From positions 192,001 to 256,000 of the forward strand of contig CAVPCT010000001.1 in the NCBI GenBank assembly GCA_963702475.1: a stretch of 64,000 nt of DNA, given 5' to 3'. Source of the stretch: an uncultured Thermoleophilia bacterium (GTDB lineage: Bacteria > Actinomycetota > Thermoleophilia > UBA2241). Each line of letters begins with the position of its first letter. Within the stretch, counting starts at the first letter, position 1. Under the pieces are notes generated by a model. That model ran no database searches and was not told where the DNA came from. It saw only the letters and a list, made by a program, of their open reading frames with translations. The translations under genes were made by a program, and so were the position numbers. Below, piece after piece: positions 1-64,000 of this stretch.

Positions 1-935
1 CGGCGGATCGTGGCGTCGGGCACCAGCCTGCCCGCGTGCTTGCCGACCAGGCGGGCGTACTTGGGCCTGGTCCAGGAGTCGAACACCAAACGCGAGTGGC
101 GCCCGAGCAGCATCATGATGTGTGCGGCCGCGTAGGGTCCGACGCCGGGGAGTGCCAGCAGCCGCCGCTCCACCTCGTCGTCGGGCAGTCCGTCGGCCGG
201 CGTCTCGTACAGCTCCTCGAGGTCGACCTCTCCGCCGGCGACGGAGGCGGCGAGGGCGCGCAGGCGCGGTCCGCGGTAGCCGGCCCGCGCCACCTCGCGG
301 TAGAAGCTCTCGGGTGCCGCAGCCATGGCGACGGGGCTGGGAAAGGCGTGCCCGGCGCAACGTTCGCCCGAGGGACCCGGCGCCCGCTCCCCCAGTCCTC
401 GCACCAGGGCGGCGACCATGCGCTCGGTCGCCGCCCAGGCGCAGTTGGTGGTGCACACGGTCTTGACCACGTCCTCGAAGACCGTCGGACTGCGCACCAT
501 GCGCCCGGCGCCGGAGCACGCCCAGGCGAGCGCCGGGTCGCCCGCCGCCTTGGCGTAGAAGGCGCTGAGGTCGTCGTCCAGGCAGAGCATGCGCCGCACC
601 GCCCCCGTCAGGGCCGTCGCCGCGGCCCGTGTCACGGGTGCGCCGGCGTCGGCGGTGGAGATGCCGACGTAAGCGACGGGGAAAGCCCGGTGTTGGTCCG
701 GGGCGCCGTGAGGGCAGCTGCCGTCGACGGAGCAGCCCGGCGCGCTGCCGGCCGCCGGAGCCACGCGCACGGTCCGAGGGCCGCCGGGCGCGGCCAGCGT
801 CACGGCGAACGACAGGCCGCGAGCGTCCACCGCCGCCGGCGGCAGCGAGGCGATCCCGTGCGAGAGGAGGGTACGGCGCAGATCCACGGGCTCTCCCGCC
901 GGGCCGCGCAGGGTGAGTCCGGCGAACGCGCTCAC
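1..935 (-). CDS. HhH-GPD DNA glycosylase (AlkA/Ogg1-like), 3' end runs off the window
   Basis: Not in the ORF track. Manual minus-strand translation from GTG at 935 (overlaps the EamA stop) gives MSAFAGLTLRG...FEDVVKTVCTTNCAW...LLALPGVGPYAAAHIMMLLGRHSRLVFDSW, with the HhH motif LPGVG and a catalytic Asp. Confidence 0.8.
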   Translation of the reverse strand, partial: MSAFAGLTLRGPAGEPVDLRRTLLSHGIASLPPAAVDARGLSFAVTLAAPGGPRTVRVAPAAGSAPGCSVDGSCPHGAPDQHRAFPVAYVGISTADAGAPVTRAAATALTGAVRRMLCLDDDLSAFYAKAAGDPALAWACSGAGRMVRSPTVFEDVVKTVCTTNCAWAATERMVAALVRGLGERAPGPSGERCAGHAFPSPVAMAAAPESFYREVARAGYRGPRLRALAASVAGGEVDLEELYETPADGLPDDEVERRLLALPGVGPYAAAHIMMLLGRHSRLVFDSWTRPKYARLVGKHAGRLVPDATIR

Positions 936-1864
936 CCGGCGGCGATGAGGGCCACTCCGGCGAGCGCCACGGCCACGCCGGCCACCTGATGCCTCGCGAT
1001 GCGCTCGCGCAGCACGACGTAGGCGAGAAGCACCGTCACGACGGGGTAGACCGAGCCCAGCACGGCCACCAGGCTCAGATACCCCTGCGTGGTGGCCACG
1101 GAGAACAGGCCGTTGGCGCTGGTGTCGAGGATGCCGACGGCGATGAGGTACGGCACGGCCGCGCGCGTCATGCGGACGCGCGGCCTCAGCACCAGGAACA
1201 GCACCGCGAACAACGTGGCAGACGACATGCGTCCGCCCAGCATGGCCCACAGGGGATCGTGCCGGGCCGTGACGTCGTAGCCCACGAGCACGAGACCGAT
1301 GCACAGCGCCGCGAGCAACGCCAGGCCCACGGCGAGACGGTGGTCGCGCCGCGCCGGCCGCGCCGCGGTCGCGACGCCGAGACCGCCGCGCACCGCCTCC
1401 GGCTCCACCGCCGGCTCGTTGGGGAGCGCGGCTACGCCGATCGTCTCGCCGGGACGCTCCGGTTCGACGGCGGCGAGCACGACGCCGACGGCCGCCAGGG
1501 CGACCCCCACCAGCTGGACCGTGCCCGGCCGCTCCCCGCTGATGATGCCGGCCACGAACGGCACCACGGCACTCGTCGCGCTGATGGGGGCGACGATGCT
1601 CATCGTCCCGATGGCAAGGGCCTTGTAGAACGACGAGATGGCGACCACGCTGGCCATCCCGCCGAGCAGGACCGGCCACACCACGCCGAGGCCGGGCCAG
1701 GCGTGGCCGGTACCCAGCGTGACGGCTGCGGCTGCGGCGAGCCCCACCGCCTGGCTCCCGAGGATGACGGCCCACAAGCTGGCGCGGCGCGCGGTGAGGC
1801 CGCCCAGGAAGTCGCCCGATCCCCAGCAGAGGGAGGCGCCGAGGGCGAGAGCGATGGCGAGCAT
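932..1864 (-). CDS. EamA/DMT family transporter
   Basis: About 10 hydrophobic segments in two repeats; WGSGDFLGG and C-terminal LRERI motifs. Confidence 0.85.
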   Translation of the reverse strand: MLAIALALGASLCWGSGDFLGGLTARRASLWAVILGSQAVGLAAAAAVTLGTGHAWPGLGVVWPVLLGGMASVVAISSFYKALAIGTMSIVAPISATSAVVPFVAGIISGERPGTVQLVGVALAAVGVVLAAVEPERPGETIGVAALPNEPAVEPEAVRGGLGVATAARPARRDHRLAVGLALLAALCIGLVLVGYDVTARHDPLWAMLGGRMSSATLFAVLFLVLRPRVRMTRAAVPYLIAVGILDTSANGLFSVATTQGYLSLVAVLGSVYPVVTVLLAYVVLRERIARHQVAGVAVALAGVALIAAG

Positions 1865-1924
1865 GCCCGGAGGCTATCACGGCCGGTGGTAGGCTTGACG
1901 GGCGCCGCTCCCGGCGCCGCCGTC

Positions 1925-2284
1925 ATGACCGAGCCCATCGACATCCCCGAGAGCGACGACGACCTCCTCGCCCAGTGCGACGTGGAGACGTTCCGTGCCG
2001 GCGGGCCCGGCGGCCAGCACCAGAACGTCACCGACAGCGCCGTGCGGCTGCGGCACCGCCCGAGCGGCGTCACGGTCACGTGCCGGGCGCAGCGCAGCCA
2101 ATACCTGAACAAGATGGACGCCCTGCGGCGGCTCCGCCTCAAGCTGCGGCGCCTGAACGAGCCGCCGCCCCCGCCGCGCAAGGCCACACGGCCGTCGCGC
2201 GCGGCGGTCGAGAGGCGGCTTGCGGAGAAGCGCGGGCGGGCGGCCCTCAAGCGCCTGCGCCGCCCGCCCGGGACCGCCGAGTGA
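1925..2284 (+). CDS. Peptide chain release factor-like peptidyl-tRNA hydrolase (ArfB-like)
   Basis: GGPGGQHQN (GGQ motif), RSQYLN and a basic C-terminal tail; ATG at 1925 within track ORF 989..2284. Confidence 0.85.
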   Translation: MTEPIDIPESDDDLLAQCDVETFRAGGPGGQHQNVTDSAVRLRHRPSGVTVTCRAQRSQYLNKMDALRRLRLKLRRLNEPPPPPRKATRPSRAAVERRLAEKRGRAALKRLRRPPGTAE

Positions 2285-2291
2285 GGACGGC

Positions 2292-3101
2292 GTGACCACC
2301 CTCCTGGCGGTCTTCGCGGTCGCCGTCGTGGCGGGGGTGTTCGGCAGCATGCTGGGCGTGGGTGGCGGCATCATCATGGTGCCGATGCTCTCGCTGGCGT
2401 TCGGGGCGCCGATCAAGGTCGCCATCGCCACGAGCATCGTCTGCGTCATCGCCACGTCCACCGTCGCCCAGACCAGCTTTGCTCGTCGCGGCATGACCAA
2501 CATGAGGCTCGGCATGCTCCTCGAGATCGCCACGACGGTCGGCGCGGTGGCCGGCGGCGTGACCGCCGTCCTCATCCAGGGGAGCGTCCTGCAGGTCGCC
2601 TTCTCCGTCCTCCTGGTCTACGTGGCGTGGATGATGAACCGGCGCCGTGGCGACGCCGTGCCGGAGCCCACCGGGGTGCTGGAGGACTCCTACTACGACC
2701 CCGCGCTGAGGGAGCAGGTGACCTACGGGTGCAGGCGCGTGCCGCTCGGGTTCGTGCTCAGCCTGGTCGCCGGCAACGTCTCTGGGCTGCTCGGCGTCGG
2801 GGGCGGGGCCTTCAAGGTCCCGGTGATGAACCTGCTGATGGGCGTGCCGCTCAAGGCCACCATCGCCACCAGCAACCTCATGATCGGTGTGACCGCCGCG
2901 GCGAGCGCCGCGATCTTCTACGGGCGCGGGTACATGGACCCGCGGTTCGCCGTGCCCGCCGCCCTGGGCATCCTCCTGGGCGCGCGCTTCGGCCCGGGAC
3001 TGGCCGTGCGTCTCTCCGCCCGGGCCCTGGGCGTCGCCTTCCAGGTGGTCCTGGTCGCGTTCGCGCTGCTGATGGCGCTGCAGGCGGCGGGGGTGGTGTG
3101 A
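2292..3101 (+). CDS. TauE/SafE (TSUP) family transporter
   Basis: Duplicated GxxGVGGG motifs, AIATS repeats, hydrophobic. Confidence 0.85.
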   Translation: MTTLLAVFAVAVVAGVFGSMLGVGGGIIMVPMLSLAFGAPIKVAIATSIVCVIATSTVAQTSFARRGMTNMRLGMLLEIATTVGAVAGGVTAVLIQGSVLQVAFSVLLVYVAWMMNRRRGDAVPEPTGVLEDSYYDPALREQVTYGCRRVPLGFVLSLVAGNVSGLLGVGGGAFKVPVMNLLMGVPLKATIATSNLMIGVTAAASAAIFYGRGYMDPRFAVPAALGILLGARFGPGLAVRLSARALGVAFQVVLVAFALLMALQAAGVV

Positions 3102-3538
3102 TGGGCGACGAGCCGCGGGACCCGCGCCTGATCGCGGCCGACAGCGCTGCTCGCGAGGAAACGCCCGGCGGCGCGCCGGCGTCCGCGTCGCCGCCGGCGC
3201 ACGTTATGGACCCGCTCGAGCGCACGGTCCAGCGGGTGCTGCGCGACGGCCTCGCCGTGAGCTTCGCGCTGATGGCGGTGGGGATCGTGCTGGCGGTGGC
3301 CCGCGGTCAGGGTCTCGCCCCGCGCGTGGTGCCGCTCGGTGAGCTCGGCGCCGGACTGGTCGCCCTCGACTCCGCCGCCTACCTCTCGCTCGGCCTGATC
3401 GCGCTGATCGCGACGCCGTTCGTGCGCGTGGCCGGCTCGCTGCTCGCCTTCATGCGGCTCCGCGACCGGCGCTACGCCCTGGTGACGGCGGTCGTGCTGG
3501 CGGTGATGTTCGTGAGCGTCGCCCTCGGAAAGGCCTGA
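3101..3538 (+). CDS. DUF1634-like membrane protein
   Basis: VLRxG...LIATPFVRV...RDRRY pattern; the usual partner of TSUP genes. Confidence 0.75.
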   Translation: MGDEPRDPRLIAADSAAREETPGGAPASASPPAHVMDPLERTVQRVLRDGLAVSFALMAVGIVLAVARGQGLAPRVVPLGELGAGLVALDSAAYLSLGLIALIATPFVRVAGSLLAFMRLRDRRYALVTAVVLAVMFVSVALGKA

Positions 3539-3626
3539 GCGGGCCAGCCTGGCGGAACGACGGCCTGACCGGGCGCGCAGCCCGGCGGAACGAACGCCGG
3601 AGCGGGCGCGCGGCCCGGTCGCGGTC

Positions 3627-4886
3627 TCAGAGCGCGCAGGACGGCGGCGCGTCCAGGCCGCGCACCGCCGCCGCGGCGCGGCGCCCCGATTGCAGGGCGC
3701 CCTGCAGCGATCCGGTGTCGCGGTGGTCGCCGCACACGAAGAGCCCCTCGCGCAGTCGCACCGGGCGCTGGGCGGACGGCAGGGCGGCCGGCGTCTGCAC
3801 CGGAAGGGCGAACGGGATGCGGTGCACGGCCAGGCGCCGCCACGCGTCGACCTGGGCGCCGAACCAGCGCCGCACTTGATCGCGCACGGCGTCGTCGAGC
3901 GCTTCGTCGTCCAGCGGCGGTATGCCGAGGATGCTGGCCGACACGAGCGCCGCGCCCGACGGCGCATAGCTGGGCGCCACGTCGCTGGGCACGCACAGCG
4001 TGTTGACCGGGCCCTGACGCTCGCCGTTGAGCACGAGCACCGGCTCGTTGACCGGCGAGCGTCCGGCCGCGTAGTACACGCACGTGGTGGCACGGCCGGC
4101 CGGCGCCTCCAGGGCGCCGGTGAGCCGCGCCGCCTCGGGTCCGTCCGCGGCCACGACCACGGCGGCGGCCTCAACGCGCTCGCCTCCGGCGAGCGTGACA
4201 CCGCCGCCGTCCACGGCCTCGACCGTGCAGCTCAGGCGCAGCGCGCCCCCCGGCAGGCGTGAGGCCAGTTGCCGGGGCAAAGCCTGCATGCCGCCTGCCG
4301 GCAGTGTGGCTTCGCCCTCCGCGAACATCTTGAAGACGAAGGCGAAGAGGCGGCTGGATGTCTCGAGCGTCGGGTCCAGGAAGATGCCGCCGAGGTACGG
4401 CCGCCAGAACCCGTCGATCATGTCTGCGGAGAGACCCTCGCGCCTGAGCGCCTGTGCCGTGGTGACCTGCGGAGCGTCGAGGAGCTCGTTCAGCGAGTGG
4501 CCGATGAGACGCGAGCGCAGGCGGGCCACACGGAGCTTGTCGAGCAGGGAGCCGGGACCCTGGCCCAGGGACCTGGCGGCGTCCATCGGGTGCCGGAACG
4601 GGTCGGCGAAGCGGCTCACCCGTCCCTCGCGCCAGACGAGGGCGCCGGCGTAGAACGGGCGCAGGCCGAGCGCTTCGTAATCGAAGGCATGCCGCGCCTC
4701 GGGGTACGCGGTGGGAAACACCTGGAACCCGCGATCGAGCAGGAACCCGTCCGCGGCGTCGGTCCGCACGCGTCCTCCCGCAGCGCCGGAGCGCTCGAGC
4801 ACGAGCACGTCGGCGCCGTGACGCGCCAGCTCCACGGCGCAGCTCAGGCCGGCCAGGCCGGCGCCGACGACGACGACGTCGCTCAC
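3627..4886 (-). CDS. FAD-dependent oxidoreductase (amine oxidase/protoporphyrinogen oxidase-like)
   Basis: VVVGAGLAG, GGRVRT, DRGFQV and CGDH...GALQSG motifs; GTG at 4886 overlaps the MarR stop. Confidence 0.85.
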   Translation of the reverse strand: MSDVVVVGAGLAGLSCAVELARHGADVLVLERSGAAGGRVRTDAADGFLLDRGFQVFPTAYPEARHAFDYEALGLRPFYAGALVWREGRVSRFADPFRHPMDAARSLGQGPGSLLDKLRVARLRSRLIGHSLNELLDAPQVTTAQALRREGLSADMIDGFWRPYLGGIFLDPTLETSSRLFAFVFKMFAEGEATLPAGGMQALPRQLASRLPGGALRLSCTVEAVDGGGVTLAGGERVEAAAVVVAADGPEAARLTGALEAPAGRATTCVYYAAGRSPVNEPVLVLNGERQGPVNTLCVPSDVAPSYAPSGAALVSASILGIPPLDDEALDDAVRDQVRRWFGAQVDAWRRLAVHRIPFALPVQTPAALPSAQRPVRLREGLFVCGDHRDTGSLQGALQSGRRAAAAVRGLDAPPSCAL

Positions 4887-5398
4887 AGCGGCGCTCCCTC
4901 CCGTGCCGCCTCGAGCCGCGTCGCGGCCGGACCCGCGGCCGCGGCGCCCGGCAGCACGCGCTCCCAGTACGCTGCGAGGCCGGCCAGGTCCTCGGCGCCG
5001 AAGTGGCTGAGAAAGAGCCGGCGGACGCCGGCCAGGTGGGTGGGCCGCGCCACCGCGAGCTTCTCCCGTCCGCCGGCCGTGAGGACCGCCCAGTACCCGC
5101 GACCGTCCTCGTCGCACCGCTCGCGGCGCACGAGTCCGTCGCGCTCCAGGCGGTCCACGAGGCGGCTCACCCCGCTCGCGCTGAGCAGCACGGAGGCGCT
5201 CAGCTCGCTCATGCGGAGGCGTTCTCCGGAGGCCTCGCCGAGGTGCAGCAGCACCTCGTACGAGCGCAGGCCGATGCCGTGGGCCGTGCTGAGGTCGGTG
5301 TCCATCGTGCGCAGCAGGTAGGCATGCACGCGCAGCATGCCGCGCCAGGCCGCGAGCTCCGCGGCGCTCAGGGCGGCGTTGTGGGTCGGCTGCGTCAT
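4883..5398 (-). CDS. MarR family regulator
   Basis: YEVLLHL...SRLVDRLERDGLV...DGRG...LT; GGGGGAG RBS upstream. Confidence 0.9.
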   Translation of the reverse strand: MTQPTHNAALSAAELAAWRGMLRVHAYLLRTMDTDLSTAHGIGLRSYEVLLHLGEASGERLRMSELSASVLLSASGVSRLVDRLERDGLVRRERCDEDGRGYWAVLTAGGREKLAVARPTHLAGVRRLFLSHFGAEDLAGLAAYWERVLPGAAAAGPAATRLEAAREGAPL

Positions 5399-5412
5399 GT
5401 CTCCCCCGACTG

Positions 5413-5426
5413 CTTGACTGGTCAAG
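5413..5426. promoter_or_regulatory. Palindromic operator CTTGAC-TG-GTCAAG, probable MarR autoregulatory site
   Basis: Perfect 6-2-6 palindrome between a minus-strand TACACT -10-like hexamer and the marR start. Confidence 0.55.
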
Positions 5427-5612
5427 GGGAGTGTATACCTCACGGTGTCCTCCTGGTGATTGCACGGGGTGCACCCGCCGCGTAGAGTCACTCCCAGGCG
5501 GCCCCAGAGCCGTGGGGCCACGCTCCGGCTGCTCGCACAGAGGGCTCCCGTGTTTGCCGGCGGGAACGCTCTCAGTATCTACACGGTAGTTGAGTCGGAC
5601 GGAGGTCCGGTC

Positions 5613-5975
5613 ATGTCTGAGTCCAAACCATCGGCGTGGCAGCGACGTGAGCGGAGCCGTGATCTCACGGGTCTCGGCTGGCTCGAGGCGGACGTGCTCC
5701 GTGTGGTGTGGGACAACGGCGAAGTCACCGTGCGCGACGTGTACGAGGCGCTCCGCGAGCAGCGCCGCATCGCTTACACCACGGTCATGAGCGTGTTGCG
5801 CAACCTCGCCGCCAAGGGCCTGCTCGAGCAGGACCGGACCAAGGCTGCGTACGTCTACCGGCCCAAGGTCAGCGATGAAGAGGTGGCCAGAGGCATCCTC
5901 GACGCGCTGGTCGAGAAGATCATGGGCGGCCGTACGGAGCCGCTCATCGACTACCTGCAGCACCCGCGGCACTGA
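5613..5975 (+). CDS. BlaI/MecI/CopY family regulator
   Basis: LEADVLRVVW...AYTTVMSVLRNLAAKGLL...AYVY. Confidence 0.9.
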   Translation: MSESKPSAWQRRERSRDLTGLGWLEADVLRVVWDNGEVTVRDVYEALREQRRIAYTTVMSVLRNLAAKGLLEQDRTKAAYVYRPKVSDEEVARGILDALVEKIMGGRTEPLIDYLQHPRH

Positions 5976-6041
5976 CCGGAGCAGGAGCGCCGAAAGGCCG
6001 CGGGTCCGGGCTTTCCCGGACGGCCTCGTCGCCGGCCGGCG

Positions 6042-7412
6042 CTAGGCCCTGACACGCCGCCGCTCCTCGGCGCCGTGGAGCACCACCTGATCGCGGCCGC
6101 CGGCCTTGGCCGCGTAGAGAGCCTTGTCCGCCAGTTCCATGAGCTCGTCCAGGTCCGTGGCGTCGCGCGGGCAGGTGGCGACCCCGACGCTGATGGTGAT
6201 GTTCACGTCGGCCGGCAGGCCCAGCCCCGTGTAGCGTGTGCCGCTGAGGGTGCGTCGCACGCGTTCGGCGACGAAGAAGGCGTTCTCGCCGGGCGTGCTG
6301 GGGAGGAGCACCGCGAACTCCTCGCCGCCGTGCCGTGCGCAGGTGTCGGTGGTGCGCAGGGCGTCGCGGATGGCCTGCGCGACCGTCTGCAGCACGCGGT
6401 CGCCGGTCGCGTGGCCGTAGGTGTCGTTGAAGTCCTTGAAGTGGTCGATGTCGATCATGAGCACGCTCAGCGGCGCCTGGTGGCGCAGGCTTCGCGCGAT
6501 CTCCTCTCCGGCGCGCTTCATGAAGAAACGCCGGTTGTACAGGCGCGTGAGGTGGTCTGTGACCACCTGACGACGGATGGCGTCGTACTTGTAGGCGTTG
6601 GCGAGGGCACTCTGCACGTGACTCTGCAAGGTCTCGAGGATTTCCGGGGAGAGAAGCGAGACGTAGTCGCCGCTCGTGGAGGTCGCCAGCACAGCCATGT
6701 CGCCGACGTTCTCGACCTGCACGGGGACGACGACCTGTCCCTGCATCGTGTGTGGGAACAGCGTGCAGGCGTGCCCGGTGGCGCGCACGATCCGCCCCGA
6801 GCTGATGGCCTGCCGTACGGGGCAGTCGGGCACGAAGGCGCAGCAGTCGGCCGATGCGTCCGGCAGTTGCACCCCTTGGGGACTCTCCACGATCGCGAAG
6901 GAGCGGGCCTCCGCGTCCAGCAGCAGGAGGGCAGCGAAGTCCGCGTGCAGGAACTGCCGGGAGCGCGAGAGCACACGGTCCACCGTCTCGCTGTACGGCA
7001 GGGCCGCGTTCATCTCGCGACCCAGCTCGCCGACGTCCATGAGCTGGCGGTTGAGGGCCTGCACGCGCTCGAGGTCGTCTTTGATGCTCTGCGACACCCA
7101 CTCCTTGTCCTCGTTGGCGGTGAACACGGCGACGAGCGTACCGACCAGGTAGCCGAGCTCCCTGATCTCGTCGCGGTAGTAGGGATCGCTGCGCTCGTAG
7201 TTGCCGCCCAGGCGGGCGCGGGCGCGGCGGATGAGTCCGTTCACAGGGCGGTACACCCAGAGGTCCAGCACAAGGGCGATACACACGAAGGCGGCGAGCG
7301 TCGCCACGGCGAGCATCCACAACGGCGCGGCATGAAGCCACACCGAGGACGCAAGGAAGAAGACCCCGAGCACGACCGCCACCACGGCGACGGTCTTGAG
7401 CTCGAGGCTCAC
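6042..7412 (-). CDS. Membrane-anchored GAF + GGDEF diguanylate cyclase
   Basis: Two TM helices, a GAF-like region, DHLTRLYNRR, DIDHFK, an RTTD I-site and an intact GGEEF; start uncertain (7412 or 7481). Confidence 0.9.
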   Translation of the reverse strand: MSLELKTVAVVAVVLGVFFLASSVWLHAAPLWMLAVATLAAFVCIALVLDLWVYRPVNGLIRRARARLGGNYERSDPYYRDEIRELGYLVGTLVAVFTANEDKEWVSQSIKDDLERVQALNRQLMDVGELGREMNAALPYSETVDRVLSRSRQFLHADFAALLLLDAEARSFAIVESPQGVQLPDASADCCAFVPDCPVRQAISSGRIVRATGHACTLFPHTMQGQVVVPVQVENVGDMAVLATSTSGDYVSLLSPEILETLQSHVQSALANAYKYDAIRRQVVTDHLTRLYNRRFFMKRAGEEIARSLRHQAPLSVLMIDIDHFKDFNDTYGHATGDRVLQTVAQAIRDALRTTDTCARHGGEEFAVLLPSTPGENAFFVAERVRRTLSGTRYTGLGLPADVNITISVGVATCPRDATDLDELMELADKALYAAKAGGRDQVVLHGAEERRRVRA

Positions 7413-7589
7413 CCCCCGGTCGTAGCCGAGACTGTCGCCCCGGCGCCGTTCAGGCTGCTGCTCGGACGTGGCGGGCCTCACTGGGTTGGGCGGTCTCTTG
7501 GGGTATCGGCAGAAGGCCCGCTTCCATGAGGGCCGCGCAGGCGGAGAGGAGGCGTGCGGCCGGCGCGCCCGCGGGGCCCCGGCGCGGGC

Positions 7590-7766
7590 TCAGAGCCGGC
7601 CGAGGATGCGCCGGTCGTGCGTGGGACGGGGGCACGAACGTCGCTCGCCGACACGTCGTTCTCGCACGTAGTACGCGCACGCGGCGCAGTAGGTGCTGCA
7701 GCGAAGACGCGTGTCCACATCGGCGACGCACAGCAGCGGCTGGAACGTTTTGCGGGCCTGGTTCAT
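7590..7766 (-). CDS. Small 58-aa Cys-rich ERR/DRR-repeat protein (not in the ORF track)
   Basis: Manual translation MNQARKTFQPLLCVADVDTRLRCSTYCAACAYYVRERRVGERRSCPRPTHDRRILGRL*; fills the gap between co-oriented genes; no clear RBS. Confidence 0.5.
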   Translation of the reverse strand: MNQARKTFQPLLCVADVDTRLRCSTYCAACAYYVRERRVGERRSCPRPTHDRRILGRL

Positions 7767-7833
7767 CGCGCACGTAGTTCGGCGCGTCTCCGGTGCTTCC
7801 TGCCCACCCGCCGTGGCCTGGCCGGACCGCGGC

Positions 7834-8211
7834 TCAGCCCTGGAGGTAGCTCTCCACGACGGTCAGCACCTGCGCGATACGGAACGGCTTGGTGATGTAG
7901 CCGTCGATGCCCGCGTCGGTGGCGCGCTCCATGTCGGTGGCCATGGCCTTGGCAGACAGCCCCACGATGGTGATGTCCCTGGTGGCAGCGTCGGCCTTGA
8001 GCTCGCCGACCGCCTCATACCCGCTCACGACCGGCATCATCATGTCCATGAGGATGAGGTCCGGATGGTGCTCGTGCGACAGATCGACGGCCTCGCGCCC
8101 GTTGGTGGCCTTGTACACCGTGTAACCCTGCGTCTCCAGGGACATGGAGACGATGCTCAGGATGTCGGGGTCGTCGTCTGCGACAAGGATGGCCTTCGCC
8201 ACGTGGAGCAC
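7834..8211 (-). CDS. Single-domain response regulator (CheY/DivK-like)
   Basis: ILVADDD, LILMDMMMP, YITKPF. Confidence 0.92.
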   Translation of the reverse strand: MLHVAKAILVADDDPDILSIVSMSLETQGYTVYKATNGREAVDLSHEHHPDLILMDMMMPVVSGYEAVGELKADAATRDITIVGLSAKAMATDMERATDAGIDGYITKPFRIAQVLTVVESYLQG

Positions 8212-8215
8212 CTCC

Positions 8216-10054
<1,839 letters not shown>

Positions 10055-10182
10055 CGCTCGCCTTCCTGCTCTCCCGGCACCCACGGGGCCGAGGGTAAAG
10101 TATTCTATCGCGGGACCAGATGTCCGTCCCGGGCGGGCGGCCCGCCGTGCGCGGGGCGCGTCCGGTCGAAAGGAGGATCTCG

Positions 10183-11535
10183 ATGTCGGTGCCCAGGCTC
10201 GTGCTCTGCGGCCTCGAGCCCGGTCCGGCCCTCGCCCTCACCGCCGGCGCCGTGCTGGCGTCCCCCGGGCGTGGACGCACCGCCCGGGCCGTGACCGTCG
10301 GCGTCGACCTGCCCCTGTGGCGCCTCCTTCAGGCGAGTCCCGGGCGGGGGCCCCGTGTGCTCGACCCTGCGTTGCACGGCGAGTCCATGCTCGAGCTGTT
10401 CGACTCCTGGTGTGCCGGGATGGACCTGGTGCTTGTGGTCGCCGTCGAACCGGCGCTCGACCGCTGGCAAGGTGTCCGCGGGTCGCGCGCCGTGGACCTC
10501 GCGGCGGGCCTCGACGCGCCCCTCGTGCTCGTGCTCGAGGCCGGTGGGCGCGGCGCCACGGCCGCCGCCGCCGCGCGCGGGGTGCGCGACCTCGCCGGCC
10601 GCGCCGAGGTCGCCGGTGTGATCGTGGTGGGGGCGGACGACGCGCGCGTCGCGGAGCTCCGCGCGGTGCTGGGCGCCGACGCGGCTCTACCGGTGCTCGG
10701 CTGGGTCCCGCCGCGCCTCAGTGCGGTCTTCAGCGGTCTCTACGATGGCTTGCGTCGGCCGGGCGACGCTGCGGGGGCGCAGCAGGTGTGCGCGGAGGCG
10801 TCATCCTTCCTGGACGCGGCCGAGCTGTCCGCGGCCGCGGCCCGCCGAGGGTTCGTGCCGGCTCGGCCGCGGCGCGTGCTCACGCCGGACCGCGGCGCCT
10901 CCGGCCTCACGCTCGCCGTGGCCGTGGCGTCGCCTCTCGAGCCGTTCGCGCCCGAGAACGTCGACCTGCTCCAAGCCGTGGGGTTGCGCATCGAGCGGTT
11001 CGACCTGGGCCGCGACGAGTCGCTTCCGGACGGGTCGTCGGGACTCCTGCTGTGCGGCGGCCTGGACGAAGGCGGCCTGAGCGGATTCGCCGCCAACGAG
11101 CCGCTCAACGCCGCCCTGGCGGCCGCGGTCGCGGCCGGGCTACCCACGCTCGCCATGGGTGGAGGCTGCCTCCTGCTGCTGGACGGGCTGGCCGACACGC
11201 GAGGCGTCGTCCACCAACTCGCCGGCGCCTACGCCGGAGAGGCCGAACTGCTCGGGTGGTACGAGCGTCCCCGCTACGTGCCCGTGAGGGCGGCGCCCGG
11301 CAACCCTTACGACCGCGGAGACGGCGTGTTCTACGACCTGTTCGACGAAGACTTCCTGCTCCTCGAACAGGAGGCCGTCGCGTATGAGGTGAGTGGGCCC
11401 GCCGGGCAGGGCGAGACCGACGGTCTGGCCCTGCCCGGCTGTCTCGCCACCACGCTCGTGGCGTCCCTGCCCGGGAGTCCGGCGCTCGCCGCGGGGTTCG
11501 TGGCGGCGATGAAGGCGTGGGAGCGGCCCGCGTGA
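10183..11535 (+). CDS. Degenerate cobyrinate a,c-diamide synthase (CobB/CbiA)-like protein
   Basis: Colinear with CobB (PRLVL, LDP, GSxAxDLA, PLVLVL, AGVI, ENVDLL, GLLLCGG) but lacks the P-loop GKT and the GATase Cys; AGGAGG RBS. Confidence 0.65.
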   Translation: MSVPRLVLCGLEPGPALALTAGAVLASPGRGRTARAVTVGVDLPLWRLLQASPGRGPRVLDPALHGESMLELFDSWCAGMDLVLVVAVEPALDRWQGVRGSRAVDLAAGLDAPLVLVLEAGGRGATAAAAARGVRDLAGRAEVAGVIVVGADDARVAELRAVLGADAALPVLGWVPPRLSAVFSGLYDGLRRPGDAAGAQQVCAEASSFLDAAELSAAAARRGFVPARPRRVLTPDRGASGLTLAVAVASPLEPFAPENVDLLQAVGLRIERFDLGRDESLPDGSSGLLLCGGLDEGGLSGFAANEPLNAALAAAVAAGLPTLAMGGGCLLLLDGLADTRGVVHQLAGAYAGEAELLGWYERPRYVPVRAAPGNPYDRGDGVFYDLFDEDFLLLEQEAVAYEVSGPAGQGETDGLALPGCLATTLVASLPGSPALAAGFVAAMKAWERPA

Positions 11536-13253
11536 GCTCCCCGGCCACCGCGCTGCCAGTCCCGCGGGCCATCCGCTTGCCGTCTCGCGGCTCGCTCGTC
11601 TGGCTCTTCGTCTCCCCGGTGGCGGCGCTGACCCTCGCCGGCCTCACGATGTACCTCCTCGGCGTCTCGGGGGGCGATGACCCCGCTCACCTCTACAAGA
11701 TCGCCCTTCTTCGTGACGGGCAGTCGGTGCTGTGGGACAACTACTGGTACGGCGGCTCCTACGGGGCGCTCACGTACGGCCTCGTGTACTACTGGCTCGC
11801 CCAGTTCGTACCGGGCATCGCCATCACGGTGCTCGCCGGCGGTGCTCTGCCGCTGTTGTTCCACCTGTACCTGCGGGACGGCTGGGGGGTCACATCACGG
11901 GCCCCTGCCTGGACGCTGGCGGTCGTCATGGTGGTGTACCTGGCGTGGGGCCAGTCGCCGTTCCTGCTGGCGATGTGCCTCACGATGGGTGGGCTGGCGC
12001 TGCTGGCGCGCGGCCGGCCGTACGTGGCCGCGCTTCTCTGCGGCGTGGGCGTCTTCACCAACCCGCTGGCCCTTGTGGCGGCTGGCGTGTTCCTCCTCGG
12101 CATGCTCGCGGGCCGGCCTGACTCCAGGCGCCCCGTACTCCGCTTCGTCCTCGCCATGCTCCCCGTGGTGGCCGTCCGCGTCGCCCTCGCCGCCGTCTTC
12201 GCGGCGCCGGCGTGGGAGTTCCACTACACGGCCGAGCTGGCGGGGCTGGCGGCCGTCGCCGTGATCGGTATCCTGCTGGCGCGTGCCTCGGAGGAGCCTT
12301 CGCTGCGTGCCCTGCAGTGGGTGTTCGTGGCGCTCCTCGCCGTCGTCGTGCCGGCCTACCTGCTGCCGGACACGCAGATCGGCAACAACGCCGGGCGTTT
12401 CTTCTACGTGTTCGGCGGGCCGCTGCTGGTGGCAGTGGCGTGGCCGAGCCGGCTCCCCCGGGTCGTGCCGCTCGTCGCCGTGGCCGTGGTTCTCGCGTTC
12501 CAGCTCGCCTTCCCGGTGTGGATGCTCGCCAGGGCGCCGACGTTCACGGCCACCCGCGAGGCGTTCTTCGCCTCGGCCCTGCGCTACGCGGCCACCGTGT
12601 ACGACCCGGACTTCCGCTTTCACGTGGTGACGCCCGAGATGCACTGGGAGTCGTACTACTTCCCTGCCGCCGGGTTTCCCATCACCCGTGGCTGGTACCG
12701 CCAGGCCGACGCCCTGCACAACGTGGACCTGTACGATGAGCAGCTCACGCCCGACGCCTACGCGTTCTGGCTGCGGCGCCTGGCGGTGGAGTACGTGTTC
12801 GTGCCGCACGCTCCTCTGGTATCCACCTCGAAGCGGGAGGCGGCTATCCTCGCCTCGTCGCCCGATTTTCGGCTCGTGTATCGCGGCAACCAGTGGACCG
12901 TCTACAGGCTCCTCGACGCGGAGCCCCTCGTGGTGCCGCTGGCGCAGGCGGACGCCCGGGTGTTCACGATGGACCACACCAGCATCCGCTTCGGGGTCAC
13001 GCGCCCGGGGCCGTATCTCGTCAAGGTGACGTGGTCGCCGTACTGGCAGGTGGCGAGGGCGCCGTCCGGCCCGGCCTTGAGCGGCAGGGACGGGCATGCC
13101 GGGCAGCGGTGGCGGGCCGACGCTCTGGAACCCGCCCGCGAGCTTCTGAGCGAGGACTCGCACGGCTTCATCATCTTCCGCGCCCCCGCCGAGGGCGTCT
13201 ACGCGCTGCGCTTCGACGTGGCCGGCACCGCTCAGGCGGAGCTCATGCAGTGA
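11532..13253 (+). CDS. Multi-TM membrane protein, putative GT-C-type glycosyltransferase, copy 1
   Basis: DDPAH loop after TM1, WDNYWYGG, about 12 TM segments, RGWYRQAD and an extracytoplasmic C-terminal domain. Confidence 0.55.
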   Translation: MSSPATALPVPRAIRLPSRGSLVWLFVSPVAALTLAGLTMYLLGVSGGDDPAHLYKIALLRDGQSVLWDNYWYGGSYGALTYGLVYYWLAQFVPGIAITVLAGGALPLLFHLYLRDGWGVTSRAPAWTLAVVMVVYLAWGQSPFLLAMCLTMGGLALLARGRPYVAALLCGVGVFTNPLALVAAGVFLLGMLAGRPDSRRPVLRFVLAMLPVVAVRVALAAVFAAPAWEFHYTAELAGLAAVAVIGILLARASEEPSLRALQWVFVALLAVVVPAYLLPDTQIGNNAGRFFYVFGGPLLVAVAWPSRLPRVVPLVAVAVVLAFQLAFPVWMLARAPTFTATREAFFASALRYAATVYDPDFRFHVVTPEMHWESYYFPAAGFPITRGWYRQADALHNVDLYDEQLTPDAYAFWLRRLAVEYVFVPHAPLVSTSKREAAILASSPDFRLVYRGNQWTVYRLLDAEPLVVPLAQADARVFTMDHTSIRFGVTRPGPYLVKVTWSPYWQVARAPSGPALSGRDGHAGQRWRADALEPARELLSEDSHGFIIFRAPAEGVYALRFDVAGTAQAELMQ

Positions 13254-13275
13254 CACCTGCCGGAGGGGTGCGACG

Positions 13276-14925
13276 GTGACGCTCGCCGGAGTCGAGGACC
13301 GCCTCAAATCGCGGGGCGGCCTCCTGGCGCTGTGGCTGACCGCCACCGCCGCGGCCGCCCTCGTGGCCGTGCTCATGTGGTCGAACGGCGTCCCCGGCTG
13401 GGACGACTTCGCCCACGCCTACAAGGTCTTCCTCCTGCGTCGCGGCGACTCGGTCTTCTGGGACAGCTACTGGTACGGCGGCTCCTATGGGGCGGTCAAC
13501 TACGGGTTCGTCTTCTACTGGCTGGCGCAGTACGTGCCGGCCAAACTGATCGTCGTGCTCGCCGCGGGTGCCATACCGCCGCTCTACTACGTCTACCAGC
13601 GGGATCTGTGGCACTGCGACGACGTGTGGCCCGCCTGGGCCTTCGCTGGGGTGATGAGCGTCTACCTGGCACACGGTCAGGACCCCTTCCTGCTCGGCCT
13701 GGCGCTCACACTGGGCGGACTCGCGCTGCTCGCCCGCGACCATCCCCTCCTCGCGGCGCTGCCGGTCGCGCTCGGCGTGTTCGCGAACCCCATGGCGTTC
13801 GTGGTGTGCGGGCCGCTCATGGTCGCCGACGTGCTCGGGCGCCCGGACTGCCGCCGGCGCTATCTGTGGTTCTTCGTCGCCCTGGCGCCGTTCGTGCTCG
13901 TGCGTCTGGGTCTGGCGGCGGCGTTCAGCGAGCCCGGCGACTATCTCAACGAGACCTCGCAGCTCATGTTGTACCTCGGGTTCGCGCTCGCCGGGCTGGC
14001 CCTCGCGGGTGTGAACGCCGTCCACCCCCGCCGCCCGTTCACCATCCTCTTTCTCACGTACTCTGCCCTGTGCGTGCTGTCCTTCGTCACGCCGGGGAGC
14101 CCCTTGGGCAACAACATCGGACGGTTCTTCTTCGTGTTCGGGTTCCCGCTCCTGTTCCTGCTCCGCCACTCGCGGCTCAAGCGACCGTTCCCGTACGGCG
14201 ACCTGGCGATGATCCCGATCGTCCTGTTCGGACTGCTGCAGGTCAGCGCCCCGTACAGCCACTTCACGCGCACGGACGAGTGGCCGCAGACGCGCGCCGC
14301 GTTCTTCGCCCCGGCACTGGCCGCGGCGCGCGACTACTACGACCCCGACTATCGCATCCACGTGGTGGCGCTGCGCCGCCACGGGGAGGCGGCTTACTTC
14401 CCGAAGGCCGGTTTCCCGATCACCCGCGGCTGGTACCGCCAGGCGGACGCCGTGCACAATGGGCTCTTCTACACCACCTACGACGCCGCCGCCTACGCGG
14501 CGTGGTTGAGGGCGATGGGCGTGGAGTACGTCTTCCTCGCGGATGCGCCGCTCGACGCGTGGAGTCAGCGGGAGGTCCGCATCCTGCGGACGTCGCCGCA
14601 GTTCGAGCCGGTGAAGAAGACGGGCGTCTGGACGATCTACCGCCTGCGGCGCCCCGAGCCGCTCCTCGTCGGCCTGGAGGGCGGGAGTGGGGACATCCGC
14701 CGTGTCGGCCACCGCGAGATCGACTTCAGGGTCGGCGCGCCGGGCCGGTACAAGCTGAAGTTCTCATGGTCGCCGTACTGGTCACTCGAGGGCGGAGGCG
14801 GGGAGCTCGCTCCCGACGAGGGCTTCATCGGCCTGCGTCTGGACGCCTCCGGCCCCCACGTCCTGCGCTTCGTCGTCACACCGGGCCGTGTGCTGGACAC
14901 GACACTCGAGAAGCTGGGGATCTGA
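13276..14925 (+). CDS. Multi-TM membrane protein, putative GT-C-type glycosyltransferase, copy 2 (paralog)
   Basis: DDFAH, WDSYWYGGSYG, AGFPITRGWYRQADA and WSPYW are shared with the upstream gene. Confidence 0.55.
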   Translation: MTLAGVEDRLKSRGGLLALWLTATAAAALVAVLMWSNGVPGWDDFAHAYKVFLLRRGDSVFWDSYWYGGSYGAVNYGFVFYWLAQYVPAKLIVVLAAGAIPPLYYVYQRDLWHCDDVWPAWAFAGVMSVYLAHGQDPFLLGLALTLGGLALLARDHPLLAALPVALGVFANPMAFVVCGPLMVADVLGRPDCRRRYLWFFVALAPFVLVRLGLAAAFSEPGDYLNETSQLMLYLGFALAGLALAGVNAVHPRRPFTILFLTYSALCVLSFVTPGSPLGNNIGRFFFVFGFPLLFLLRHSRLKRPFPYGDLAMIPIVLFGLLQVSAPYSHFTRTDEWPQTRAAFFAPALAAARDYYDPDYRIHVVALRRHGEAAYFPKAGFPITRGWYRQADAVHNGLFYTTYDAAAYAAWLRAMGVEYVFLADAPLDAWSQREVRILRTSPQFEPVKKTGVWTIYRLRRPEPLLVGLEGGSGDIRRVGHREIDFRVGAPGRYKLKFSWSPYWSLEGGGGELAPDEGFIGLRLDASGPHVLRFVVTPGRVLDTTLEKLGI

Positions 14926-14966
14926 GCCGGCCGGGCGTCGGCGCAGGCTGGTGTAGACTGCCGCTC

Positions 14967-16064
14967 ATGTCGCCTGAGCGCCTCTCTGCCGACCTGTTCG
15001 CCCTCCCCGTCGACGCCATCAGGGAGGGGTTCTACACGGACGCCTATTTCAACGGCGCCCGCCGGGTCCTGGAGGAGCAGAAGCTGCACCCGCGCGTCAC
15101 GATGCAGGTCTTCCAGAAGCGCGAGGACACCCTTCTCTGCGGCATGGACGAGGCGTTGGCGGCGCTGCGCCTGTGCGCCGGACGCTACGCGGGTGAGGGG
15201 CAGCACCGCCGTTGGGAACCAGGCTGGGACCGGCTCGTCGTGCACGCCCTGCGCGACGGCGACGAGCCGGCCTCGTGGGAGACGGTGATGACCATCGAGG
15301 GCGACTACGGCCTGTTCGCACACCTCGAGACCGTCTACCTCGGGCTGCTGAGCCGGCGCACGCTCATCGCGAGCAACGTGCGCCGCGCGGTGCGCGCCGC
15401 TTCCGGCAAGCCGGTCCTGTACTTCCCGGCCCGCTTCGACCACTGGGCGGTCCAGCCGGGCGACGGCCACGCGGCGCGCGTGGGAGGCGCATCCGGCGTC
15501 AGCACCGACGCTCAGGCGGCCTGGTGGGGAGGCAGGGGTATCGGCACCGTCCCGCACGCCCTCATCGCCTGCTGCGGCGGCGACACCGTGGAGGCCGTGC
15601 GCCGCTTCGCCGACGTCCACTATCCCGCGGTCGACGTCGTCGCGTTGGTCGACTTCGACAACGACAGCGTGAGCACCAGCCTGGCGTGCGCGCGCGCCCT
15701 GGGCGAGCGCCTGTGGGGCGTGCGCCTGGACACCAGCGAGACCATGGTCGACCGCTCGCTCTGGCATACCATGGGCAGCTTCCGCCCCGTCGGTGTCGCG
15801 CCGGAGCTCGTGCGCGAGGTCCGGCGCGCTCTGGACGCCGAGGGCTTCCAGCGGGTGCGCATCGTGGTGAGCGGAGGGTTCGACGCGGACCGCATCGCCG
15901 GTTTCGAGGCGCAGGGCGTGCCTGTCGATGCCTACGGCGTGGGCAGCAGCCTGCTGCGCGGCGCGACCGACTTCACGGCCGACGTCGTGCAGCTGGACGG
16001 CAGGCCGTGCGCCAAGGTGGGCCGCGCGCACCGCCCCAGCCCGCGGCTCGAGCGGGTTCGCTGA
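14967..16064 (+). CDS. pncB: Nicotinate phosphoribosyltransferase
   Basis: YTDAYF, GTVPHA, LVDFDN, GVRLDTS, IVVSGGF and YGVGS; next to a nicotinamidase. Confidence 0.8.
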   Translation: MSPERLSADLFALPVDAIREGFYTDAYFNGARRVLEEQKLHPRVTMQVFQKREDTLLCGMDEALAALRLCAGRYAGEGQHRRWEPGWDRLVVHALRDGDEPASWETVMTIEGDYGLFAHLETVYLGLLSRRTLIASNVRRAVRAASGKPVLYFPARFDHWAVQPGDGHAARVGGASGVSTDAQAAWWGGRGIGTVPHALIACCGGDTVEAVRRFADVHYPAVDVVALVDFDNDSVSTSLACARALGERLWGVRLDTSETMVDRSLWHTMGSFRPVGVAPELVREVRRALDAEGFQRVRIVVSGGFDADRIAGFEAQGVPVDAYGVGSSLLRGATDFTADVVQLDGRPCAKVGRAHRPSPRLERVR

Positions 16065-16090
16065 CAAGCCTCGAGGGGCAGATTCTGCGC

Positions 16091-16645
16091 ATGGACACGT
16101 ACACGCCCGACCCCGCCACCGCCGTCGTCGTCATCGACATGCTCGTGGGCTTCTGCCGGCACGGCAACCTCCACAGCCCTCGCTTCGAACCGCTGGTGCC
16201 GCGCCTGTACGCGCACCTCAAGCGGGCCGAGGAGAAGGGCGCCCACCTTGTGTTCCTGGCCGATACGCATGCCCCGGACGACCCCGAGTTCCGCATGTTC
16301 CCGCCGCACTGCGTGGAGGGCTCGGGCGAGGAGGAGGTCGTGCCGGAGCTGGCCGAGTTCGTGCGACGCGGCACCCTGGTGCGCAAGCACACCTTCTCGG
16401 GGTTCAGGGGTACGGAGCTGGACGACGTCCTCACGCGACTGGCGCCGAAGCGCGTGGAGGTCGCGGGCGTGTGCACCGACATCTGCGTGCTGCACACCGT
16501 GTACGACCTCGAGGTGCGGGGCTACGAGGTCGTCGTGCGCAAGAGCCTGGTGGAGACGTACGACGCGCCCGGGCACGACGCCGAGGAGTTCAACCGCTTC
16601 GCTCTGGGGCACATCCGCGACGTTCTGGGCGCGGCGGTGGAGTGA
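16091..16645 (+). CDS. pncA: Nicotinamidase/isochorismatase-family cysteine hydrolase
   Basis: VIDML, DTH, FPPHC, KHTFSGF, GVCTDICV. Confidence 0.8.
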   Translation: MDTYTPDPATAVVVIDMLVGFCRHGNLHSPRFEPLVPRLYAHLKRAEEKGAHLVFLADTHAPDDPEFRMFPPHCVEGSGEEEVVPELAEFVRRGTLVRKHTFSGFRGTELDDVLTRLAPKRVEVAGVCTDICVLHTVYDLEVRGYEVVVRKSLVETYDAPGHDAEEFNRFALGHIRDVLGAAVE

Positions 16646-16648
16646 CCG

Positions 16649-17284
16649 TCAGTGTTCGCCCTCGGCGTTCACGGCGTCTTTGCCGTCCAGCAGGTCGACG
16701 AAGCTCTGCGAGCGGCGTCCGATGACCGTCGTGGGGTCGATCAGGGCGGCCTTCTTCCACTGGTCACGCGCCTGTCGGGAGCGGTCGGTCGAGAAGTAGA
16801 TGATGGCCAGCGAGTAGTGGGCCTCCTGGTCGCCGGGTCTGGCAGCCAGCACCTTGGTGATGGCCTTCTCGGCGCGTTTGGTCTGTCCGTCGGCGTGCCA
16901 CACCATCGCGAGCTTCACCTTGGCGGCGGCGCTGTCGGGGTCCAGCGCCAGCACGTCGGCGTACACGTTCGCCGCGCGCGCGTTGTGCTGGGCCATGAAG
17001 TGGGCGTCACCAAGCTTCAGGAGGGTCTGGATGTCGTCGGGGTCGTCGGCCACCTCGCCCTCGAGCCGGGCGATGGTCTGCTGGATGGACGTGCTCGCGC
17101 TGGGGGCGGGCGAAACGGTCGCGGCCCCGGAGTCGCCCACGCTGGGGTGTCCGGACGGGAGCCCGTCGGGACTGGTCGCGCCCGCCGTTCCGGACTCATC
17201 GCCGGAGCGCAACCCCACCGCCACGACGAGCGTGGCGAGGGCGAGCGCCAGCGCAACGCCGGTCAGCAGGTAGTGTCTCCTCAA
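16649..17284 (-). CDS. Membrane-anchored TPR protein (LPxGHP motif, cytochrome c biogenesis-associated type)
   Basis: N-terminal TM helix, LPSGHP and about 3 TPR-like repeats; TTG start with GGAAAGGA RBS. Confidence 0.65.
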   Translation of the reverse strand: MRRHYLLTGVALALALATLVVAVGLRSGDESGTAGATSPDGLPSGHPSVGDSGAATVSPAPSASTSIQQTIARLEGEVADDPDDIQTLLKLGDAHFMAQHNARAANVYADVLALDPDSAAAKVKLAMVWHADGQTKRAEKAITKVLAARPGDQEAHYSLAIIYFSTDRSRQARDQWKKAALIDPTTVIGRRSQSFVDLLDGKDAVNAEGEH

Positions 17285-17466
17285 ACGGGTCCTTTCCGGG
17301 CGGTGGAACAGGCTCAGGCAGGATAGCACCGGCACACCGGCGCTCGCGACCGCCGGAGGCCTCCTGGGGCCTGTGGCGGAGCGCATCCAACCAACCTTAA
17401 CCGGCGCTTAACACCTGTCGCCGGTCGAGTCTCTCACCCGCCGCCGCCGGGCCTGGAGAGGCCGTG

Positions 17467-17495
17467 TTGACGCGCCGCCGCGGCGAGGATACAGT
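17467..17495 (+). promoter_or_regulatory. Sigma70-type promoter of the Rrf2 gene
   Basis: TTGACG-17 nt-TACAGT. Confidence 0.6.
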
Positions 17496-17542
17496 TCAAG
17501 AAGACCGTTTTCGTCCTGTCTCGAAGCGACGGTGAGGTACGC

Positions 17543-17959
17543 ATGGGACTCCAGCTCACGCGCGGTGGCGAGTACGCCATCCGGGCCATGACGTATCTGG
17601 CACGTTTCCCCGACGGGCATGTGGCGTCCCTGCACGACATCGGGCAGGCGCAGGACATCCCGGAGAGCTTCCTCGCCAAGATCCTGCAGAGTCTCGTGCA
17701 CGGAGGGCTGGCCGTGTCGCAGCGCGGCGCGCACGGTGGCTTCGCCCTTGCGCGCCCGGCCTCCGATATCACCATGCGGGACGTCATCGAGGCTGTGGAC
17801 GGCCCGGTGGCCCTCAATCAGTGCGTGCTGTGGCCCGAGGACTGCCAGCGAAGCGGCGATTGCGAGACCCACAAGGCCTGGGCCAGGGCGCAGGCGCAGC
17901 TCATGGACGTGCTCGACACGGTCACGCTGCGAACCCTGGCCCCGACCCCAGTCGGCTGA
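17543..17959 (+). CDS. Rrf2 family regulator with a 3-Cys Fe-S motif
   Basis: EYAIRAM, FLAKILQ, RGAHGGFALA, C-x6-C-x5-C. Confidence 0.9.
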   Translation: MGLQLTRGGEYAIRAMTYLARFPDGHVASLHDIGQAQDIPESFLAKILQSLVHGGLAVSQRGAHGGFALARPASDITMRDVIEAVDGPVALNQCVLWPEDCQRSGDCETHKAWARAQAQLMDVLDTVTLRTLAPTPVG

Positions 17960-17989
17960 GGCCCCGGGGGCGGGCTCCCGCCCGCCCCG

Positions 17990-18961
17990 TCAGGACCCGT
18001 ACCCCTCCGGGTGCGTCTGCATCCACGCCCAGGCGTCGCGCACGGCGTCCTCCAGCGAACGCGACGGACGCCAGCCCAGTAGCTCCCCGGCGCGTCGGTT
18101 GCCTGCCACCAGGGCGGGCGGGTCGCCCGGGCGGCGCGCGGCGACGCGGGCGCGCAACTCCCGGCCGGTGACGCGCCGCACGGCGTCGAGCACTGTGTGC
18201 ACCGAGTCGCCGGTCCCCGTCCCCAGGTTGAACGCGCCCTGGACGCCGGGCAGCGCCTCCAGGGCGGCGATGTGGGCGTCGGCGAGGTCGGCCACGTGGA
18301 CGTAGTCGCGCACACACGTGCCGTCCATCGTGGGGTAGTCGTCGCCGAACACGTCCAGGGTACCGCCGTCGCGGGCGGCGCGCAGCGCCAGAGGTACCAG
18401 GTGCGACTCGGGGTCGTGGTCCTCACCGCACGGGCCGTCGGCGCCGCAGGCGTTGAAGTAGCGGAGCGCCGTGAAGGCGAGGTCGCCGCGAGACCGCGCC
18501 TCGCCGAGGAGGCGTTCTCCTTCGAGCTTGCCGGCGCCGTAGGGATTGGAGGGCGTGAGGGGGTCCTCCTCGTCGATGGGGACCCCCTCGGGCTCGCCGT
18601 ACACGGCGGCGGTGGAAGAGAACACCAGGCGGCCGGCCCCGGCCGCGCACGCGGCCGCGCTCACGGCCGCCGTGCCGTTCACGTTGACGTCGTGGTACCA
18701 GGCGGGCTCGCGCACCGACTCGCCCACCTCGGCGAGCGCCGCCATGTGCACCACGGCTTCGCAGCGGTGCGCGCGCAGCGCCTCCGTGAGGCGCACGCGG
18801 TCGCGCACGTCGCCCCGCTCGAAGGCCGCGCCCGCGGCCACCGCGCCGCGGTGGCCGCGGAACAGGTCGTCGTACACGGTGACGTCGTGGCCGCGCTGCA
18901 GCAGCCTGCGCGTGATCACGCTGCCGATGTAGCCGGCCCCGCCGGTGACCATGACCCTCAT
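17990..18961 (-). CDS. galE: UDP-glucose 4-epimerase
   Basis: TGGAGYIGS, FSSTAAVYG, PYGAGK, LRYFN and DGTCVRDYVHV. Confidence 0.92.
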   Translation of the reverse strand: MRVMVTGGAGYIGSVITRRLLQRGHDVTVYDDLFRGHRGAVAAGAAFERGDVRDRVRLTEALRAHRCEAVVHMAALAEVGESVREPAWYHDVNVNGTAAVSAAACAAGAGRLVFSSTAAVYGEPEGVPIDEEDPLTPSNPYGAGKLEGERLLGEARSRGDLAFTALRYFNACGADGPCGEDHDPESHLVPLALRAARDGGTLDVFGDDYPTMDGTCVRDYVHVADLADAHIAALEALPGVQGAFNLGTGTGDSVHTVLDAVRRVTGRELRARVAARRPGDPPALVAGNRRAGELLGWRPSRSLEDAVRDAWAWMQTHPEGYGS

Positions 18962-18988
18962 GTGGTGTCCCCGGTCCCGCCGGCCCAT

Positions 18989-21340
18989 CTACTTGACGTT
19001 GTCCACGAAGACCGTCATGCCCGCGGAGGTCACGCTCCTGACGCGGATGCGCACGCCGAGTCCGGCCGGCACGGCGACTCCCGCTCCGGGAGTCTCCGGG
19101 AACCAGTACTGCCAGTCGTCGTTGAAGGCCGGCGCCGGCAGCTTGCCGGGCGCCTCACGTGCGCCCACGTTCACCCCTTCGCTGTAGTCCCGGAAGTAGA
19201 TGGATTGGGCGGGTGTGTGCCCGAGACCGAAGGCCGCGTCCCGCAGCTGGATGCGCGGCCGCCAGTAGCCCGTCGTGTCATCGTAGGCGACCCCATCCGG
19301 GTTGGGCCGGGCGTCGACCACCAGCCACCCGCCCTCACCGGGGTGCGCGCTGACGTTGTTGTCCGTCCAGAACGTGTCGCGATAGATGAGGTGGAGGCCC
19401 TCGTTGTACGAGTACCAGTCGACCCAGGAGGTGAGGTCGCGGTCGAACTCGTAGCAGTTCTGCAGGCCGGCGTCGCTGCCCTCGTGGGTGCGGAACTCGG
19501 CGATGTAGTAGTTGTCGGTGTACAGGGTCTTCTGGCCGTCCACGCGCAGCCAGCCGTCGCTCGTGAACGCGGCCTCGGGCAGCGGTATGCCCCCGACGGC
19601 GATGGAGGTGACCTCCCAGCCGCGCTGGGTGACACCGACGTCGGTGACGTAGCGGAAACGCAGCAGGACCTTCTGTCCCGCCCAGGGGCTCAGGTCGTAG
19701 CGCACCGGGCGAGCCCACTGTCCGGTGTCGGAGCCGGTGAGCGCCCACACGCCGTCGGCGATCTCCTCGGTGAGGCGGTCGCTCCGGACCGTGGTCCAGC
19801 TTGCGCCGCCGTCGGTGGAGACGAGGACGAAGCCGAAGTCGTACCCGTCCTCGATGTCGTACCAGGTGCGGAACGTGAGCGCGGGATCGGCGGCGGGGAC
19901 CGTGACCGGGCTGACCGTGGTCAGCGTGGTGTCGATGCCGTCGCCCATGTCCGAGTACCACTCGTTGGCTCCGTCCTTGACGCTGAGCTCGACGACGTGT
20001 CTGCGTTTGGGCAGCTGGATGATGAAGCTCGTGGAGTCCTCGGCGCCCGTGGCGGCTGGCTCCAGCCTGATGGTGGCGGACGTACCGCGCTTGACCACCT
20101 TGGGCGTGGTGAACCCGAGCGCGGCCTTGTCCCACGCGTTCATGGGACCGGGCGCGCTGCCGAGGCCCCACTCACGGCCGAGCCACGACCCCTGCGCCAT
20201 GACCGTCCAGAAGCCGGCCGCGTCCTGGGGGCTGCCGGCCGTGTCGTATTCGTCGGGCAGCCCGAGGTCGTGGGAGAACTCGTGGCAGAACACGCCCGGA
20301 TCGCCGTCTTCGGGATCGAGGGTGTACGGGAAGACCCAGATGCCCTCGCCCTGCGGGCCCTGTCCGTCGGTGTCCGGCACCATCATGCCGGGCAGGTCGC
20401 CGGGGCCGCCGTTGACGCTGTGGTAGATGCCCGAGGAGTGGGGCCAGATGGCGTCGGAGCCCTGCGCTCCGCCGCCTGCGCTCTGCCCGCTTCCGGCGTG
20501 GATGATGATGAGGTGGTCCACGTACCCGTCGGGTTGGGCGAAGTCGTCGCCGGCGATGCCGAACTGGTTCTCACGGTCGTAGTCGGCCCAGGGGAAGTCG
20601 GGGTTCTCGGCGGCGAACTTGAGCACCGCGTCGCGGGCCACGCGCCACGCAGGGCCGGTGAGATCGTCGGTGACCTCCCACGGCGTGCTGTCGGCGCCGT
20701 ACCACGACTCCGGCATGTCGAGCTTGACCCAGTTGCGGATCTCGCCCGCGACGGTGAAGGCGCCCTTGGACTGCTCCAGGAACCAGGTGCGCATGGTGGT
20801 GTCGTTGTCACCACGGTAGGAACCGGTGGCGTCGTACATCGGGAAGGAGTCGCCGAACAGCTCGAGCTGGTAGTGCCGGGGGGAGAAGTCGCCCGGCCAG
20901 AACGTGTTGTTATCGTCGGCGGACGGGGCGGGGATCTGCCCGTGCAGCGGTCCCGGCGTCATGGGTCCGGTCGGCGCCGGGGAGCCGGACGGCCACGCCT
21001 GGTCGCCGAACTCCACGAGGAGGACCAGCGCCTTGGTGGTGTAGGGCTGTGCGGCACCCCGCTCGCCGGTGCTCTTCCGGAGAAAGCTCGTCAGGGCGGT
21101 CTCGCCCCCGCTCGAGGTGCGCTCTACGAGGGGCGACTTGAGCTCGTACCGGGGAGCGGTGGCGTCCAGCGCACGCACCGCCCTGGCGGCCATGCGGCCG
21201 GTGGCCCAGGGCGCGATGACGCCGATGCGCTGGAGGTTACGCGCGATGAGGACCTCGTTCGGCGGCACGGCCCCGGCCGGCGCCGCCACGGCGAGCACGA
21301 GTAGAGTCGCGAGCACTGCCGCGACGGTGAGTCTGCGCAC
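18989..21340 (-). CDS. Secreted immune inhibitor A (M6) metallopeptidase
   Basis: Signal peptide, LVLLVEFGD, HEFSHDLGLPDEY and WYDIEDGYDF. Confidence 0.9.
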   Translation of the reverse strand: MRRLTVAAVLATLLVLAVAAPAGAVPPNEVLIARNLQRIGVIAPWATGRMAARAVRALDATAPRYELKSPLVERTSSGGETALTSFLRKSTGERGAAQPYTTKALVLLVEFGDQAWPSGSPAPTGPMTPGPLHGQIPAPSADDNNTFWPGDFSPRHYQLELFGDSFPMYDATGSYRGDNDTTMRTWFLEQSKGAFTVAGEIRNWVKLDMPESWYGADSTPWEVTDDLTGPAWRVARDAVLKFAAENPDFPWADYDRENQFGIAGDDFAQPDGYVDHLIIIHAGSGQSAGGGAQGSDAIWPHSSGIYHSVNGGPGDLPGMMVPDTDGQGPQGEGIWVFPYTLDPEDGDPGVFCHEFSHDLGLPDEYDTAGSPQDAAGFWTVMAQGSWLGREWGLGSAPGPMNAWDKAALGFTTPKVVKRGTSATIRLEPAATGAEDSTSFIIQLPKRRHVVELSVKDGANEWYSDMGDGIDTTLTTVSPVTVPAADPALTFRTWYDIEDGYDFGFVLVSTDGGASWTTVRSDRLTEEIADGVWALTGSDTGQWARPVRYDLSPWAGQKVLLRFRYVTDVGVTQRGWEVTSIAVGGIPLPEAAFTSDGWLRVDGQKTLYTDNYYIAEFRTHEGSDAGLQNCYEFDRDLTSWVDWYSYNEGLHLIYRDTFWTDNNVSAHPGEGGWLVVDARPNPDGVAYDDTTGYWRPRIQLRDAAFGLGHTPAQSIYFRDYSEGVNVGAREAPGKLPAPAFNDDWQYWFPETPGAGVAVPAGLGVRIRVRSVTSAGMTVFVDNVK

Positions 21341-21536
21341 AGGTCCCTCCCTTGGTCCGCCCAGGCACGGGTACCGGCCGGCGGCTGTGCCCGCCGCCGG
21401 CCGGTCCGAGTGTACTGTGCCGCTCCCACGCGCGCGAACGCGCCGCAGGCCTTCACCGTCAGTGGTCGGCATCCGCGCCTCTTCCCTCAAGAAACGCCGC
21501 GGGGCGGGGCGCCTTTGCGCCCCGCCCCGCGGGACC

Positions 21537-21565
21537 TCACGAGCGGCGCGACCGCGCCGCGGCGA
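21537..21565 (-). promoter_or_regulatory. Putative bacterial SECIS hairpin
   Basis: GCGGCGC-GGTC-GCGCCGC stem-loop with its apical loop 18 nt after the first UGA; extendable by TCGC/GTGA pairing. Confidence 0.55.
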
Positions 21566-21775
21566 TCAGCCTCAGCCGAAGCGGCTGCCGGCCGGAGCCG
21601 AGCAGCCGCCGCCGGAGCTGGAACCGCCCAGGCTCTTGAGGAAGCTCGTGAACTTCTGGTGCACGTCCTCGGAGCCACACTCCGGGCAGACGCGGTCCTC
21701 GTCCTTGAGGAATCCCTGGCGGAACACTTCGAAACGGTTGCCGCAGGCGTCGCAGACCAGATCGTAGGAAGCCAT
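21566..21775 (-). CDS. FmdB-family zinc-ribbon protein, probably a selenoprotein (ends at 21572 if UGA is a stop)
   Basis: YDLVCDACG...FE...CPECGS; C-terminus C...SRFG-TGA-GGC-TGA. Confidence 0.8.
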
Positions 21776-21911
21776 GACCCTCCACGCGGTTGGTGTCCTG
21801 ATACCCTGGGGGGTATTATACCTTGCATCGCAGGGCGCGCAAACGTCCGCCGTGGATTGTACGCTGTCACGCGTGACCGGCGCTCGCGCCGGAGGAACGA
21901 GAGGGGAGACC

Positions 21912-22430
21912 ATGAGGCGCACCAGGACCGTCCACTTGTTCGCGGCACTCGCGCTGATCGTGTCCGCGGCGCTCGCAGGGGGGCTCGCCGGCGCCTGCGG
22001 GTCCTCGTCCTCCGACGCGGCCTCGTCCTCAGGCTCGCCCTCGGCCGAGGTGCCGTTCATCCCGGCGGACGACTTCGACATCGCGGCGTATGCAGGCAAG
22101 CCGCTGGTGGTCAACTACTTCGGCTCCTGGTGCCCTCCGTGCAACCTCGAGGCCCCGGCGCTCTCGTCCTGGCTTCAGTCCCACCCCGGCGCGCAGTTCG
22201 TCGGCATCGCCGTCGACGACACTGAGGACGGCGTGACCGGTTTCATGGACGAGCACGACCTCTCGTATCCTGTGGTCCTCGACCCGGGCTGGAACCTCGC
22301 CAACGAGAACGGGGTGAGCGGCGTGCCCACGACGATCTTCTACGACGCCGAGGGCAACGAGGTCGACCGCGTCGTCGGCGCCATCTCGGAGGCTCAGATC
22401 GACCTGAGCTACGCCAGGGCCTCCGAGTGA
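21912..22430 (+). CDS. TlpA/ResA thiol-disulfide oxidoreductase lipoprotein
   Basis: Lipobox-like LAGAC, WCPPC and GVPTT. Confidence 0.9.
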   Translation: MRRTRTVHLFAALALIVSAALAGGLAGACGSSSSDAASSSGSPSAEVPFIPADDFDIAAYAGKPLVVNYFGSWCPPCNLEAPALSSWLQSHPGAQFVGIAVDDTEDGVTGFMDEHDLSYPVVLDPGWNLANENGVSGVPTTIFYDAEGNEVDRVVGAISEAQIDLSYARASE

Positions 22431-22496
22431 AGCCGGCGCGGCCGAGCCTTCGCCTGAGCCGCGCCGGCGTGTCCCGTCGCAGCTGACCGCCGCGCC

Positions 22497-23219
22497 GTGA
22501 TCGCCGTCACCGTCACCAGCCTCAGCCTCTCGGCCGCCGCCCTGGCGTTCGTCGCCGGGCTGCTGTCGTTCATCTCGCCCTGCGTCCTGCCGCTGCTCCC
22601 CGTGTATCTTTCCTTCATCTCCGGCGTAGGGGTGGACCGGCTGGGCGGGGAGCGCCGCCGGCTGCTGTGGACGTCGCTGCTCTTCGTGGCCGGCTTCACC
22701 GTGGTGTTCATGGTCATGGGGGCGGGCGCCGGCGGCGTCGGCCGGCTCCTCGTGCGGTATCGCCAGGAGCTGACCATCGTGGCCGGCGCCTTCGTGGCCT
22801 TCAGCGGCCTGGTGGTGGCCGGCGTCATCCCTCTGCCCAAGCCGGTGATGCGGGTCTCGCCCAAGCATCGCGGCGCCGGCGGAGCGTTCGTCACCGGCGC
22901 CGCTCTCGCGGTGGGCTGGACGCCGTGTGTCGGCTACGTCCTCGGCGCCATCCTCAGCATGGCCGCCTCCAGCCAGAGCGCCGCGGCCGGGTCGCTGCTC
23001 CTGCTCATCTACTCGCTCGGCCTGGGCGTGCCGTTCGTCCTCGCGGCCCTGGCCTTCGACTGGGTGAGCGCCCGCCTCAAGGTCATCAAGCGCCACTACC
23101 GCGGCATCCAGATCGGTGCCGGCGTGCTGCTCGCCGTCTTCGGTGTGCTCATGATGCTCGGCGTGCTCGACCGGCTCACTCGCTGGCTGCCGTACGTCGC
23201 CCCGCCGGGCGGTCTCTGA
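22497..23219 (+). CDS. ccdA: Cytochrome c biogenesis protein CcdA
   Basis: AGLLSFISPCVLP, GWTPCVG and YSLGLGVPF. Confidence 0.9.
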   Translation: MIAVTVTSLSLSAAALAFVAGLLSFISPCVLPLLPVYLSFISGVGVDRLGGERRRLLWTSLLFVAGFTVVFMVMGAGAGGVGRLLVRYRQELTIVAGAFVAFSGLVVAGVIPLPKPVMRVSPKHRGAGGAFVTGAALAVGWTPCVGYVLGAILSMAASSQSAAAGSLLLLIYSLGLGVPFVLAALAFDWVSARLKVIKRHYRGIQIGAGVLLAVFGVLMMLGVLDRLTRWLPYVAPPGGL

Positions 23220-23236
23220 GCGGTATCCTTGGGGCG

Positions 23237-26131
23237 ATGAGCCCCCGCCACCGCATCGCCGAGCCCACGCCCGAGGCTCGAGCCGCCGCCGAAGCCTTGC
23301 GACCGCTGGTCGCCGGCCAGATCTCCCTGTCGCCGCTGCAGCGCTGGCTGTACTCCACCGACGCCTCCAGCTACCGCGTGGTGCCCGACGCCGTCCTCGT
23401 GGCCGGCTCGGTCGACGACCTCCACGCGGTGATGGACGTGGCGCGCCGCTACGGCGTGCCCGTGGTGGCCCGCGGAGCGGCCAGCAGCTGCGCGGGCCAG
23501 GCCGTCGGTCCGGGCATCGCCGTTGACTGCTTTGGACTTGACCGGGTGCTCGCCATCGACCCGCGGGAGCGGACGGCGCGGGTCGAACCGGGCGTCGTCC
23601 AGGCCGCCCTCAACCGCGCCGCAGCCGTCCACGGCCTGGAGTTCGGACCCGACACGTCCACCGTGGACCAGGCCACCATCGGCGGCATGGTGGGCAACAA
23701 CTCGTCCGGTTCGCGGTCGATCGTGTACGGGGAGACCCGGGACAAGGTCCTGGAGGTCCGTGCCGTCCTCGCGGATGGGTCGGAGCTGACCGTGGGCGCC
23801 TGCGACGGCGAGGATCTTCGCAGCGGGCTGCGTGGGGCGGCGGCGGACGCTGTGGCGGCGGGTCTCGTGGCCGTCCGCGAGGCGTTCCGCCGCCCGATCG
23901 CAGACGACTATCCGCGCACCCGCCGCTGCACGACGGGCTACGACCTGCGCGCGCTGCTGGAGCCGCGGCCGAGGCTGGCCCGGCTCCTGGCCGGGTCAGA
24001 GGGCACCTTGGGCCTCTTCACCGGGATCGAGGTACGGCTGGACCCGCGCCCGGAACTGCGCGTGGGTGCGGCCCTCACCTTTCCGGCGCTGCGGCCTGCC
24101 CTGGAGGCGAACCTGGTCATCCTCGAGACCGGCCCTTCCGCGGTGGAGATGGTCGACCTGGTGCCGCTGCGGGCGGCTCCCAACCTCGCCGCGTACCGGC
24201 GCGTGGCCTCGCTGCTCGACGGTGACGAGCGGGCCATGCTCACGGTGGAGTACCAGGGCACGGAAGAGGATGCCCGGGCTGGGCTGGCGCGGCTGCGGGC
24301 CGTCGCCGGTGAGCTCGGTGCGGTCCGCGCGGTGTGGCTCGAGGAGGCGGCGGCCATGGCCGAGGCCGCCGCGTTGCGCCGTGCCGTGACGCCGCTGCTC
24401 ATGGGGGCGCCCGGCGCCGCCCGGCCCACGGCCTTCGTGGAGGACACGGCGGTGGCCCCCGAACGCCTGCCAGACTACCTGGACGCCTTCGAGGCGCTCG
24501 TCGCCGCGGCCGGCGCACGCGGCTCGTTCACCGGTCACGCTTCCGCGGGGTGCACGCACGTGCGGCCGCTGCTCGACCTGAAGACGGCGGCGGGCGTGCG
24601 GCAGATGGAGGAGCTCGCCGCAGGTGTGGCGCGTCTCGTGGCGGAGTACCACGGCGCCATCTCCGGCGAGCACGGCGTGGGGCGGGCGCGCAGCTGGGCC
24701 CTGCCCGGCGTGCTGGGGCAGGGCCTCTACGACGCCATGGTGGCCGTGAAGGACGTCTTCGACCCCGCCCGGTTGCTCGCTCCGGGCATCGTGGTCGACG
24801 GGCAAGGGGTGACCGAGGCCCTGCGGTACGGCGGCGACTACCGCGGGGGCCGCGCCTGGGCGCCGCGCCTGTCGTACGCCGCCGAGGGGGGGTTCGACGC
24901 GGCCGTGGAGCGCTGCTTCGGCGCCGGCCAGTGCAAGAAGACCACCGGCACCATGTGTCCGCCGGCCGCGGCCACCGGCAGCGAGGCGCGGGCCACCAGG
25001 GCGCGGGCCAATGCACTGCAGGGCGTGGTGTGCGGCGCCGTTCCCCTGGCGGCCATCTCCACCGAGGAGTTCCGCGAGGTCCTGGGCACGTGCGTCGCCT
25101 GCAAGGCGTGCAAGACCGAGTGCCCGGCCGGCGTGGACGTCGCCGCCCTCAAGGCGGAGTGGTTGGCGGAAGTGCGCGCCCGTGAGGGCGTGCCGCCTCT
25201 GGCACGTGTGGCCGGCGGCTTCCGTCGCGCGGCGGCTCTGGCGGCACCGTTCGCTCCCCTCGTCAACGCCGCCGCCGGCACCCGCGCCGCACGCGCCGTC
25301 GCCGGCCGCTTGGGTGTCGCCGGTCGCCGGTCGCTCCCGCCGCTGGCGCGCCGGCCGCTCACGCGCCGCCTGCCGTCCTGCGGCGCCGAGGCCGGCAGGG
25401 CGCCCTCCGCCGGCCGGCCCTCCGCCGCCCTGTTCGTCGACTGCTTCGTGCAGTACCAGGAGCCTGAGGTGGGCGAGGCGCTCGCCGCGCTGCTGCGCGC
25501 CGCCGGCGTGCCGCTCGCCCTCGTCGATGCCGGCTGCTGCGGCCGTACGGCGCTGTCCACGGGGCAGATCGACAAGGCCCGCCGGGCTGCGGACCGTGCC
25601 TTGCGCGCGCTGGCGGAACATGCCGCCCGCGGCGAGCAGCTCCTCTTCGTCGAGCCGAGCTGCCTCTCCATGGTGCTCGACGACTGGCATCGGCTGCTGC
25701 CGGGCGACCCGCGCCTCGGCCCTGTCGCCGCGGCCGCGCGCCCCGCGCTCGGCCTGGTGGCCGATCTCGCGGAGAAGGGCCGCCTGCGCTTCCGCCCCGG
25801 CGGCCCAGCCCTCCTCCATGCGCACTGCCACGAGAAGGCCCTGGGCTTCCAGGCCGACACGGAGCGCGCCCTGCGCGCCGTCCCCGGCCTGGCCCTGCAG
25901 GCGCTGGACGCCGGCTGCTGTGGCATGTCCGGCGTCTTCGGCTACGAGGCCGAGCACTACGACCTCAGCGTCGCCATGGCGGAGCGCGTGCTCCTGCCGG
26001 CGGTGCGGGCCGCGCCGCCGGCCGCCGCCGTGCTCGCCACCGGCACATCGTGCCGCGCACAGCTCGCCGATCTGTCCGGCCGGCGGGCGGAGCACCCGTT
26101 GACCTTCCTGGCCGGGAGCCTCAGCCGCTGA
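23237..26131 (+). CDS. FAD-linked oxidase fused to Fe-S/CCG domains (GlcD/GlcF, YdiJ-like)
   Basis: YSTDAS, TIGGMVGNN, GSEGTLG, SGEHGVG, CVACKACKTECP and two CCG motifs. Confidence 0.88.
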   Translation: MSPRHRIAEPTPEARAAAEALRPLVAGQISLSPLQRWLYSTDASSYRVVPDAVLVAGSVDDLHAVMDVARRYGVPVVARGAASSCAGQAVGPGIAVDCFGLDRVLAIDPRERTARVEPGVVQAALNRAAAVHGLEFGPDTSTVDQATIGGMVGNNSSGSRSIVYGETRDKVLEVRAVLADGSELTVGACDGEDLRSGLRGAAADAVAAGLVAVREAFRRPIADDYPRTRRCTTGYDLRALLEPRPRLARLLAGSEGTLGLFTGIEVRLDPRPELRVGAALTFPALRPALEANLVILETGPSAVEMVDLVPLRAAPNLAAYRRVASLLDGDERAMLTVEYQGTEEDARAGLARLRAVAGELGAVRAVWLEEAAAMAEAAALRRAVTPLLMGAPGAARPTAFVEDTAVAPERLPDYLDAFEALVAAAGARGSFTGHASAGCTHVRPLLDLKTAAGVRQMEELAAGVARLVAEYHGAISGEHGVGRARSWALPGVLGQGLYDAMVAVKDVFDPARLLAPGIVVDGQGVTEALRYGGDYRGGRAWAPRLSYAAEGGFDAAVERCFGAGQCKKTTGTMCPPAAATGSEARATRARANALQGVVCGAVPLAAISTEEFREVLGTCVACKACKTECPAGVDVAALKAEWLAEVRAREGVPPLARVAGGFRRAAALAAPFAPLVNAAAGTRAARAVAGRLGVAGRRSLPPLARRPLTRRLPSCGAEAGRAPSAGRPSAALFVDCFVQYQEPEVGEALAALLRAAGVPLALVDAGCCGRTALSTGQIDKARRAADRALRALAEHAARGEQLLFVEPSCLSMVLDDWHRLLPGDPRLGPVAAAARPALGLVADLAEKGRLRFRPGGPALLHAHCHEKALGFQADTERALRAVPGLALQALDAGCCGMSGVFGYEAEHYDLSVAMAERVLLPAVRAAPPAAAVLATGTSCRAQLADLSGRRAEHPLTFLAGSLSR

Positions 26132-26176
26132 GCGCGGGCGCGCACCCCTCGCGAGGGGTGCGTGTACCATGACGCC

Positions 26177-26356
26177 GTGAGCGTCGTCATCCTCATCGCC
26201 GGCATCGCCGGCCTCGCCGTAGCGGGCTACGGTCTCGTCACGCTGTCACTGGACGCGGTCCGCCGCCGTCAGTACGTGGATGTCGCCGTGGCCGTGGCCG
26301 TGGCCGCCGGCGTCGTCGTCGCCCTCGTGCTGTGGGGCGACCGTCTGTTGCGCTGA
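26177..26356 (+). CDS. Small two-TM membrane protein
   Basis: Two hydrophobic helices; TACCAT lies 6 nt before the GTG. Confidence 0.55.
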   Translation: MSVVILIAGIAGLAVAGYGLVTLSLDAVRRRQYVDVAVAVAVAAGVVVALVLWGDRLLR

Positions 26357-26537
26357 GGCCGACGGCTCATGCACAGGCCGGAGCGTGCCGATACGGTGAG
26401 CGGCGGTCAGGAAAGCGGCATTGCGGCGCGCATGTCAGAATGGCGGCCGGCGAGAGCGCGCCCTCGCCGAAGCGGTCGCTTGCCGCCCTGAGGGACGTCG
26501 ACGCCGGGCCTCAGGGCCCCGGTGAAAGAGTGAGGAC

Positions 26538-27122
26538 ATGACCAAACGCATCCTCGTCGTAGACGACGAGCCCGACATCCGCAGACTGGTGGCCGAGGCC
26601 CTCGAGGTGACGGGATACGACGTTCAATCCGCCGCCAACGGTGACGAAGCCATACGTGCCGCCTCGCTGTTCCTCCCGGACCTCGTGCTGCTGGACATCA
26701 TGATGCCCGATCTCGACGGCTTCGCCGTGTACGAGCGCCTGCGGGCCAAACCCGTCGACCTGAAGTCGCCCATCATCTTCCTCACCGCGCGGCGGGAGAT
26801 CGACGACAAGCTGCTGGGCTTCGAGAAGGGCGCCGCCGACTACATCACCAAGCCCTTCCACATCAAGGAACTGCTCGCCCGGGTCAAGGTGCACCTCGGT
26901 GAGCTGGGACCGCCCAAGGGGGATATCCACAACCCGCTCACCGACCGGGAGCTCGAGGTGCTCGGCCTGCTTGCCAGCGGCAAGACGTACAAACAGGTGG
27001 CACGCGCCCTGGACCTTTCTCAGAGCACGGTGCGCAACCACCTGCACAACGTCTACCACAAGCTCAATGTGGTCGACCGCGCCCAGGCGGTCATCGTGAG
27101 TCGCGAGAACGGCTGGATCTGA
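26538..27122 (+). CDS. Response regulator (REC + LuxR HTH)
   Basis: ILVVDDE, LLDIMMP, DYITKPF and LTDRELEVL...TVRNHLHNVYHKL. Confidence 0.92.
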   Translation: MTKRILVVDDEPDIRRLVAEALEVTGYDVQSAANGDEAIRAASLFLPDLVLLDIMMPDLDGFAVYERLRAKPVDLKSPIIFLTARREIDDKLLGFEKGAADYITKPFHIKELLARVKVHLGELGPPKGDIHNPLTDRELEVLGLLASGKTYKQVARALDLSQSTVRNHLHNVYHKLNVVDRAQAVIVSRENGWI

Positions 27123-27157
27123 GGGGACGCCGCCTCGGGGCGGCGGTCACGTACGCG

Positions 27158-27198
27158 ACGCGGATGGGGACGGCCGTACCGGCCGTCCCCATCCGCGT
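27158..27198. terminator. 19-bp perfect hairpin between convergent genes
   Basis: ACGCGGATGGGGACGGCCG-TAC-CGGCCGTCCCCATCCGCGT. Confidence 0.65.
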
Positions 27199-27203
27199 GC
27201 CGA

Positions 27204-27461
27204 TCAGGAAGCCGAAAACGGCATGTCGGGCAGCGACCAGGTGCTGACCTGGCCGCGGCGGTCGCCGCGGCGCCGTTCTGTGAACGGCCCGGGCCCCGTC
27301 ACCCAGCGGTCGTGCCGGCGCTCGCCGACCCTGCGGTCGACGATGACCATCACGTCGTCACGTCCCGCGAATCTCCTTGAGAGCCGCTCGTGGAAGTGGC
27401 TCTCAAGGGGCCGCGGGATGACGATGACCCTCGGCTGCACGCTCTCGATGGTCCCGGCCAT
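27204..27461 (-). CDS. Small DRR/ERR-repeat protein
   Basis: VIVDRRVGERRHDR...ERRRGDRR; GGAGGAAGG RBS. Confidence 0.7.
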   Translation of the reverse strand: MAGTIESVQPRVIVIPRPLESHFHERLSRRFAGRDDVMVIVDRRVGERRHDRWVTGPGPFTERRRGDRRGQVSTWSLPDMPFSAS

Positions 27462-27478
27462 CCTTCCTCCCCAGACAG

Positions 27479-29149
27479 TCATATCGTACCCTCGGCTGCA
27501 GCAGGTGATTCGCCGCCGGAGGACTCATCTCCTTGCTCGGTGACCGCGCTCTGCTTTGCGGCGCGCAACGCCAGGGCGCAGAGCCCTCCGGCCGCCGCGA
27601 GAACGACGGCGACGATGAACGTGCTGGCGACGGCGTCGGTGAACCAGCCCTGGAACGTCGTCTTCATCATCGCCGCGGCCGTCTCAGACAGGCCTGAAGC
27701 GCCGGACGGCATGCTCATGGCGCCGCCCTCCGCGGCCGCCGCGACGATCTTCTGCTTGACGGCGTCCGGGATGCCCTGGAGGGCCTCGACGCCGGCCGTG
27801 ATGTTGGCCGTCACGCGGTTCTGCAGGACGGCTCCGAGCACGGCGATGCCCAGCAGGCTGCCGACCTGGCGCATGGTGGAGAGGACCCCGGAGGCGTTGC
27901 CGATGCGCTCGCGCGGGGCGGTGGCCATCACCGCCGACGTCACGGGCGCCACGGCCAGCCCGATGCCGATGCCCGAGATCAGGAAGGGCACCAGCAGGCT
28001 CATCGGCGTGGTGTCCGGCGAGATCTTCTCGATGCCGGGCAGCAGGCCGGCCATCCACGCGAGGCCGGCGGCGAGCAGGAACATGCCCAACGCCACGATC
28101 CACGTGCTGCCCAGCCTGTCCGACAGCATGCCCGCCGCCGGCGCCGCGACGATGATGATCAGCGACATCGGCACCATGACCAGGCCGGCTTTGATGGCGC
28201 TGTAGCCCAGCACCGACTGCAGGAAGATCGGGATCATGAAGAAGGCGCCCATCATGGCGGCGCTGAGCAGGAGCCCCGTCGCGTTGCCGGCGGCGAAGGT
28301 GACGCGGCGGAAGAGCGAGAAGTCGATGAGCGGCTGGCTCACGCGGTGCTCGCGCCGGAAGAACAGGACGAAGGCGACGGCAGCGGCGGCGAAGAGCCCG
28401 ATGATGGTGGCCGAGGTCCAGCCGTAGCTCTGCCCCTCGATGAGCGCGAACGTCAGGCAGAACAGCGAGGCCGTCACCAGTCCCACGCCGGGGAGGTCGA
28501 GGCTCTTCACGGCGGTGGGGTTCCTGCTCTCCGGGACGAGTCTCAAGGCGAGCAGCACGCCGATCACGCCGATGGGGATGTTGACGAGGAAGATCCAGCG
28601 CCAGCTGTCGGCCGCATCCGGCCAGGTGACGTACTGGACGATGACGCCTCCGAGCGTGGGACCGATGGCGGTGGCCAGACCCGACACACCGCCCCACACG
28701 CCCATGGCTGCGCCGCGCTTTCCCGCCGGGAAGACGGCGGCGATGATGCTGAGGGTGGCCGGCATCATGGCCGCTCCGCCGATGCCTTGCACCACGCGGA
28801 AGGCGATGAGCAGCTCGATGGTGGGAGCCAGGCCGCAGGCGAGCGAGCCGGCGGTGAAGAGGACCATGCCGATGATGAAGAGCTTGCGCCGGCCCCACAG
28901 GTCGCCGAAGCGGCCCAGGGTCACGAGCAGCACGGCGAACGCCAGGATGTACGCGTTCATCACCCATTCGATGCTGCCGAAGGTCGTGTCGTAGGAGGAC
29001 TGGATGTGGGTGAGGGCGATGTTCACGATCGTGCCGTCGAGAAGGATCATGAAGAGGCCGAGGCAGAGCACAGCGAGGACGGCCCACGGGTTGCGGGCGG
29101 GCCTCACCTCGCCGGTCGTGTCGTGGCCGGTCGGGACGGGTGAGCTCAT
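27479..29149 (-). CDS. DHA2 (EmrB/QacA) MFS efflux transporter
   Basis: LDGTIVNIAL, GRFGDLWGRR, 14-TM pattern. Confidence 0.92.
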   Translation of the reverse strand: MSSPVPTGHDTTGEVRPARNPWAVLAVLCLGLFMILLDGTIVNIALTHIQSSYDTTFGSIEWVMNAYILAFAVLLVTLGRFGDLWGRRKLFIIGMVLFTAGSLACGLAPTIELLIAFRVVQGIGGAAMMPATLSIIAAVFPAGKRGAAMGVWGGVSGLATAIGPTLGGVIVQYVTWPDAADSWRWIFLVNIPIGVIGVLLALRLVPESRNPTAVKSLDLPGVGLVTASLFCLTFALIEGQSYGWTSATIIGLFAAAAVAFVLFFRREHRVSQPLIDFSLFRRVTFAAGNATGLLLSAAMMGAFFMIPIFLQSVLGYSAIKAGLVMVPMSLIIIVAAPAAGMLSDRLGSTWIVALGMFLLAAGLAWMAGLLPGIEKISPDTTPMSLLVPFLISGIGIGLAVAPVTSAVMATAPRERIGNASGVLSTMRQVGSLLGIAVLGAVLQNRVTANITAGVEALQGIPDAVKQKIVAAAAEGGAMSMPSGASGLSETAAAMMKTTFQGWFTDAVASTFIVAVVLAAAGGLCALALRAAKQSAVTEQGDESSGGESPAAAEGTI

Positions 29150-29622
29150 GGCGTGTCCGGTCCTCTCAGCTCGTCGATGAGGGCGCCCAGAAAGGCGACG
29201 AGCGTCTCGGGGGCGATGTCGGGAAAGCGCGCGGAGACGGAGGCCAGCCGCGCGCGCCAGATCTCCAGGGCGCCTTCGGCCATGGCCTCGGCCGTGCCCG
29301 CCAGGCGCACGCGCACCACACGCCGGTCACCGGGATCCGCTTCGCGGCGCACGACGCCCTTCTCCAGCAGCCGCGTGACCAGCTCGCTGGCGGCCGCGCG
29401 CGAGATCTCGAGGCCGGAGGAGAACTCGCTCATCGTCACGGTGCCGCGGTGCGCGAGGAACATGACGGCCTGCATCTGGCGGCCTGTCAGGGGGGCCAGA
29501 GCTGGGTCCGGCCTCGCCTCGGCGTGGTGCGGAGCCGAGTCGTAGAGCGCCACGGCGAGCTCCGGCAGCAGCCTTGCGAGGCGGGTGGTGACGTCGTCCT
29601 CTTTGTTCGACTGCTCGTTCAT
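29146..29622 (-). CDS. MarR family regulator
   Basis: LTGRQMQAV...ELVTRLLEKGVV...DPGDRRVVRVRL. Confidence 0.85.
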   Translation of the reverse strand: MNEQSNKEDDVTTRLARLLPELAVALYDSAPHHAEARPDPALAPLTGRQMQAVMFLAHRGTVTMSEFSSGLEISRAAASELVTRLLEKGVVRREADPGDRRVVRVRLAGTAEAMAEGALEIWRARLASVSARFPDIAPETLVAFLGALIDELRGPDTP

Positions 29623-29658
29623 TCGGTACCCGAATGATAAGGTATCCGAACTAGTTCG
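29622..29658. promoter_or_regulatory. Probable MarR operator region
   Basis: Palindromes TTCGG-TAC-CCGAA (29622-29634) and CGAACTAGTTCG (29647-29658); repeated GGTAYCCGAA. Confidence 0.45.
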
Positions 29659-29722
29659 TCCAGCGCGCCGTCGTAGCCGACGTACAATCGGGACGTGTCG
29701 TGACTTCCGACGCGCACGTGCC

Positions 29723-30442
29723 GTGACCACTCTCCACGACGACATCCCCACGCGCCGCTTCCCGGCCGTCACGGCGATCCTCATCGCCGTCAACGCGGCC
29801 GTGTTCGTCTTCGAGCTGACCCTGCCGCGCTACGGGCTCACGCAGCAGGGTCTCTTCGCCAAGATGGGGGTCGTCCCCTACGAGCTGGCACACGGGTACG
29901 ATGTCCCGCCGGCCGATCTGGTCCCGTGGTGGGCGACCATGTTCACCGCGTTGTTCATCCACGGCGGCTGGCTGCACGTCATCTTCACCATGCTGTACCT
30001 CTGGGTCTTCGGCAACGACGTGGAGGACAGGCTCGGGCGCTGGCGCTTTCTCGGCTTCTACCTGGTGTGCGGCATCGTCGCCACGGCGCTCGAGGTCCTC
30101 GTCTCCCCCGAGTCGACGGTCCCCGTGATCGGCGCCGGCGGGGCCGTCGCCGGGGTGCTCGGCGCCTACCTTGCCCTCCACCCCCGGGCGAGGGCGTTCA
30201 CGGTGTTCGGCCTGGGCATCGTCCTCCCGGTCGTCTCCGTGCCCGCCTGGATCCTGCTCGCCGTGTGGTTCGGGCTGCAGGCGGTGCAGGGTGTGCTCTC
30301 GTTCGGGCACCCCGCCGTGGCCGTGGCGTTCTTCGCCCACGTCGGCGGCTTCGTCGCCGGGCTGGCGCTCGCCGTGCCGCTCGATCGCATCGGCAGGCGG
30401 CGTTACGGCCGCGCGGGCCTGCGCGGCGGCCGCAACGTGTAA
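29723..30442 (+). CDS. Rhomboid family intramembrane protein lacking the catalytic Ser
   Basis: FIHGGWLH, VEDRLG, GAGG in place of GASG, FFAHVGGF. Confidence 0.85.
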   Translation: MTTLHDDIPTRRFPAVTAILIAVNAAVFVFELTLPRYGLTQQGLFAKMGVVPYELAHGYDVPPADLVPWWATMFTALFIHGGWLHVIFTMLYLWVFGNDVEDRLGRWRFLGFYLVCGIVATALEVLVSPESTVPVIGAGGAVAGVLGAYLALHPRARAFTVFGLGIVLPVVSVPAWILLAVWFGLQAVQGVLSFGHPAVAVAFFAHVGGFVAGLALAVPLDRIGRRRYGRAGLRGGRNV

Positions 30443-30451
30443 GCTGTCGGC

Positions 30452-31264
30452 ATGGTCGCCGACCACCACATCCATACGGGATTCTGCCCTCATGCCACGG
30501 GAGAACCCCGGGCGTGCGTGGAACGTGCGCTCGCCCTCGGCATGACCGAGCTCGGGTTCGCCGAGCACCTGCCCTTCCCGCCGGGGTGGCGGCCTCGCCA
30601 CGACGTCACCGACGACTGGGCCATGTCGTGGGACCAGGTGGACGAGTACTGCGCGACCGTCCAGGATCTCGCCCGGGAGTACTCTGCCGACGTCCGCATC
30701 GTGCTCGGCATCGAGGTGGACTATCTGGACGACTCCGTGGAGCAGACGGCCGCGGCCGTCGCCGCGTACCCCTTCGAGTACGTCGTCGGCTCGGTGCACA
30801 TCGTCGGCGACAGGTTCGCCTTCGACCACCCCGACCTGCGTGACGAGCTCACCGCGTACGGCCTCGACCGCATCCACCTGGAGAGCCTCGCGCTGGCTGA
30901 GCGTGCCGCCGCCAGCGGGCTCTTCGACGTCATCGGCCACCTCGACCACGCCGTCAAGTTCGGGCCGCCGGCGGACGAAGACGCCGTGCGCGCCGCGGCG
31001 GGCAGGGCCCTGCGGGCCGTCGCCGCGGCCGGCATGACGCTCGAGCTCAACACGGCCGGCTGGCGCAAGGCGGGGCGGCCGTTCCCGGCGCCGGAGCTGC
31101 TCGCCGAAGCGTGCGCGCTCGGTGTGCCGCTCGTGATCGGCTCCGACGCCCACCGGCCCGACGATGTGGGGGCCGACTTCGCGCGCGCCGTGGAGGCGGC
31201 GCGCACGGCCGGCTACAGCGAGATCCGCCGCCTGAGCGGCGCGCCGCCGGAGCCGCTGCCGTGA
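30452..31264 (+). CDS. Histidinol-phosphatase, PHP/HisJ family
   Basis: DHHIHT, FAEH, GSVH, GHLD, ELNT and GSDAH. Confidence 0.85.
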   Translation: MVADHHIHTGFCPHATGEPRACVERALALGMTELGFAEHLPFPPGWRPRHDVTDDWAMSWDQVDEYCATVQDLAREYSADVRIVLGIEVDYLDDSVEQTAAAVAAYPFEYVVGSVHIVGDRFAFDHPDLRDELTAYGLDRIHLESLALAERAAASGLFDVIGHLDHAVKFGPPADEDAVRAAAGRALRAVAAAGMTLELNTAGWRKAGRPFPAPELLAEACALGVPLVIGSDAHRPDDVGADFARAVEAARTAGYSEIRRLSGAPPEPLP

Positions 31265-32202
31265 ACAGCCACCGCAGGCACACTGTCGAGGGGGGCGCCG
31301 CAGGAGCACCGCTCCGCACCTTCGGCAGCAGGCTGATGGCGGTCTTCAACGCGCACTCCGGCGGCGGGGAGTTCCGCCGCGACCTGCCGCTCATCCTCGG
31401 CGCAATGAGGGGCCTGGGGTACCGCGTCGACGAGCGCGAGACCGAGGGCGTCGGCGACGCCACGCGTCTCGCGCGTGAAGCCGTGGCGGGCGGGTACGAC
31501 CTGGTCTGTGCCATCGGTGGCGACGGCACGGTGAACGAGACGCTCAACGGTCTGGCCGGCACCGAGGTGCCGCTCGCCATCGTCCCGACGGGCACCGTCA
31601 ACGTGCTCGCCATGGAGCTGGGCATCCCCTTCGAGCCTCCCGACGCGGTCAGGCTCCTGCAGACGGGCAACGTCTCGTGGATCGACCTCGGCCTCGCCGG
31701 CGAGCGGCACTTCGCGCTGATGGCCGGCGTCGGCATGGACGCGGCCGCCGTCGCCTCGCTGAACCCGGTGATGAAGAAGGCCTTCAAAGAGGCCGCCTTC
31801 GCCGTGCAGGGGTTCGCCAACTTCCTCACCAAGGATGACCCGCTCATCCGCGTCGCCAGCGCCGAGCGCACCGTGGAGGGGTACTTCGCCGTCTTCGGCA
31901 ACTCGTCCAACTACGCCGGCGGTTTCGGTATCACTCCTCTGGCAGACATGCGCGACGGTCTCCTCGACGTGTGTGTGCTCAAGGACAAGTCGTTCCTGAG
32001 CACCATCTGGTACTGGACGGCGGCCCTGCTCAACGCCCACATCAGCCACTCCAAGGTGGAGTACTTCCGCACCGAGAGCGCCGAAGTGACCACGGTGGAC
32101 GACGACAAGGAGGTGCTGGTGCAGACGGACGGCGAGGTCGCCGGCTGTCTTCCGCTCACGTGCCGGGTGGTCCCGCGCGCCCTCCGCGTCATCGTCCCGT
32201 GA
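31261..32202 (+). CDS. Diacylglycerol/lipid kinase family protein
   Basis: NAHSG, GGDGTVNE, PTGTVN and QTDGE; start uncertain. Confidence 0.88.
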   Translation: MNSHRRHTVEGGAAGAPLRTFGSRLMAVFNAHSGGGEFRRDLPLILGAMRGLGYRVDERETEGVGDATRLAREAVAGGYDLVCAIGGDGTVNETLNGLAGTEVPLAIVPTGTVNVLAMELGIPFEPPDAVRLLQTGNVSWIDLGLAGERHFALMAGVGMDAAAVASLNPVMKKAFKEAAFAVQGFANFLTKDDPLIRVASAERTVEGYFAVFGNSSNYAGGFGITPLADMRDGLLDVCVLKDKSFLSTIWYWTAALLNAHISHSKVEYFRTESAEVTTVDDDKEVLVQTDGEVAGCLPLTCRVVPRALRVIVP

Positions 32203-32224
32203 CCCGGCTCGAGAGGGCACAGCC

Positions 32225-33661
32225 GTGAGGCCACGCATCGGGCCGCCGCCGTCAGAAGAGACCGACGCCCTTCACGAGGCGAGCCTCGAGGTCCTCGAGC
32301 GGACGGGGGTCGTCTTTCCGGACCCCGCCGCACGCGCCGTGCTGGCGTCCGCGGGGGCGCGCGTCGACGAGCCGACCAGGGTGGTGCGCATCCCGCGGCG
32401 GCTCGTGCAGGACGCGCTGGCGGCGGCGCCGCGCGAGGTGGTCCTGGCCGGGCGCGACCCGGCGCACGACGTGCGCTGCGACGGGTCGCGGACGGTCCTG
32501 ACTCTCGACGGCACCGGCGCGTACACGCTCGATCACGTCACCGGCGCGCGCAGGGCCTCGACCATGCAGGATCTCGCCGACGCCGCCCGGGTGGCCGACG
32601 CCGCGCCCGAGATCGGTGTGGTCTGGAACGTGGTGTCCGCGTCGGACGCGCAGCCCACGACCCAGGTCCTGGAGGAGCTCTCCGCCTGCCTGCGCAACAC
32701 CGGCAAGCACGTGCAGGGCGAGGTGCAGCGCGCCGAGGAGGTCCCCTACGTCATGGCGATGCTGGAGGCAGCCTCGGCCGACGGACGCTGGGACCCTGCG
32801 CGCCCGTTCTTCTCCATCGTCTACTGCCCGGTGCCGCCCCTCCAGCACGAGCCGCACATGAGCGCGGCCGCGGTCGCGCTGGCGCGCGAGGGCGTCCCCA
32901 TGTGCATCTACGCCATGGGCCTGGCCGGCGCGACGGCGCCGGTGACCATGGCGGGCGCGGTGATGCAGGCCAACGCCGAGATCCTCAGCTCGCTGGTGTT
33001 GTTCCAGCTCGTGCGCCCGGGCCTGCCGTGCATCTACGTGGCCGACACCGGCGTGCTGGACATGCGCACCGGGATGTACTCGGCCGCTTCCCCCGAGTCC
33101 ATCGTCATCACGCACGCCATGGCCGCGCTCGGCAGGAAGTACAGCCTGCCGGTGATGGCGACGGGCCTCACCGGCGACGCCAACGACTTCGGCGTGATGA
33201 GCGGCGCCGACGCCGGCATGACGGCGCTGGCGGCCATGCTCATGGACCCTGACCTGCTCTGCGGTGCCGGCATGCACGATGGCGCCCAGATGCTGTCACT
33301 CCCCAAGATCCTCCTGGACTGCGAGCTCTTCCGGCGGTGCCAGCGGGTGCTTGAAGGCATGGTGGTCGACGAAGCACGCCTCATGACGCGCGTCGTCGAC
33401 GACGTGGGCCCCGGCGGGCACTTCCTCAAGGCGCGCGAGACGCGCACGCATCTGCGCGCCGGCGAGCTGCACGTACCCGAGCTGCTGCTGCGCGAGCCCT
33501 ACGAGACCTGGAGCGTCTCGCGCGGCGACGAGGTGGAGCGGGCCCGGGCGGCCGTGGACGGTATTCTCAGCGGGCATGCGCCGGCACCGCTGCCGCGAGG
33601 CGCTGAGCAGAGGATAGAGGAGCTCATCGCCGCTGCGGCCGGGGAGCTCATGGGCCGCTGA
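32225..33661 (+). CDS. Trimethylamine methyltransferase MttB-family protein (non-pyrrolysine)
   Basis: HEASLEVLERTGV, GATAPVTMAG, NAEILS, DMRTG and VGPGGHFL; no in-frame TAG. Confidence 0.88.
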   Translation: MRPRIGPPPSEETDALHEASLEVLERTGVVFPDPAARAVLASAGARVDEPTRVVRIPRRLVQDALAAAPREVVLAGRDPAHDVRCDGSRTVLTLDGTGAYTLDHVTGARRASTMQDLADAARVADAAPEIGVVWNVVSASDAQPTTQVLEELSACLRNTGKHVQGEVQRAEEVPYVMAMLEAASADGRWDPARPFFSIVYCPVPPLQHEPHMSAAAVALAREGVPMCIYAMGLAGATAPVTMAGAVMQANAEILSSLVLFQLVRPGLPCIYVADTGVLDMRTGMYSAASPESIVITHAMAALGRKYSLPVMATGLTGDANDFGVMSGADAGMTALAAMLMDPDLLCGAGMHDGAQMLSLPKILLDCELFRRCQRVLEGMVVDEARLMTRVVDDVGPGGHFLKARETRTHLRAGELHVPELLLREPYETWSVSRGDEVERARAAVDGILSGHAPAPLPRGAEQRIEELIAAAAGELMGR

Positions 33662-33685
33662 GCGCCGCGGGCCCCGCTCAGCGGC
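33654..33685. terminator. Hairpin between convergent genes
   Basis: GCCGCTGAGCG...CGCTCAGCGGC. Confidence 0.45.
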
Positions 33686-33688
33686 GGG

Positions 33689-34282
33689 TCACAGTCCCAT
33701 CACCTGCGAGAGCCTGCGCAGGCGCTCGGCGTAGTCCTTGCGGGCCTTCTCGTCGCGGCCGGCCAGCTCCTGCGGCGTGGCCACAGGCACGATCTTGAAG
33801 GCGGGATTGTCGAAGAGCCGCAGCTCCAGAGAGTCGCCCGGCTCGTACGGCAGGTCCTTGAAGAGTCGCTTCAGAAGATAGCGGGCCGTGGCCTCACCGA
33901 CCGGGAGCACGTAGTGCGGCGTGGTGATGGTGAGCTCCCGCGAGAGGAAGGGGAAGCAGTCGTCCTGCTCCTCCGTCTTGGGTGCGCGGATGTCGCACGC
34001 GGTACGCGGCACGCATTTGGTCAGGCTGGTCACGTACACCTTGTCGGGGTTCTCGGCGAGGGCCGGCATGAACTCGGCGAGGCCGGCCAGGACGCTTGCG
34101 CCCGCTTCCTTCGCGCCCTCTTCATCCGCCGGGTCGGGGTGGAGAGCGACGACCATCACCGCGCAGTGCGGGTGGCCGCCGCCGGGGACGGCGCGGAGGC
34201 GGCAGGCGACGAGCTCGTCGCACTTCGTGCACTCTCCGACGCTCCGCGCCAGCGTGTCCAGTTGTTCGACCGCGTCTTCCAT
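33689..34282 (-). CDS. Uracil-DNA glycosylase family 4-like Fe-S protein with a degenerate active site
   Basis: CTKC...VPGGG...YVTSLTKCVP...P...C.PFL; the GEAPG and HP motifs are absent. Confidence 0.7.
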   Translation of the reverse strand: MEDAVEQLDTLARSVGECTKCDELVACRLRAVPGGGHPHCAVMVVALHPDPADEEGAKEAGASVLAGLAEFMPALAENPDKVYVTSLTKCVPRTACDIRAPKTEEQDDCFPFLSRELTITTPHYVLPVGEATARYLLKRLFKDLPYEPGDSLELRLFDNPAFKIVPVATPQELAGRDEKARKDYAERLRRLSQVMGL

Positions 34283-34338
34283 GGTGGGTCTCCTCTCTGG
34301 ATGAGCCGGCGCCGGCGCGCTCGCGCCGGGCCGGCGGG

Positions 34339-34680
34339 TCAGCCTCCGCCGTCGGCCAGGCGGTAGTCGCAGGTCAGGGTGTCCGGCCGCCCGACCAGTG
34401 CCAGCATGAGCTCGTCGCCGAACGGCGCGAGCACCACGTTGAGGCCGTCGAACTCGACTGAGATGAACTTGGCCTCGCGCTGCCCCAGCTCGGTCGCCAG
34501 CCGGGAGCTGATGTCGATGACGCCGGCCGCCTGGGCGGCGACGGCGTCGACCGCGATGTCCGGGTCGGCGTCGGCGGCCACCACGAAACCGTCGCGCGAG
34601 ATGAGCAGGGCGGCGACGACGCCCGCGTTCACGCGGTAGGGCGCGAGGCGCGCGGCCAGGGCATCGGCGGGGCCGTTCAT
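34339..34680 (-). CDS. Roadblock/LC7 (MglB-like) protein
   Basis: GVVAALLISRDGFVV...VAAQAA...ELG...ISVEFD. Confidence 0.85.
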   Translation of the reverse strand: MNGPADALAARLAPYRVNAGVVAALLISRDGFVVAADADPDIAVDAVAAQAAGVIDISSRLATELGQREAKFISVEFDGLNVVLAPFGDELMLALVGRPDTLTCDYRLADGGG

Positions 34681-34985
34681 CCGCGCTCCAGGGCGGTGTC
34701 AAGGTCGGCGCCGACGGCCGCGGCGAACGCGTCCGCAGAGGTCTTCTCGGCGAAGACACGGGTGAAACCGCCGGCGAGGCCGGCGAGCTCGCTCAGGAAG
34801 ATGGTGGAGCGCGGGATGGGCGACGTGCCGTCGTCGCCCGCGCTGGGCACCGACCCCTCGAGAGGGAGCTCGACGAGGGTATCGCCGCTGACGAAGAGCC
34901 TGCTCGCCTCGCGTCCGGACAGCCGCACCTTCACGCACACGGCCACGCCGTCCGGTACCAGCTCCTTGGCGATGTCGATCTCCAC
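34677..34985 (-). CDS. Hypothetical protein
   Basis: Overlaps the roadblock start by 4 nt; TAGGCT lies 6 nt upstream of the GTG. Confidence 0.6.
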   Translation of the reverse strand: MEIDIAKELVPDGVAVCVKVRLSGREASRLFVSGDTLVELPLEGSVPSAGDDGTSPIPRSTIFLSELAGLAGGFTRVFAEKTSADAFAAAVGADLDTALERG

Positions 34986-35084
34986 AGCCGAAGCCTAGCG
35001 AGGGCGTGTGGGCGTGGCAAGACGGGGGAGGCGGGAGTCCGTGCGGAAGAGGACGCGGCGCGCCGGGGGCGGCCGCCCCCGGCG

Positions 35085-36071
35085 TCACTGTGCGGCGGCG
35101 AGCGGGACCACGGTGGGCGCCGGCTCGGCCACCGCCGGCGGGGCGCATGCCTCGTCGCGGGCGGCCGCCAGCAGTGCGTGCAGGTCGCGCACCGTGGGGA
35201 ACGACGAGGCGCCGATGCTCAGCGTCTGCCGGCGCCCGCCGATGAGGTTCGAGCTGACGTCGTGACCGATGTCGGCAGCGAGCTCTCGCGCCTCTGCAAG
35301 CGAGCGTCCGGGCAGCGCCAGCAGAAAGACGTCGGCGCGCACGCGGAAGGCCGTGTCGTCGGGGTCCAGCTTGCGTTGGATGCGCCGCGCGACGCCGCGC
35401 CCCAGCTCCTCGGTGCGCTCCGCCCCGAGGAAATCCCGCGTGTCGCGGAAGTGCTCCATGCGCAGCACGACGACGCTCAGCGGCCGGTGGCTCTCGAGTG
35501 CCTCTGCCATGCGCGGCTCGAGCACGTCGTCCAGCCGCTCCCCCGTGTAGAGGCCGGTGGTGGCGTCCACGAGCGCCGGCCGTCGCGGGACCTCCGGCGC
35601 CCTGCGCAGGCGGGTCGCCGCGATCCAGCCCCCGGTGGCGAGGACCGCCACCTTGGCGACGCCGCCGAGGCGGCTGCCCCCAAGCGACGGATCGGCGATG
35701 GCGAGCACGACCAGCAGAAGGAGCGTGGGGGCGAGCAGGTACGGCCACTCCTTGCGCGGCGAGGCGGCGAGCTGGCCGAGGGCCAGCGCGGGGATCGCCG
35801 CGAGGAGCCAGCTGTCAGCACCGCCGGCGAACACGAGCACGCACCCGAGCAGGAGCCAGTCGCAGGCGACGAACGTGAACGAGAGGTGGGCGCTGCGCGA
35901 GCGTGCGACCTGGATCGACCAGAGACCGAGAAGGACGCCGACGGCGGCGGGTAGCGAGGCGTAGCCGTACCCCAGCGCCAGCGCGGCGACCGCGACGACG
36001 GCGAAGAAGAGGGTGCGGTAGCGGCCTCGCAACAGCGCCGGGTGACGGCGGTTGCGAGACGGACGGCTCAC
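35085..36071 (-). CDS. Membrane protein with a degenerate GGDEF domain
   Basis: TM region, DATTGLY and LSIGASSFP; GGDEF replaced by RADVF. Confidence 0.75.
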   Translation of the reverse strand: MSRPSRNRRHPALLRGRYRTLFFAVVAVAALALGYGYASLPAAVGVLLGLWSIQVARSRSAHLSFTFVACDWLLLGCVLVFAGGADSWLLAAIPALALGQLAASPRKEWPYLLAPTLLLLVVLAIADPSLGGSRLGGVAKVAVLATGGWIAATRLRRAPEVPRRPALVDATTGLYTGERLDDVLEPRMAEALESHRPLSVVVLRMEHFRDTRDFLGAERTEELGRGVARRIQRKLDPDDTAFRVRADVFLLALPGRSLAEARELAADIGHDVSSNLIGGRRQTLSIGASSFPTVRDLHALLAAARDEACAPPAVAEPAPTVVPLAAAQ

Positions 36072-36284
36072 CAGCGCGCCGTCCGGGTCATGCAGGGCGA
36101 TGAGGGTACGCGCAGCATGCGAGGCCTATTCTGCACCCCCACGGGCAATCCTTCAAGGTCAAGTACAGGGTTTGACCTGACTGTCGCCTTTCCAGGCGAC
36201 ACCTGTGCCGGCGGGGCGTGCGTGAGGACTCACGACGCACGGCTGGGTTTCCCGGCCGGCCGCCTCCTATATAATCGTTGCCCC

Positions 36285-38066
36285 GTGGAACGCGCCCTCT
36301 TCCTGTCAGGCAACGAGGCCATCGCGCACGGCGCCGTGCGCGCCGGCGCCCGATTCGCCTGCGGTTACCCCGGCACGCCTTCCACCGAGATCGTGGAGAC
36401 CGCCTCAGGGCTCGCCGGCATCCTCGCCGAGTGGTGCATCAACGAGAAGGTCGCCGTGGAGACCGCCGTGGGTGCGTCACTCGCGGGTGTCCGCACCATC
36501 GTCACCATGAAGCACGTCGGGCTGAACGTCGCCGCCGACCCGTTCATGACGCTGTCCCTCACGGGCGTCAACGGGGGGCTCGTGGTCATCAGCGCCGACG
36601 ATCCCGGAATGCACTCGTCGCAGAACGAGCAGGACAACCGCAACTTCGCCCGCTTCGCCAAGGTCCCCATGCTCGAGCCCTCCGACAGCCAGGAGGCCTA
36701 CGACTTCATGGCCGAGGCCTTCGCCCTCTCGGAGGAGTTCGACACGCCCGTACTGCTGCGTTCCACCACGCGACTCTCGCACGGCCGCGGGCGCGTCACC
36801 CCGCGGGTGGCAGTCGATCCGGAGCCGCGGGAGTACGCCCGCGAGATCGACAAGTACGTCATGGTGCCGCAGTACGCCCGCGAGCGTAACCGGCGCGTCC
36901 TCGAGCGCTTGCACCTGCTCCGTGACCGCGCCGAGCAGTCGCCGCTCAACGTACTTGAGGCGGGTACCGCGGACTTCGGGGTCATCGCCTCCGGCGTGGC
37001 GTACGACTATGCGCGCGAGGCGTTCCCTAAGGCCTGGTTCCTCAAGCTCGGCATGTCCTACCCGCTGCCCTACGGCAAAGTGGTGCGCCTGTACCAGCAG
37101 GTCTCTCGTGTGGCCGTTGTCGAGGAGCTGGACCCGTTCATCGAGGACCAGGTCCGCGCCCTGGGTCTGCCGGTGATCGGCAAGGAGGCCCTTCCGGCCG
37201 ACGGGGAGTTCGACCAGGAGCTGGTGTTCAGGGCGCTCGAGCCCTTCGTGTCCCGCCGTCCGCCGCGACGCCGCCGGCCGGTCCTGCCGCCGGTGCTGCG
37301 TCCCGGCACACCGGCGCCGCCGGCCGCCCACTTGCCGGTGCGGCCCCCCGTGCTCTGCCCGGGCTGCTCGCACCGTTCGGTCTTCACGGCGCTGCGCAAA
37401 CACAAGCTCGCCCCCATGGGCGACATCGGGTGCTACACACTCGGCGCACTGCCGCCGCTGCTCGCCATGGACAGTTGCCTCTGCATGGGCGCCGCGATCG
37501 GCATGATGGCCGGCTTCAACAAGGCGCTCGGGCGCAAGGCGGCGGCGGCCGTCATCGGCGACTCGACGTTCTTCCACTCGGGCATCACGCCGCTGATCGA
37601 TGCCCACTACAACGAGGCCTCGGGGCTCGTGCTCGTCCTCGACAATCGCACCACGGCCATGACCGGCCACCAGGGCCACCCCGGCACCGGCCGGCGGCCG
37701 GACGGCAGCACCGGCCGGTCGGTCGACCTCCAGACGCTGTGCCAAGGCATCGGCGTGCGCTGCCTCACCGTGGACGCCAACGATTTCCCTGCGCTCGACG
37801 CGGCCGTCAAGGAGGAGGTGCACGCTCCCGGCCTTGGGGTCATAGTGGCTCTCGCCCCCTGCGTGCTCACGTACCGGCCGGAGCCCGGCCGCGTGGACGT
37901 GGACGAAGACCGCTGCAACCTCTGCGGGCTCTGCCTGGCCATCGGCTGCCCCGCCATCGCCACGGGCGACGGCACGGTCACCATCACCGAGAGCTGCACC
38001 GCGTGTGGGCTGTGCGTCGATGTCTGCCGGCGCGGCGCCCTCAGCGTGGCAGGGGTCGAGGCGTGA
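36285..38066 (+). CDS. iorA: Indolepyruvate:ferredoxin oxidoreductase, alpha subunit
   Basis: GNEAIA, YPGTPSTE, NEKVA, KHVGLNVAAD, CPGC, DIGCY, GDSTFFHSG and a C-terminal 2[4Fe-4S] motif. Confidence 0.93.
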   Translation: MERALFLSGNEAIAHGAVRAGARFACGYPGTPSTEIVETASGLAGILAEWCINEKVAVETAVGASLAGVRTIVTMKHVGLNVAADPFMTLSLTGVNGGLVVISADDPGMHSSQNEQDNRNFARFAKVPMLEPSDSQEAYDFMAEAFALSEEFDTPVLLRSTTRLSHGRGRVTPRVAVDPEPREYAREIDKYVMVPQYARERNRRVLERLHLLRDRAEQSPLNVLEAGTADFGVIASGVAYDYAREAFPKAWFLKLGMSYPLPYGKVVRLYQQVSRVAVVEELDPFIEDQVRALGLPVIGKEALPADGEFDQELVFRALEPFVSRRPPRRRRPVLPPVLRPGTPAPPAAHLPVRPPVLCPGCSHRSVFTALRKHKLAPMGDIGCYTLGALPPLLAMDSCLCMGAAIGMMAGFNKALGRKAAAAVIGDSTFFHSGITPLIDAHYNEASGLVLVLDNRTTAMTGHQGHPGTGRRPDGSTGRSVDLQTLCQGIGVRCLTVDANDFPALDAAVKEEVHAPGLGVIVALAPCVLTYRPEPGRVDVDEDRCNLCGLCLAIGCPAIATGDGTVTITESCTACGLCVDVCRRGALSVAGVEA

Positions 38067-38656
38067 ACGGCATCACCACCGTCGCGCTCGCCGGCGTCGG
38101 CGGCCAGGGCATCCTGCTCGCCGCCGCCGTCCTGGCCGAGACGGCTGCCGCCGAGGGTCTGGACGTCAAGGCCAGTGAGGTCAAGGGTATGGCCCAGCGC
38201 GGCGGCAGCGTGCGCAGCACCGTGCGCTTCGGCTCCCAGGTCTGGTCGCCGGTCTCGCCGCACGCCGATGTGGTCATCGCCATCGAGGAGCTCGAGGGGT
38301 ACCGAGCCCTGGAGACCATCGTGCCGGGCGGCACCCTCGTGCTCGCGGCCACCACGCACATCCTGCCCGGCAGCGTGCTGCGCGGAGAGGAGGAGTACCC
38401 GGGGGATCTGGCGGCGTTCGCCGCGTCGCGCGAGGTGCGCGTGCTCGCCGTCGACGCTGAGGCGCTGGCGCTCGAGGCCGGCTCGGCGCGCGCGGTCAAC
38501 GTCGCGTTGCTGGGTGCCGCCAGCACAGTCCTTCCGTTCTCCGCCGAGGCGTGGCGCACCGGGCTCAGCGCCGCCGTGCCGGCCAGGATCCTCGCAGTCA
38601 ACGAGCGGGCGTTCGCCCTGGGGCGTGACGCCGCACATCAGGAGGTCGCGCCGTGA
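38063..38656 (+). CDS. iorB: Indolepyruvate:ferredoxin oxidoreductase, beta subunit
   Basis: GVGGQG, GMAQRGGSV, NVALLGA. Confidence 0.92.
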   Translation: MNGITTVALAGVGGQGILLAAAVLAETAAAEGLDVKASEVKGMAQRGGSVRSTVRFGSQVWSPVSPHADVVIAIEELEGYRALETIVPGGTLVLAATTHILPGSVLRGEEEYPGDLAAFAASREVRVLAVDAEALALEAGSARAVNVALLGAASTVLPFSAEAWRTGLSAAVPARILAVNERAFALGRDAAHQEVAP

Positions 38657-39066
38657 AGGTCACGCAGCTCACCGCTTTCCTCGAGAACCGCAGCGGGCGG
38701 CTCGCCGAGGTCGCCGATATCCTCGGCAACGCCGGCATCAACATCCGCGGCTTCTCCACCACCGAGGCCGCCGAGTACGGCATCGTACGCCTCATCGTGA
38801 CCGAGCCGGAGAAGGCCCGCCGGCTGCTGCACGACGCGGGCTTCACCACACACTTCGCCCAGGTGGTGTGCGTCAAGGTCGAGGACGAGCCCGGCGGCCT
38901 GGCCCGCGTGCTCGACGAGCTCGCCGCCGCGGGCGTCTCCATCGACTATCTGTACAGCATCTCGTTCCAGTACATCTGCTTCGCCCTGCGCGACGTGGAC
39001 CGCGCGGTCGAGCTGCTCCAGGGCAAGGTCGAGATGCTGAGCGACGAGGAGGTGCTCGCCCTGTGA
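38653..39066 (+). CDS. Tandem ACT domain protein
   Basis: FLENRSGRL and VEDEPGGL. Confidence 0.88.
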   Translation: MKVTQLTAFLENRSGRLAEVADILGNAGINIRGFSTTEAAEYGIVRLIVTEPEKARRLLHDAGFTTHFAQVVCVKVEDEPGGLARVLDELAAAGVSIDYLYSISFQYICFALRDVDRAVELLQGKVEMLSDEEVLAL

Positions 39067-40415
39067 CCGCGACGTCCGAAGAACAGCACCTGGTCCGCGA
39101 CCAGGCCGGCGGCCTCTGGTGGCAGCCGGCCGCAGAGACCATGCAGCGAGAGCAGCTGCAGGCGCTGCAGCTCGACCGCCTGCGGGCGTCGCTGCAGAAC
39201 GCCTACGACAACGTCCCCTTCTACCGCAAGAAGCTGGACGAGGCCGGCGTCCTGCCCGGCGACGTGATGACGCGTGACGACGTCGCCGGGCTACCCTTCA
39301 CCACCAAGGTCGACCTCCGCGATCACTACCCGTTCGGCATGTTCGCGCGCCCGCGCGATCAAATCGTGCGCGTGCACGCCAGCTCCGGCACTACCGGTAA
39401 CCCGACCACCGTGGGCTACACGCGCGAGGACATCCTCACGTGGTGTCACCTGATCGCCCGCACCCTCGCCGCAGGGGGCGTCGAGCCCGGCGACCTGCTT
39501 CAGAACGCCTTCGGCTATGGTCTCTTCACCGGCGGCCTCGGTCTGCACACCGGCGCCGAGCTGCTCGGCTGCACCGTCGTGCCCATCTCCGGCGGCAACA
39601 CCGAGCGTCAGCTGAAGATCATGCGCGACTTCGGCGCCACCGCCCTGAGCTGCACGCCGTCGTACGCCATGTACCTCGCCGACGCCGCCCGCGACCGCGG
39701 CCTGCGCCCCGACGACCTCCCCATCAGGGTCGGCTTCTTCGGGGCCGAGCCCTGGACCAACGAGCTGCGCGTGCAGATCGAGGCCGGTCTCGGCGCCGAC
39801 GCCCTGGACATCTACGGCCTCTCCGAGATGGGCGGCCCCGGCGTCGCCTTCGAGTGCCTCTGCAAGGCGGGTATGCACATCAACGAGGACCACTACCTGG
39901 CGGAGATCGTCGATCCCGACACCCTTCGGCCGCTCCCGTTCGGCGAGGTCGGCGAGCTCGTCTTCACCACGCTCAGCCGCGAGGCCCAGCCGCTCATCCG
40001 CTACCGTACGCGCGACCTCTGCCGGCTCATCGCCGAGCCCTGTGCCTGTGGGCGCACCTCCGTGCGCATGGACAAGCCCATCGGGCGCAGCGACGACATG
40101 CTCATCATCCGCGGCGTCAACGTGTTCCCCAGCCAGATCGAAGAGGTGCTCATGGGCATCCCGGAGATCGAGCCCCACTACCAGATCGTGGTGGACCGCA
40201 AGGGGTACCTGGACGTCATCGAGGTGTGGGTCGAGGTCGGGGAGGACATCTTCGCCGAGACCATGGGCGACCTGGAGCGCTTCCAGCGCGGCGTGCAGGC
40301 GCGCGTCTTCAACGTGCTCAACATCCAGGTGGCGGTGAAGCTCAAGGAGCCGCGCACCATCCAGCGTTCCGAGGGCAAAGCAGTGCGCGTCGTCGACAGG
40401 CGCACGGCGCTCTGA
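39063..40415 (+). CDS. paaK: Phenylacetate-CoA ligase
   Basis: HASSGTTGNP, YGLFTGGLG, YGLSE and GRSDDMLIIRGVNVFP. Confidence 0.92.
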   Translation: MTATSEEQHLVRDQAGGLWWQPAAETMQREQLQALQLDRLRASLQNAYDNVPFYRKKLDEAGVLPGDVMTRDDVAGLPFTTKVDLRDHYPFGMFARPRDQIVRVHASSGTTGNPTTVGYTREDILTWCHLIARTLAAGGVEPGDLLQNAFGYGLFTGGLGLHTGAELLGCTVVPISGGNTERQLKIMRDFGATALSCTPSYAMYLADAARDRGLRPDDLPIRVGFFGAEPWTNELRVQIEAGLGADALDIYGLSEMGGPGVAFECLCKAGMHINEDHYLAEIVDPDTLRPLPFGEVGELVFTTLSREAQPLIRYRTRDLCRLIAEPCACGRTSVRMDKPIGRSDDMLIIRGVNVFPSQIEEVLMGIPEIEPHYQIVVDRKGYLDVIEVWVEVGEDIFAETMGDLERFQRGVQARVFNVLNIQVAVKLKEPRTIQRSEGKAVRVVDRRTAL

Positions 40416-40426
40416 GGACGACCTGA

Positions 40427-40466
40427 CGACGGCGGCGGGAGCGGCGAGCCGCTCCCGCCGCCGTCG
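40427..40466 (+). terminator. Long perfect GC hairpin after paaK
   Basis: CGACGGCGGCGGGAGCGGC-GA-GCCGCTCCCGCCGCCGTCG. Confidence 0.6.
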
Positions 40467-40474
40467 CGTCTCCC

Positions 40475-41560
40475 ATGCCGCTGCCGCTGCGCACCTCGAG
40501 GCTGACCATCCGGCCGCTCGGGGCCGGCGACGCGGCCGACGTCCTCGCCGTGTACGGCGACCCGGTGGTACTGCGGCACTGGAACAGCGCCCCCCTGGAC
40601 GACCCGCACGAGGCCGCGGCGTGGGCGGCGAGACAGGGCGAGCGGCACCGCTCGCTCGGCTTCGCCCAGTGGCACGTGAGCCGCCGCGACGACGGCGCCT
40701 TCGTAGGGTGCCTGGGCCTCCAGCCGCTCGGCGACGAGGTGGAGATCCTCTACGCCCTGCAGCCCCGGTCCTGGGGGCACGGCTTCGCGGCGGAGGCCGG
40801 ACGGGCCGCGCTCCGCTACGCGTTTCTGGAGGCCGGACTCCCGCGGGTGGTGGCCATCGCCCGCGAGGCGAACGAGAGGTCACTCCGGGTGCTCGAGCGG
40901 CTCGCGATGCGGCCCCGGGGCACGGCCACCCACTGGGACAGCGAGTGGCTGGAGTACGGGCTCACGGCGGAGGCGTGGCGCGACGGCCGCGCCGTGGTGT
41001 CGCCGCCGCTTCCGACCGCTCGTCTGGAGCTGCGCCGCTTCGTGCCCGGGGACCTGGAAGGGCTCGCCCGGGTCTTCGGCGACCCCGACGTCATGCGGTT
41101 CGTCGGCGAGAGCCGGGAGCCGCTGGACGCAGCCCGGCTTGCCGCATCCCAGGAGAGTGTGCTTGAGCACTGGCGGGCACACGGGTTCGGCCCGCTCACC
41201 CTCGTGGAGCGGGCCTCCGGCCGCGTGGTGGGCGAGGCGGGCCTGCAGCTGCTCGAGCACGGTCCCGACGTCGAGCTCACGTACACGCTGGCGCGCGCCG
41301 TGTGGGGTCGCGGCTACGCGACCGAGGCCGCGCGCGCCGTTCTGCGCTGGGCTTTCGCCGGGCTGCGCCTGCCGCGCGTCGTGGCGGTGACGTGGCCGCA
41401 GAACACCGCCTCCGTGCGCGTCGTGCGCAAGCTCGGCCTGGCGCCGCGAGGGATGAGGAGGTGCTACGGCGGAGAGCTCGCCGAGTACGATCTTCAGATG
41501 GGCGAGTGGCGCCGCCGCGGCGATGCGCCTGCCGGCCGCCTGGAGACGCCGGTCGGATGA
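40475..41560 (+). CDS. Tandem RimJ/RimL GNAT N-acetyltransferase
   Basis: Two repeats of TxRL...WGxGxA.EA...N.xS.RV. Confidence 0.88.
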   Translation: MPLPLRTSRLTIRPLGAGDAADVLAVYGDPVVLRHWNSAPLDDPHEAAAWAARQGERHRSLGFAQWHVSRRDDGAFVGCLGLQPLGDEVEILYALQPRSWGHGFAAEAGRAALRYAFLEAGLPRVVAIAREANERSLRVLERLAMRPRGTATHWDSEWLEYGLTAEAWRDGRAVVSPPLPTARLELRRFVPGDLEGLARVFGDPDVMRFVGESREPLDAARLAASQESVLEHWRAHGFGPLTLVERASGRVVGEAGLQLLEHGPDVELTYTLARAVWGRGYATEAARAVLRWAFAGLRLPRVVAVTWPQNTASVRVVRKLGLAPRGMRRCYGGELAEYDLQMGEWRRRGDAPAGRLETPVG

Positions 41561-41640
41561 CCCGGGGCCGGCCGCCCGGCCGCATGCCCGTCGGTCCGGC
41601 CGGCGCCGCCCGAGTGCGGGCGCAGGCGCGCCCGTCGAGC

Positions 41641-43803
41641 TCAGTGCTTGTCCGGCCCCGCAGTCGGCGTGACCGTGGGCGCCGGCGCCGTGGGCGTTGG
41701 CTGCGGCGCCGTGGGCGTGGGTTGGGGCGTGGTGGGCTTGGGCGACGGGGTGGGCTGCACGGTCGGTTTGATCGTCTTCGTCGGGCCCGGCTCGGGAGTG
41801 GCGCTCTCGCTCGAAGCGGCCGACGGCGAGGCCGACGGCGACATGGCCTGCATCTTGCCCTGCCAGAAGCCGAAGGTCCACGGCACTATCGCGAAGGCGG
41901 GGTGCTTCGAGTCTCCGAGCGCCGCGGCGAAGAACTTGGCCCACATCGGCGCGCAGTAGGTGCCGCCGTAGGCGCCGCTCATGGGTGAGTTCTTCTCGGC
42001 GTCGCCCATCCACACGGAGGCGGCGAGGTTGGGCGTGTAGCCCACGTACCACACGTCCCAGCCGTTCTCGGTGGTGCCTGTCTTGCCGGCGCGCGGGTAC
42101 GGGAAGTACGACCCGGTGGCCGAGCCGGTGCCCCCGGTGGCGACGCGTTCCAGGCAGGTGGTGACCACGCTGGCCACACCGGCGGGGATGGCGCGCTTGC
42201 CCTTGGTCTTGGGCTTCCAGTCCACGCGCCCGTTGGTGAGCACGACCTTCACGATGGCCTGCGGTCTGCGATAGATGCCGCCGGCGGCCAGGGTGGCGTA
42301 GGCGCTCGCCATCTCGAGCGGCGTGACGCCGGAGGTGCCCAGCGTGATGGACGGCACCTCGTCGAGCGGGCTCTTGATGCCCAACTTGTGCGCGAGGGCC
42401 ACGGTGTTCTCGGGGCCGACATCCACGCTCAGCTGGGCGAAGACCACGTTGTCAGAGATGGTGGTGGCGGCCGACACGCTCTCGGGCCCACCGGGGCCGT
42501 CGCCGTTGACCACCCACGGCTCGGCCCCGTAGCCCATCGGGATGATGATGGGGCTCTGGGACGAGTAGTAGGTGCTGTCGGGGTTCATGCCCTGCATCAC
42601 GCCTGTGGCGAGGACGAAAGGCTTCATGGAGGAGCCCGCCTGGCGGCGCGCCTGCCACGCGAGGTTGAACTTCTGCTTCTTGTAGTCGAGGCCGCCGACC
42701 ATGGTGCGGATGTAGCCGTTGCGCGGGTCGATGGCGACCAGGGCCGCCGACGGCTTGAAGCCGAAGTCCAGCGGCCCGGTGGTGCTCTTGATGACCTTGA
42801 TGGCCTCGCGCTGCCACGCCATGTCGATGCTGGTGTAGACCTTGAGCCCGCCCTCGAACACCTGGCGCGAACCGTAGCGTTTGGTGAGCACGCGCGTGAC
42901 GTAGTCGGTGAAGTAGTCGGCCATGCTGTTGTTCTTGTTGGGAGGGTGCTTGAACACGCCAAGGGCCTTCGTGGTGGTCTTGTCGGCGCGCTCCTGCGTG
43001 ATGTAGCCCTGATCGGCCATCAGCTGGAGCACGATGCTGCGCCGTTCCTTGGCGAGCTTGGGATCGGTGGTGGGCGCGTACTGGGTGGGGAACTTGGGGA
43101 GCGCGGCCAGCAGCGCGGCGTCCTGCAGGTTGAGGTCCTTGGCGTGCTTGTGGAAGTACGTGAGCGCCGCCGCCTCGACGCCGTACGCGCCGGCGCCGTA
43201 ATACACCGTGTTGAGGTAGGCGGTGAGGATGTGGTCCTTGGTCCACTTGTCCTCGAGCTGCCACGCCAGTACGGCCTCGCGCAGCTTGCGCGTGTAGGTG
43301 CGCTCGTTGCCGACGTAGGCGTTCTTGACGTACTGCTCGGTGATGGTGGACCCGCCCTGCACCACGGTGCCGGCGCGGAGGTTGAGCACCATGGCGCGCA
43401 TGACGCTCTTGAAGTCGACGCCGTGGTGCTGGTAGAAGCGCTCGTCCTCGACGGCCACGGTGGCGTCCTTCATCACCTGCGGGATCTGCTCGCTGGGCAC
43501 GAGGACGCGGTTCTCGGCCCCGTGCAGCTCGGCGATGAGCTCGCCGTGGCGGTCGTAGATGGTGGTGTTGACCGCGTTGCGCCGCTTCTCGAGCTGGTCC
43601 AGCGACGGCAGGTTGCGGGAGACGGCGAAGATGGCGCCGGCCGCGGCGCAGAGCGTGGCGATGGCGACGAGCAGCACAACGATACCCGTGACCTTCAGCC
43701 ACAGGTACTTGCGCTTGCCGCGCCGCTTCTGCTTCTGACGCCGCTGGCGCCCGCGGCGCGCCACGCTCGCCGGGTCGCTGCGGTACCGGGTGTACTCAGC
43801 CAT
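41641..43803 (-). CDS. Class A penicillin-binding protein (PBP1A-like)
   Basis: EDERFY, GGSTITEQ, RKLRE, SSMK, SDN, KTGT and a Pro/Thr-rich tail. Confidence 0.93.
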   Translation of the reverse strand: MAEYTRYRSDPASVARRGRQRRQKQKRRGKRKYLWLKVTGIVVLLVAIATLCAAAGAIFAVSRNLPSLDQLEKRRNAVNTTIYDRHGELIAELHGAENRVLVPSEQIPQVMKDATVAVEDERFYQHHGVDFKSVMRAMVLNLRAGTVVQGGSTITEQYVKNAYVGNERTYTRKLREAVLAWQLEDKWTKDHILTAYLNTVYYGAGAYGVEAAALTYFHKHAKDLNLQDAALLAALPKFPTQYAPTTDPKLAKERRSIVLQLMADQGYITQERADKTTTKALGVFKHPPNKNNSMADYFTDYVTRVLTKRYGSRQVFEGGLKVYTSIDMAWQREAIKVIKSTTGPLDFGFKPSAALVAIDPRNGYIRTMVGGLDYKKQKFNLAWQARRQAGSSMKPFVLATGVMQGMNPDSTYYSSQSPIIIPMGYGAEPWVVNGDGPGGPESVSAATTISDNVVFAQLSVDVGPENTVALAHKLGIKSPLDEVPSITLGTSGVTPLEMASAYATLAAGGIYRRPQAIVKVVLTNGRVDWKPKTKGKRAIPAGVASVVTTCLERVATGGTGSATGSYFPYPRAGKTGTTENGWDVWYVGYTPNLAASVWMGDAEKNSPMSGAYGGTYCAPMWAKFFAAALGDSKHPAFAIVPWTFGFWQGKMQAMSPSASPSAASSESATPEPGPTKTIKPTVQPTPSPKPTTPQPTPTAPQPTPTAPAPTVTPTAGPDKH

Positions 43804-43851
43804 GACTGTTCATTCTACTGGACGAGGTGACGCGGGAGCCGCGCGCCACGT

Positions 43852-44649
43852 TCAGGCCGGCGCGCGGCTGAGATCGTCGTCCCCCGGGTCCTCGTGGCGC
43901 ACGACCCTCCCCTTCTTGGGCGCGACCCGGCGCGCGAGCGGGATGCTGATCTCGTAGAGGACGAGGAGCGGCACGAGCATGGCGAGCATGGAGAAGGGGT
44001 CCTGGCTGGGCGTGATGATGGCGGCGGCGATGGCCATGATGACGATCGCCCAGCGACGGTTCTTCTTGAGGAACCTGTCGTCGATGACGCCGACCTTGGC
44101 GAGCAGCACGAGGATGACCGGCATCTCGAAGACCGCCCCGAAGGCGAGGATGAAGAGGGCCACGAAGGTGAAGTAATCGGTGGCCCGGTTCTGGATGTTG
44201 AAGCTGCCGGCGTTGAAGCCCAGCAGGAACTGCAGGCCGCGCGGCAGGACCACGAGGTAGCCGAAGACGACGCCCCCGAGGAAGAGGGCGCTGGTGGCCA
44301 CGACGATGGGGTAGAAGTACTTCTTCTCGCCGGAGGAGAAGGCCGGCCCCACGTAGGCCCACAGCTGCCAGATGAGGAAGGGGCTGGCCATGAGGATGGC
44401 GGCCACCACCCAGACCTTGAGGCTGATGAGGAACGGCTCCGTGGGGCTGAAGGTGGCGATCTTGTAGGCCGCGGGGTCGAGGTTCGGGACCTGGTTCAGG
44501 GGATAGAGGAGCAGGTCGAAGACGCGGTCGCTGAAGATGGAGGCGATGAGCAGCCCGACGGCGAGCGCGATGACGCACATGACGATGCGCTTGCGCAGCT
44601 CGTCGAGGTGTTCGTACAGGCTGAGGCGTGCTTCGGGGTCGACGGGCAT
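43852..44649 (-). CDS. tatC: Twin-arginine translocase TatC
   Basis: EHLDELRKR, PTEPF, FEMP, ITPSQDP and LYEISI. Confidence 0.95.
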   Translation of the reverse strand: MPVDPEARLSLYEHLDELRKRIVMCVIALAVGLLIASIFSDRVFDLLLYPLNQVPNLDPAAYKIATFSPTEPFLISLKVWVVAAILMASPFLIWQLWAYVGPAFSSGEKKYFYPIVVATSALFLGGVVFGYLVVLPRGLQFLLGFNAGSFNIQNRATDYFTFVALFILAFGAVFEMPVILVLLAKVGVIDDRFLKKNRRWAIVIMAIAAAIITPSQDPFSMLAMLVPLLVLYEISIPLARRVAPKKGRVVRHEDPGDDDLSRAPA

Positions 44650-44656
44650 GGCGGCG

Positions 44657-45196
44657 TCAGGCGTCCTTGTCGGCGGCGGCGGTGTCGCGCTCGCCGGTCG
44701 CGGTGGCCGAGGAGCCGTTGCCCGACGGCTTCTGGCCGAGCATCTCTTCGAGCACGGCGTCGTTCATGGCGATGCCGGCGCCCTGTGGCCAGGAGTCGTC
44801 ATCGTCGACGGGTGGGGCCACCTGCACGGGCTTGTCGACGGCCGCAGCGCCCGCGCTCTTCGCGGCGCCGGCGCCGATGACCGTCTTGGCCACCGACATC
44901 GGGCTCTTGAGGTCGATGGACATGCCGGCCTTGATCGCGCCGAGCGCCTCGCCGGCGCCGGTGCTCTTGACGTCGTCCTTGACGCCGTTGTAGTCGCTGG
45001 TGATGCCGTCCCGCACGCCCTTGAACTCGTCGATGACCTCGTCCAGCCCCAGCTCTGACTTGGCCGAGTTGGTGGCGCGCCGGAACTCGCGGACGGCGCG
45101 CCCCAGGCTGCGCCCGGCCTGGGGCAGGCGATTCGGCCCGAAGATCAGCAGGGCGATGACGAGCACAAGGATGATCTCCATGGGGCCGACGCTCAC
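44657..45196 (-). CDS. TatA/TatB family subunit with a long C-terminal tail
   Basis: GPMEIILVLVIALLIFGPNRLP...LGRAVREFRRA. Confidence 0.88.
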   Translation of the reverse strand: MSVGPMEIILVLVIALLIFGPNRLPQAGRSLGRAVREFRRATNSAKSELGLDEVIDEFKGVRDGITSDYNGVKDDVKSTGAGEALGAIKAGMSIDLKSPMSVAKTVIGAGAAKSAGAAAVDKPVQVAPPVDDDDSWPQGAGIAMNDAVLEEMLGQKPSGNGSSATATGERDTAAADKDA

Positions 45197-45386
45197 GGGG
45201 GGGTACCTCGAGTCGGGAGGGTATCGAGCGCCACTAATCTTAGAGGGGCCGCTGCGCAGATTCAACGCGGCCCCCTCCGCCCGCCGCCGTTGCTGCTCCG
45301 TCCGCGCCTCGGCGTTTCAAAAACACGCGGGAAACGCCTGCAAATGACGTATGAAGCGGGGATACCCCCGGAGGTTCTTCTCGTAG

Positions 45387-45416
45387 TTGCCCGGCGCGCA
45401 CCCCGTTTGATATAGT
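45387..45416 (+). promoter_or_regulatory. Probable nuo operon promoter
   Basis: TTGCCC-18 nt-TATAGT with an extended -10 TGn; upstream inverted repeat GGCGTTTC/GAAACGCC at 45311-45338. Confidence 0.55.
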
Positions 45417-45451
45417 CCGCCACGCGCCTCGCACCGGGGTGGGTCGGTGCC

Positions 45452-45841
45452 TTGGCGCTTCTGCTCATGGGGATGATCGCGACATACCTAACAGACTGGG
45501 TCTACGTCTGGCTGTTCATCGTCGCCGGGGCGGCGCTGGTGGTCGCCATCCTGCTGTTCTCCAAGGTCATCAACCCCAGCCACCCCACGCCCGAGAAGCT
45601 GTCCACGTACGAATGCGGCATCCCGCCGGTCGGCAACCCGTGGGCGCCGTTCGCGGTGCGGTACTACGTGGTCGCACTGCTGTTCCTGGTCTTCGACGTG
45701 GAGGCCGTGTTCCTGTTCCCGTGGGCACTCGTGTTCCGCTCGCTCGGCACGGCGGGCTTCGTCGAGATGCTGCTGTTCATCGCCGTCCTCGGTCTCGGCC
45801 TGCTGTACGCGTGGCGAAAGGGGGCGCTGGAGTGGGCGTGA
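45452..45841 (+). CDS. nuoA: Complex I subunit A
   Basis: [21 protein letters not shown]. Confidence 0.95.
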
Positions 45842-46377
45842 GCGACCTGCGCTACCCGAAGCTCGAGAACTTCAACAAGCCCAACGTCATCACCACGACC
45901 GCGGACTTCGTATTCAGCTGGGCGCGCTCGCATTCCGTGTTCCCGTTCACCTACGGTCTGGCCTGCTGCGCCATCGAGATGCTGAGCTCGGGCTTCGCCC
46001 GCTTCGACGTGGCGCGGTACGGCATGGAGGTCTTCCGGCCGACCCCGCGCCAGTGTGACCTCATGATCGTGGCCGGCACGTGCAACGAGAAGATGGCACC
46101 GGTGCTCCGCCGCCTGTACGACCAGATGGCCGAGCCCAAGTGGGTCATCAGCATGGGCGCCTGCGCCACCAGCGGCGGGCCCTTCTACGACGGCTACAAC
46201 GTCGTCAACGGCGTCGACAAGATCGTGCCGGTCGACGTGTACATCCCCGGCTGCCCGCCGCGTCCCGAGGCCCTGTTCCAGGGGCTGCTGGAGCTTCAGG
46301 GCAAGATCCAGCGCCACAAGTTCGTGGCCGAGCTGCCCGAAGTGGGCGCCGGCGGCGACGTCGCCGAGAAGGGCTGA
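45838..46377 (+). CDS. nuoB: Complex I subunit B
   Basis: [23 protein letters not shown]. Confidence 0.95.
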
Positions 46378-46378
46378 C

Positions 46379-46873
46379 GTGGCGCTCGAGGTCGGCAGCA
46401 ACCCCATGAGCATGGACGCCATCGCGGAGACGCTGGCGGCCGACTTCGGCGGCGATGTCGGCGACGTGCACGTGCAGGAGCCCGACACCATCGTGGCGCG
46501 CTGCGACCGTGCCGTGCTCAAGTCGGTGGCACGGCGTCTCAAGGAGCACCCGCTGATCGGCTATCAGACGCTCAACTTCATCGCCGGTGTCGACCGCATG
46601 AAGCACTTCGACAGCGTGTACCACGTGTACTCGTGGAAGACCAACACGTGGCTGCAGCTCAGCGTCGAGGTCCCGTTCGGCACGCCCGAGGTCGACACCG
46701 TCACCGACGTGTGGCCGGCCGCCGACTGGCACGAGCGCGAGGCGTGGGACATGGTCGGCATCGTCTATGTCGGCCACCCCGACCTGCGCCGCATCCTGCT
46801 CAAGGACGACTTCGTCGGGCACCCGTTGCGCAAGGACTACATCGACAGCGCGGAGAACCACCCGCATGTTTGA
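46379..46873 (+). CDS. nuoC: Complex I subunit C
   Basis: [11 protein letters not shown]...GHPDLRRIL...GHPLRKDY. Confidence 0.95.
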
Positions 46874-48082
46874 CCAGTTCGCCACCGTCGAGCCGGACGA
46901 GGCCGTCAAGCTCGCGCTGCGACGCCTCGACGAAGCGAACGCGCGCGGCGAGGGATCGAACCTGGAGGGCATCGCCCTCGACGAGGTGGTCGTCAACATG
47001 GGCCCGCAGCACCCCTCCACGCACGGCGTGCTGCGTCTCGTGTGCACCCTCGACGGCGAGCTCATCAAGGATGTCATCCCGGTGATCGGCTACCTGCATC
47101 GCTGCAAGGAGAAGCTCGCCGAGAAGCGCACGTACTACCAGTACATCCCCATCGTCGACCGCACCGAGTACCTCGCCAGCATCAACTGCGAGTGGGGCTA
47201 CGTGCTGGCGGTCGAGAAGCTCATGGGCATCACGCCGCCGCGGCGGGTGGAGTTCATCCGCGTCATCAGCGGCGAGCTCATGCGCATCGCCAGCCACCTC
47301 GTGGCCGTCGGCACGTTCGTGGCCGACCTCTCGCCGCTGGGCACCGCCATGGGCTTCTACACGTTCCGCGACCGCGAGATCGTCCTCGACCTGCTCGAGT
47401 CGCTCACGGGCGCGCGCATGATGTTCAACTACTTCCGTTTCGGCGGGTGTGCGCTACGACCTGCCCGACGGCTGGATAGAGCAGTGCCGCGACTTCCTGA
47501 AGAAGATGCCGAAGCTCATTGACGAGTACGAGGCGCTGTGCAGCGACAACGCCATCTTCTTGCAGCGCACCATGGGCAAGGGCGTGATCACGCAGCAGGA
47601 CGTCATGGACTACGGCATCACGGGCCCCAACGCGCGCGCCTCGGGCGTCGCCCTCGACCTGCGCCGCGCCAAGCCGTACTCGGTCTATCCGGAGCTCGAC
47701 TTCGAGCTGTGCGTGGAGAGCCACGGCGACGTGTACGACCGGTACCTCGTGCGCATCCGCGAGATGCGCGAGTGCGTCAAGATCGTGGAGCAGTGCCTCG
47801 ACATGCTGCCCGAAGGGCCCCGTCCAGCTCGGCTCGCTGCGCGCCCCCTACGTCATCACGCCGCCGCCGGGCGCCGTGTACGTGGGCCAGGAGAACCCGC
47901 GCGGCGAGTACGGCACCTACATCGAGAGCGACGGCTCGCGGTACCCGTACCGTCTCAAGTTCCGCGACCCCTGCTTCTGCAACCTGCAGCTCTTCCCCAA
48001 GCTGCTCACCGGCATCAAGATCGCCGACGCCATCGCCGTGTCCGGGAGCATCGACCTCGTGCTCGGAGGCATCGACCGATGA
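46866..48082 (+). CDS. nuoD: Complex I subunit D (two +1 frameshifts near 47446 and 47820, probably sequencing errors)
   Basis: [20 protein letters not shown] and [11 protein letters not shown] are spread over three track ORFs. Confidence 0.92.
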
Positions 48083-49201
48083 TCGACGTCATCCTCGCGA
48101 TCCTCCGCGCGATCCTGTTCGTCGTGATCGCCTACTCGGTGCTCATGGTCGCGGCGCTCGTCAACATCCTGCTGGAGCGCCGCGCCCTGGCCTTCATGCA
48201 GGACCGCCTCGGTCCCAACCGCACCGGCTGGCAGGGCACGCTGCAGAGCGTCGCCGACGCCTTCAAGATGATGGGCAAGGAGGACTTCCGCCCGGCCCTG
48301 GCCGACCCCTTCCTGTTCACCCTCGCGCCGATCATCGTCATGATCGGCGCCGTCGGTGTGCAGCTCGCGCTGCCGTACACCAACGGCCTCACCGGCGCGA
48401 GCCTCGACGTCGGCATCATCTTCATCGTCGCCATCACCGGATTCACGACGCTGGCCATCCTCATCGGAGGCTGGTCGTCACGCAACAAGTTCTCCCTCGT
48501 CGGCGCCCTGCGCGCCGCCGCGCAGATGGTCTCGGTACGAGATCCCCATGATCCTGGGCCTGCTCGTCGTGGCCATGGTCGTCGGCTCGCTCAATCTGAA
48601 CGCGGTCGTGGCGGCGCAGGCGGACTACCAGTGGATCGCCTTCTACGCGCCGTTCACCTTCTTCATCTTCTACGTCGCCTCCATCGCGGAGCTGAACCGC
48701 GGCCCGTTCGACCTTCCCGAAGGCGAGTCGGAGCTCGTGGCCGGCTACGTCACCGAGTACTCGGGCATGCGCTTCGGCATGTTCTACCTCAATGAGTACG
48801 GCGGCCTCACCATCATGTCCATGGTCGCCGTCACGCTGTTCTTCGGCGGGTGGCAGGGCCCCTATTCCGACGCCATCGTGTTCTGGAACGTGTCCTGGCT
48901 CGGCATCGTGTACTTCCTCATCAAGACGTACATCCTGGTGTTCGCCCTCATCTGGATACGCCTGTCGCTGCCGCGACTGCAGGTCGACCAGCTCATGGCG
49001 TTCGCCTGGAAGATCCTCATCCCGCTGGGGCTCGTCAACATCCTCTGCACGGCCGCCATCATGCTGTGGGCGCCGCAGTGGAAGCTGGCCATGGCCGCCT
49101 TCAGCTGGGTCGCCCTGATCGCCTTCGCCGGCCTGTTCGACCCCATCCTCAAACGGCGCCTGCGCAAGCAGCGTGAGCGCCAGCCGGTGGTGAACGTCTG
49201 A
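48079..49201 (+). CDS. nuoH: Complex I subunit H (+1 frameshift near 48535)
   Basis: ERR...QDRLGPN, AAQMVS/YEIP, AELNRGPFDLPEGESELVAG. Confidence 0.92.
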
Positions 49202-49962
49202 TGCTCGGCATGCTGAAGGCCATGCGCACCACGATCGGCCACCTTCCCAAACGCAAGATCACGGTGCAGTACCCGGAGCAGCGCGAGCAGCTCCCGGAGC
49301 GCAGCCGCGGCCTGTTCCGCGTGGTCGTCGATCCGGTGACGGGAGACCCGCGTTGCCGCTCCTGCACGCTCTGCGAGAGCAACTGCCCGGTGCAGGTCAT
49401 CCGCGTGAACCACACCAGCAGGTACAACGTGCCTGTGCCCAACACGGCGCGCATCGCGCAGGTGCGCGTGGAGGCCCAGGCCGACGTGGACATCAAGGCG
49501 CTGCAGCCGGTGCTGGACGACTACTACGAGCACGGCACCGGCCTCATCGCCCTGCTGCAGAACGCGCAGGCGGTGTACGGTTACCTGCCGCGCCTGGTCA
49601 TCCAGGAGATCTCGCTGCAGACCGGCATCTCCCTCAGCCAGATCTACGGTGTGTCGAGCTTCTACAACCAGTTCCGCCTCTCGCCCGTGGGCGAGCACAT
49701 CATCGACGTGTGCCACGGCACGGCCTGCCACGTGGCGGGGGCCGTGCAGATCACCGAGGCGCTGGAGGAGGAGCTCGGGATCCCCGACGGCAAGACCACC
49801 AAGGACATGAAGTTCACGCTGTCGTCCGTGGCCTGCATGGGGGCCTGTTCGCAGGCTCCCGTGATGCGCATCGGCGACAAGACCTACGGCGGCCTCACCC
49901 CTGACAAGACGCGCACCATCATCCGCGACCTCATGGCCGAACTGGGCGCGGAGAAGGGGTGA
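49201..49962 (+). CDS. Fusion of the N-terminal half of NuoI to a NuoE/HydC [2Fe-2S] domain
   Basis: TVQYPEQ...ERSRG...CRSCTLCESNCP (one motif only), then YGYLP, SFYNQF, CHGTACH and ACMGAC. Confidence 0.88.
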   Translation: MLGMLKAMRTTIGHLPKRKITVQYPEQREQLPERSRGLFRVVVDPVTGDPRCRSCTLCESNCPVQVIRVNHTSRYNVPVPNTARIAQVRVEAQADVDIKALQPVLDDYYEHGTGLIALLQNAQAVYGYLPRLVIQEISLQTGISLSQIYGVSSFYNQFRLSPVGEHIIDVCHGTACHVAGAVQITEALEEELGIPDGKTTKDMKFTLSSVACMGACSQAPVMRIGDKTYGGLTPDKTRTIIRDLMAELGAEKG

Positions 49963-49973
49963 CGAGAGACACC

Positions 49974-51911
49974 ATGGCAGACGAGATCAGAGACGACGCG
50001 ACCGAGGTCGCCGAGGCAGCACAGGCCGCGGCGGCGACCGCGGCGCCTGAGAACGAGGCACGCAACGTGCGCGTCGCGGCAGCGCCGGGCGGCGGCTACA
50101 AGGTCACCGTGTGCGCCGGCACCGCCTGCGTGTTCGCCGGCTCCATGGCCGTGTTCGACGCGTTCGTGGAGGAGGTCCAGACGGCCGGCCTGGGCGACCG
50201 CGTGGAGGTCAGCATCATCGGCTGCCACGGCCTCTGCTCCATGAGCCCCGTCGTCGTGCTCAGCGACGACACGCTGTACGGGCACCTGCGTCCCCGGGAC
50301 GTCGGCAAGGTCGTGCAGGAGCACCTCGTGGACGGCACGCCGGTGGAGCGCTTCCTCTACAAGGATGCGCAGACCGGCGAACGCATCCGCGACTGGCACG
50401 AGATCGGCTTCTACAAGCAGCAGACGCGCATCGCCCTGCGCGACGTGGGCGTCATCGACCCGGAGAGCATCGACGAGTACGTCGCGCGCGGCGGCTACGA
50501 GGCCGCGCGTCTGTCGCTCTCCGAGAAGACGCCCGAGTGGATCATCCAGCACGTCACCGACTCGGGCATCCGCGGCCGTGGCGGCGCCGGCTTCCCGACG
50601 GGCGTCAAGTGGAAGTTCGCCAACCAGTCGCAAAGCGACCAGAAGTACCTCATCTGCAACGCCGACGAGGGTGACCCCGGCGCGTTCATGGACTGCTCCA
50701 TCCTCGAGGGCGACCCGCACGCCGTGCTCGAGGGCATGGTCATCGGCAGCTACGCCATCGGCGCGCACGAGGGGTACGTGTACGTGCGCGCCGAGTACCC
50801 GCTGGCCGTGAAGCGCCTCACCAAGGCGGTCGCCGACGCCGAGGCGCGCGGCTTCCTCGGCAAGGACATCTTCGGCACCGGCTGGGAGTTCGACCTGCAC
50901 CTCAAGCTCGGCGCCGGCGCCTTCGTGTGCGGCGAAGAGACGGCGCTCATCGCCTCCATCGAGGGCAAGCGCGGCATGCCGCGCACGCGGCCGCCGTTCC
51001 CGGCCGTCTCCGGTCTCTGGGGCAAGCCGACGAACATCAACAACGTCGAGACCTTCAGCAACATCCCCTGGATCATCATGCACGGTGCCGAGGCCTACGC
51101 TGCGCTCGGCGTAGAGACCAGCCGCGGCACCAAGGCCTTCAGCCTGGCCGGCAAGATCGTCAACGGTGGCCTCGCAGAGGTTCCCATGGGCTCCACCCTC
51201 CGCCACGTCATCTTCGACGTGGGCGGCGGCATCAAGGACGGCAAGGCGTTCAAGGCCGTACAGCTCGGCGGCCCCTCCGGCGGCTGCGTGCCGGCGAGCC
51301 TGCTCGACACGCCGGTCGACTACGAGAGCCTCGCCGCGACCGGCGCCATCGTCGGCTCCGGCGGCATGGTCGTGGTGGACGAGGACACCTGCATGGTCGA
51401 CCTCGCGCGCTTCTTCCTCGACTTCACGCAGAAGGAGTCGTGCGGCAAGTGCGTGCCGTGCCGCCTCGGCACGAAGCGCATGCTCGAGACGCTCGACCGC
51501 ATCATCGCCGGTTGTGGCAGGGACGGCGACATCGAGCTGCTCGAGGAGCTCAGCCGCTACGTCATCGAGGGCAGCCTGTGCGCGCTCGGCGGCACTGCGC
51601 CCAACCCGGTGCTCACCACCATCAAGTACTTCCGCGAGGAGTACGAGGCGCACGTCTACGAGAAGCGCTGCCCGGCCGGCAAGTGCAAGGACCTCATCGA
51701 GTACTACATCGACGCTGAGGCCTGCACGGGCTGCATGCTCTGCGCCAAGAAGTGCCCCACCGAGTGCATCACCGGCGAGAAGAAGCAGCCGCACGTGATC
51801 GACGTGAGCGCCTGCATCAAGTGCGACACCTGTCGCCAGGTCTGCAAGTTCGACGCCGTCAAGGTCCACTCGGGCGTCGCCGAGATCGCGGCCGCGGGGC
51901 AGGGGGCGTAA
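49974..51911 (+). CDS. nuoF: NuoF of the HydB/BfuB (electron-bifurcating) type
   Basis: N-terminal thioredoxin-like [2Fe-2S] domain, RGRGGAGFPTG, NADEGDPGAFMD, GAFVCGEETAL, ESCGKCVPCR, EAH...CPAGKC and a C-terminal 2[4Fe-4S]. Confidence 0.92.
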   Translation: MADEIRDDATEVAEAAQAAAATAAPENEARNVRVAAAPGGGYKVTVCAGTACVFAGSMAVFDAFVEEVQTAGLGDRVEVSIIGCHGLCSMSPVVVLSDDTLYGHLRPRDVGKVVQEHLVDGTPVERFLYKDAQTGERIRDWHEIGFYKQQTRIALRDVGVIDPESIDEYVARGGYEAARLSLSEKTPEWIIQHVTDSGIRGRGGAGFPTGVKWKFANQSQSDQKYLICNADEGDPGAFMDCSILEGDPHAVLEGMVIGSYAIGAHEGYVYVRAEYPLAVKRLTKAVADAEARGFLGKDIFGTGWEFDLHLKLGAGAFVCGEETALIASIEGKRGMPRTRPPFPAVSGLWGKPTNINNVETFSNIPWIIMHGAEAYAALGVETSRGTKAFSLAGKIVNGGLAEVPMGSTLRHVIFDVGGGIKDGKAFKAVQLGGPSGGCVPASLLDTPVDYESLAATGAIVGSGGMVVVDEDTCMVDLARFFLDFTQKESCGKCVPCRLGTKRMLETLDRIIAGCGRDGDIELLEELSRYVIEGSLCALGGTAPNPVLTTIKYFREEYEAHVYEKRCPAGKCKDLIEYYIDAEACTGCMLCAKKCPTECITGEKKQPHVIDVSACIKCDTCRQVCKFDAVKVHSGVAEIAAAGQGA

Positions 51912-51919
51912 GAGGAGTC

Positions 51920-54398
51920 ATGGCGACGACGGTCGAGAACATCCCGCAGGCCGAGGTCCGCACCGGACCAGGTGCTCGTCACCATCGACGGGCAGGAGGT
52001 GGCGTGCGAGCGCGGCGAGACCATCCTGGAGGCCGCTCGCCGCGTCGGCATCAGCATCCCGACGCTGTGCTACGAGCCGCGGCTGCCGGCCACCGCCGCC
52101 TGCCGCATGTGCATCGTCGAGGTCGAGGGCGCGCGCAAGATGGTGCCCAGCTGCTCCGCCGCCGTCGCCGACGGCATGGTGGTGCGCACCGACACCGAGA
52201 AGATCCGCGCCATGCGGCACCTGTATCTGGAGCTGCTGCTGAGCGACCACAACTCGTTCTGCACGCCGCCCTGCCGCGACGCCTGCCCCACGCACATCAA
52301 GATCCCGCAGTTCCTCGACTACATCTCGCAGCGCGACTACAAGAACGGCGTGCGCAAGCTGCGCGAGGACCTGCCCTTCCCGGGCGTGCTCGGCCGCGTG
52401 TGCCCGCGCCCCTGTGAGGGCCCGTGCCGCCGCCAGCTCGTGGAGGAGCCCATCACCATCTGCCAGCTCCACCGCTTCATGGCCGACGAGACCAGGGACG
52501 AGGAGCAGGAGGGCGAGCTGCTGCTGCCGGTCGAGCCCAAGGCCGACACCGGCAAGCGCATCGCCGTGGTCGGCGGCGGCCCCGCCGGCATGGCCGCCGC
52601 GTTCTACGCGCGGCTCGAGGGCCACTCCGTGAAGATCTTCGAGGCGCTGCCCAAGATCGGCGGCATGCTGCGCTACGGCATCCCCAGCTACCGGATGCCG
52701 CGCGACGTCCTGGACGCCGAGACCAACATCCTCTGGCGGCTGGGCGTGGAGCTCCAGGTCGACAGCCGCCTGGGTGTGGACTACCAGATCGAGGACCTCT
52801 TCGCGCAGGGTTTCGACGCGGTGTTCCTGGCGCTCGGGGCCTTCAACTCCAACGACATGGGCGTCCCCGGCGAGGACGCCCAGGGCGTCGTCACCGCCGT
52901 GGACTTCCTCGGCGAGCTCGAGCTCACGGGCGACGTGCACGTGGGCCGCAAGGTCACCGTGATCGGCGGCGGCTTCACCGCCATGGACGCCTGCCGCACC
53001 AGCATCCGCAAGGGCGCCGCCCAGGTCACCTGCCTCTACCGCCGCTCGCGCAAGGAGATGCCCGCCCATCACACCGAGGTCGACGAGGCCGAGGAGGAGG
53101 GCGTCAAGCTCGAGCTGCTCTGCGCGCCGGTGCGCGTGGTGACCGATGCGGACCACAAGGTCACCGGCATCGAGATGCAGCGCATGGAGCTCGGCGAGCC
53201 CGACGCCTCCGGCCGCCGGCGCCCGGTCCCCGTGGAGGGCAGCGAGTTCATCATCGAGTGCGACCAGATCATCACCGCCATCGGCCAGTTCCCCAAGCTG
53301 GACGGCACCAGCGAGGAACAGGGCGTCAAGCGCACCAAGTGGCGCACCATCGAGGTGGACGACTGGACCTTCCAGACGGAGGATCCGCGCGTGTTCGCCG
53401 GAGGCGACGTCGTGCTCGGCGCGCAGACGGTCATCCAGGCCATCGCCCAGGGCAAGAAGGCCGCGTGGAGCATGGACGCGTACCTGCGCGGCCTCGACAT
53501 GCACGAGGTCTCGGAGTCACTCGGCGAGCTGCGCCGCACGCCGTTCTTCGACGCGCTCTCCGTGAAGGCCGGCATGGACCCGGCCGTCGCGCGCATGGCC
53601 GAGGTGCCGCCCACGTTCATCGACATGACCACCGACATCACGCGCCCCAGCCCGCCGGCCGGGATGCCCAAGCTCGGGCCCGACGAGCGCAAGACCAACT
53701 TCAAGCAGATCGAGCTGGGCTTCCCCGAGGAGGAGGCCGTGCGCGGCGCCGAGCTGTGCCTGCAGTGCTACTGCCCGGCCAGCGGCACCTGCGACCTGCA
53801 GAAGTACTCCATCGAGTACGAGGTCTTCAAGAACCGCTTCCACGGCGGCGAGGCGCACGACTACCCGGCCGACTTCCGTCACGACTTCATCATGCGCGAA
53901 CCCAACCGCTGCATCAGCTGCGGGCGCTGCGTGCGCGTGTGCCGCATGGAGGTCGGCTCGAGCTGCTACGACAACATGGGCCGCGGCTTCGACTCCATCG
54001 TCTCCACCGCCGACAACCTGCCCTTGCAGCTCGTCGGCTGCGTGAGCTGCGGCAAGTGCGCGGAGACGTGCCCCACCGGCTCCATCGAGACCAATCCGCG
54101 GCGTCTGGAGAGCTACGACCTCGACGAGAGCCGCTGCATCTTCTGCGGGGAGTGCGTGGAGGTCTGCCCCTACAACGCGCTCGAACAGACCGACTTCTTC
54201 GAGCTCGCCGACTACAGCCGCACCAAGCTGGCCACGCAGTCGCTGTACGTGCGCGAACCGCGCCCGGTCGACCCGCTGCGCGAGACGCTCAAGGACCTCG
54301 TGCCGCACGTGCTCGACGCCGAGCGCGGCGAGGGCTGGACCTGGGAGCCCATCAAGGACGACCCCATCGTGCTCGACGAGCCGGGAGGCCACCACTGA
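51920..54398 (+). CDS. NuoG-like Fe-S protein with an inserted GltD/NfnB FAD-NADPH domain and the C-terminal half of NuoI (probable +1 frameshift near 51960)
   Basis: [2Fe-2S] PTLC...ACRMC...C; GRVCPRPCE, GGGPAG, YGIPSYR, GGGFTAMD, YRRS; CISCGRCVRVC, CVSCGKCAETCP; YDLDESRCIFCGECVEVCP...FEL. The ATG at 51920 with a GAGGAG RBS is one base out of frame with 51972..54398. Confidence 0.88.
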
Positions 54399-54913
54399 TG
54401 CCGGGCGGCGACTTCCAGCCCTGGCTGTTCTTCATCCTGGCGGCGTGGATCCTCATCTGCGCCCTCGGCGTGGTGGTCTTCAAGAAGGTCATGTACTCGG
54501 CCGTGGCCATGGTCTTCTGCTTCCTGGGCGTCGCCTTCGCCTACGCGCTGCTGGCCGCCTCGCTGGTCGCGATCATCCAGCTTCTGGTGTACGTGGGCGC
54601 CATCTCCGTCGTGATCATCTTCGCGATCATGCTCACCGAGGTGCAGTCCGGCGGCTTCGACCTCTTCTTCAACCGCCAGACGGCCATCGCCGCGCCGCTG
54701 GCCATCGTCGCGGCCGGCGTGGTCATCGCCGTCCTCGCCGGCTCCACGATCGGCGGCGTCGGCGAGAAGGCGCTCAACCCGGGCGTGCGCGGCGTCTCGC
54801 ACATCCTGTTCGCCGCGTACGTGTTCCCGTTCGAGCTGGTCTCGCTGGTGCTGGTCGCCGCGATGATCGGCGCGATCGTGCTGGCGCGCCGTGAAGAGGA
54901 GAAGAAGTCGTGA
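54398..54913 (+). CDS. nuoJ: Complex I subunit J
   Basis: QLLVYVGAISV and YVFPFELVSLVL. Confidence 0.93.
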   Translation: MPGGDFQPWLFFILAAWILICALGVVVFKKVMYSAVAMVFCFLGVAFAYALLAASLVAIIQLLVYVGAISVVIIFAIMLTEVQSGGFDLFFNRQTAIAAPLAIVAAGVVIAVLAGSTIGGVGEKALNPGVRGVSHILFAAYVFPFELVSLVLVAAMIGAIVLARREEEKKS

Positions 54914-55218
54914 ACCCTCTCTACTGGTGGCTCACGCTCTCGGTGTGTCTCTTCTGCATCGGCGCGTTCGGCGTGCTCGCGCGCCGTAACGTCATCGTGG
55001 TGGTCATGTGCCTGGAGCTCATGCTCAACGCCGTGAACATCGCCCTGGTGGCGACCAGCAACTTCCGCAGCGGCGCCCAGGGTGCCGGCCAGCTGTTCGC
55101 GTTGTTCATCATCGTGCTGGCCGCCGCCGAGGTCACCGTGGGTCTCGCCATCGTCATCGCCAACTACCGCAACCGTCGCACGGTCCAGACCGACCGGTTC
55201 GACGAGCTCAAAGGCTGA
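54910..55218 (+). CDS. nuoK: Complex I subunit K
   Basis: ELMLNAVN and AAAEVTVGLAI. Confidence 0.95.
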   Translation: MNPLYWWLTLSVCLFCIGAFGVLARRNVIVVVMCLELMLNAVNIALVATSNFRSGAQGAGQLFALFIIVLAAAEVTVGLAIVIANYRNRRTVQTDRFDELKG

Positions 55219-55229
55219 TTGGAGCGTCC

Positions 55230-57170
55230 GTGGAAGCAGAAGCCACCACGCACATCATCACGGAGGGCCCGCAGTTCCTGCGGGTCGCGGTGGCCCTCAT
55301 CGTGCTTCTGCCGCTCCTGGGCTTCATCGTGACGCTCGTCTTCGGCAAGCGTTGGGGATCCAAGGCGCATATCCTGCCGGTCGCCATGGTGACCGCCACG
55401 GCCGTCCTCAGCATCTACGCCTTCGAGTGGGTGTTCCGGCACTCCGAGGAGACGTTCGTATGGAACGCCTTCACCTGGATCGCGGCCGGGCGCTTCGAGA
55501 TCGCCTGGGGCTTCCAGGTGGACTCGCTCACCGGCGTCATGCTGCTGGTGGTCGGTATCATCGGCATGCTCGTGCACTACTACTCCATCGGGTACATGCA
55601 CGGCGACGAGGGCTACTACCGGTTCTTCGCCTACCTCAATCTCTTCATGTTCGCGATGTTCGTGCTCATCCTCGCGAACAACTACGTGCTGCTCTTCCTC
55701 GGCTGGGAGGGCGTCGGTCTCTGCTCCTACCTGCTGATCTCTTTCTGGTTCGCCAAGAAGAGCGCCAGCCAGGCGGGCAAGAAGGCGTTCCTCGTGAACC
55801 GCGTGGGCGACTTCGGGTTCACGCTCGGCATGTTCCTCATCTTCACCGCGACCGGCACCCTGCAGTTCACGGGCGTGTTCGAGAAGGCGCCGGAGATCGC
55901 GCAGGGTACCCTCCTGTGGATCTGCCTGCTGCTGTTCACCGGCGCCGTCGGCAAGAGCGCGCAGTTCCCGCTGCACGTGTGGCTGCCGGATGCCATGGAG
56001 GGCCCCACCCCGGTCAGCGCCCTGATCCACGCCGCCACCATGGTCAACGCCGGCGTGTACATGGTCGCGCGCTCGTATCCGCTCTTTCTGGAGACGCACA
56101 CGGCGATGCTGGTGGTGATGGGCATCGGCGCCTTCACGGCGATCTACGCGGCGTACATCGCCATCACGCAGAACGACATCAAGAAGGTCATCGCCTACTC
56201 CACGCTGTCGTCGCTGGGCTTCATGTTCCTGGCCCTTGGGGCCGGCGCCTGGGTGGCCGGCATCTTCTACCTGTTCGCACACGGCTTCTTCAAGGGCCTC
56301 ATGTTCCTCTGTTCGGGCTCGGTGATCCACGCCATGGGCGGCGAGCAGGACATGCGCAAGATGGGCGGGCTGCGCAAGAAGATCCCCATCACCTTCTGGA
56401 CCATGCTCATCGGCGCCCTGGCCATGGTCGGCATCATCCCGTTCGCCGGGTTCTGGGCGAAGGACGAGATCATCGGCGCCGCCTGGGTGCACGGGTACTA
56501 CGTGGTGTGGGCGGTGGCCATGGTCACCGTGGTGCTCACCGGCATCTACGTGTTCCGCCTCATCTTCATGACCTTCTGGGGCGAGAGCCGTGCCGACGCC
56601 GAGGTGCAGCACCACATCCACGAGTCGCCGCCGGTCATGACCGTACCGCTCATCCTCCTCGCCATCCCGGCTGTGGGCCTGGGTCTCCTGGTCGGCCTTC
56701 CGCCGGAGGGAGGCTGGCTGCACTCCTTCCTCGAGCCCGTCTTCTTCGAGACCGAGCACGAGGTGTTCACGTGGATCGGCGAGGGCGGCGCGCTCATGGG
56801 CGTCTCGCTGCTCGCCGCCCTGGCCGGCATCTACGTCGCGTGGCGCTACTACGTGCGCGACACCGCCGCCCCGGCGCGCATCGCGGGGCGCGTGCCGATC
56901 CTGTACAAGGCCAGCTTCAACAAGATGTACATGGACGAGATCTACGAGGTCGCGCCCATCCGCGCCACCATCGGCGCCTCCGTGTGGCTGTGGCAGGTCG
57001 TGGACGCCAGGATCATCGACGGCGCCGTGAACGGCGTTGGCAAGGTCTGGGGATGGGTCGGCACCGGTCTGCGCCCCATCCAGACCGGCCGCGTGCAGAA
57101 CTACGCGATGTACGTGTTCGCCGGCATGATCGCGCTGGTCGTCGTCCTCGCCTGGATCTGGGGGGCGTGA
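55230..57170 (+). CDS. nuoL: Complex I subunit L
   Basis: GKSAQFPLHVWLPDAMEGPTPVSALIHAATMV; QTGRVQNY. Confidence 0.96.
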   Translation: MEAEATTHIITEGPQFLRVAVALIVLLPLLGFIVTLVFGKRWGSKAHILPVAMVTATAVLSIYAFEWVFRHSEETFVWNAFTWIAAGRFEIAWGFQVDSLTGVMLLVVGIIGMLVHYYSIGYMHGDEGYYRFFAYLNLFMFAMFVLILANNYVLLFLGWEGVGLCSYLLISFWFAKKSASQAGKKAFLVNRVGDFGFTLGMFLIFTATGTLQFTGVFEKAPEIAQGTLLWICLLLFTGAVGKSAQFPLHVWLPDAMEGPTPVSALIHAATMVNAGVYMVARSYPLFLETHTAMLVVMGIGAFTAIYAAYIAITQNDIKKVIAYSTLSSLGFMFLALGAGAWVAGIFYLFAHGFFKGLMFLCSGSVIHAMGGEQDMRKMGGLRKKIPITFWTMLIGALAMVGIIPFAGFWAKDEIIGAAWVHGYYVVWAVAMVTVVLTGIYVFRLIFMTFWGESRADAEVQHHIHESPPVMTVPLILLAIPAVGLGLLVGLPPEGGWLHSFLEPVFFETEHEVFTWIGEGGALMGVSLLAALAGIYVAWRYYVRDTAAPARIAGRVPILYKASFNKMYMDEIYEVAPIRATIGASVWLWQVVDARIIDGAVNGVGKVWGWVGTGLRPIQTGRVQNYAMYVFAGMIALVVVLAWIWGA

Positions 57171-57171
57171 C

Positions 57172-58758
57172 GTGACCTGGCAAGACCAGATGGGCTTCCC
57201 CGTGCTCAGCGTCATCACCTTTCTGCCGCTCGCCGGCGTCGTGCTCATGCTGCTCCTCGGTCGCGGGCGACCGCAGGTGTACAAGGTCATCGCGCTCGTC
57301 GCCACGCTCGCCGCCTTCGCCCTGAGCATCTGGATGATGGTCGTCTTCAACACCGGTGAGCCCGGCGTGCAGTTCACCGAAGACGTCATGTGGATCGAGC
57401 AGTTCAACATCCACTACCGCTTCGGTGTGGACGGCATCGCCGCCGTCCTGCTCTTCCTGACCACGTTCCTCGGCGTCATCGTGGTCCTCGGCAGCTGGCA
57501 CTACGTGAAGGACAGGGAGCTCGGCTTCTTCGTGTCGCTCCTGTTGCTGCAGGTGGGCATGGCCGGCGTGTTCTGCGCCACCGACCTCTTCCTGTTCTAC
57601 GTGTTCTGGGAGGCCATGCTGGTGCCGATGTACTTCATCATCGGCATCTGGGGTGGCCCGCGGCGCATCTACGCGGCCATCAAGTTCTTCCTGTTCACGC
57701 TGATCGGCAGCCTGCTCATGCTGGTCGCCATCATCGTGGTCGTGTACGCGGCCAAAGACCAGGCCGGTCACCTCACGTGGGACATCCAGGAGCTCGGCCG
57801 CATGGTGTTCACCTACGACCTGCAGTTCTGGGCCTTCCTCGCCTTCTTCGTGGCCTTCGCCATCAAGGTGCCGATGTTCCCGGTGCACACCTGGCTCCCG
57901 GACGCGCACGTCGAGGCGCCCACGGCCGGCTCCGTGATCCTCGCCGGCGTGCTCCTGAAGATGGGTGGATACGGCATCCTGCGCTTCTGCCTGCCCTTCT
58001 TCCCGGACGCGGCCGTCACGTTCATCCCGTACATCATCGTGCTGTCGGTGATCGCCGTCGTGTACGGGGCGATGGTGTCGCTCGTGCAGAAGGACCTCAA
58101 GAAGCTGGTCGCCTACTCGAGCGTGAGCCACATGGGGTTCGTGACCATGGGCATCTTCGCGGCCATCGCCGTACTGGGGAACGCCGCCGGCATGGAGGGC
58201 GCCATCCTGGTGATGTTCAGCCACGGCCTGCTCACGGGCGCCCTGTTCCTCATGGTCGGCTACATGTACGAGCGCACGCACACGCGACAGATCGCCGACC
58301 TCGGCCAGCTGGCCAAGCCGATGCCGGTCATGGCCGGCTTCTTCCTGTTCTTCGTGTTCGGGTCGGCGGGGCTGCCCGGGCTCAGCGGTTTCGTCGGGGA
58401 GTTCCTGAGCCTGCTCGGGCTGTTCGCGTACTCGCACTGGCTGGCGGCCGTCGCCGCCACCGGCGTCATCCTGGCGGCGGCCTACCTGCTCTGGATGTTC
58501 CAGCGCACGATGTTCAACGATCGCGGCGACGCCGAGCTGCGGCCGTCCACGCCGCTCGCCGACCTCAACCTGCGTGAGATCACCACGCTCGTCCCGCTGG
58601 TGGTGCTGGTCATCTGGGTCGGCGTCTACCCGGCCACGCTGCTCGACTACCTGCACGTGCCCGTGGACATGATCCTGCTGCGCGTCACGCCCGCCCTCAG
58701 CAGCGAGCACACGAACGTGCTGGCCCAGCTGGTCGACACCGCGAAAGGTCTCTTCTGA
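57172..58758 (+). CDS. nuoM: Complex I subunit M
   Basis: FYVFWE, KVPMFPVHTWLPDAHVEAPT, SGFVGEF. Confidence 0.96.
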   Translation: MTWQDQMGFPVLSVITFLPLAGVVLMLLLGRGRPQVYKVIALVATLAAFALSIWMMVVFNTGEPGVQFTEDVMWIEQFNIHYRFGVDGIAAVLLFLTTFLGVIVVLGSWHYVKDRELGFFVSLLLLQVGMAGVFCATDLFLFYVFWEAMLVPMYFIIGIWGGPRRIYAAIKFFLFTLIGSLLMLVAIIVVVYAAKDQAGHLTWDIQELGRMVFTYDLQFWAFLAFFVAFAIKVPMFPVHTWLPDAHVEAPTAGSVILAGVLLKMGGYGILRFCLPFFPDAAVTFIPYIIVLSVIAVVYGAMVSLVQKDLKKLVAYSSVSHMGFVTMGIFAAIAVLGNAAGMEGAILVMFSHGLLTGALFLMVGYMYERTHTRQIADLGQLAKPMPVMAGFFLFFVFGSAGLPGLSGFVGEFLSLLGLFAYSHWLAAVAATGVILAAAYLLWMFQRTMFNDRGDAELRPSTPLADLNLREITTLVPLVVLVIWVGVYPATLLDYLHVPVDMILLRVTPALSSEHTNVLAQLVDTAKGLF

Positions 58759-60398
58759 TGGGCGCCGCCAACAACGCCATCGTCGTGATCCTGCCCGGCG
58801 TCGTCCTGGCCGTGGCCGCCGCCCTGGTGCTGGTCGTCGACCTCTTCACGGAGCGCAAGGGCATGCTCGCGTGGCTCGCGGCCGGCGGTTTCGTCGCGAC
58901 GGCGGCCGTGGCCGTGGGGCAGTGGATCCGCTTCACCGACGGTCGCCTGCTGTTCAACGCACGCAAGCCCGAGACCGGGTTCGCCGGCATGGTGTCCCTG
59001 GACAAGTACGCGCTGTTCTGCGTGGTGCTGTTCTGCGCCATCGGCGTGGCCACCGTCATGCTGTCGGACTCGTATCTGGCGCGTCGCCGCGCCGCACGCG
59101 GCGAGTTCTACGTGCTGCTCATGCTCATCGTCACCGGCATGATCGGCATGGTCGTCAGCACCGACATCATCGCCTTCTTCGTGTCGTTCGAGCTCATGTC
59201 GCTGCCCACGTACGTGCTCGCCGGCTACCTGTGGCGCGACGTACGCTCGGGCGAAGCCTCCATCAAGTACTTCGTCACCGGCGCCTTCTCGTCGGCCATC
59301 CTGGCCTTCGGCCTGGCCCTGTTGTACGGCGCCACCGGGCAGACCAGCTACGCCGGCATCGCGCAGGGACTGGCCGCCATCGACGCGCGCGGGCTGGACG
59401 CCCGCGGCTTCCTCGTGGTCGCCTTCGTGCTCGTGGTCACCGGCTTCGGCTTCAAGATCTCGGCCGTGCCGTTCCACAGCTGGGCGCCAGACGTGTACGA
59501 GGGGGCGCCCACGCCGGTCACCGCCTTCATGTCCACCGGCGTCAAGGCCGCCGCCTTCGCCGGCTTCGCCAAGCTGTTCGTGCTCGCCGCCGCCGTGCAG
59601 TGGCAGCTGTGGGTGCACACCATGACCATCCTCGCGATCCTCACCATGGTCGTGGGGAACGTGCTCGCTCTGCCGCAGCGCAACATCAAGCGCATGCTCG
59701 CCTACTCCAGCGTCGCCCACGCGGGGTACCTCACCCTGGGCCTCATCGCGGCCGGTACGGCGGGCGTCTGGGACGGTGTCACCGCCATCCTGTTCTACCT
59801 GGTCACGTACGCGCTGATGAACCTGGGCGCCTTCGGCGCGCTCGTCTGGATCCGTAACAAGCGCGCCTTCGACTACTCGCTGGACGGCATCGCCGGCCTG
59901 GGACGCACGATGCCGTGGCCGGCGATGATGCTGGCCGTGCTCATGGTCTCACTCACGGGCATCCCGCCGACGGCCGGCTTCTGGGGCAAGTTCTACCTGT
60001 TCACCGCCGTCATCCGGGCCGACCTCACGTGGCTGGCGATCATCGCCGTCGTCATGAGCGCCGTGTCCGCCTACTACTACCTGCGGGTGGTGTGGTTCAT
60101 GTACTTCCGTGAGGCGAACGAGCCGGCCGCCGCAGGCGACGTCTCCCCGGCGGCCGTGGGCGCTCCGAGCGCGGTCGCCGTCCCGGGCGCCGTCTTCGCC
60201 TCCGCTGCCGGCGGGGCAGCCTCGGCATCGGGCACGTCGGGCGCTCCCGTCGAGCCGCCCGCGCAGCGCCAGCCCGGTCAGGCGGGCGTGGTGTGGGCTG
60301 TGAGCCTGTGCGTCTTCGGCGTGATCGCCGTCGGCCTGTTCCCCGGGCCGCTGCTGCGGTTCGCGGAGGGCGCGCTGCGGGTGGTCCTCGGCGGGTGA
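58758..60398 (+). CDS. nuoN: Complex I subunit N
   Basis: EASIKYF, KISAVPFHSWAPDVYEGAP, GIPPTAGFWGK. Confidence 0.96.
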   Translation: MGAANNAIVVILPGVVLAVAAALVLVVDLFTERKGMLAWLAAGGFVATAAVAVGQWIRFTDGRLLFNARKPETGFAGMVSLDKYALFCVVLFCAIGVATVMLSDSYLARRRAARGEFYVLLMLIVTGMIGMVVSTDIIAFFVSFELMSLPTYVLAGYLWRDVRSGEASIKYFVTGAFSSAILAFGLALLYGATGQTSYAGIAQGLAAIDARGLDARGFLVVAFVLVVTGFGFKISAVPFHSWAPDVYEGAPTPVTAFMSTGVKAAAFAGFAKLFVLAAAVQWQLWVHTMTILAILTMVVGNVLALPQRNIKRMLAYSSVAHAGYLTLGLIAAGTAGVWDGVTAILFYLVTYALMNLGAFGALVWIRNKRAFDYSLDGIAGLGRTMPWPAMMLAVLMVSLTGIPPTAGFWGKFYLFTAVIRADLTWLAIIAVVMSAVSAYYYLRVVWFMYFREANEPAAAGDVSPAAVGAPSAVAVPGAVFASAAGGAASASGTSGAPVEPPAQRQPGQAGVVWAVSLCVFGVIAVGLFPGPLLRFAEGALRVVLGG

Positions 60399-60456
60399 CC
60401 GCCCGCCGCGCCCGGCCCCGGTGCGGGCGTGCAGTGCGGCACCCGTGCGCGGCGCC

Positions 60457-60678
60457 TCAGCCTGAGTCACCGTCAGGCAGTTCGCGAGGCAACGAGCAGA
60501 CCGCGCAGTGCTTCTCCATGTCGCTGCGCCCGTCCCCGAGCTCCAGACGTATGCCGTGGAACGGGTGCCGGCAGTACCACGTCACGGTGACGCTCAGCGG
60601 CGCCGCTTCCCTGACGTCGAGGGTCTCCCGGATGGCCGTCGTCTCGCAGACGAGGTAGGGGCAACGTGGCTTCGTCAT
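60457..60678 (-). CDS. Small Cys/His-rich hypothetical protein
   Basis: CPYLVC...WYCRHPFHG...HCAVC. Confidence 0.55.
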   Translation of the reverse strand: MTKPRCPYLVCETTAIRETLDVREAAPLSVTVTWYCRHPFHGIRLELGDGRSDMEKHCAVCSLPRELPDGDSG

Positions 60679-60867
60679 CGCAAGGGCCATTATCGCTCAG
60701 CCGACGCAGCCTTGCGCTCACGCCTCATCCGCCGTGCTCCGCGCAGGCGCGGTCCACGGTCCGGGCGAGCGGCCTCGGCCTGCGTAGCCTGCGGGAGGCG
60801 ACGCAGAAGCGCGTGTCAACACCAGTCCACGAACTCGGAGCTGATCGATCTCGCCAACCGCGATCAG

Positions 60868-61659
60868 ATGCTTTGGACTGACCCTGCAGTGCGCGATTGG
60901 GCGCTCAGAACCGCGTCAGCGCTGCTGCGGGAAACGAAGGCCGAGGCCGTCAGGTCAAGAGCCCGAGCCGCAGCTGCCGCTTTGGCATCAGGGACCGGGA
61001 TACACGCATCCAGCACGCGTGCACCGGCAAGGCCGTCGGGCCCCACGGTGCGGGAATCGCGCGAGCGCGTACCCGCCCCAGTGAGTGCACTGTCTGCCCT
61101 CGCACCACCGAGGGCCGCAGGCACAGGCCTCAGGCCGAGCGCCACTCTTGACGAAGTCGCGGCACCGCTCGAACAGCACGTTGGCACTCGCGTCGAGCCC
61201 CACGACGGCGCCAGTTTCCCCACTGTTCGGCACGCATGGACTTGGGCGATCGTGGCGGCGCTGTGTGTGACCTTCGTGTTGCTGGGCACCACATACCAGA
61301 CAGGAATCCGGCAGCAACTGGCTATCGCGTTTTCCAGCGCGCCCACGGCCTACAGCGAGTTCTACTTCACTAATCCGCCAACTCTCCCGGTGTACTTGAA
61401 CGTATCCAGACCCGATGCATTCAGCTTCACCATCGTGAACCACGAAGGGCGTGCCCGTACCTACTCCTACGTCGTAACGCTCACTTCCTCGCGGGGCGAA
61501 TCCACTGTGGGCAGCGGGACGATCGGCGTAGAGAACGGGGAAGCCGCCACCAGATTGGTGGAGGTTGGCCCTGTGGAACGTGGCCGTGCGTATACAGTCA
61601 CGGTGAAGCTTCTCGGTCGCTCAGAGACAATCCATTTCACTGCGTTCGCGAGACCGTGA
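60868..61659 (+). CDS. Membrane-anchored protein with a DUF1616-like C-terminal domain (start uncertain)
   Basis: TM helix followed by YSEFYF...FTIVNHEG...YSY; visibly lower GC than the flanking DNA. Confidence 0.5.
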   Translation: MLWTDPAVRDWALRTASALLRETKAEAVRSRARAAAAALASGTGIHASSTRAPARPSGPTVRESRERVPAPVSALSALAPPRAAGTGLRPSATLDEVAAPLEQHVGTRVEPHDGASFPTVRHAWTWAIVAALCVTFVLLGTTYQTGIRQQLAIAFSSAPTAYSEFYFTNPPTLPVYLNVSRPDAFSFTIVNHEGRARTYSYVVTLTSSRGESTVGSGTIGVENGEAATRLVEVGPVERGRAYTVTVKLLGRSETIHFTAFARP

Positions 61660-61834
61660 GGATTGTGCAGCAAGACTGGCGGCCTAGTTGCATCAGCGGA
61701 TGCCCCTCCATCGGTTCGGAGCTGAATGGGCCCAGGAGGCCGCGGGCGCGCTGGTACCTCGGGGCAAGAGTGGGGCGCAGACGGGGCGACCAGAGTCGGA
61801 CGGGCATCAAGCGCACTGCAGTCGAGTCGACTCG

Positions 61835-62104
61835 GTGCCGCGGCCGCGCTCGCCCTACGGGGTCACCGAGTTGGCCGGCGAGCACCTCCGCGGGCTCTAC
61901 CACGCCAACCCTGGGCTCGACACGGTGTCGCTGCGCTTCTTCACCGTGTATGGCCCGCGCCAGCGGCCTGACATGGCCTTCCACAAGTTCATAAAGGCCA
62001 TGCTCGAGGGCCGCGAGATGGTGATCTACGGCGACGCCGCCCTCATCGCCGTGGAGGGCGGCCGCGCGGCGGCGATCGAGGCGCTCGAGGTCGTTCTCGA
62101 CTGA
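61835..62104 (+). pseudogene. Fragment of an NAD-dependent (UDP-glucuronate-type) epimerase
   Basis: Only PRSPYGVTE...LRFFTVYGPRQRPDMAFHKF...IYGD remains; no Rossmann N-terminus; the YxxxK Lys is Glu. Confidence 0.75.
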
Positions 62105-62189
62105 GGCGGGGGGCATGCCCCGCAACACTTGCGACGTCTCCCCAGCGGGTATGACGTCGGCCTGCGCCGCTGGCGCTCGAGGTCGTTCT
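62080..62189 (+). repeat. 18-bp direct repeat GGCGCTCGAGGTCGTTCT
   Basis: Exact copies at 62080-62097 and 62172-62189. Confidence 0.7.
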
Positions 62190-62257
62190 GAAGCTCCACC
62201 CGACCAGTGGACGTCGTCGGCCTGTGCCGCCGCAGGCGGGAGCGCTGCGCAGCCGTA

Positions 62258-63874
62258 TCAGGCTCCCTGACGCCGGCCGTACCCTTGGCGGTAGTAGTGC
62301 GCCGAGTCTCGGCGCTCGCCGACGACGACGACCCCCAGCTTGCGGCAGGGCAGCGCGTCGAGGGCCTCGCGCCCTTCCTCGAGAGTCGTGCGTCGAGTCT
62401 TGTCTAGATTGGCCACGAAGAGGAGACCGTCGACGACGGGGGCGAGCGCTCCCGTGTCGCCGACACCGAGAACTGGAGGCGCGTCGACGAGGACGTAGTC
62501 TGCCCCGGACTTGGCCAGCCGTCTCAGCGTCTCCGCCAGCCTTCTCGAAGCGATGACCTCCCCGGGATTGGGTGGCAGCGGCCCCGACGTGAGGACTCGC
62601 AAAGCGCCGTTCTCGAATGCCGGCGGCGCGACGGGGGCTGACGAGGACGCCGGGTGCCGCTACGCCATCGGAGCCGTTGGACTTCTCCAAATCGAAAGGC
62701 CGTACTGCCGTGGCCAGCGACAGGGTCCCCTGGATGACCGTCGTCAGCCCCGTCTCGTTCGGCATCGAGAAGGCCTTGTGCACCTGCGGGTCACGCAGGT
62801 CGGCGTCGACGACGACGACCTTCTTGCCGGCAAGCGCAAGCGTGACGGCGAGGTTGCACAGGGTGAGCGTCTTTCCCTCGCCCTTCAGGCTGCTGGTGAT
62901 CAGCAGGGACTTCCAGCCGTCATCGATGCTCTTCCAGTCGAGGTTGCTGCGCAGGACGCGCACCGCCTCTGCGACACTCCCCCCCGGATCGGTCAGGGTG
63001 ACGAGAGTCTCATCGCGCAGCAGGCGCCGCCCCAGGTGAGGCACGCGGCCGACCACGGAGAGGCCGAGGATCTCACCGGCCTGAGTGTGCGTCCTGACTC
63101 GCGTGTCGAACTGGCCGACGACGAAAGCCAGGACGATGCCGGCGAAGAGACCCACGCCGAAGCCCACGGCGGCCGACTGGATGGGTTTCGGCGAGATGGG
63201 GGAAGTCGGGGGCGTGGCCGGCTGGATGATCGTGAAGTCCCCGGTCGACGTGGCCTCCGCGATCTTGAGGTCCTGCAGGCGCTGGGCGAGCAGCAGGTAG
63301 TCGGTGGAGAGCCGTGAGGCCGCCGTCGTATAGGCGCTCATCTGCGACTCGACGGCGCTCCTGGCCTTGGCAAGCTGCGCCAGTTCGTCCTGAGCACGCA
63401 GGTCGATGATGGCCTGCGCGTAGGCGTTGGCCGCGGCTGCGGAGACGGCGGGCTGGGCGCTCGTGGCGGTCACACTCGACGACGTCCGACACCGTACTGC
63501 CGGTAGACGCGTCCGGCGGCAGGATGGTCGCGGTCACGGTGTAGCCACGTGCGCCGGGCTCGGCTTGCGCGAGCAGCTCGCCCGCCTGGCTGCTCACCGC
63601 CGGGCTGTTGATCGTGTTCACGACGCTCTGGACCTGCAGGCTGAGTCCCGTAGGCGTCGGTCGACGTGCCGGTACCGAGGGGGTTGGCGATGTTGGCAGG
63701 CTGCCGGTACATGATCAAGGCGGTCGCCTCGTAGATGCGCGTCTTGCTGTCGGCCACGAGGTAGGCCGTCACCGTGCAGGCGACGACGAGAATGACCACC
63801 AGCCACTTGCGCAGCCAGATGACGTTGAAGTAGTCGCGCAGCGTCACGGACGAGGCAGTGTCAGGCTGGGCCAA
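62258..63874 (-). CDS. Polysaccharide co-polymerase/tyrosine autokinase (Wzz-CpsD/Wzc-like), three +1 frameshifts
   Basis: LRDYFNVIW, PISPKP, GEGKT, VVDADLRDP, LTSGPLPPNP, VDAPP and C-terminal tyrosines; split over four track ORFs. Confidence 0.85.
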
Positions 63875-64000
63875 GAGCGCGCTCCGATGGTCACGTTGTG
63901 CTCGGGGTCATCCTATCAACTCCGCACGTGGCCGGGCCCATTCGTGCTCCTGGAGGCCCAGCACGCCAGCGCTTCGGCCACGCGCTCGCCGGTCCTGCCG

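Follow-up and report, generated by a model that had tools for sequence, protein, structure and literature searches.

The combination of complex I with a Bfu module is an idea that is already known as Nuo-Bfu, a complex-I-like quinone oxidoreductase containing a BfuABC module that was predicted in 2022 (Schut et al. 2022, PMC9304861). The locus analyzed here, which lies in a window of 64,000 nucleotides from an uncultured Thermoleophilia bacterium, resembles Nuo-Bfu, as outlined in the main text of that study, by a nuo operon in which a long BfuB-type F and a BfuC-type E replace NuoEF, and by menaquinone as the proposed third substrate in conjunction with proton pumping. However, Nuo-Bfu is described with 14 separate subunits (A–N), whereas in the window operon the two parts of a split NuoI are joined to E and G, and its A subunit is of the Nfn type with a GltD FAD/NADPH domain and lacks an Fdh-like domain. 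The reported hosts of Nuo-Bfu are Deferribacteres, Proteobacteria, Planctomycetes and Nitrospirae, while those of the split NuoI are Thermoleophilia; neither “NuoI” nor “Actinobacteria” is mentioned in the main text of PMC9304861. Compared with Nuo-Bfu as presented there, the Nfn-type A subunit without Fdh-like domain and the split, fused NuoI in Thermoleophilia are new, and we found no description in the literature of such a split-NuoI wiring of an Nfn/Stn-type input module to complex I.

Related arrangements are Mbx-like operons in which a GltD-related flavoprotein stands in for NuoI (Degli Esposti 2015, PMC4758237) and Mbh-Bfu, which is known from Dehalococcoides (PMC9304861). Like the window operon, they have an NAD(P)H flavoprotein of the GltD type, or a Bfu module, where NuoI would be expected or midway through an operon of the complex I family. 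As described in these two papers, however, they are of the hydrogenase or Mbx type without the quinone-type NuoD/NuoB pair, and NuoI is replaced rather than split and retained.

Organization of the nuo operon

A single tight nuo operon is located on the + strand at about positions 45440–60398, with the order A-B-C-D-H-[NuoI N-half::NuoE]-[long BfuB-type NuoF]-[2Fe2S-GltD-Fe/S::NuoI C-half]-J-K-L-M-N. It represents a respiratory complex I with the 11-subunit gene order A, B, C, D, H, I, J, K, L, M, N. The first gene nuoA (45440–45841; frame-2 translation, start approximate, stop at 45839–45841) shares 67–84% identity with the opening gene of the operon in 13 loci of relatives. It is followed by nuoB for the N2 cluster subunit (45838–46377, start approximate; NCBIfam NuoB NF005012, 241 bits, cut-off 116), the open reading frame of nuoC (46379–46873), which with 121.1 bits remains slightly below the cut-off of 122.45 of TIGR01961 (NuoC_fam), nuoD (46866–48082) and nuoH (48079–49201). 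In the present assembly nuoD has to be translated in three frames, with an extra base near 47447 (GGG run) and another near 47817 (CCCC run), and nuoH contains a single frame break near 48534; their intact orthologs from the related locus L014 score 444 bits (404 aa; NuoD NF004739, cut-off 360) and 336.5 bits (372 aa; NuoH NF004741, cut-off 305). Downstream of the module genes are nuoJ (54398–54913, from translation), whose own ATG overlaps the stop codon of G, the open reading frame of nuoK (54910–55218; 52–86% identity in relatives), nuoL (55215–57170, start approximate; NF005141, 738.7 bits, cut-off 556), nuoM (57172–58758; TIGR01972, 601.5 bits, cut-off 263.8) and nuoN (58758–60398; TIGR01770, 411.8 bits, cut-off 332.6). 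An IorA-like gene adjoins the operon.

The Q-module and membrane subunits thus score as Nuo families like those of the canonical 14-subunit complex I (Thermus Nqo1-14 and the copy on contig C3 of the same genome), and since D, H, B, L, M and N each exceed their family cut-offs (D and H via the L014 orthologs), the arm is genuine. NuoB contains a 14-residue motif and GCPPRP and has the N2 cysteines including the tandem pair, and NuoD retains the quinone-site HGVLR motif (47022–47036) that the earlier note had described. Unlike canonical complex I, the operon encodes another kind of input module, which adds an FAD/NADPH site and further clusters; the large NuoG domain is missing, and NuoI is divided between two other subunits.

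The nuoI gene is split into two fused halves

The earlier note had envisaged a membrane arm without NuoI. This is wrong: nuoI is not absent but cut at its midpoint, so that E carries one half as a fusion and G the other, and the three genes of the Nfn/Stn-type (Bfu-family) flavoprotein module sit within it. The first fusion gene (49201–49962, + strand, 253 aa), here designated IE, comprises a NuoI part (aa 1–75), a linker and the thioredoxin-like [2Fe-2S] NuoE domain (aa 99–244), with cysteine motifs at aa 52–63, 171–176 and 212–216. Positions 2–66 of the NCBIfam NuoI model TIGR01971 match aa 8–74 (E 3.4e-13), and the NuoE part reaches 145 bits with NF005722 (cut-off 141). The second half is located at the C-terminus of the NfnA/StnC-like G subunit, where it replaces the Fdh-like domain, and aa 706–755 match model positions 67–116 (E 1.4e-16), so that the model is covered by two pieces without overlap. 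In a genome-wide search with the NuoI model, the N-half proper (49222–49422, + strand; contig C1:241222–241422) scores 50.1 bits and the C-half proper (54087–54236, + strand; C1:246087–246236) 49.6 bits, and the only other NuoI above the cut-off belongs to the canonical operon on contig C3. To this canonical NuoI the halves are 38–40% identical (IE: 40% over 72 aa).

Each half contains one CxxCxxCxxxCP motif, which is accompanied by the NuoI-specific N-terminus in the first half and by the NuoI tail in the second, and these motifs are invariant across the alignments. The extent of 49974–54100 previously assigned to the module ends 35 nt short of the C-half motif (54135–54170) and omits the E gene altogether. 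Because stop and start codons overlap at the H/IE, IE/F and G/J junctions, there is no space for a further gene at these positions. In BLASTP and in one HMM alignment, the C-half motif can alternatively pair with the preceding motif of G itself, hence the split-NuoI reading draws on two points, the homology of G aa 3–728 to NfnA and the N-terminal segment of IE that is specific to NuoI. The fusion of the halves to E and G ties the Bfu-type module covalently to the quinone module, and the proposed wiring to the Nuo membrane arm is accordingly better supported than the earlier note had claimed.

The IE fusion is present in 69 of the 79 other sampled genomes of the same Thermoleophilia family (E ≤ 1e-60) and in none of 321 genomes from 11 other families at this threshold. 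Structure prediction hints at a docking of the two halves: the predicted complex of G 590–808 and IE 1–100 obtained a score of 0.35, compared with at best 0.00 in three controls, with at least 82% of the contacts agreeing between runs and a partner pLDDT of at least 64; 58 of 80 solved complexes attain the applied mark, as do 2 of 110 mismatched pairs, but at scores ≤ 0.60 only seven of the 80 solved complexes do so, plus both passing mismatches, and halves of a known fold may pass through their likeness to solved structures.

The Nfn/Stn-type input module

The long BfuB-type NuoF (49959–51911, + strand, 650 aa) shows all the features ascribed to it in the earlier note. It is composed of an N-terminal thioredoxin-like 2Fe-2S domain (aa 42–121, E 8e-10), the FMN/NADH core (Complex1_51K, E 3e-48), the N3/B1 cluster (NADH_4Fe-4S, E 3e-32), a Zn-type 3Cys-1His site and a C-terminal 2x[4Fe-4S] domain (Fer4, aa 582–635), and the motifs PGAFMD (aa 240), PPFP (aa 345), CMVD (aa 478), EAH (aa 563) and CPAGKC (aa 571) each occur once. 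The closest solved chains in a phmmer search of the PDB are 7t2r_B, 9bov_B, 9n5u_B, 8oh5_B and 7q4v_B with 785–807 bits, in contrast to 403–445 bits for non-bifurcating B subunits (Thermus Nqo1: 403 bits).

The G subunit fused to the NuoI C-half (51920–54398, + strand) has a frame break near 51963 and is uninterrupted from 51972 onwards (51972–54398, 808 aa); its homologs of 824–825 aa begin 17 residues earlier, and the sequence GAGGAG is found upstream of the ATG at 51920. According to Pfam and NCBIfam, a 2Fe-2S domain (Fer2_4), a GltD-type 2x[4Fe-4S] (Fer4_20) and FAD/NADPH domain (Pyr_redox_2, E 4e-35), a His-type cluster motif and a 2x[4Fe-4S] Nqo3-like domain (Fer4_Nqo3) precede the NuoI C-half. 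The GltD-like flavodomain carries a single YRRS motif (aa 356), and the best 25 of the 26 matched Pfam families include neither an H-cluster nor a molybdopterin family, in agreement with the original description. The matches of motifs and domains in F, G and NuoD are far beyond chance.

The solved chains closest to G are NfnA from Caldicellulosiruptor (9bov_A, E 1.5e-186), StnC (8oh5_C) and NfnA (9n5u_A), which together with the affiliation of F substantiates the suggested Nfn/Stn (Bfu) type of the E/F/G set. In comparison with the soluble NfnABC/StnABC enzymes of Caldicellulosiruptor (9BOV/9BP5), Sporomusa (8OH5) and Thermococcus (9N5U), G aa 3–728 correspond to residues 6–698 of Csac NfnA with the 2Fe-2S domain, the GltD clusters, the FAD/NADPH motifs and the 2x[4Fe-4S] domain, F shares every loop and ligand of NfnB, and E has the C1 cysteines. 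Unlike the soluble enzymes, E bears the N-half of NuoI and the genes are located within the operon of a membrane complex. Moreover, G lacks the NuoG/Fdh-like C-terminal domain of NfnA, about 480 residues of which are replaced by about 100 residues of the NuoI C-half. Cluster A7 is ligated by three cysteines and a histidine (or a nearby cysteine), whereas Cys3-Lys is reported as conserved in Bfu A subunits, including those of NfnABC/StnABC.

Proposed electron flow and alternative readings

The locus probably encodes a complex I with an Nfn/Stn-type input module that is tethered through the split NuoI and feeds menaquinone with concomitant proton pumping. The earlier note had pointed to the menaquinone pathway as a check, and a futalosine-type gene cluster is indeed present in the genome (PF02621, 220 bits, and MqnC, 488 bits, above cut-off). 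The NuoI halves would rejoin into the 2x[4Fe-4S] NuoI fold (N6a/N6b) seated on NuoB/NuoD, where they would let the electrons out and, as a double covalent tether, take over the docking function of the NuoG/Fdh-like domain that was lost. Electrons may come in through up to three entry ports: NADPH would donate to the GltD-type FAD of G and NADH to the FMN of F, and reduced ferredoxin would donate to the C-terminal 2x[4Fe-4S] domain of F, with confurcation with NADH at the B1-FMN-C1 site. Their electrons would meet on the Fe-S chain of G and leave to N6a/N6b, N2 and menaquinone via the A2-A4 branch; in soluble NfnA, A2-A4-A5 is described as a dead end, and the path is FAD-A7-A6-A3-A2-A1 (PMC11829005). 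The last A2/A4 cysteine of G is separated by 22 residues from the first cysteine of the C-half. In canonical complex I it is the His-ligated cluster N5 and not an A4-type cluster that passes electrons to NuoI, hence solely this covalent spacing suggests the putative hand-over from A4 to N6a. The direction of the electron flow may also be reversed.

The distribution of the entry ports in relatives bears on an alternative, namely a two-port NAD(P)H dehydrogenase without bifurcation, in which NADH (at FMN) and NADPH (at FAD) would independently reduce quinone, while the ferredoxin- and thioredoxin-type extras of F and E would be structural leftovers without a role for ferredoxin. A reduced form, found in 23 of 24 genomes from a second family, retains the split NuoI and the GltD-G design, but its short NuoF is devoid of all Bfu-specific domains, including the N-terminal 2Fe-2S and the C-terminal Fer4 domain, and the NuoE cluster domain is missing; B subunits without B2–B5 are non-bifurcating by the criteria given in PMC9304861. 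Among the 48 loci of the first family with every scored position covered, 39 retain the motifs of both the FMN/NADH port of F and the NADPH port of G, seven have lost those of G, one those of F and one has lost both, i.e., port losses occurred in nine loci. However, all 48 keep intact ferredoxin-domain motifs in F, and locus L076 even retains this domain relocated into G while the remainder of F decays. The complete set of B1, B2, B3/B4, B5 and C1 ligands in the window and the affinity of F to bifurcating B subunits also speak against this alternative, which we consider rather unlikely. Nevertheless, the loss of NADPH or FMN/NADH motifs in several lineages and the reduced NuoF of the second family argue against obligate Nfn-type bifurcation as the conserved core function. 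The conserved part appears to be the Fe-S wire from G via the split NuoI to NuoB, with the NADPH site mostly intact, and the bifurcating-type BC core may represent an addition that was degraded in several lineages.

Still less probable is a mainly reverse operation, in which menaquinol and the pmf would drive the reduction of NADP+ and, via the BC core, of ferredoxin and NAD+, thus providing low-potential reductant during respiration. The genome harbors a separate canonical 14-gene nuo operon for forward NADH oxidation (contig C3), which means that the split-NuoI complex is not the sole NADH route, and it encodes cytochrome bd, a haem-copper oxidase and many ferredoxin-linked enzymes (2-oxoacid:ferredoxin oxidoreductases, the IorA-like neighbor and about seven further NuoEF-like modules); Bfu enzymes are moreover described as reversible (PMC9304861). 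Yet the sequence contains nothing that fixes the direction.

The four single-base frame breaks within about 4.5 kb (two in nuoD, one in nuoH and one at the start of G) and the 6.5% contamination of the 93.8% complete MAG could indicate a decaying pseudogene cluster or a chimeric gene order, but this highly improbable scenario is already largely refuted by the following evidence, including the identical gene order in 13 of 13 loci of relatives. The breaks look like assembly errors, because short-read contigs from 4/4 public runs omit exactly one base at 47447/47448 (first nuoD break) and at 48533/48534 (nuoH), and a contig (X2 record 24) spans the break in G with a single gap and otherwise 0 differences in 195 nt. 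Near-identical contigs with a single gap each are X2 record 18 (3 differences in 199 nt) and X7 record 28 (0 in 222 nt). The nuoD gene is in one frame in five of six loci of one set of relatives and five of seven of another, and in other long-read-style MAGs (L012, L082, L087) the breaks are located elsewhere.

The nuo operon and its split NuoI

The complex I genes of the window form one tightly packed operon on the + strand (45440-60398; G+C about 66-70%). According to ORF lists and translations, its thirteen genes are arranged in the order nuoA, nuoB, nuoC, nuoD, nuoH, IE, F, G, nuoJ, nuoK, nuoL, nuoM, nuoN, with overlapping stop and start codons at D/H, H/IE, IE/F and G/J. IE (49201-49962, + strand, 253 aa) is a fusion of the N-terminal half of NuoI with NuoE, F (49959-51911, + strand, 650 aa) is a long NuoF of the BfuB type, and G (51920/51972-54398, + strand, 808/825 aa) is an NfnA/StnC-like subunit that continues into the C-terminal half of NuoI. 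The curated models place the subunits of the membrane part and of the Q-module within the usual Nuo families: NuoB (241 bits, cut-off 116), NuoL (738.7, cut-off 556), NuoM (601.5, cut-off 263.8) and NuoN (411.8, cut-off 332.6) score above their thresholds, as do NuoD (444, cut-off 360) and NuoH (336.5, cut-off 305), which were scored on the intact ortholog from the homologous locus L014; NuoC reaches 121.1 bits, just 1.3 bits short of its cut-off of 122.45. NuoB carries a tandem-Cys motif and GCPPRP, and NuoD carries HGVLR and RTYYQY; we take the tandem Cys to be ligands of cluster N2 and the His (and Tyr) of NuoD to belong to the quinone site. The tandem-Cys assignment is also found in a figure legend of Degli Esposti 2015 (PMC4758237). 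NADH:quinone oxidoreductase activity with proton translocation is predicted for the operon.

The earlier note had described the arm of this complex as one without NuoI. A separate intact NuoI gene is indeed missing from the operon, but the NCBIfam NuoI model of 121 positions retrieves the protein in two pieces, namely, model positions 2-66 on IE residues 8-74 (E 3.4e-13) and positions 67-116 on G residues 706-755 (E 1.4e-16). The genome-wide search found a single full NuoI (155 bits), which belongs to the canonical nuo operon on contig C3, and the halves on IE (50.1 bits) and G (49.6 bits) occupy ranks two and three, each of them alone below the family cut-off of 113 bits. IE residues 1-72 share 40% identity with the canonical NuoI, including its NuoI-specific N-terminal segment, and the tail of G is 38% identical to its C-terminal half. 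The two CxxCxxCxxxCP motifs of canonical NuoI represent clusters N6a and N6b. Each half retains one of them, and the cut point lies between the two motifs, at a position that is read as a loop from the alignment to canonical NuoI. BLASTP offers an alternative, in which the motif of the C-terminal half pairs with the preceding motif of G itself. This preceding motif and the one before it, however, together make up a 2x[4Fe-4S] domain within the part of G aligned to NfnA, so that the four motifs balance as two domains. A complex prediction for the two parts of the split NuoI (G 590-808 with IE 1-100) lends weak support to their reassembly, with 0.35 compared with 0.00 in three controls; the calibration of the method has to be borne in mind, and halves of a known fold may score through their likeness to solved structures. 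The motif of the C-terminal half is intact in 46 of the 48 scored loci, and the two exceptions end before it.

Four single extra bases interrupt the operon, at 47447 and 47817 in nuoD, at 48534 in nuoH and at 51963 at the start of G, and three of them lie in runs of G or C. The window copy of nuoD spans three frames and that of nuoH two, and the start of G is located 17 codons upstream in another frame. These breaks are most likely consensus errors of the assembly. In two sets of relatives nuoD is in a single frame in 5/6 and 5/7 loci, the ortholog in L014 encodes an intact NuoD of 404 aa and NuoH of 372 aa, and other few-contig MAGs exhibit frame breaks at other places (loci L012, L082 and L087). 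Contigs of all four public runs compared lack one base at 47447/8 and one at 48533/4; they are contigs, not raw reads, and none of the runs contains more than 0.27 of the sampled words. The break near 47817 is absent among the 12 listed of 43 indels from these contigs. Near-identical public contigs show one gap each, including one across the start of G, and this single gap is the support for the break at 51963, which has no counterpart among the listed indels. Further breaks affect an F paralog on contig C3 (612842-614678) and, in a second cassette on contig C5, the E-like gene, which suggests that indel errors are a general feature of this assembly.

The genes neighboring the operon (32090-33658, 35955-40415 and 41641-45265) include a homolog of the MttB-family methyltransferases, an IorA-like subunit of 2-oxoacid:ferredoxin oxidoreductase followed by a phenylacetate-CoA-ligase-like gene, and a tandem GNAT gene. 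The minus strand immediately ahead of nuoA encodes TatC, a TatA-like protein and a penicillin-binding protein of class A.

A Bfu-type module in the nuo operon

The scores of F and G against PDB chains, obtained with phmmer, served as a stand-in for their phylogeny. F scores 785-807 bits to five B subunits of the electron-bifurcating flavoprotein (Bfu) family (7t2r_B, 9bov_B, 9n5u_B, 8oh5_B and 7q4v_B), compared with 445 bits to the beta subunit of a non-bifurcating formate dehydrogenase and 403 bits to Thermus Nqo1. By this proxy F does not group with non-bifurcating clades, the outcome that would have spoken against the assignment in the earlier note. All features which that note had listed for F were found, namely, the N-terminal thioredoxin-like 2Fe-2S domain, the CMVD / EAH / CPAGKC site and, at the C-terminus, two 4Fe-4S motifs, and they are complemented by an FMN core and an N3-type cluster. 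F possesses the whole set that defines a Bfu B subunit (FMN, B1, B2-B5, thioredoxin-like N-domain, Cys3His site and C-terminal 2x[4Fe-4S]), and residue-level alignments to 7t2r_B, 9bov_B, 9n5u_B and 8oh5_B document that neither of the NADH loops and none of the ligands of the clusters and the Zn site is missing. IE harbors the thioredoxin-like domain of the C1 [2Fe-2S] cluster that is typical of the Bfu C subunit (PF01257 on aa 104-244, E 6e-47), with its four Cys in CHGTAC and CMGAC.

The top solved chain for G is NfnA of Caldicellulosiruptor (9bov_A, E 1.5e-186), which aligns from residue 6 to 698 of 1178 with G 3-728, followed by Sporomusa StnC (8oh5_C) and Thermococcus NfnA (9n5u_A); the model NF009454 matches aa 3-658 with 624 bits. 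G comprises a 2Fe-2S domain, both clusters of the GltD type, Rossmann motifs for FAD and for NADPH (GGGPAG, GGGFTAMD, YRRS) and further 4Fe-4S motifs. The NfnL/GltD-like FAD/NADP(H) domain follows the 2Fe-2S domain, and GGGFTAMD and YRRSRKEMPA align with the motifs of NfnA. The GltD-type FAD/NADPH domain with YRRS and the lack of a hydrogenase or molybdopterin domain are thus as previously described for this subunit: no molybdopterin family was matched in G among the best 25 of 26 Pfam families, and the NuoG/Fdh-like C-terminal domain is absent, since G ends about 80 residues past the point where the NfnA alignment stops (698 of 1178). Ligation of cluster A7 by three Cys and one Lys (K170 in Csac NfnA) is reported to be conserved (PMC11829005). 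K170 aligns with His167 of G (window position about 52470); all 55 split-NuoI loci read CxLH(R/G)F at this position, with a conserved Cys three residues before the His, whereas 6/7 non-split loci of other phyla have Lys.

The Bfu family was defined, and its soluble member Nfn-Bfu characterized, by Schut et al. 2022 (PMC9304861), who also predicted, for Geobacter-like and other phyla, a Nuo-Bfu of 14 subunits. The operon of the window resembles this Nuo-Bfu in the BfuABC-type genes at the EFG positions, but Nuo-Bfu has 14 separate subunits A-N with an intact NuoI, whereas here NuoI exists only as two fused halves. The GltD-like FAD/NADP(H) domain of G is shared with Nfn-Bfu and StnABC. Those are soluble three-subunit enzymes with an Fdh-like domain and the A7 Lys; the genes of the window, in contrast, are located inside a nuo operon, and their G has His and no Fdh-like domain. 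Cryo-EM studies of NfnABC define its flavobicluster and ferredoxin sites as well as the path through the clusters (PMC11829005, PMC12018979), and GltD-like flavoproteins instead of NuoI were noted in Mbx-like operons by Degli Esposti 2015 (PMC4758237). Full-text searches, with the supplementary clade and taxon tables of PMC9304861 outside their scope, retrieved no publication that describes NuoI in two pieces or a nuo operon with an Nfn-type module, and the architecture is contained neither in the mBio 2026 paper on a fungal non-bifurcating hydrogenase nor in the Hakuba actinobacteria paper. Three features set the operon apart from the predicted Nuo-Bfu: the tether formed by the split NuoI, an A subunit that is of the Nfn type and has no Fdh domain, and the Thermoleophilia hosts.

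The gene and domain architecture is directly visible in the operon, and from it we infer the electron path, quinone reduction, proton pumping and any bifurcation. The branch A2-A4-A5 is described as a dead end in soluble Csac NfnA (PMC11829005). Electrons of the Nfn-type module would reach the quinone site via this cluster branch, and the two halves of NuoI, cut between the cluster motifs and each fused to a subunit of the module, would provide its attachment to the complex I scaffold. How new input modules become attached to this scaffold is a long-standing evolutionary question, and in the operon of the window such an attachment can be read from the gene structure. The complex is a candidate for a membrane-bound enzyme within the Bfu family, none having appeared among the solved structures or in the passages of the literature that were consulted; if the proposal is true, NADPH would be a direct donor to a proton-pumping respiratory enzyme.

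Distribution and natural loss of ports

Each of the 120 top database relatives of IE spans 96% or more of the protein, with 64-91% identity, and 116 of the 119 listed relatives of G, whose sources are Thermoleophilia or Actinobacteria MAGs, cover at least 97% with 73-94% identity. The motif of the N-terminal NuoI half is present in 69 of 78 loci from species-representative genomes, and its hosts are almost all filed as uncultured Thermoleophilia, Actinomycetes or Actinomycetota. Among 401 sampled genomes of the class, a match to the IE fusion at E<=1e-60 was obtained in the source genome and in 69/79 genomes of its family; the ten genomes without a match are 56-89% complete. None of the 321 genomes of 11 other families contains it at E<=1e-60, a cut-off that passes over a reduced form in a second family (f6), which surfaced through weaker matches. 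The gene order was identical in all 13 loci inspected, and the lineage occurs, to judge by the titles of the records, in MAGs of many independent studies.

The reduced operon is present in 23 of 24 sampled f6 genomes, in 22 of them at full length (G+C 59-64%, genomes of ~2 Mb). One protein of 602 aa unites the N-terminal half of NuoI with what is left of the NuoE N-domain and with a short core of NuoF; it lacks the PF01257 cluster domain, the N-terminal 2Fe-2S domain and the C-terminal Fer4 domain. Its gene is followed by G with an intact GltD domain and the C-terminal half of NuoI. Two f6 loci show further deviations: the FMN loop is partly degenerate in L102 (G023:C22), and Asp replaces the third Cys of the N3/B1 motif in L103 (G028:C35).

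Port motifs were scored in 78 loci by the residues aligned to the motifs of the window, and 48 split-NuoI loci had all positions covered. In 39 of these 48, F has kept its FMN/NADH motifs and G its NADPH motifs, and in seven F is kept while the NADPH motifs of G are degenerate (e.g. GDGFAA.E, no YRRS). The reverse situation, with G kept and degenerate FMN/NADH loops of F, is found in one locus (L077), and the motifs of both subunits are degraded in another (L073). The motifs of the ferredoxin domains of F are intact in 48/48. Judged by these motifs, the invariant part of the machinery is the Fe-S wire together with the split NuoI, and no nucleotide port is universal, which speaks against the conserved function being an obligate bifurcation of the Nfn type (from NADPH to NAD+ plus ferredoxin). 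Furthermore, the loss of the FMN motifs in L073, L076 and L077 and the short F of f6 show, at the level of sequence, that bifurcation or confurcation with NAD(H) and ferredoxin is not retained in every lineage. The observation of the earlier note is confirmed, and its interpretation is supported in part, with respect to an Nfn/Stn-type E/F/G module in a nuo operon, which is backed by gene order and PDB-chain scores. The pattern of the port losses favors a putative funnel of reductants into quinone. The variants without the NADPH site, the FMN site or both represent, together with the f6 form, a natural experiment on which ports matter, and the lineages that are short of one port each provide a ready-made dissection series.

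Locus L076 (10633-14273) encodes a truncated F that is devoid of the FMN/NADH motifs, and a ferredoxin-like 2x[4Fe-4S] domain resembling the C-terminus of F replaces the NADPH subdomain of G. A fusion of the NuoI N-half with NuoE of 251 aa (P0242), with 41% identity to IE of the window, is a singleton from one assembled run without relatives in the metagenome scan; its Lys-rich composition suggests a low-GC host and hints at the same design in a distant lineage. Two short contigs with IE/F genes of the type found in the Thermoleophilia family (L026, 3.8 kb, and L083, 2.0 kb; 70-84% identity) belong, by their records, to MAGs of Deltaproteobacteria and of Vicinamibacteria, placements that are probably binning errors.

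A second cassette and the redox context of the genome

The MAG (4.31 Mb, 9 contigs, 93.8% complete, 6.5% contaminated) harbors the canonical nuo operon and about seven additional modules of the NuoEF-like kind; cytochrome bd and a haem-copper oxidase are encoded as well. The check for a menaquinone pathway proposed in the earlier note revealed a futalosine-type cluster, with PF02621 and MqnC above cut-off; in the same genome MenA was not found and MenB remained below cut-off.

A distant paralogous cassette is located on contig C5 (515000-524000, locus L097) inside a 2-oxoacid:ferredoxin oxidoreductase operon. Its genes are arranged in the order porD-like, porA, half-ferredoxin::NuoE-like, F-like and G-like::half-ferredoxin::PorB. 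The F-like protein is 58% identical to F, and in the G-like protein (41%; 1057 aa) GltD and a half-ferredoxin are joined to the TPP domain of PorB. Matches over the full length of this fusion occur in 21 of 40 other genomes of the family, and the intact E form of the cassette (280 aa) forms a cluster of 19 proteins. The C5 cassette repeats the layout of half-ferredoxin::NuoE and G::half-ferredoxin. The half-ferredoxin ends, the N- and C-terminal halves of one 2x[4Fe-4S] domain, might be a portable plug that connects E-F-G cassettes to different redox machines, a tentative proposal that we regard as less likely than not. In the nuo operon the result would be a con- or bifurcating machine with four ports (NADPH, NADH, ferredoxin and menaquinone) that is coupled to the proton motive force.

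Unlinked genes of the soluble type encode the nearest paralogs of F (70% identity) and of G (65%; this one has an Fdh-like domain). Those of E and F (53% and 70%) are found on contig C3 (609000-615000, locus L096) without a G-like gene beside them and follow, in a by-eye reading of the translations, directly after formate-tetrahydrofolate ligase-like and FolD-like genes. The nearest G paralog stands alone on contig C4 near 387-389 kb and contains a frame break.
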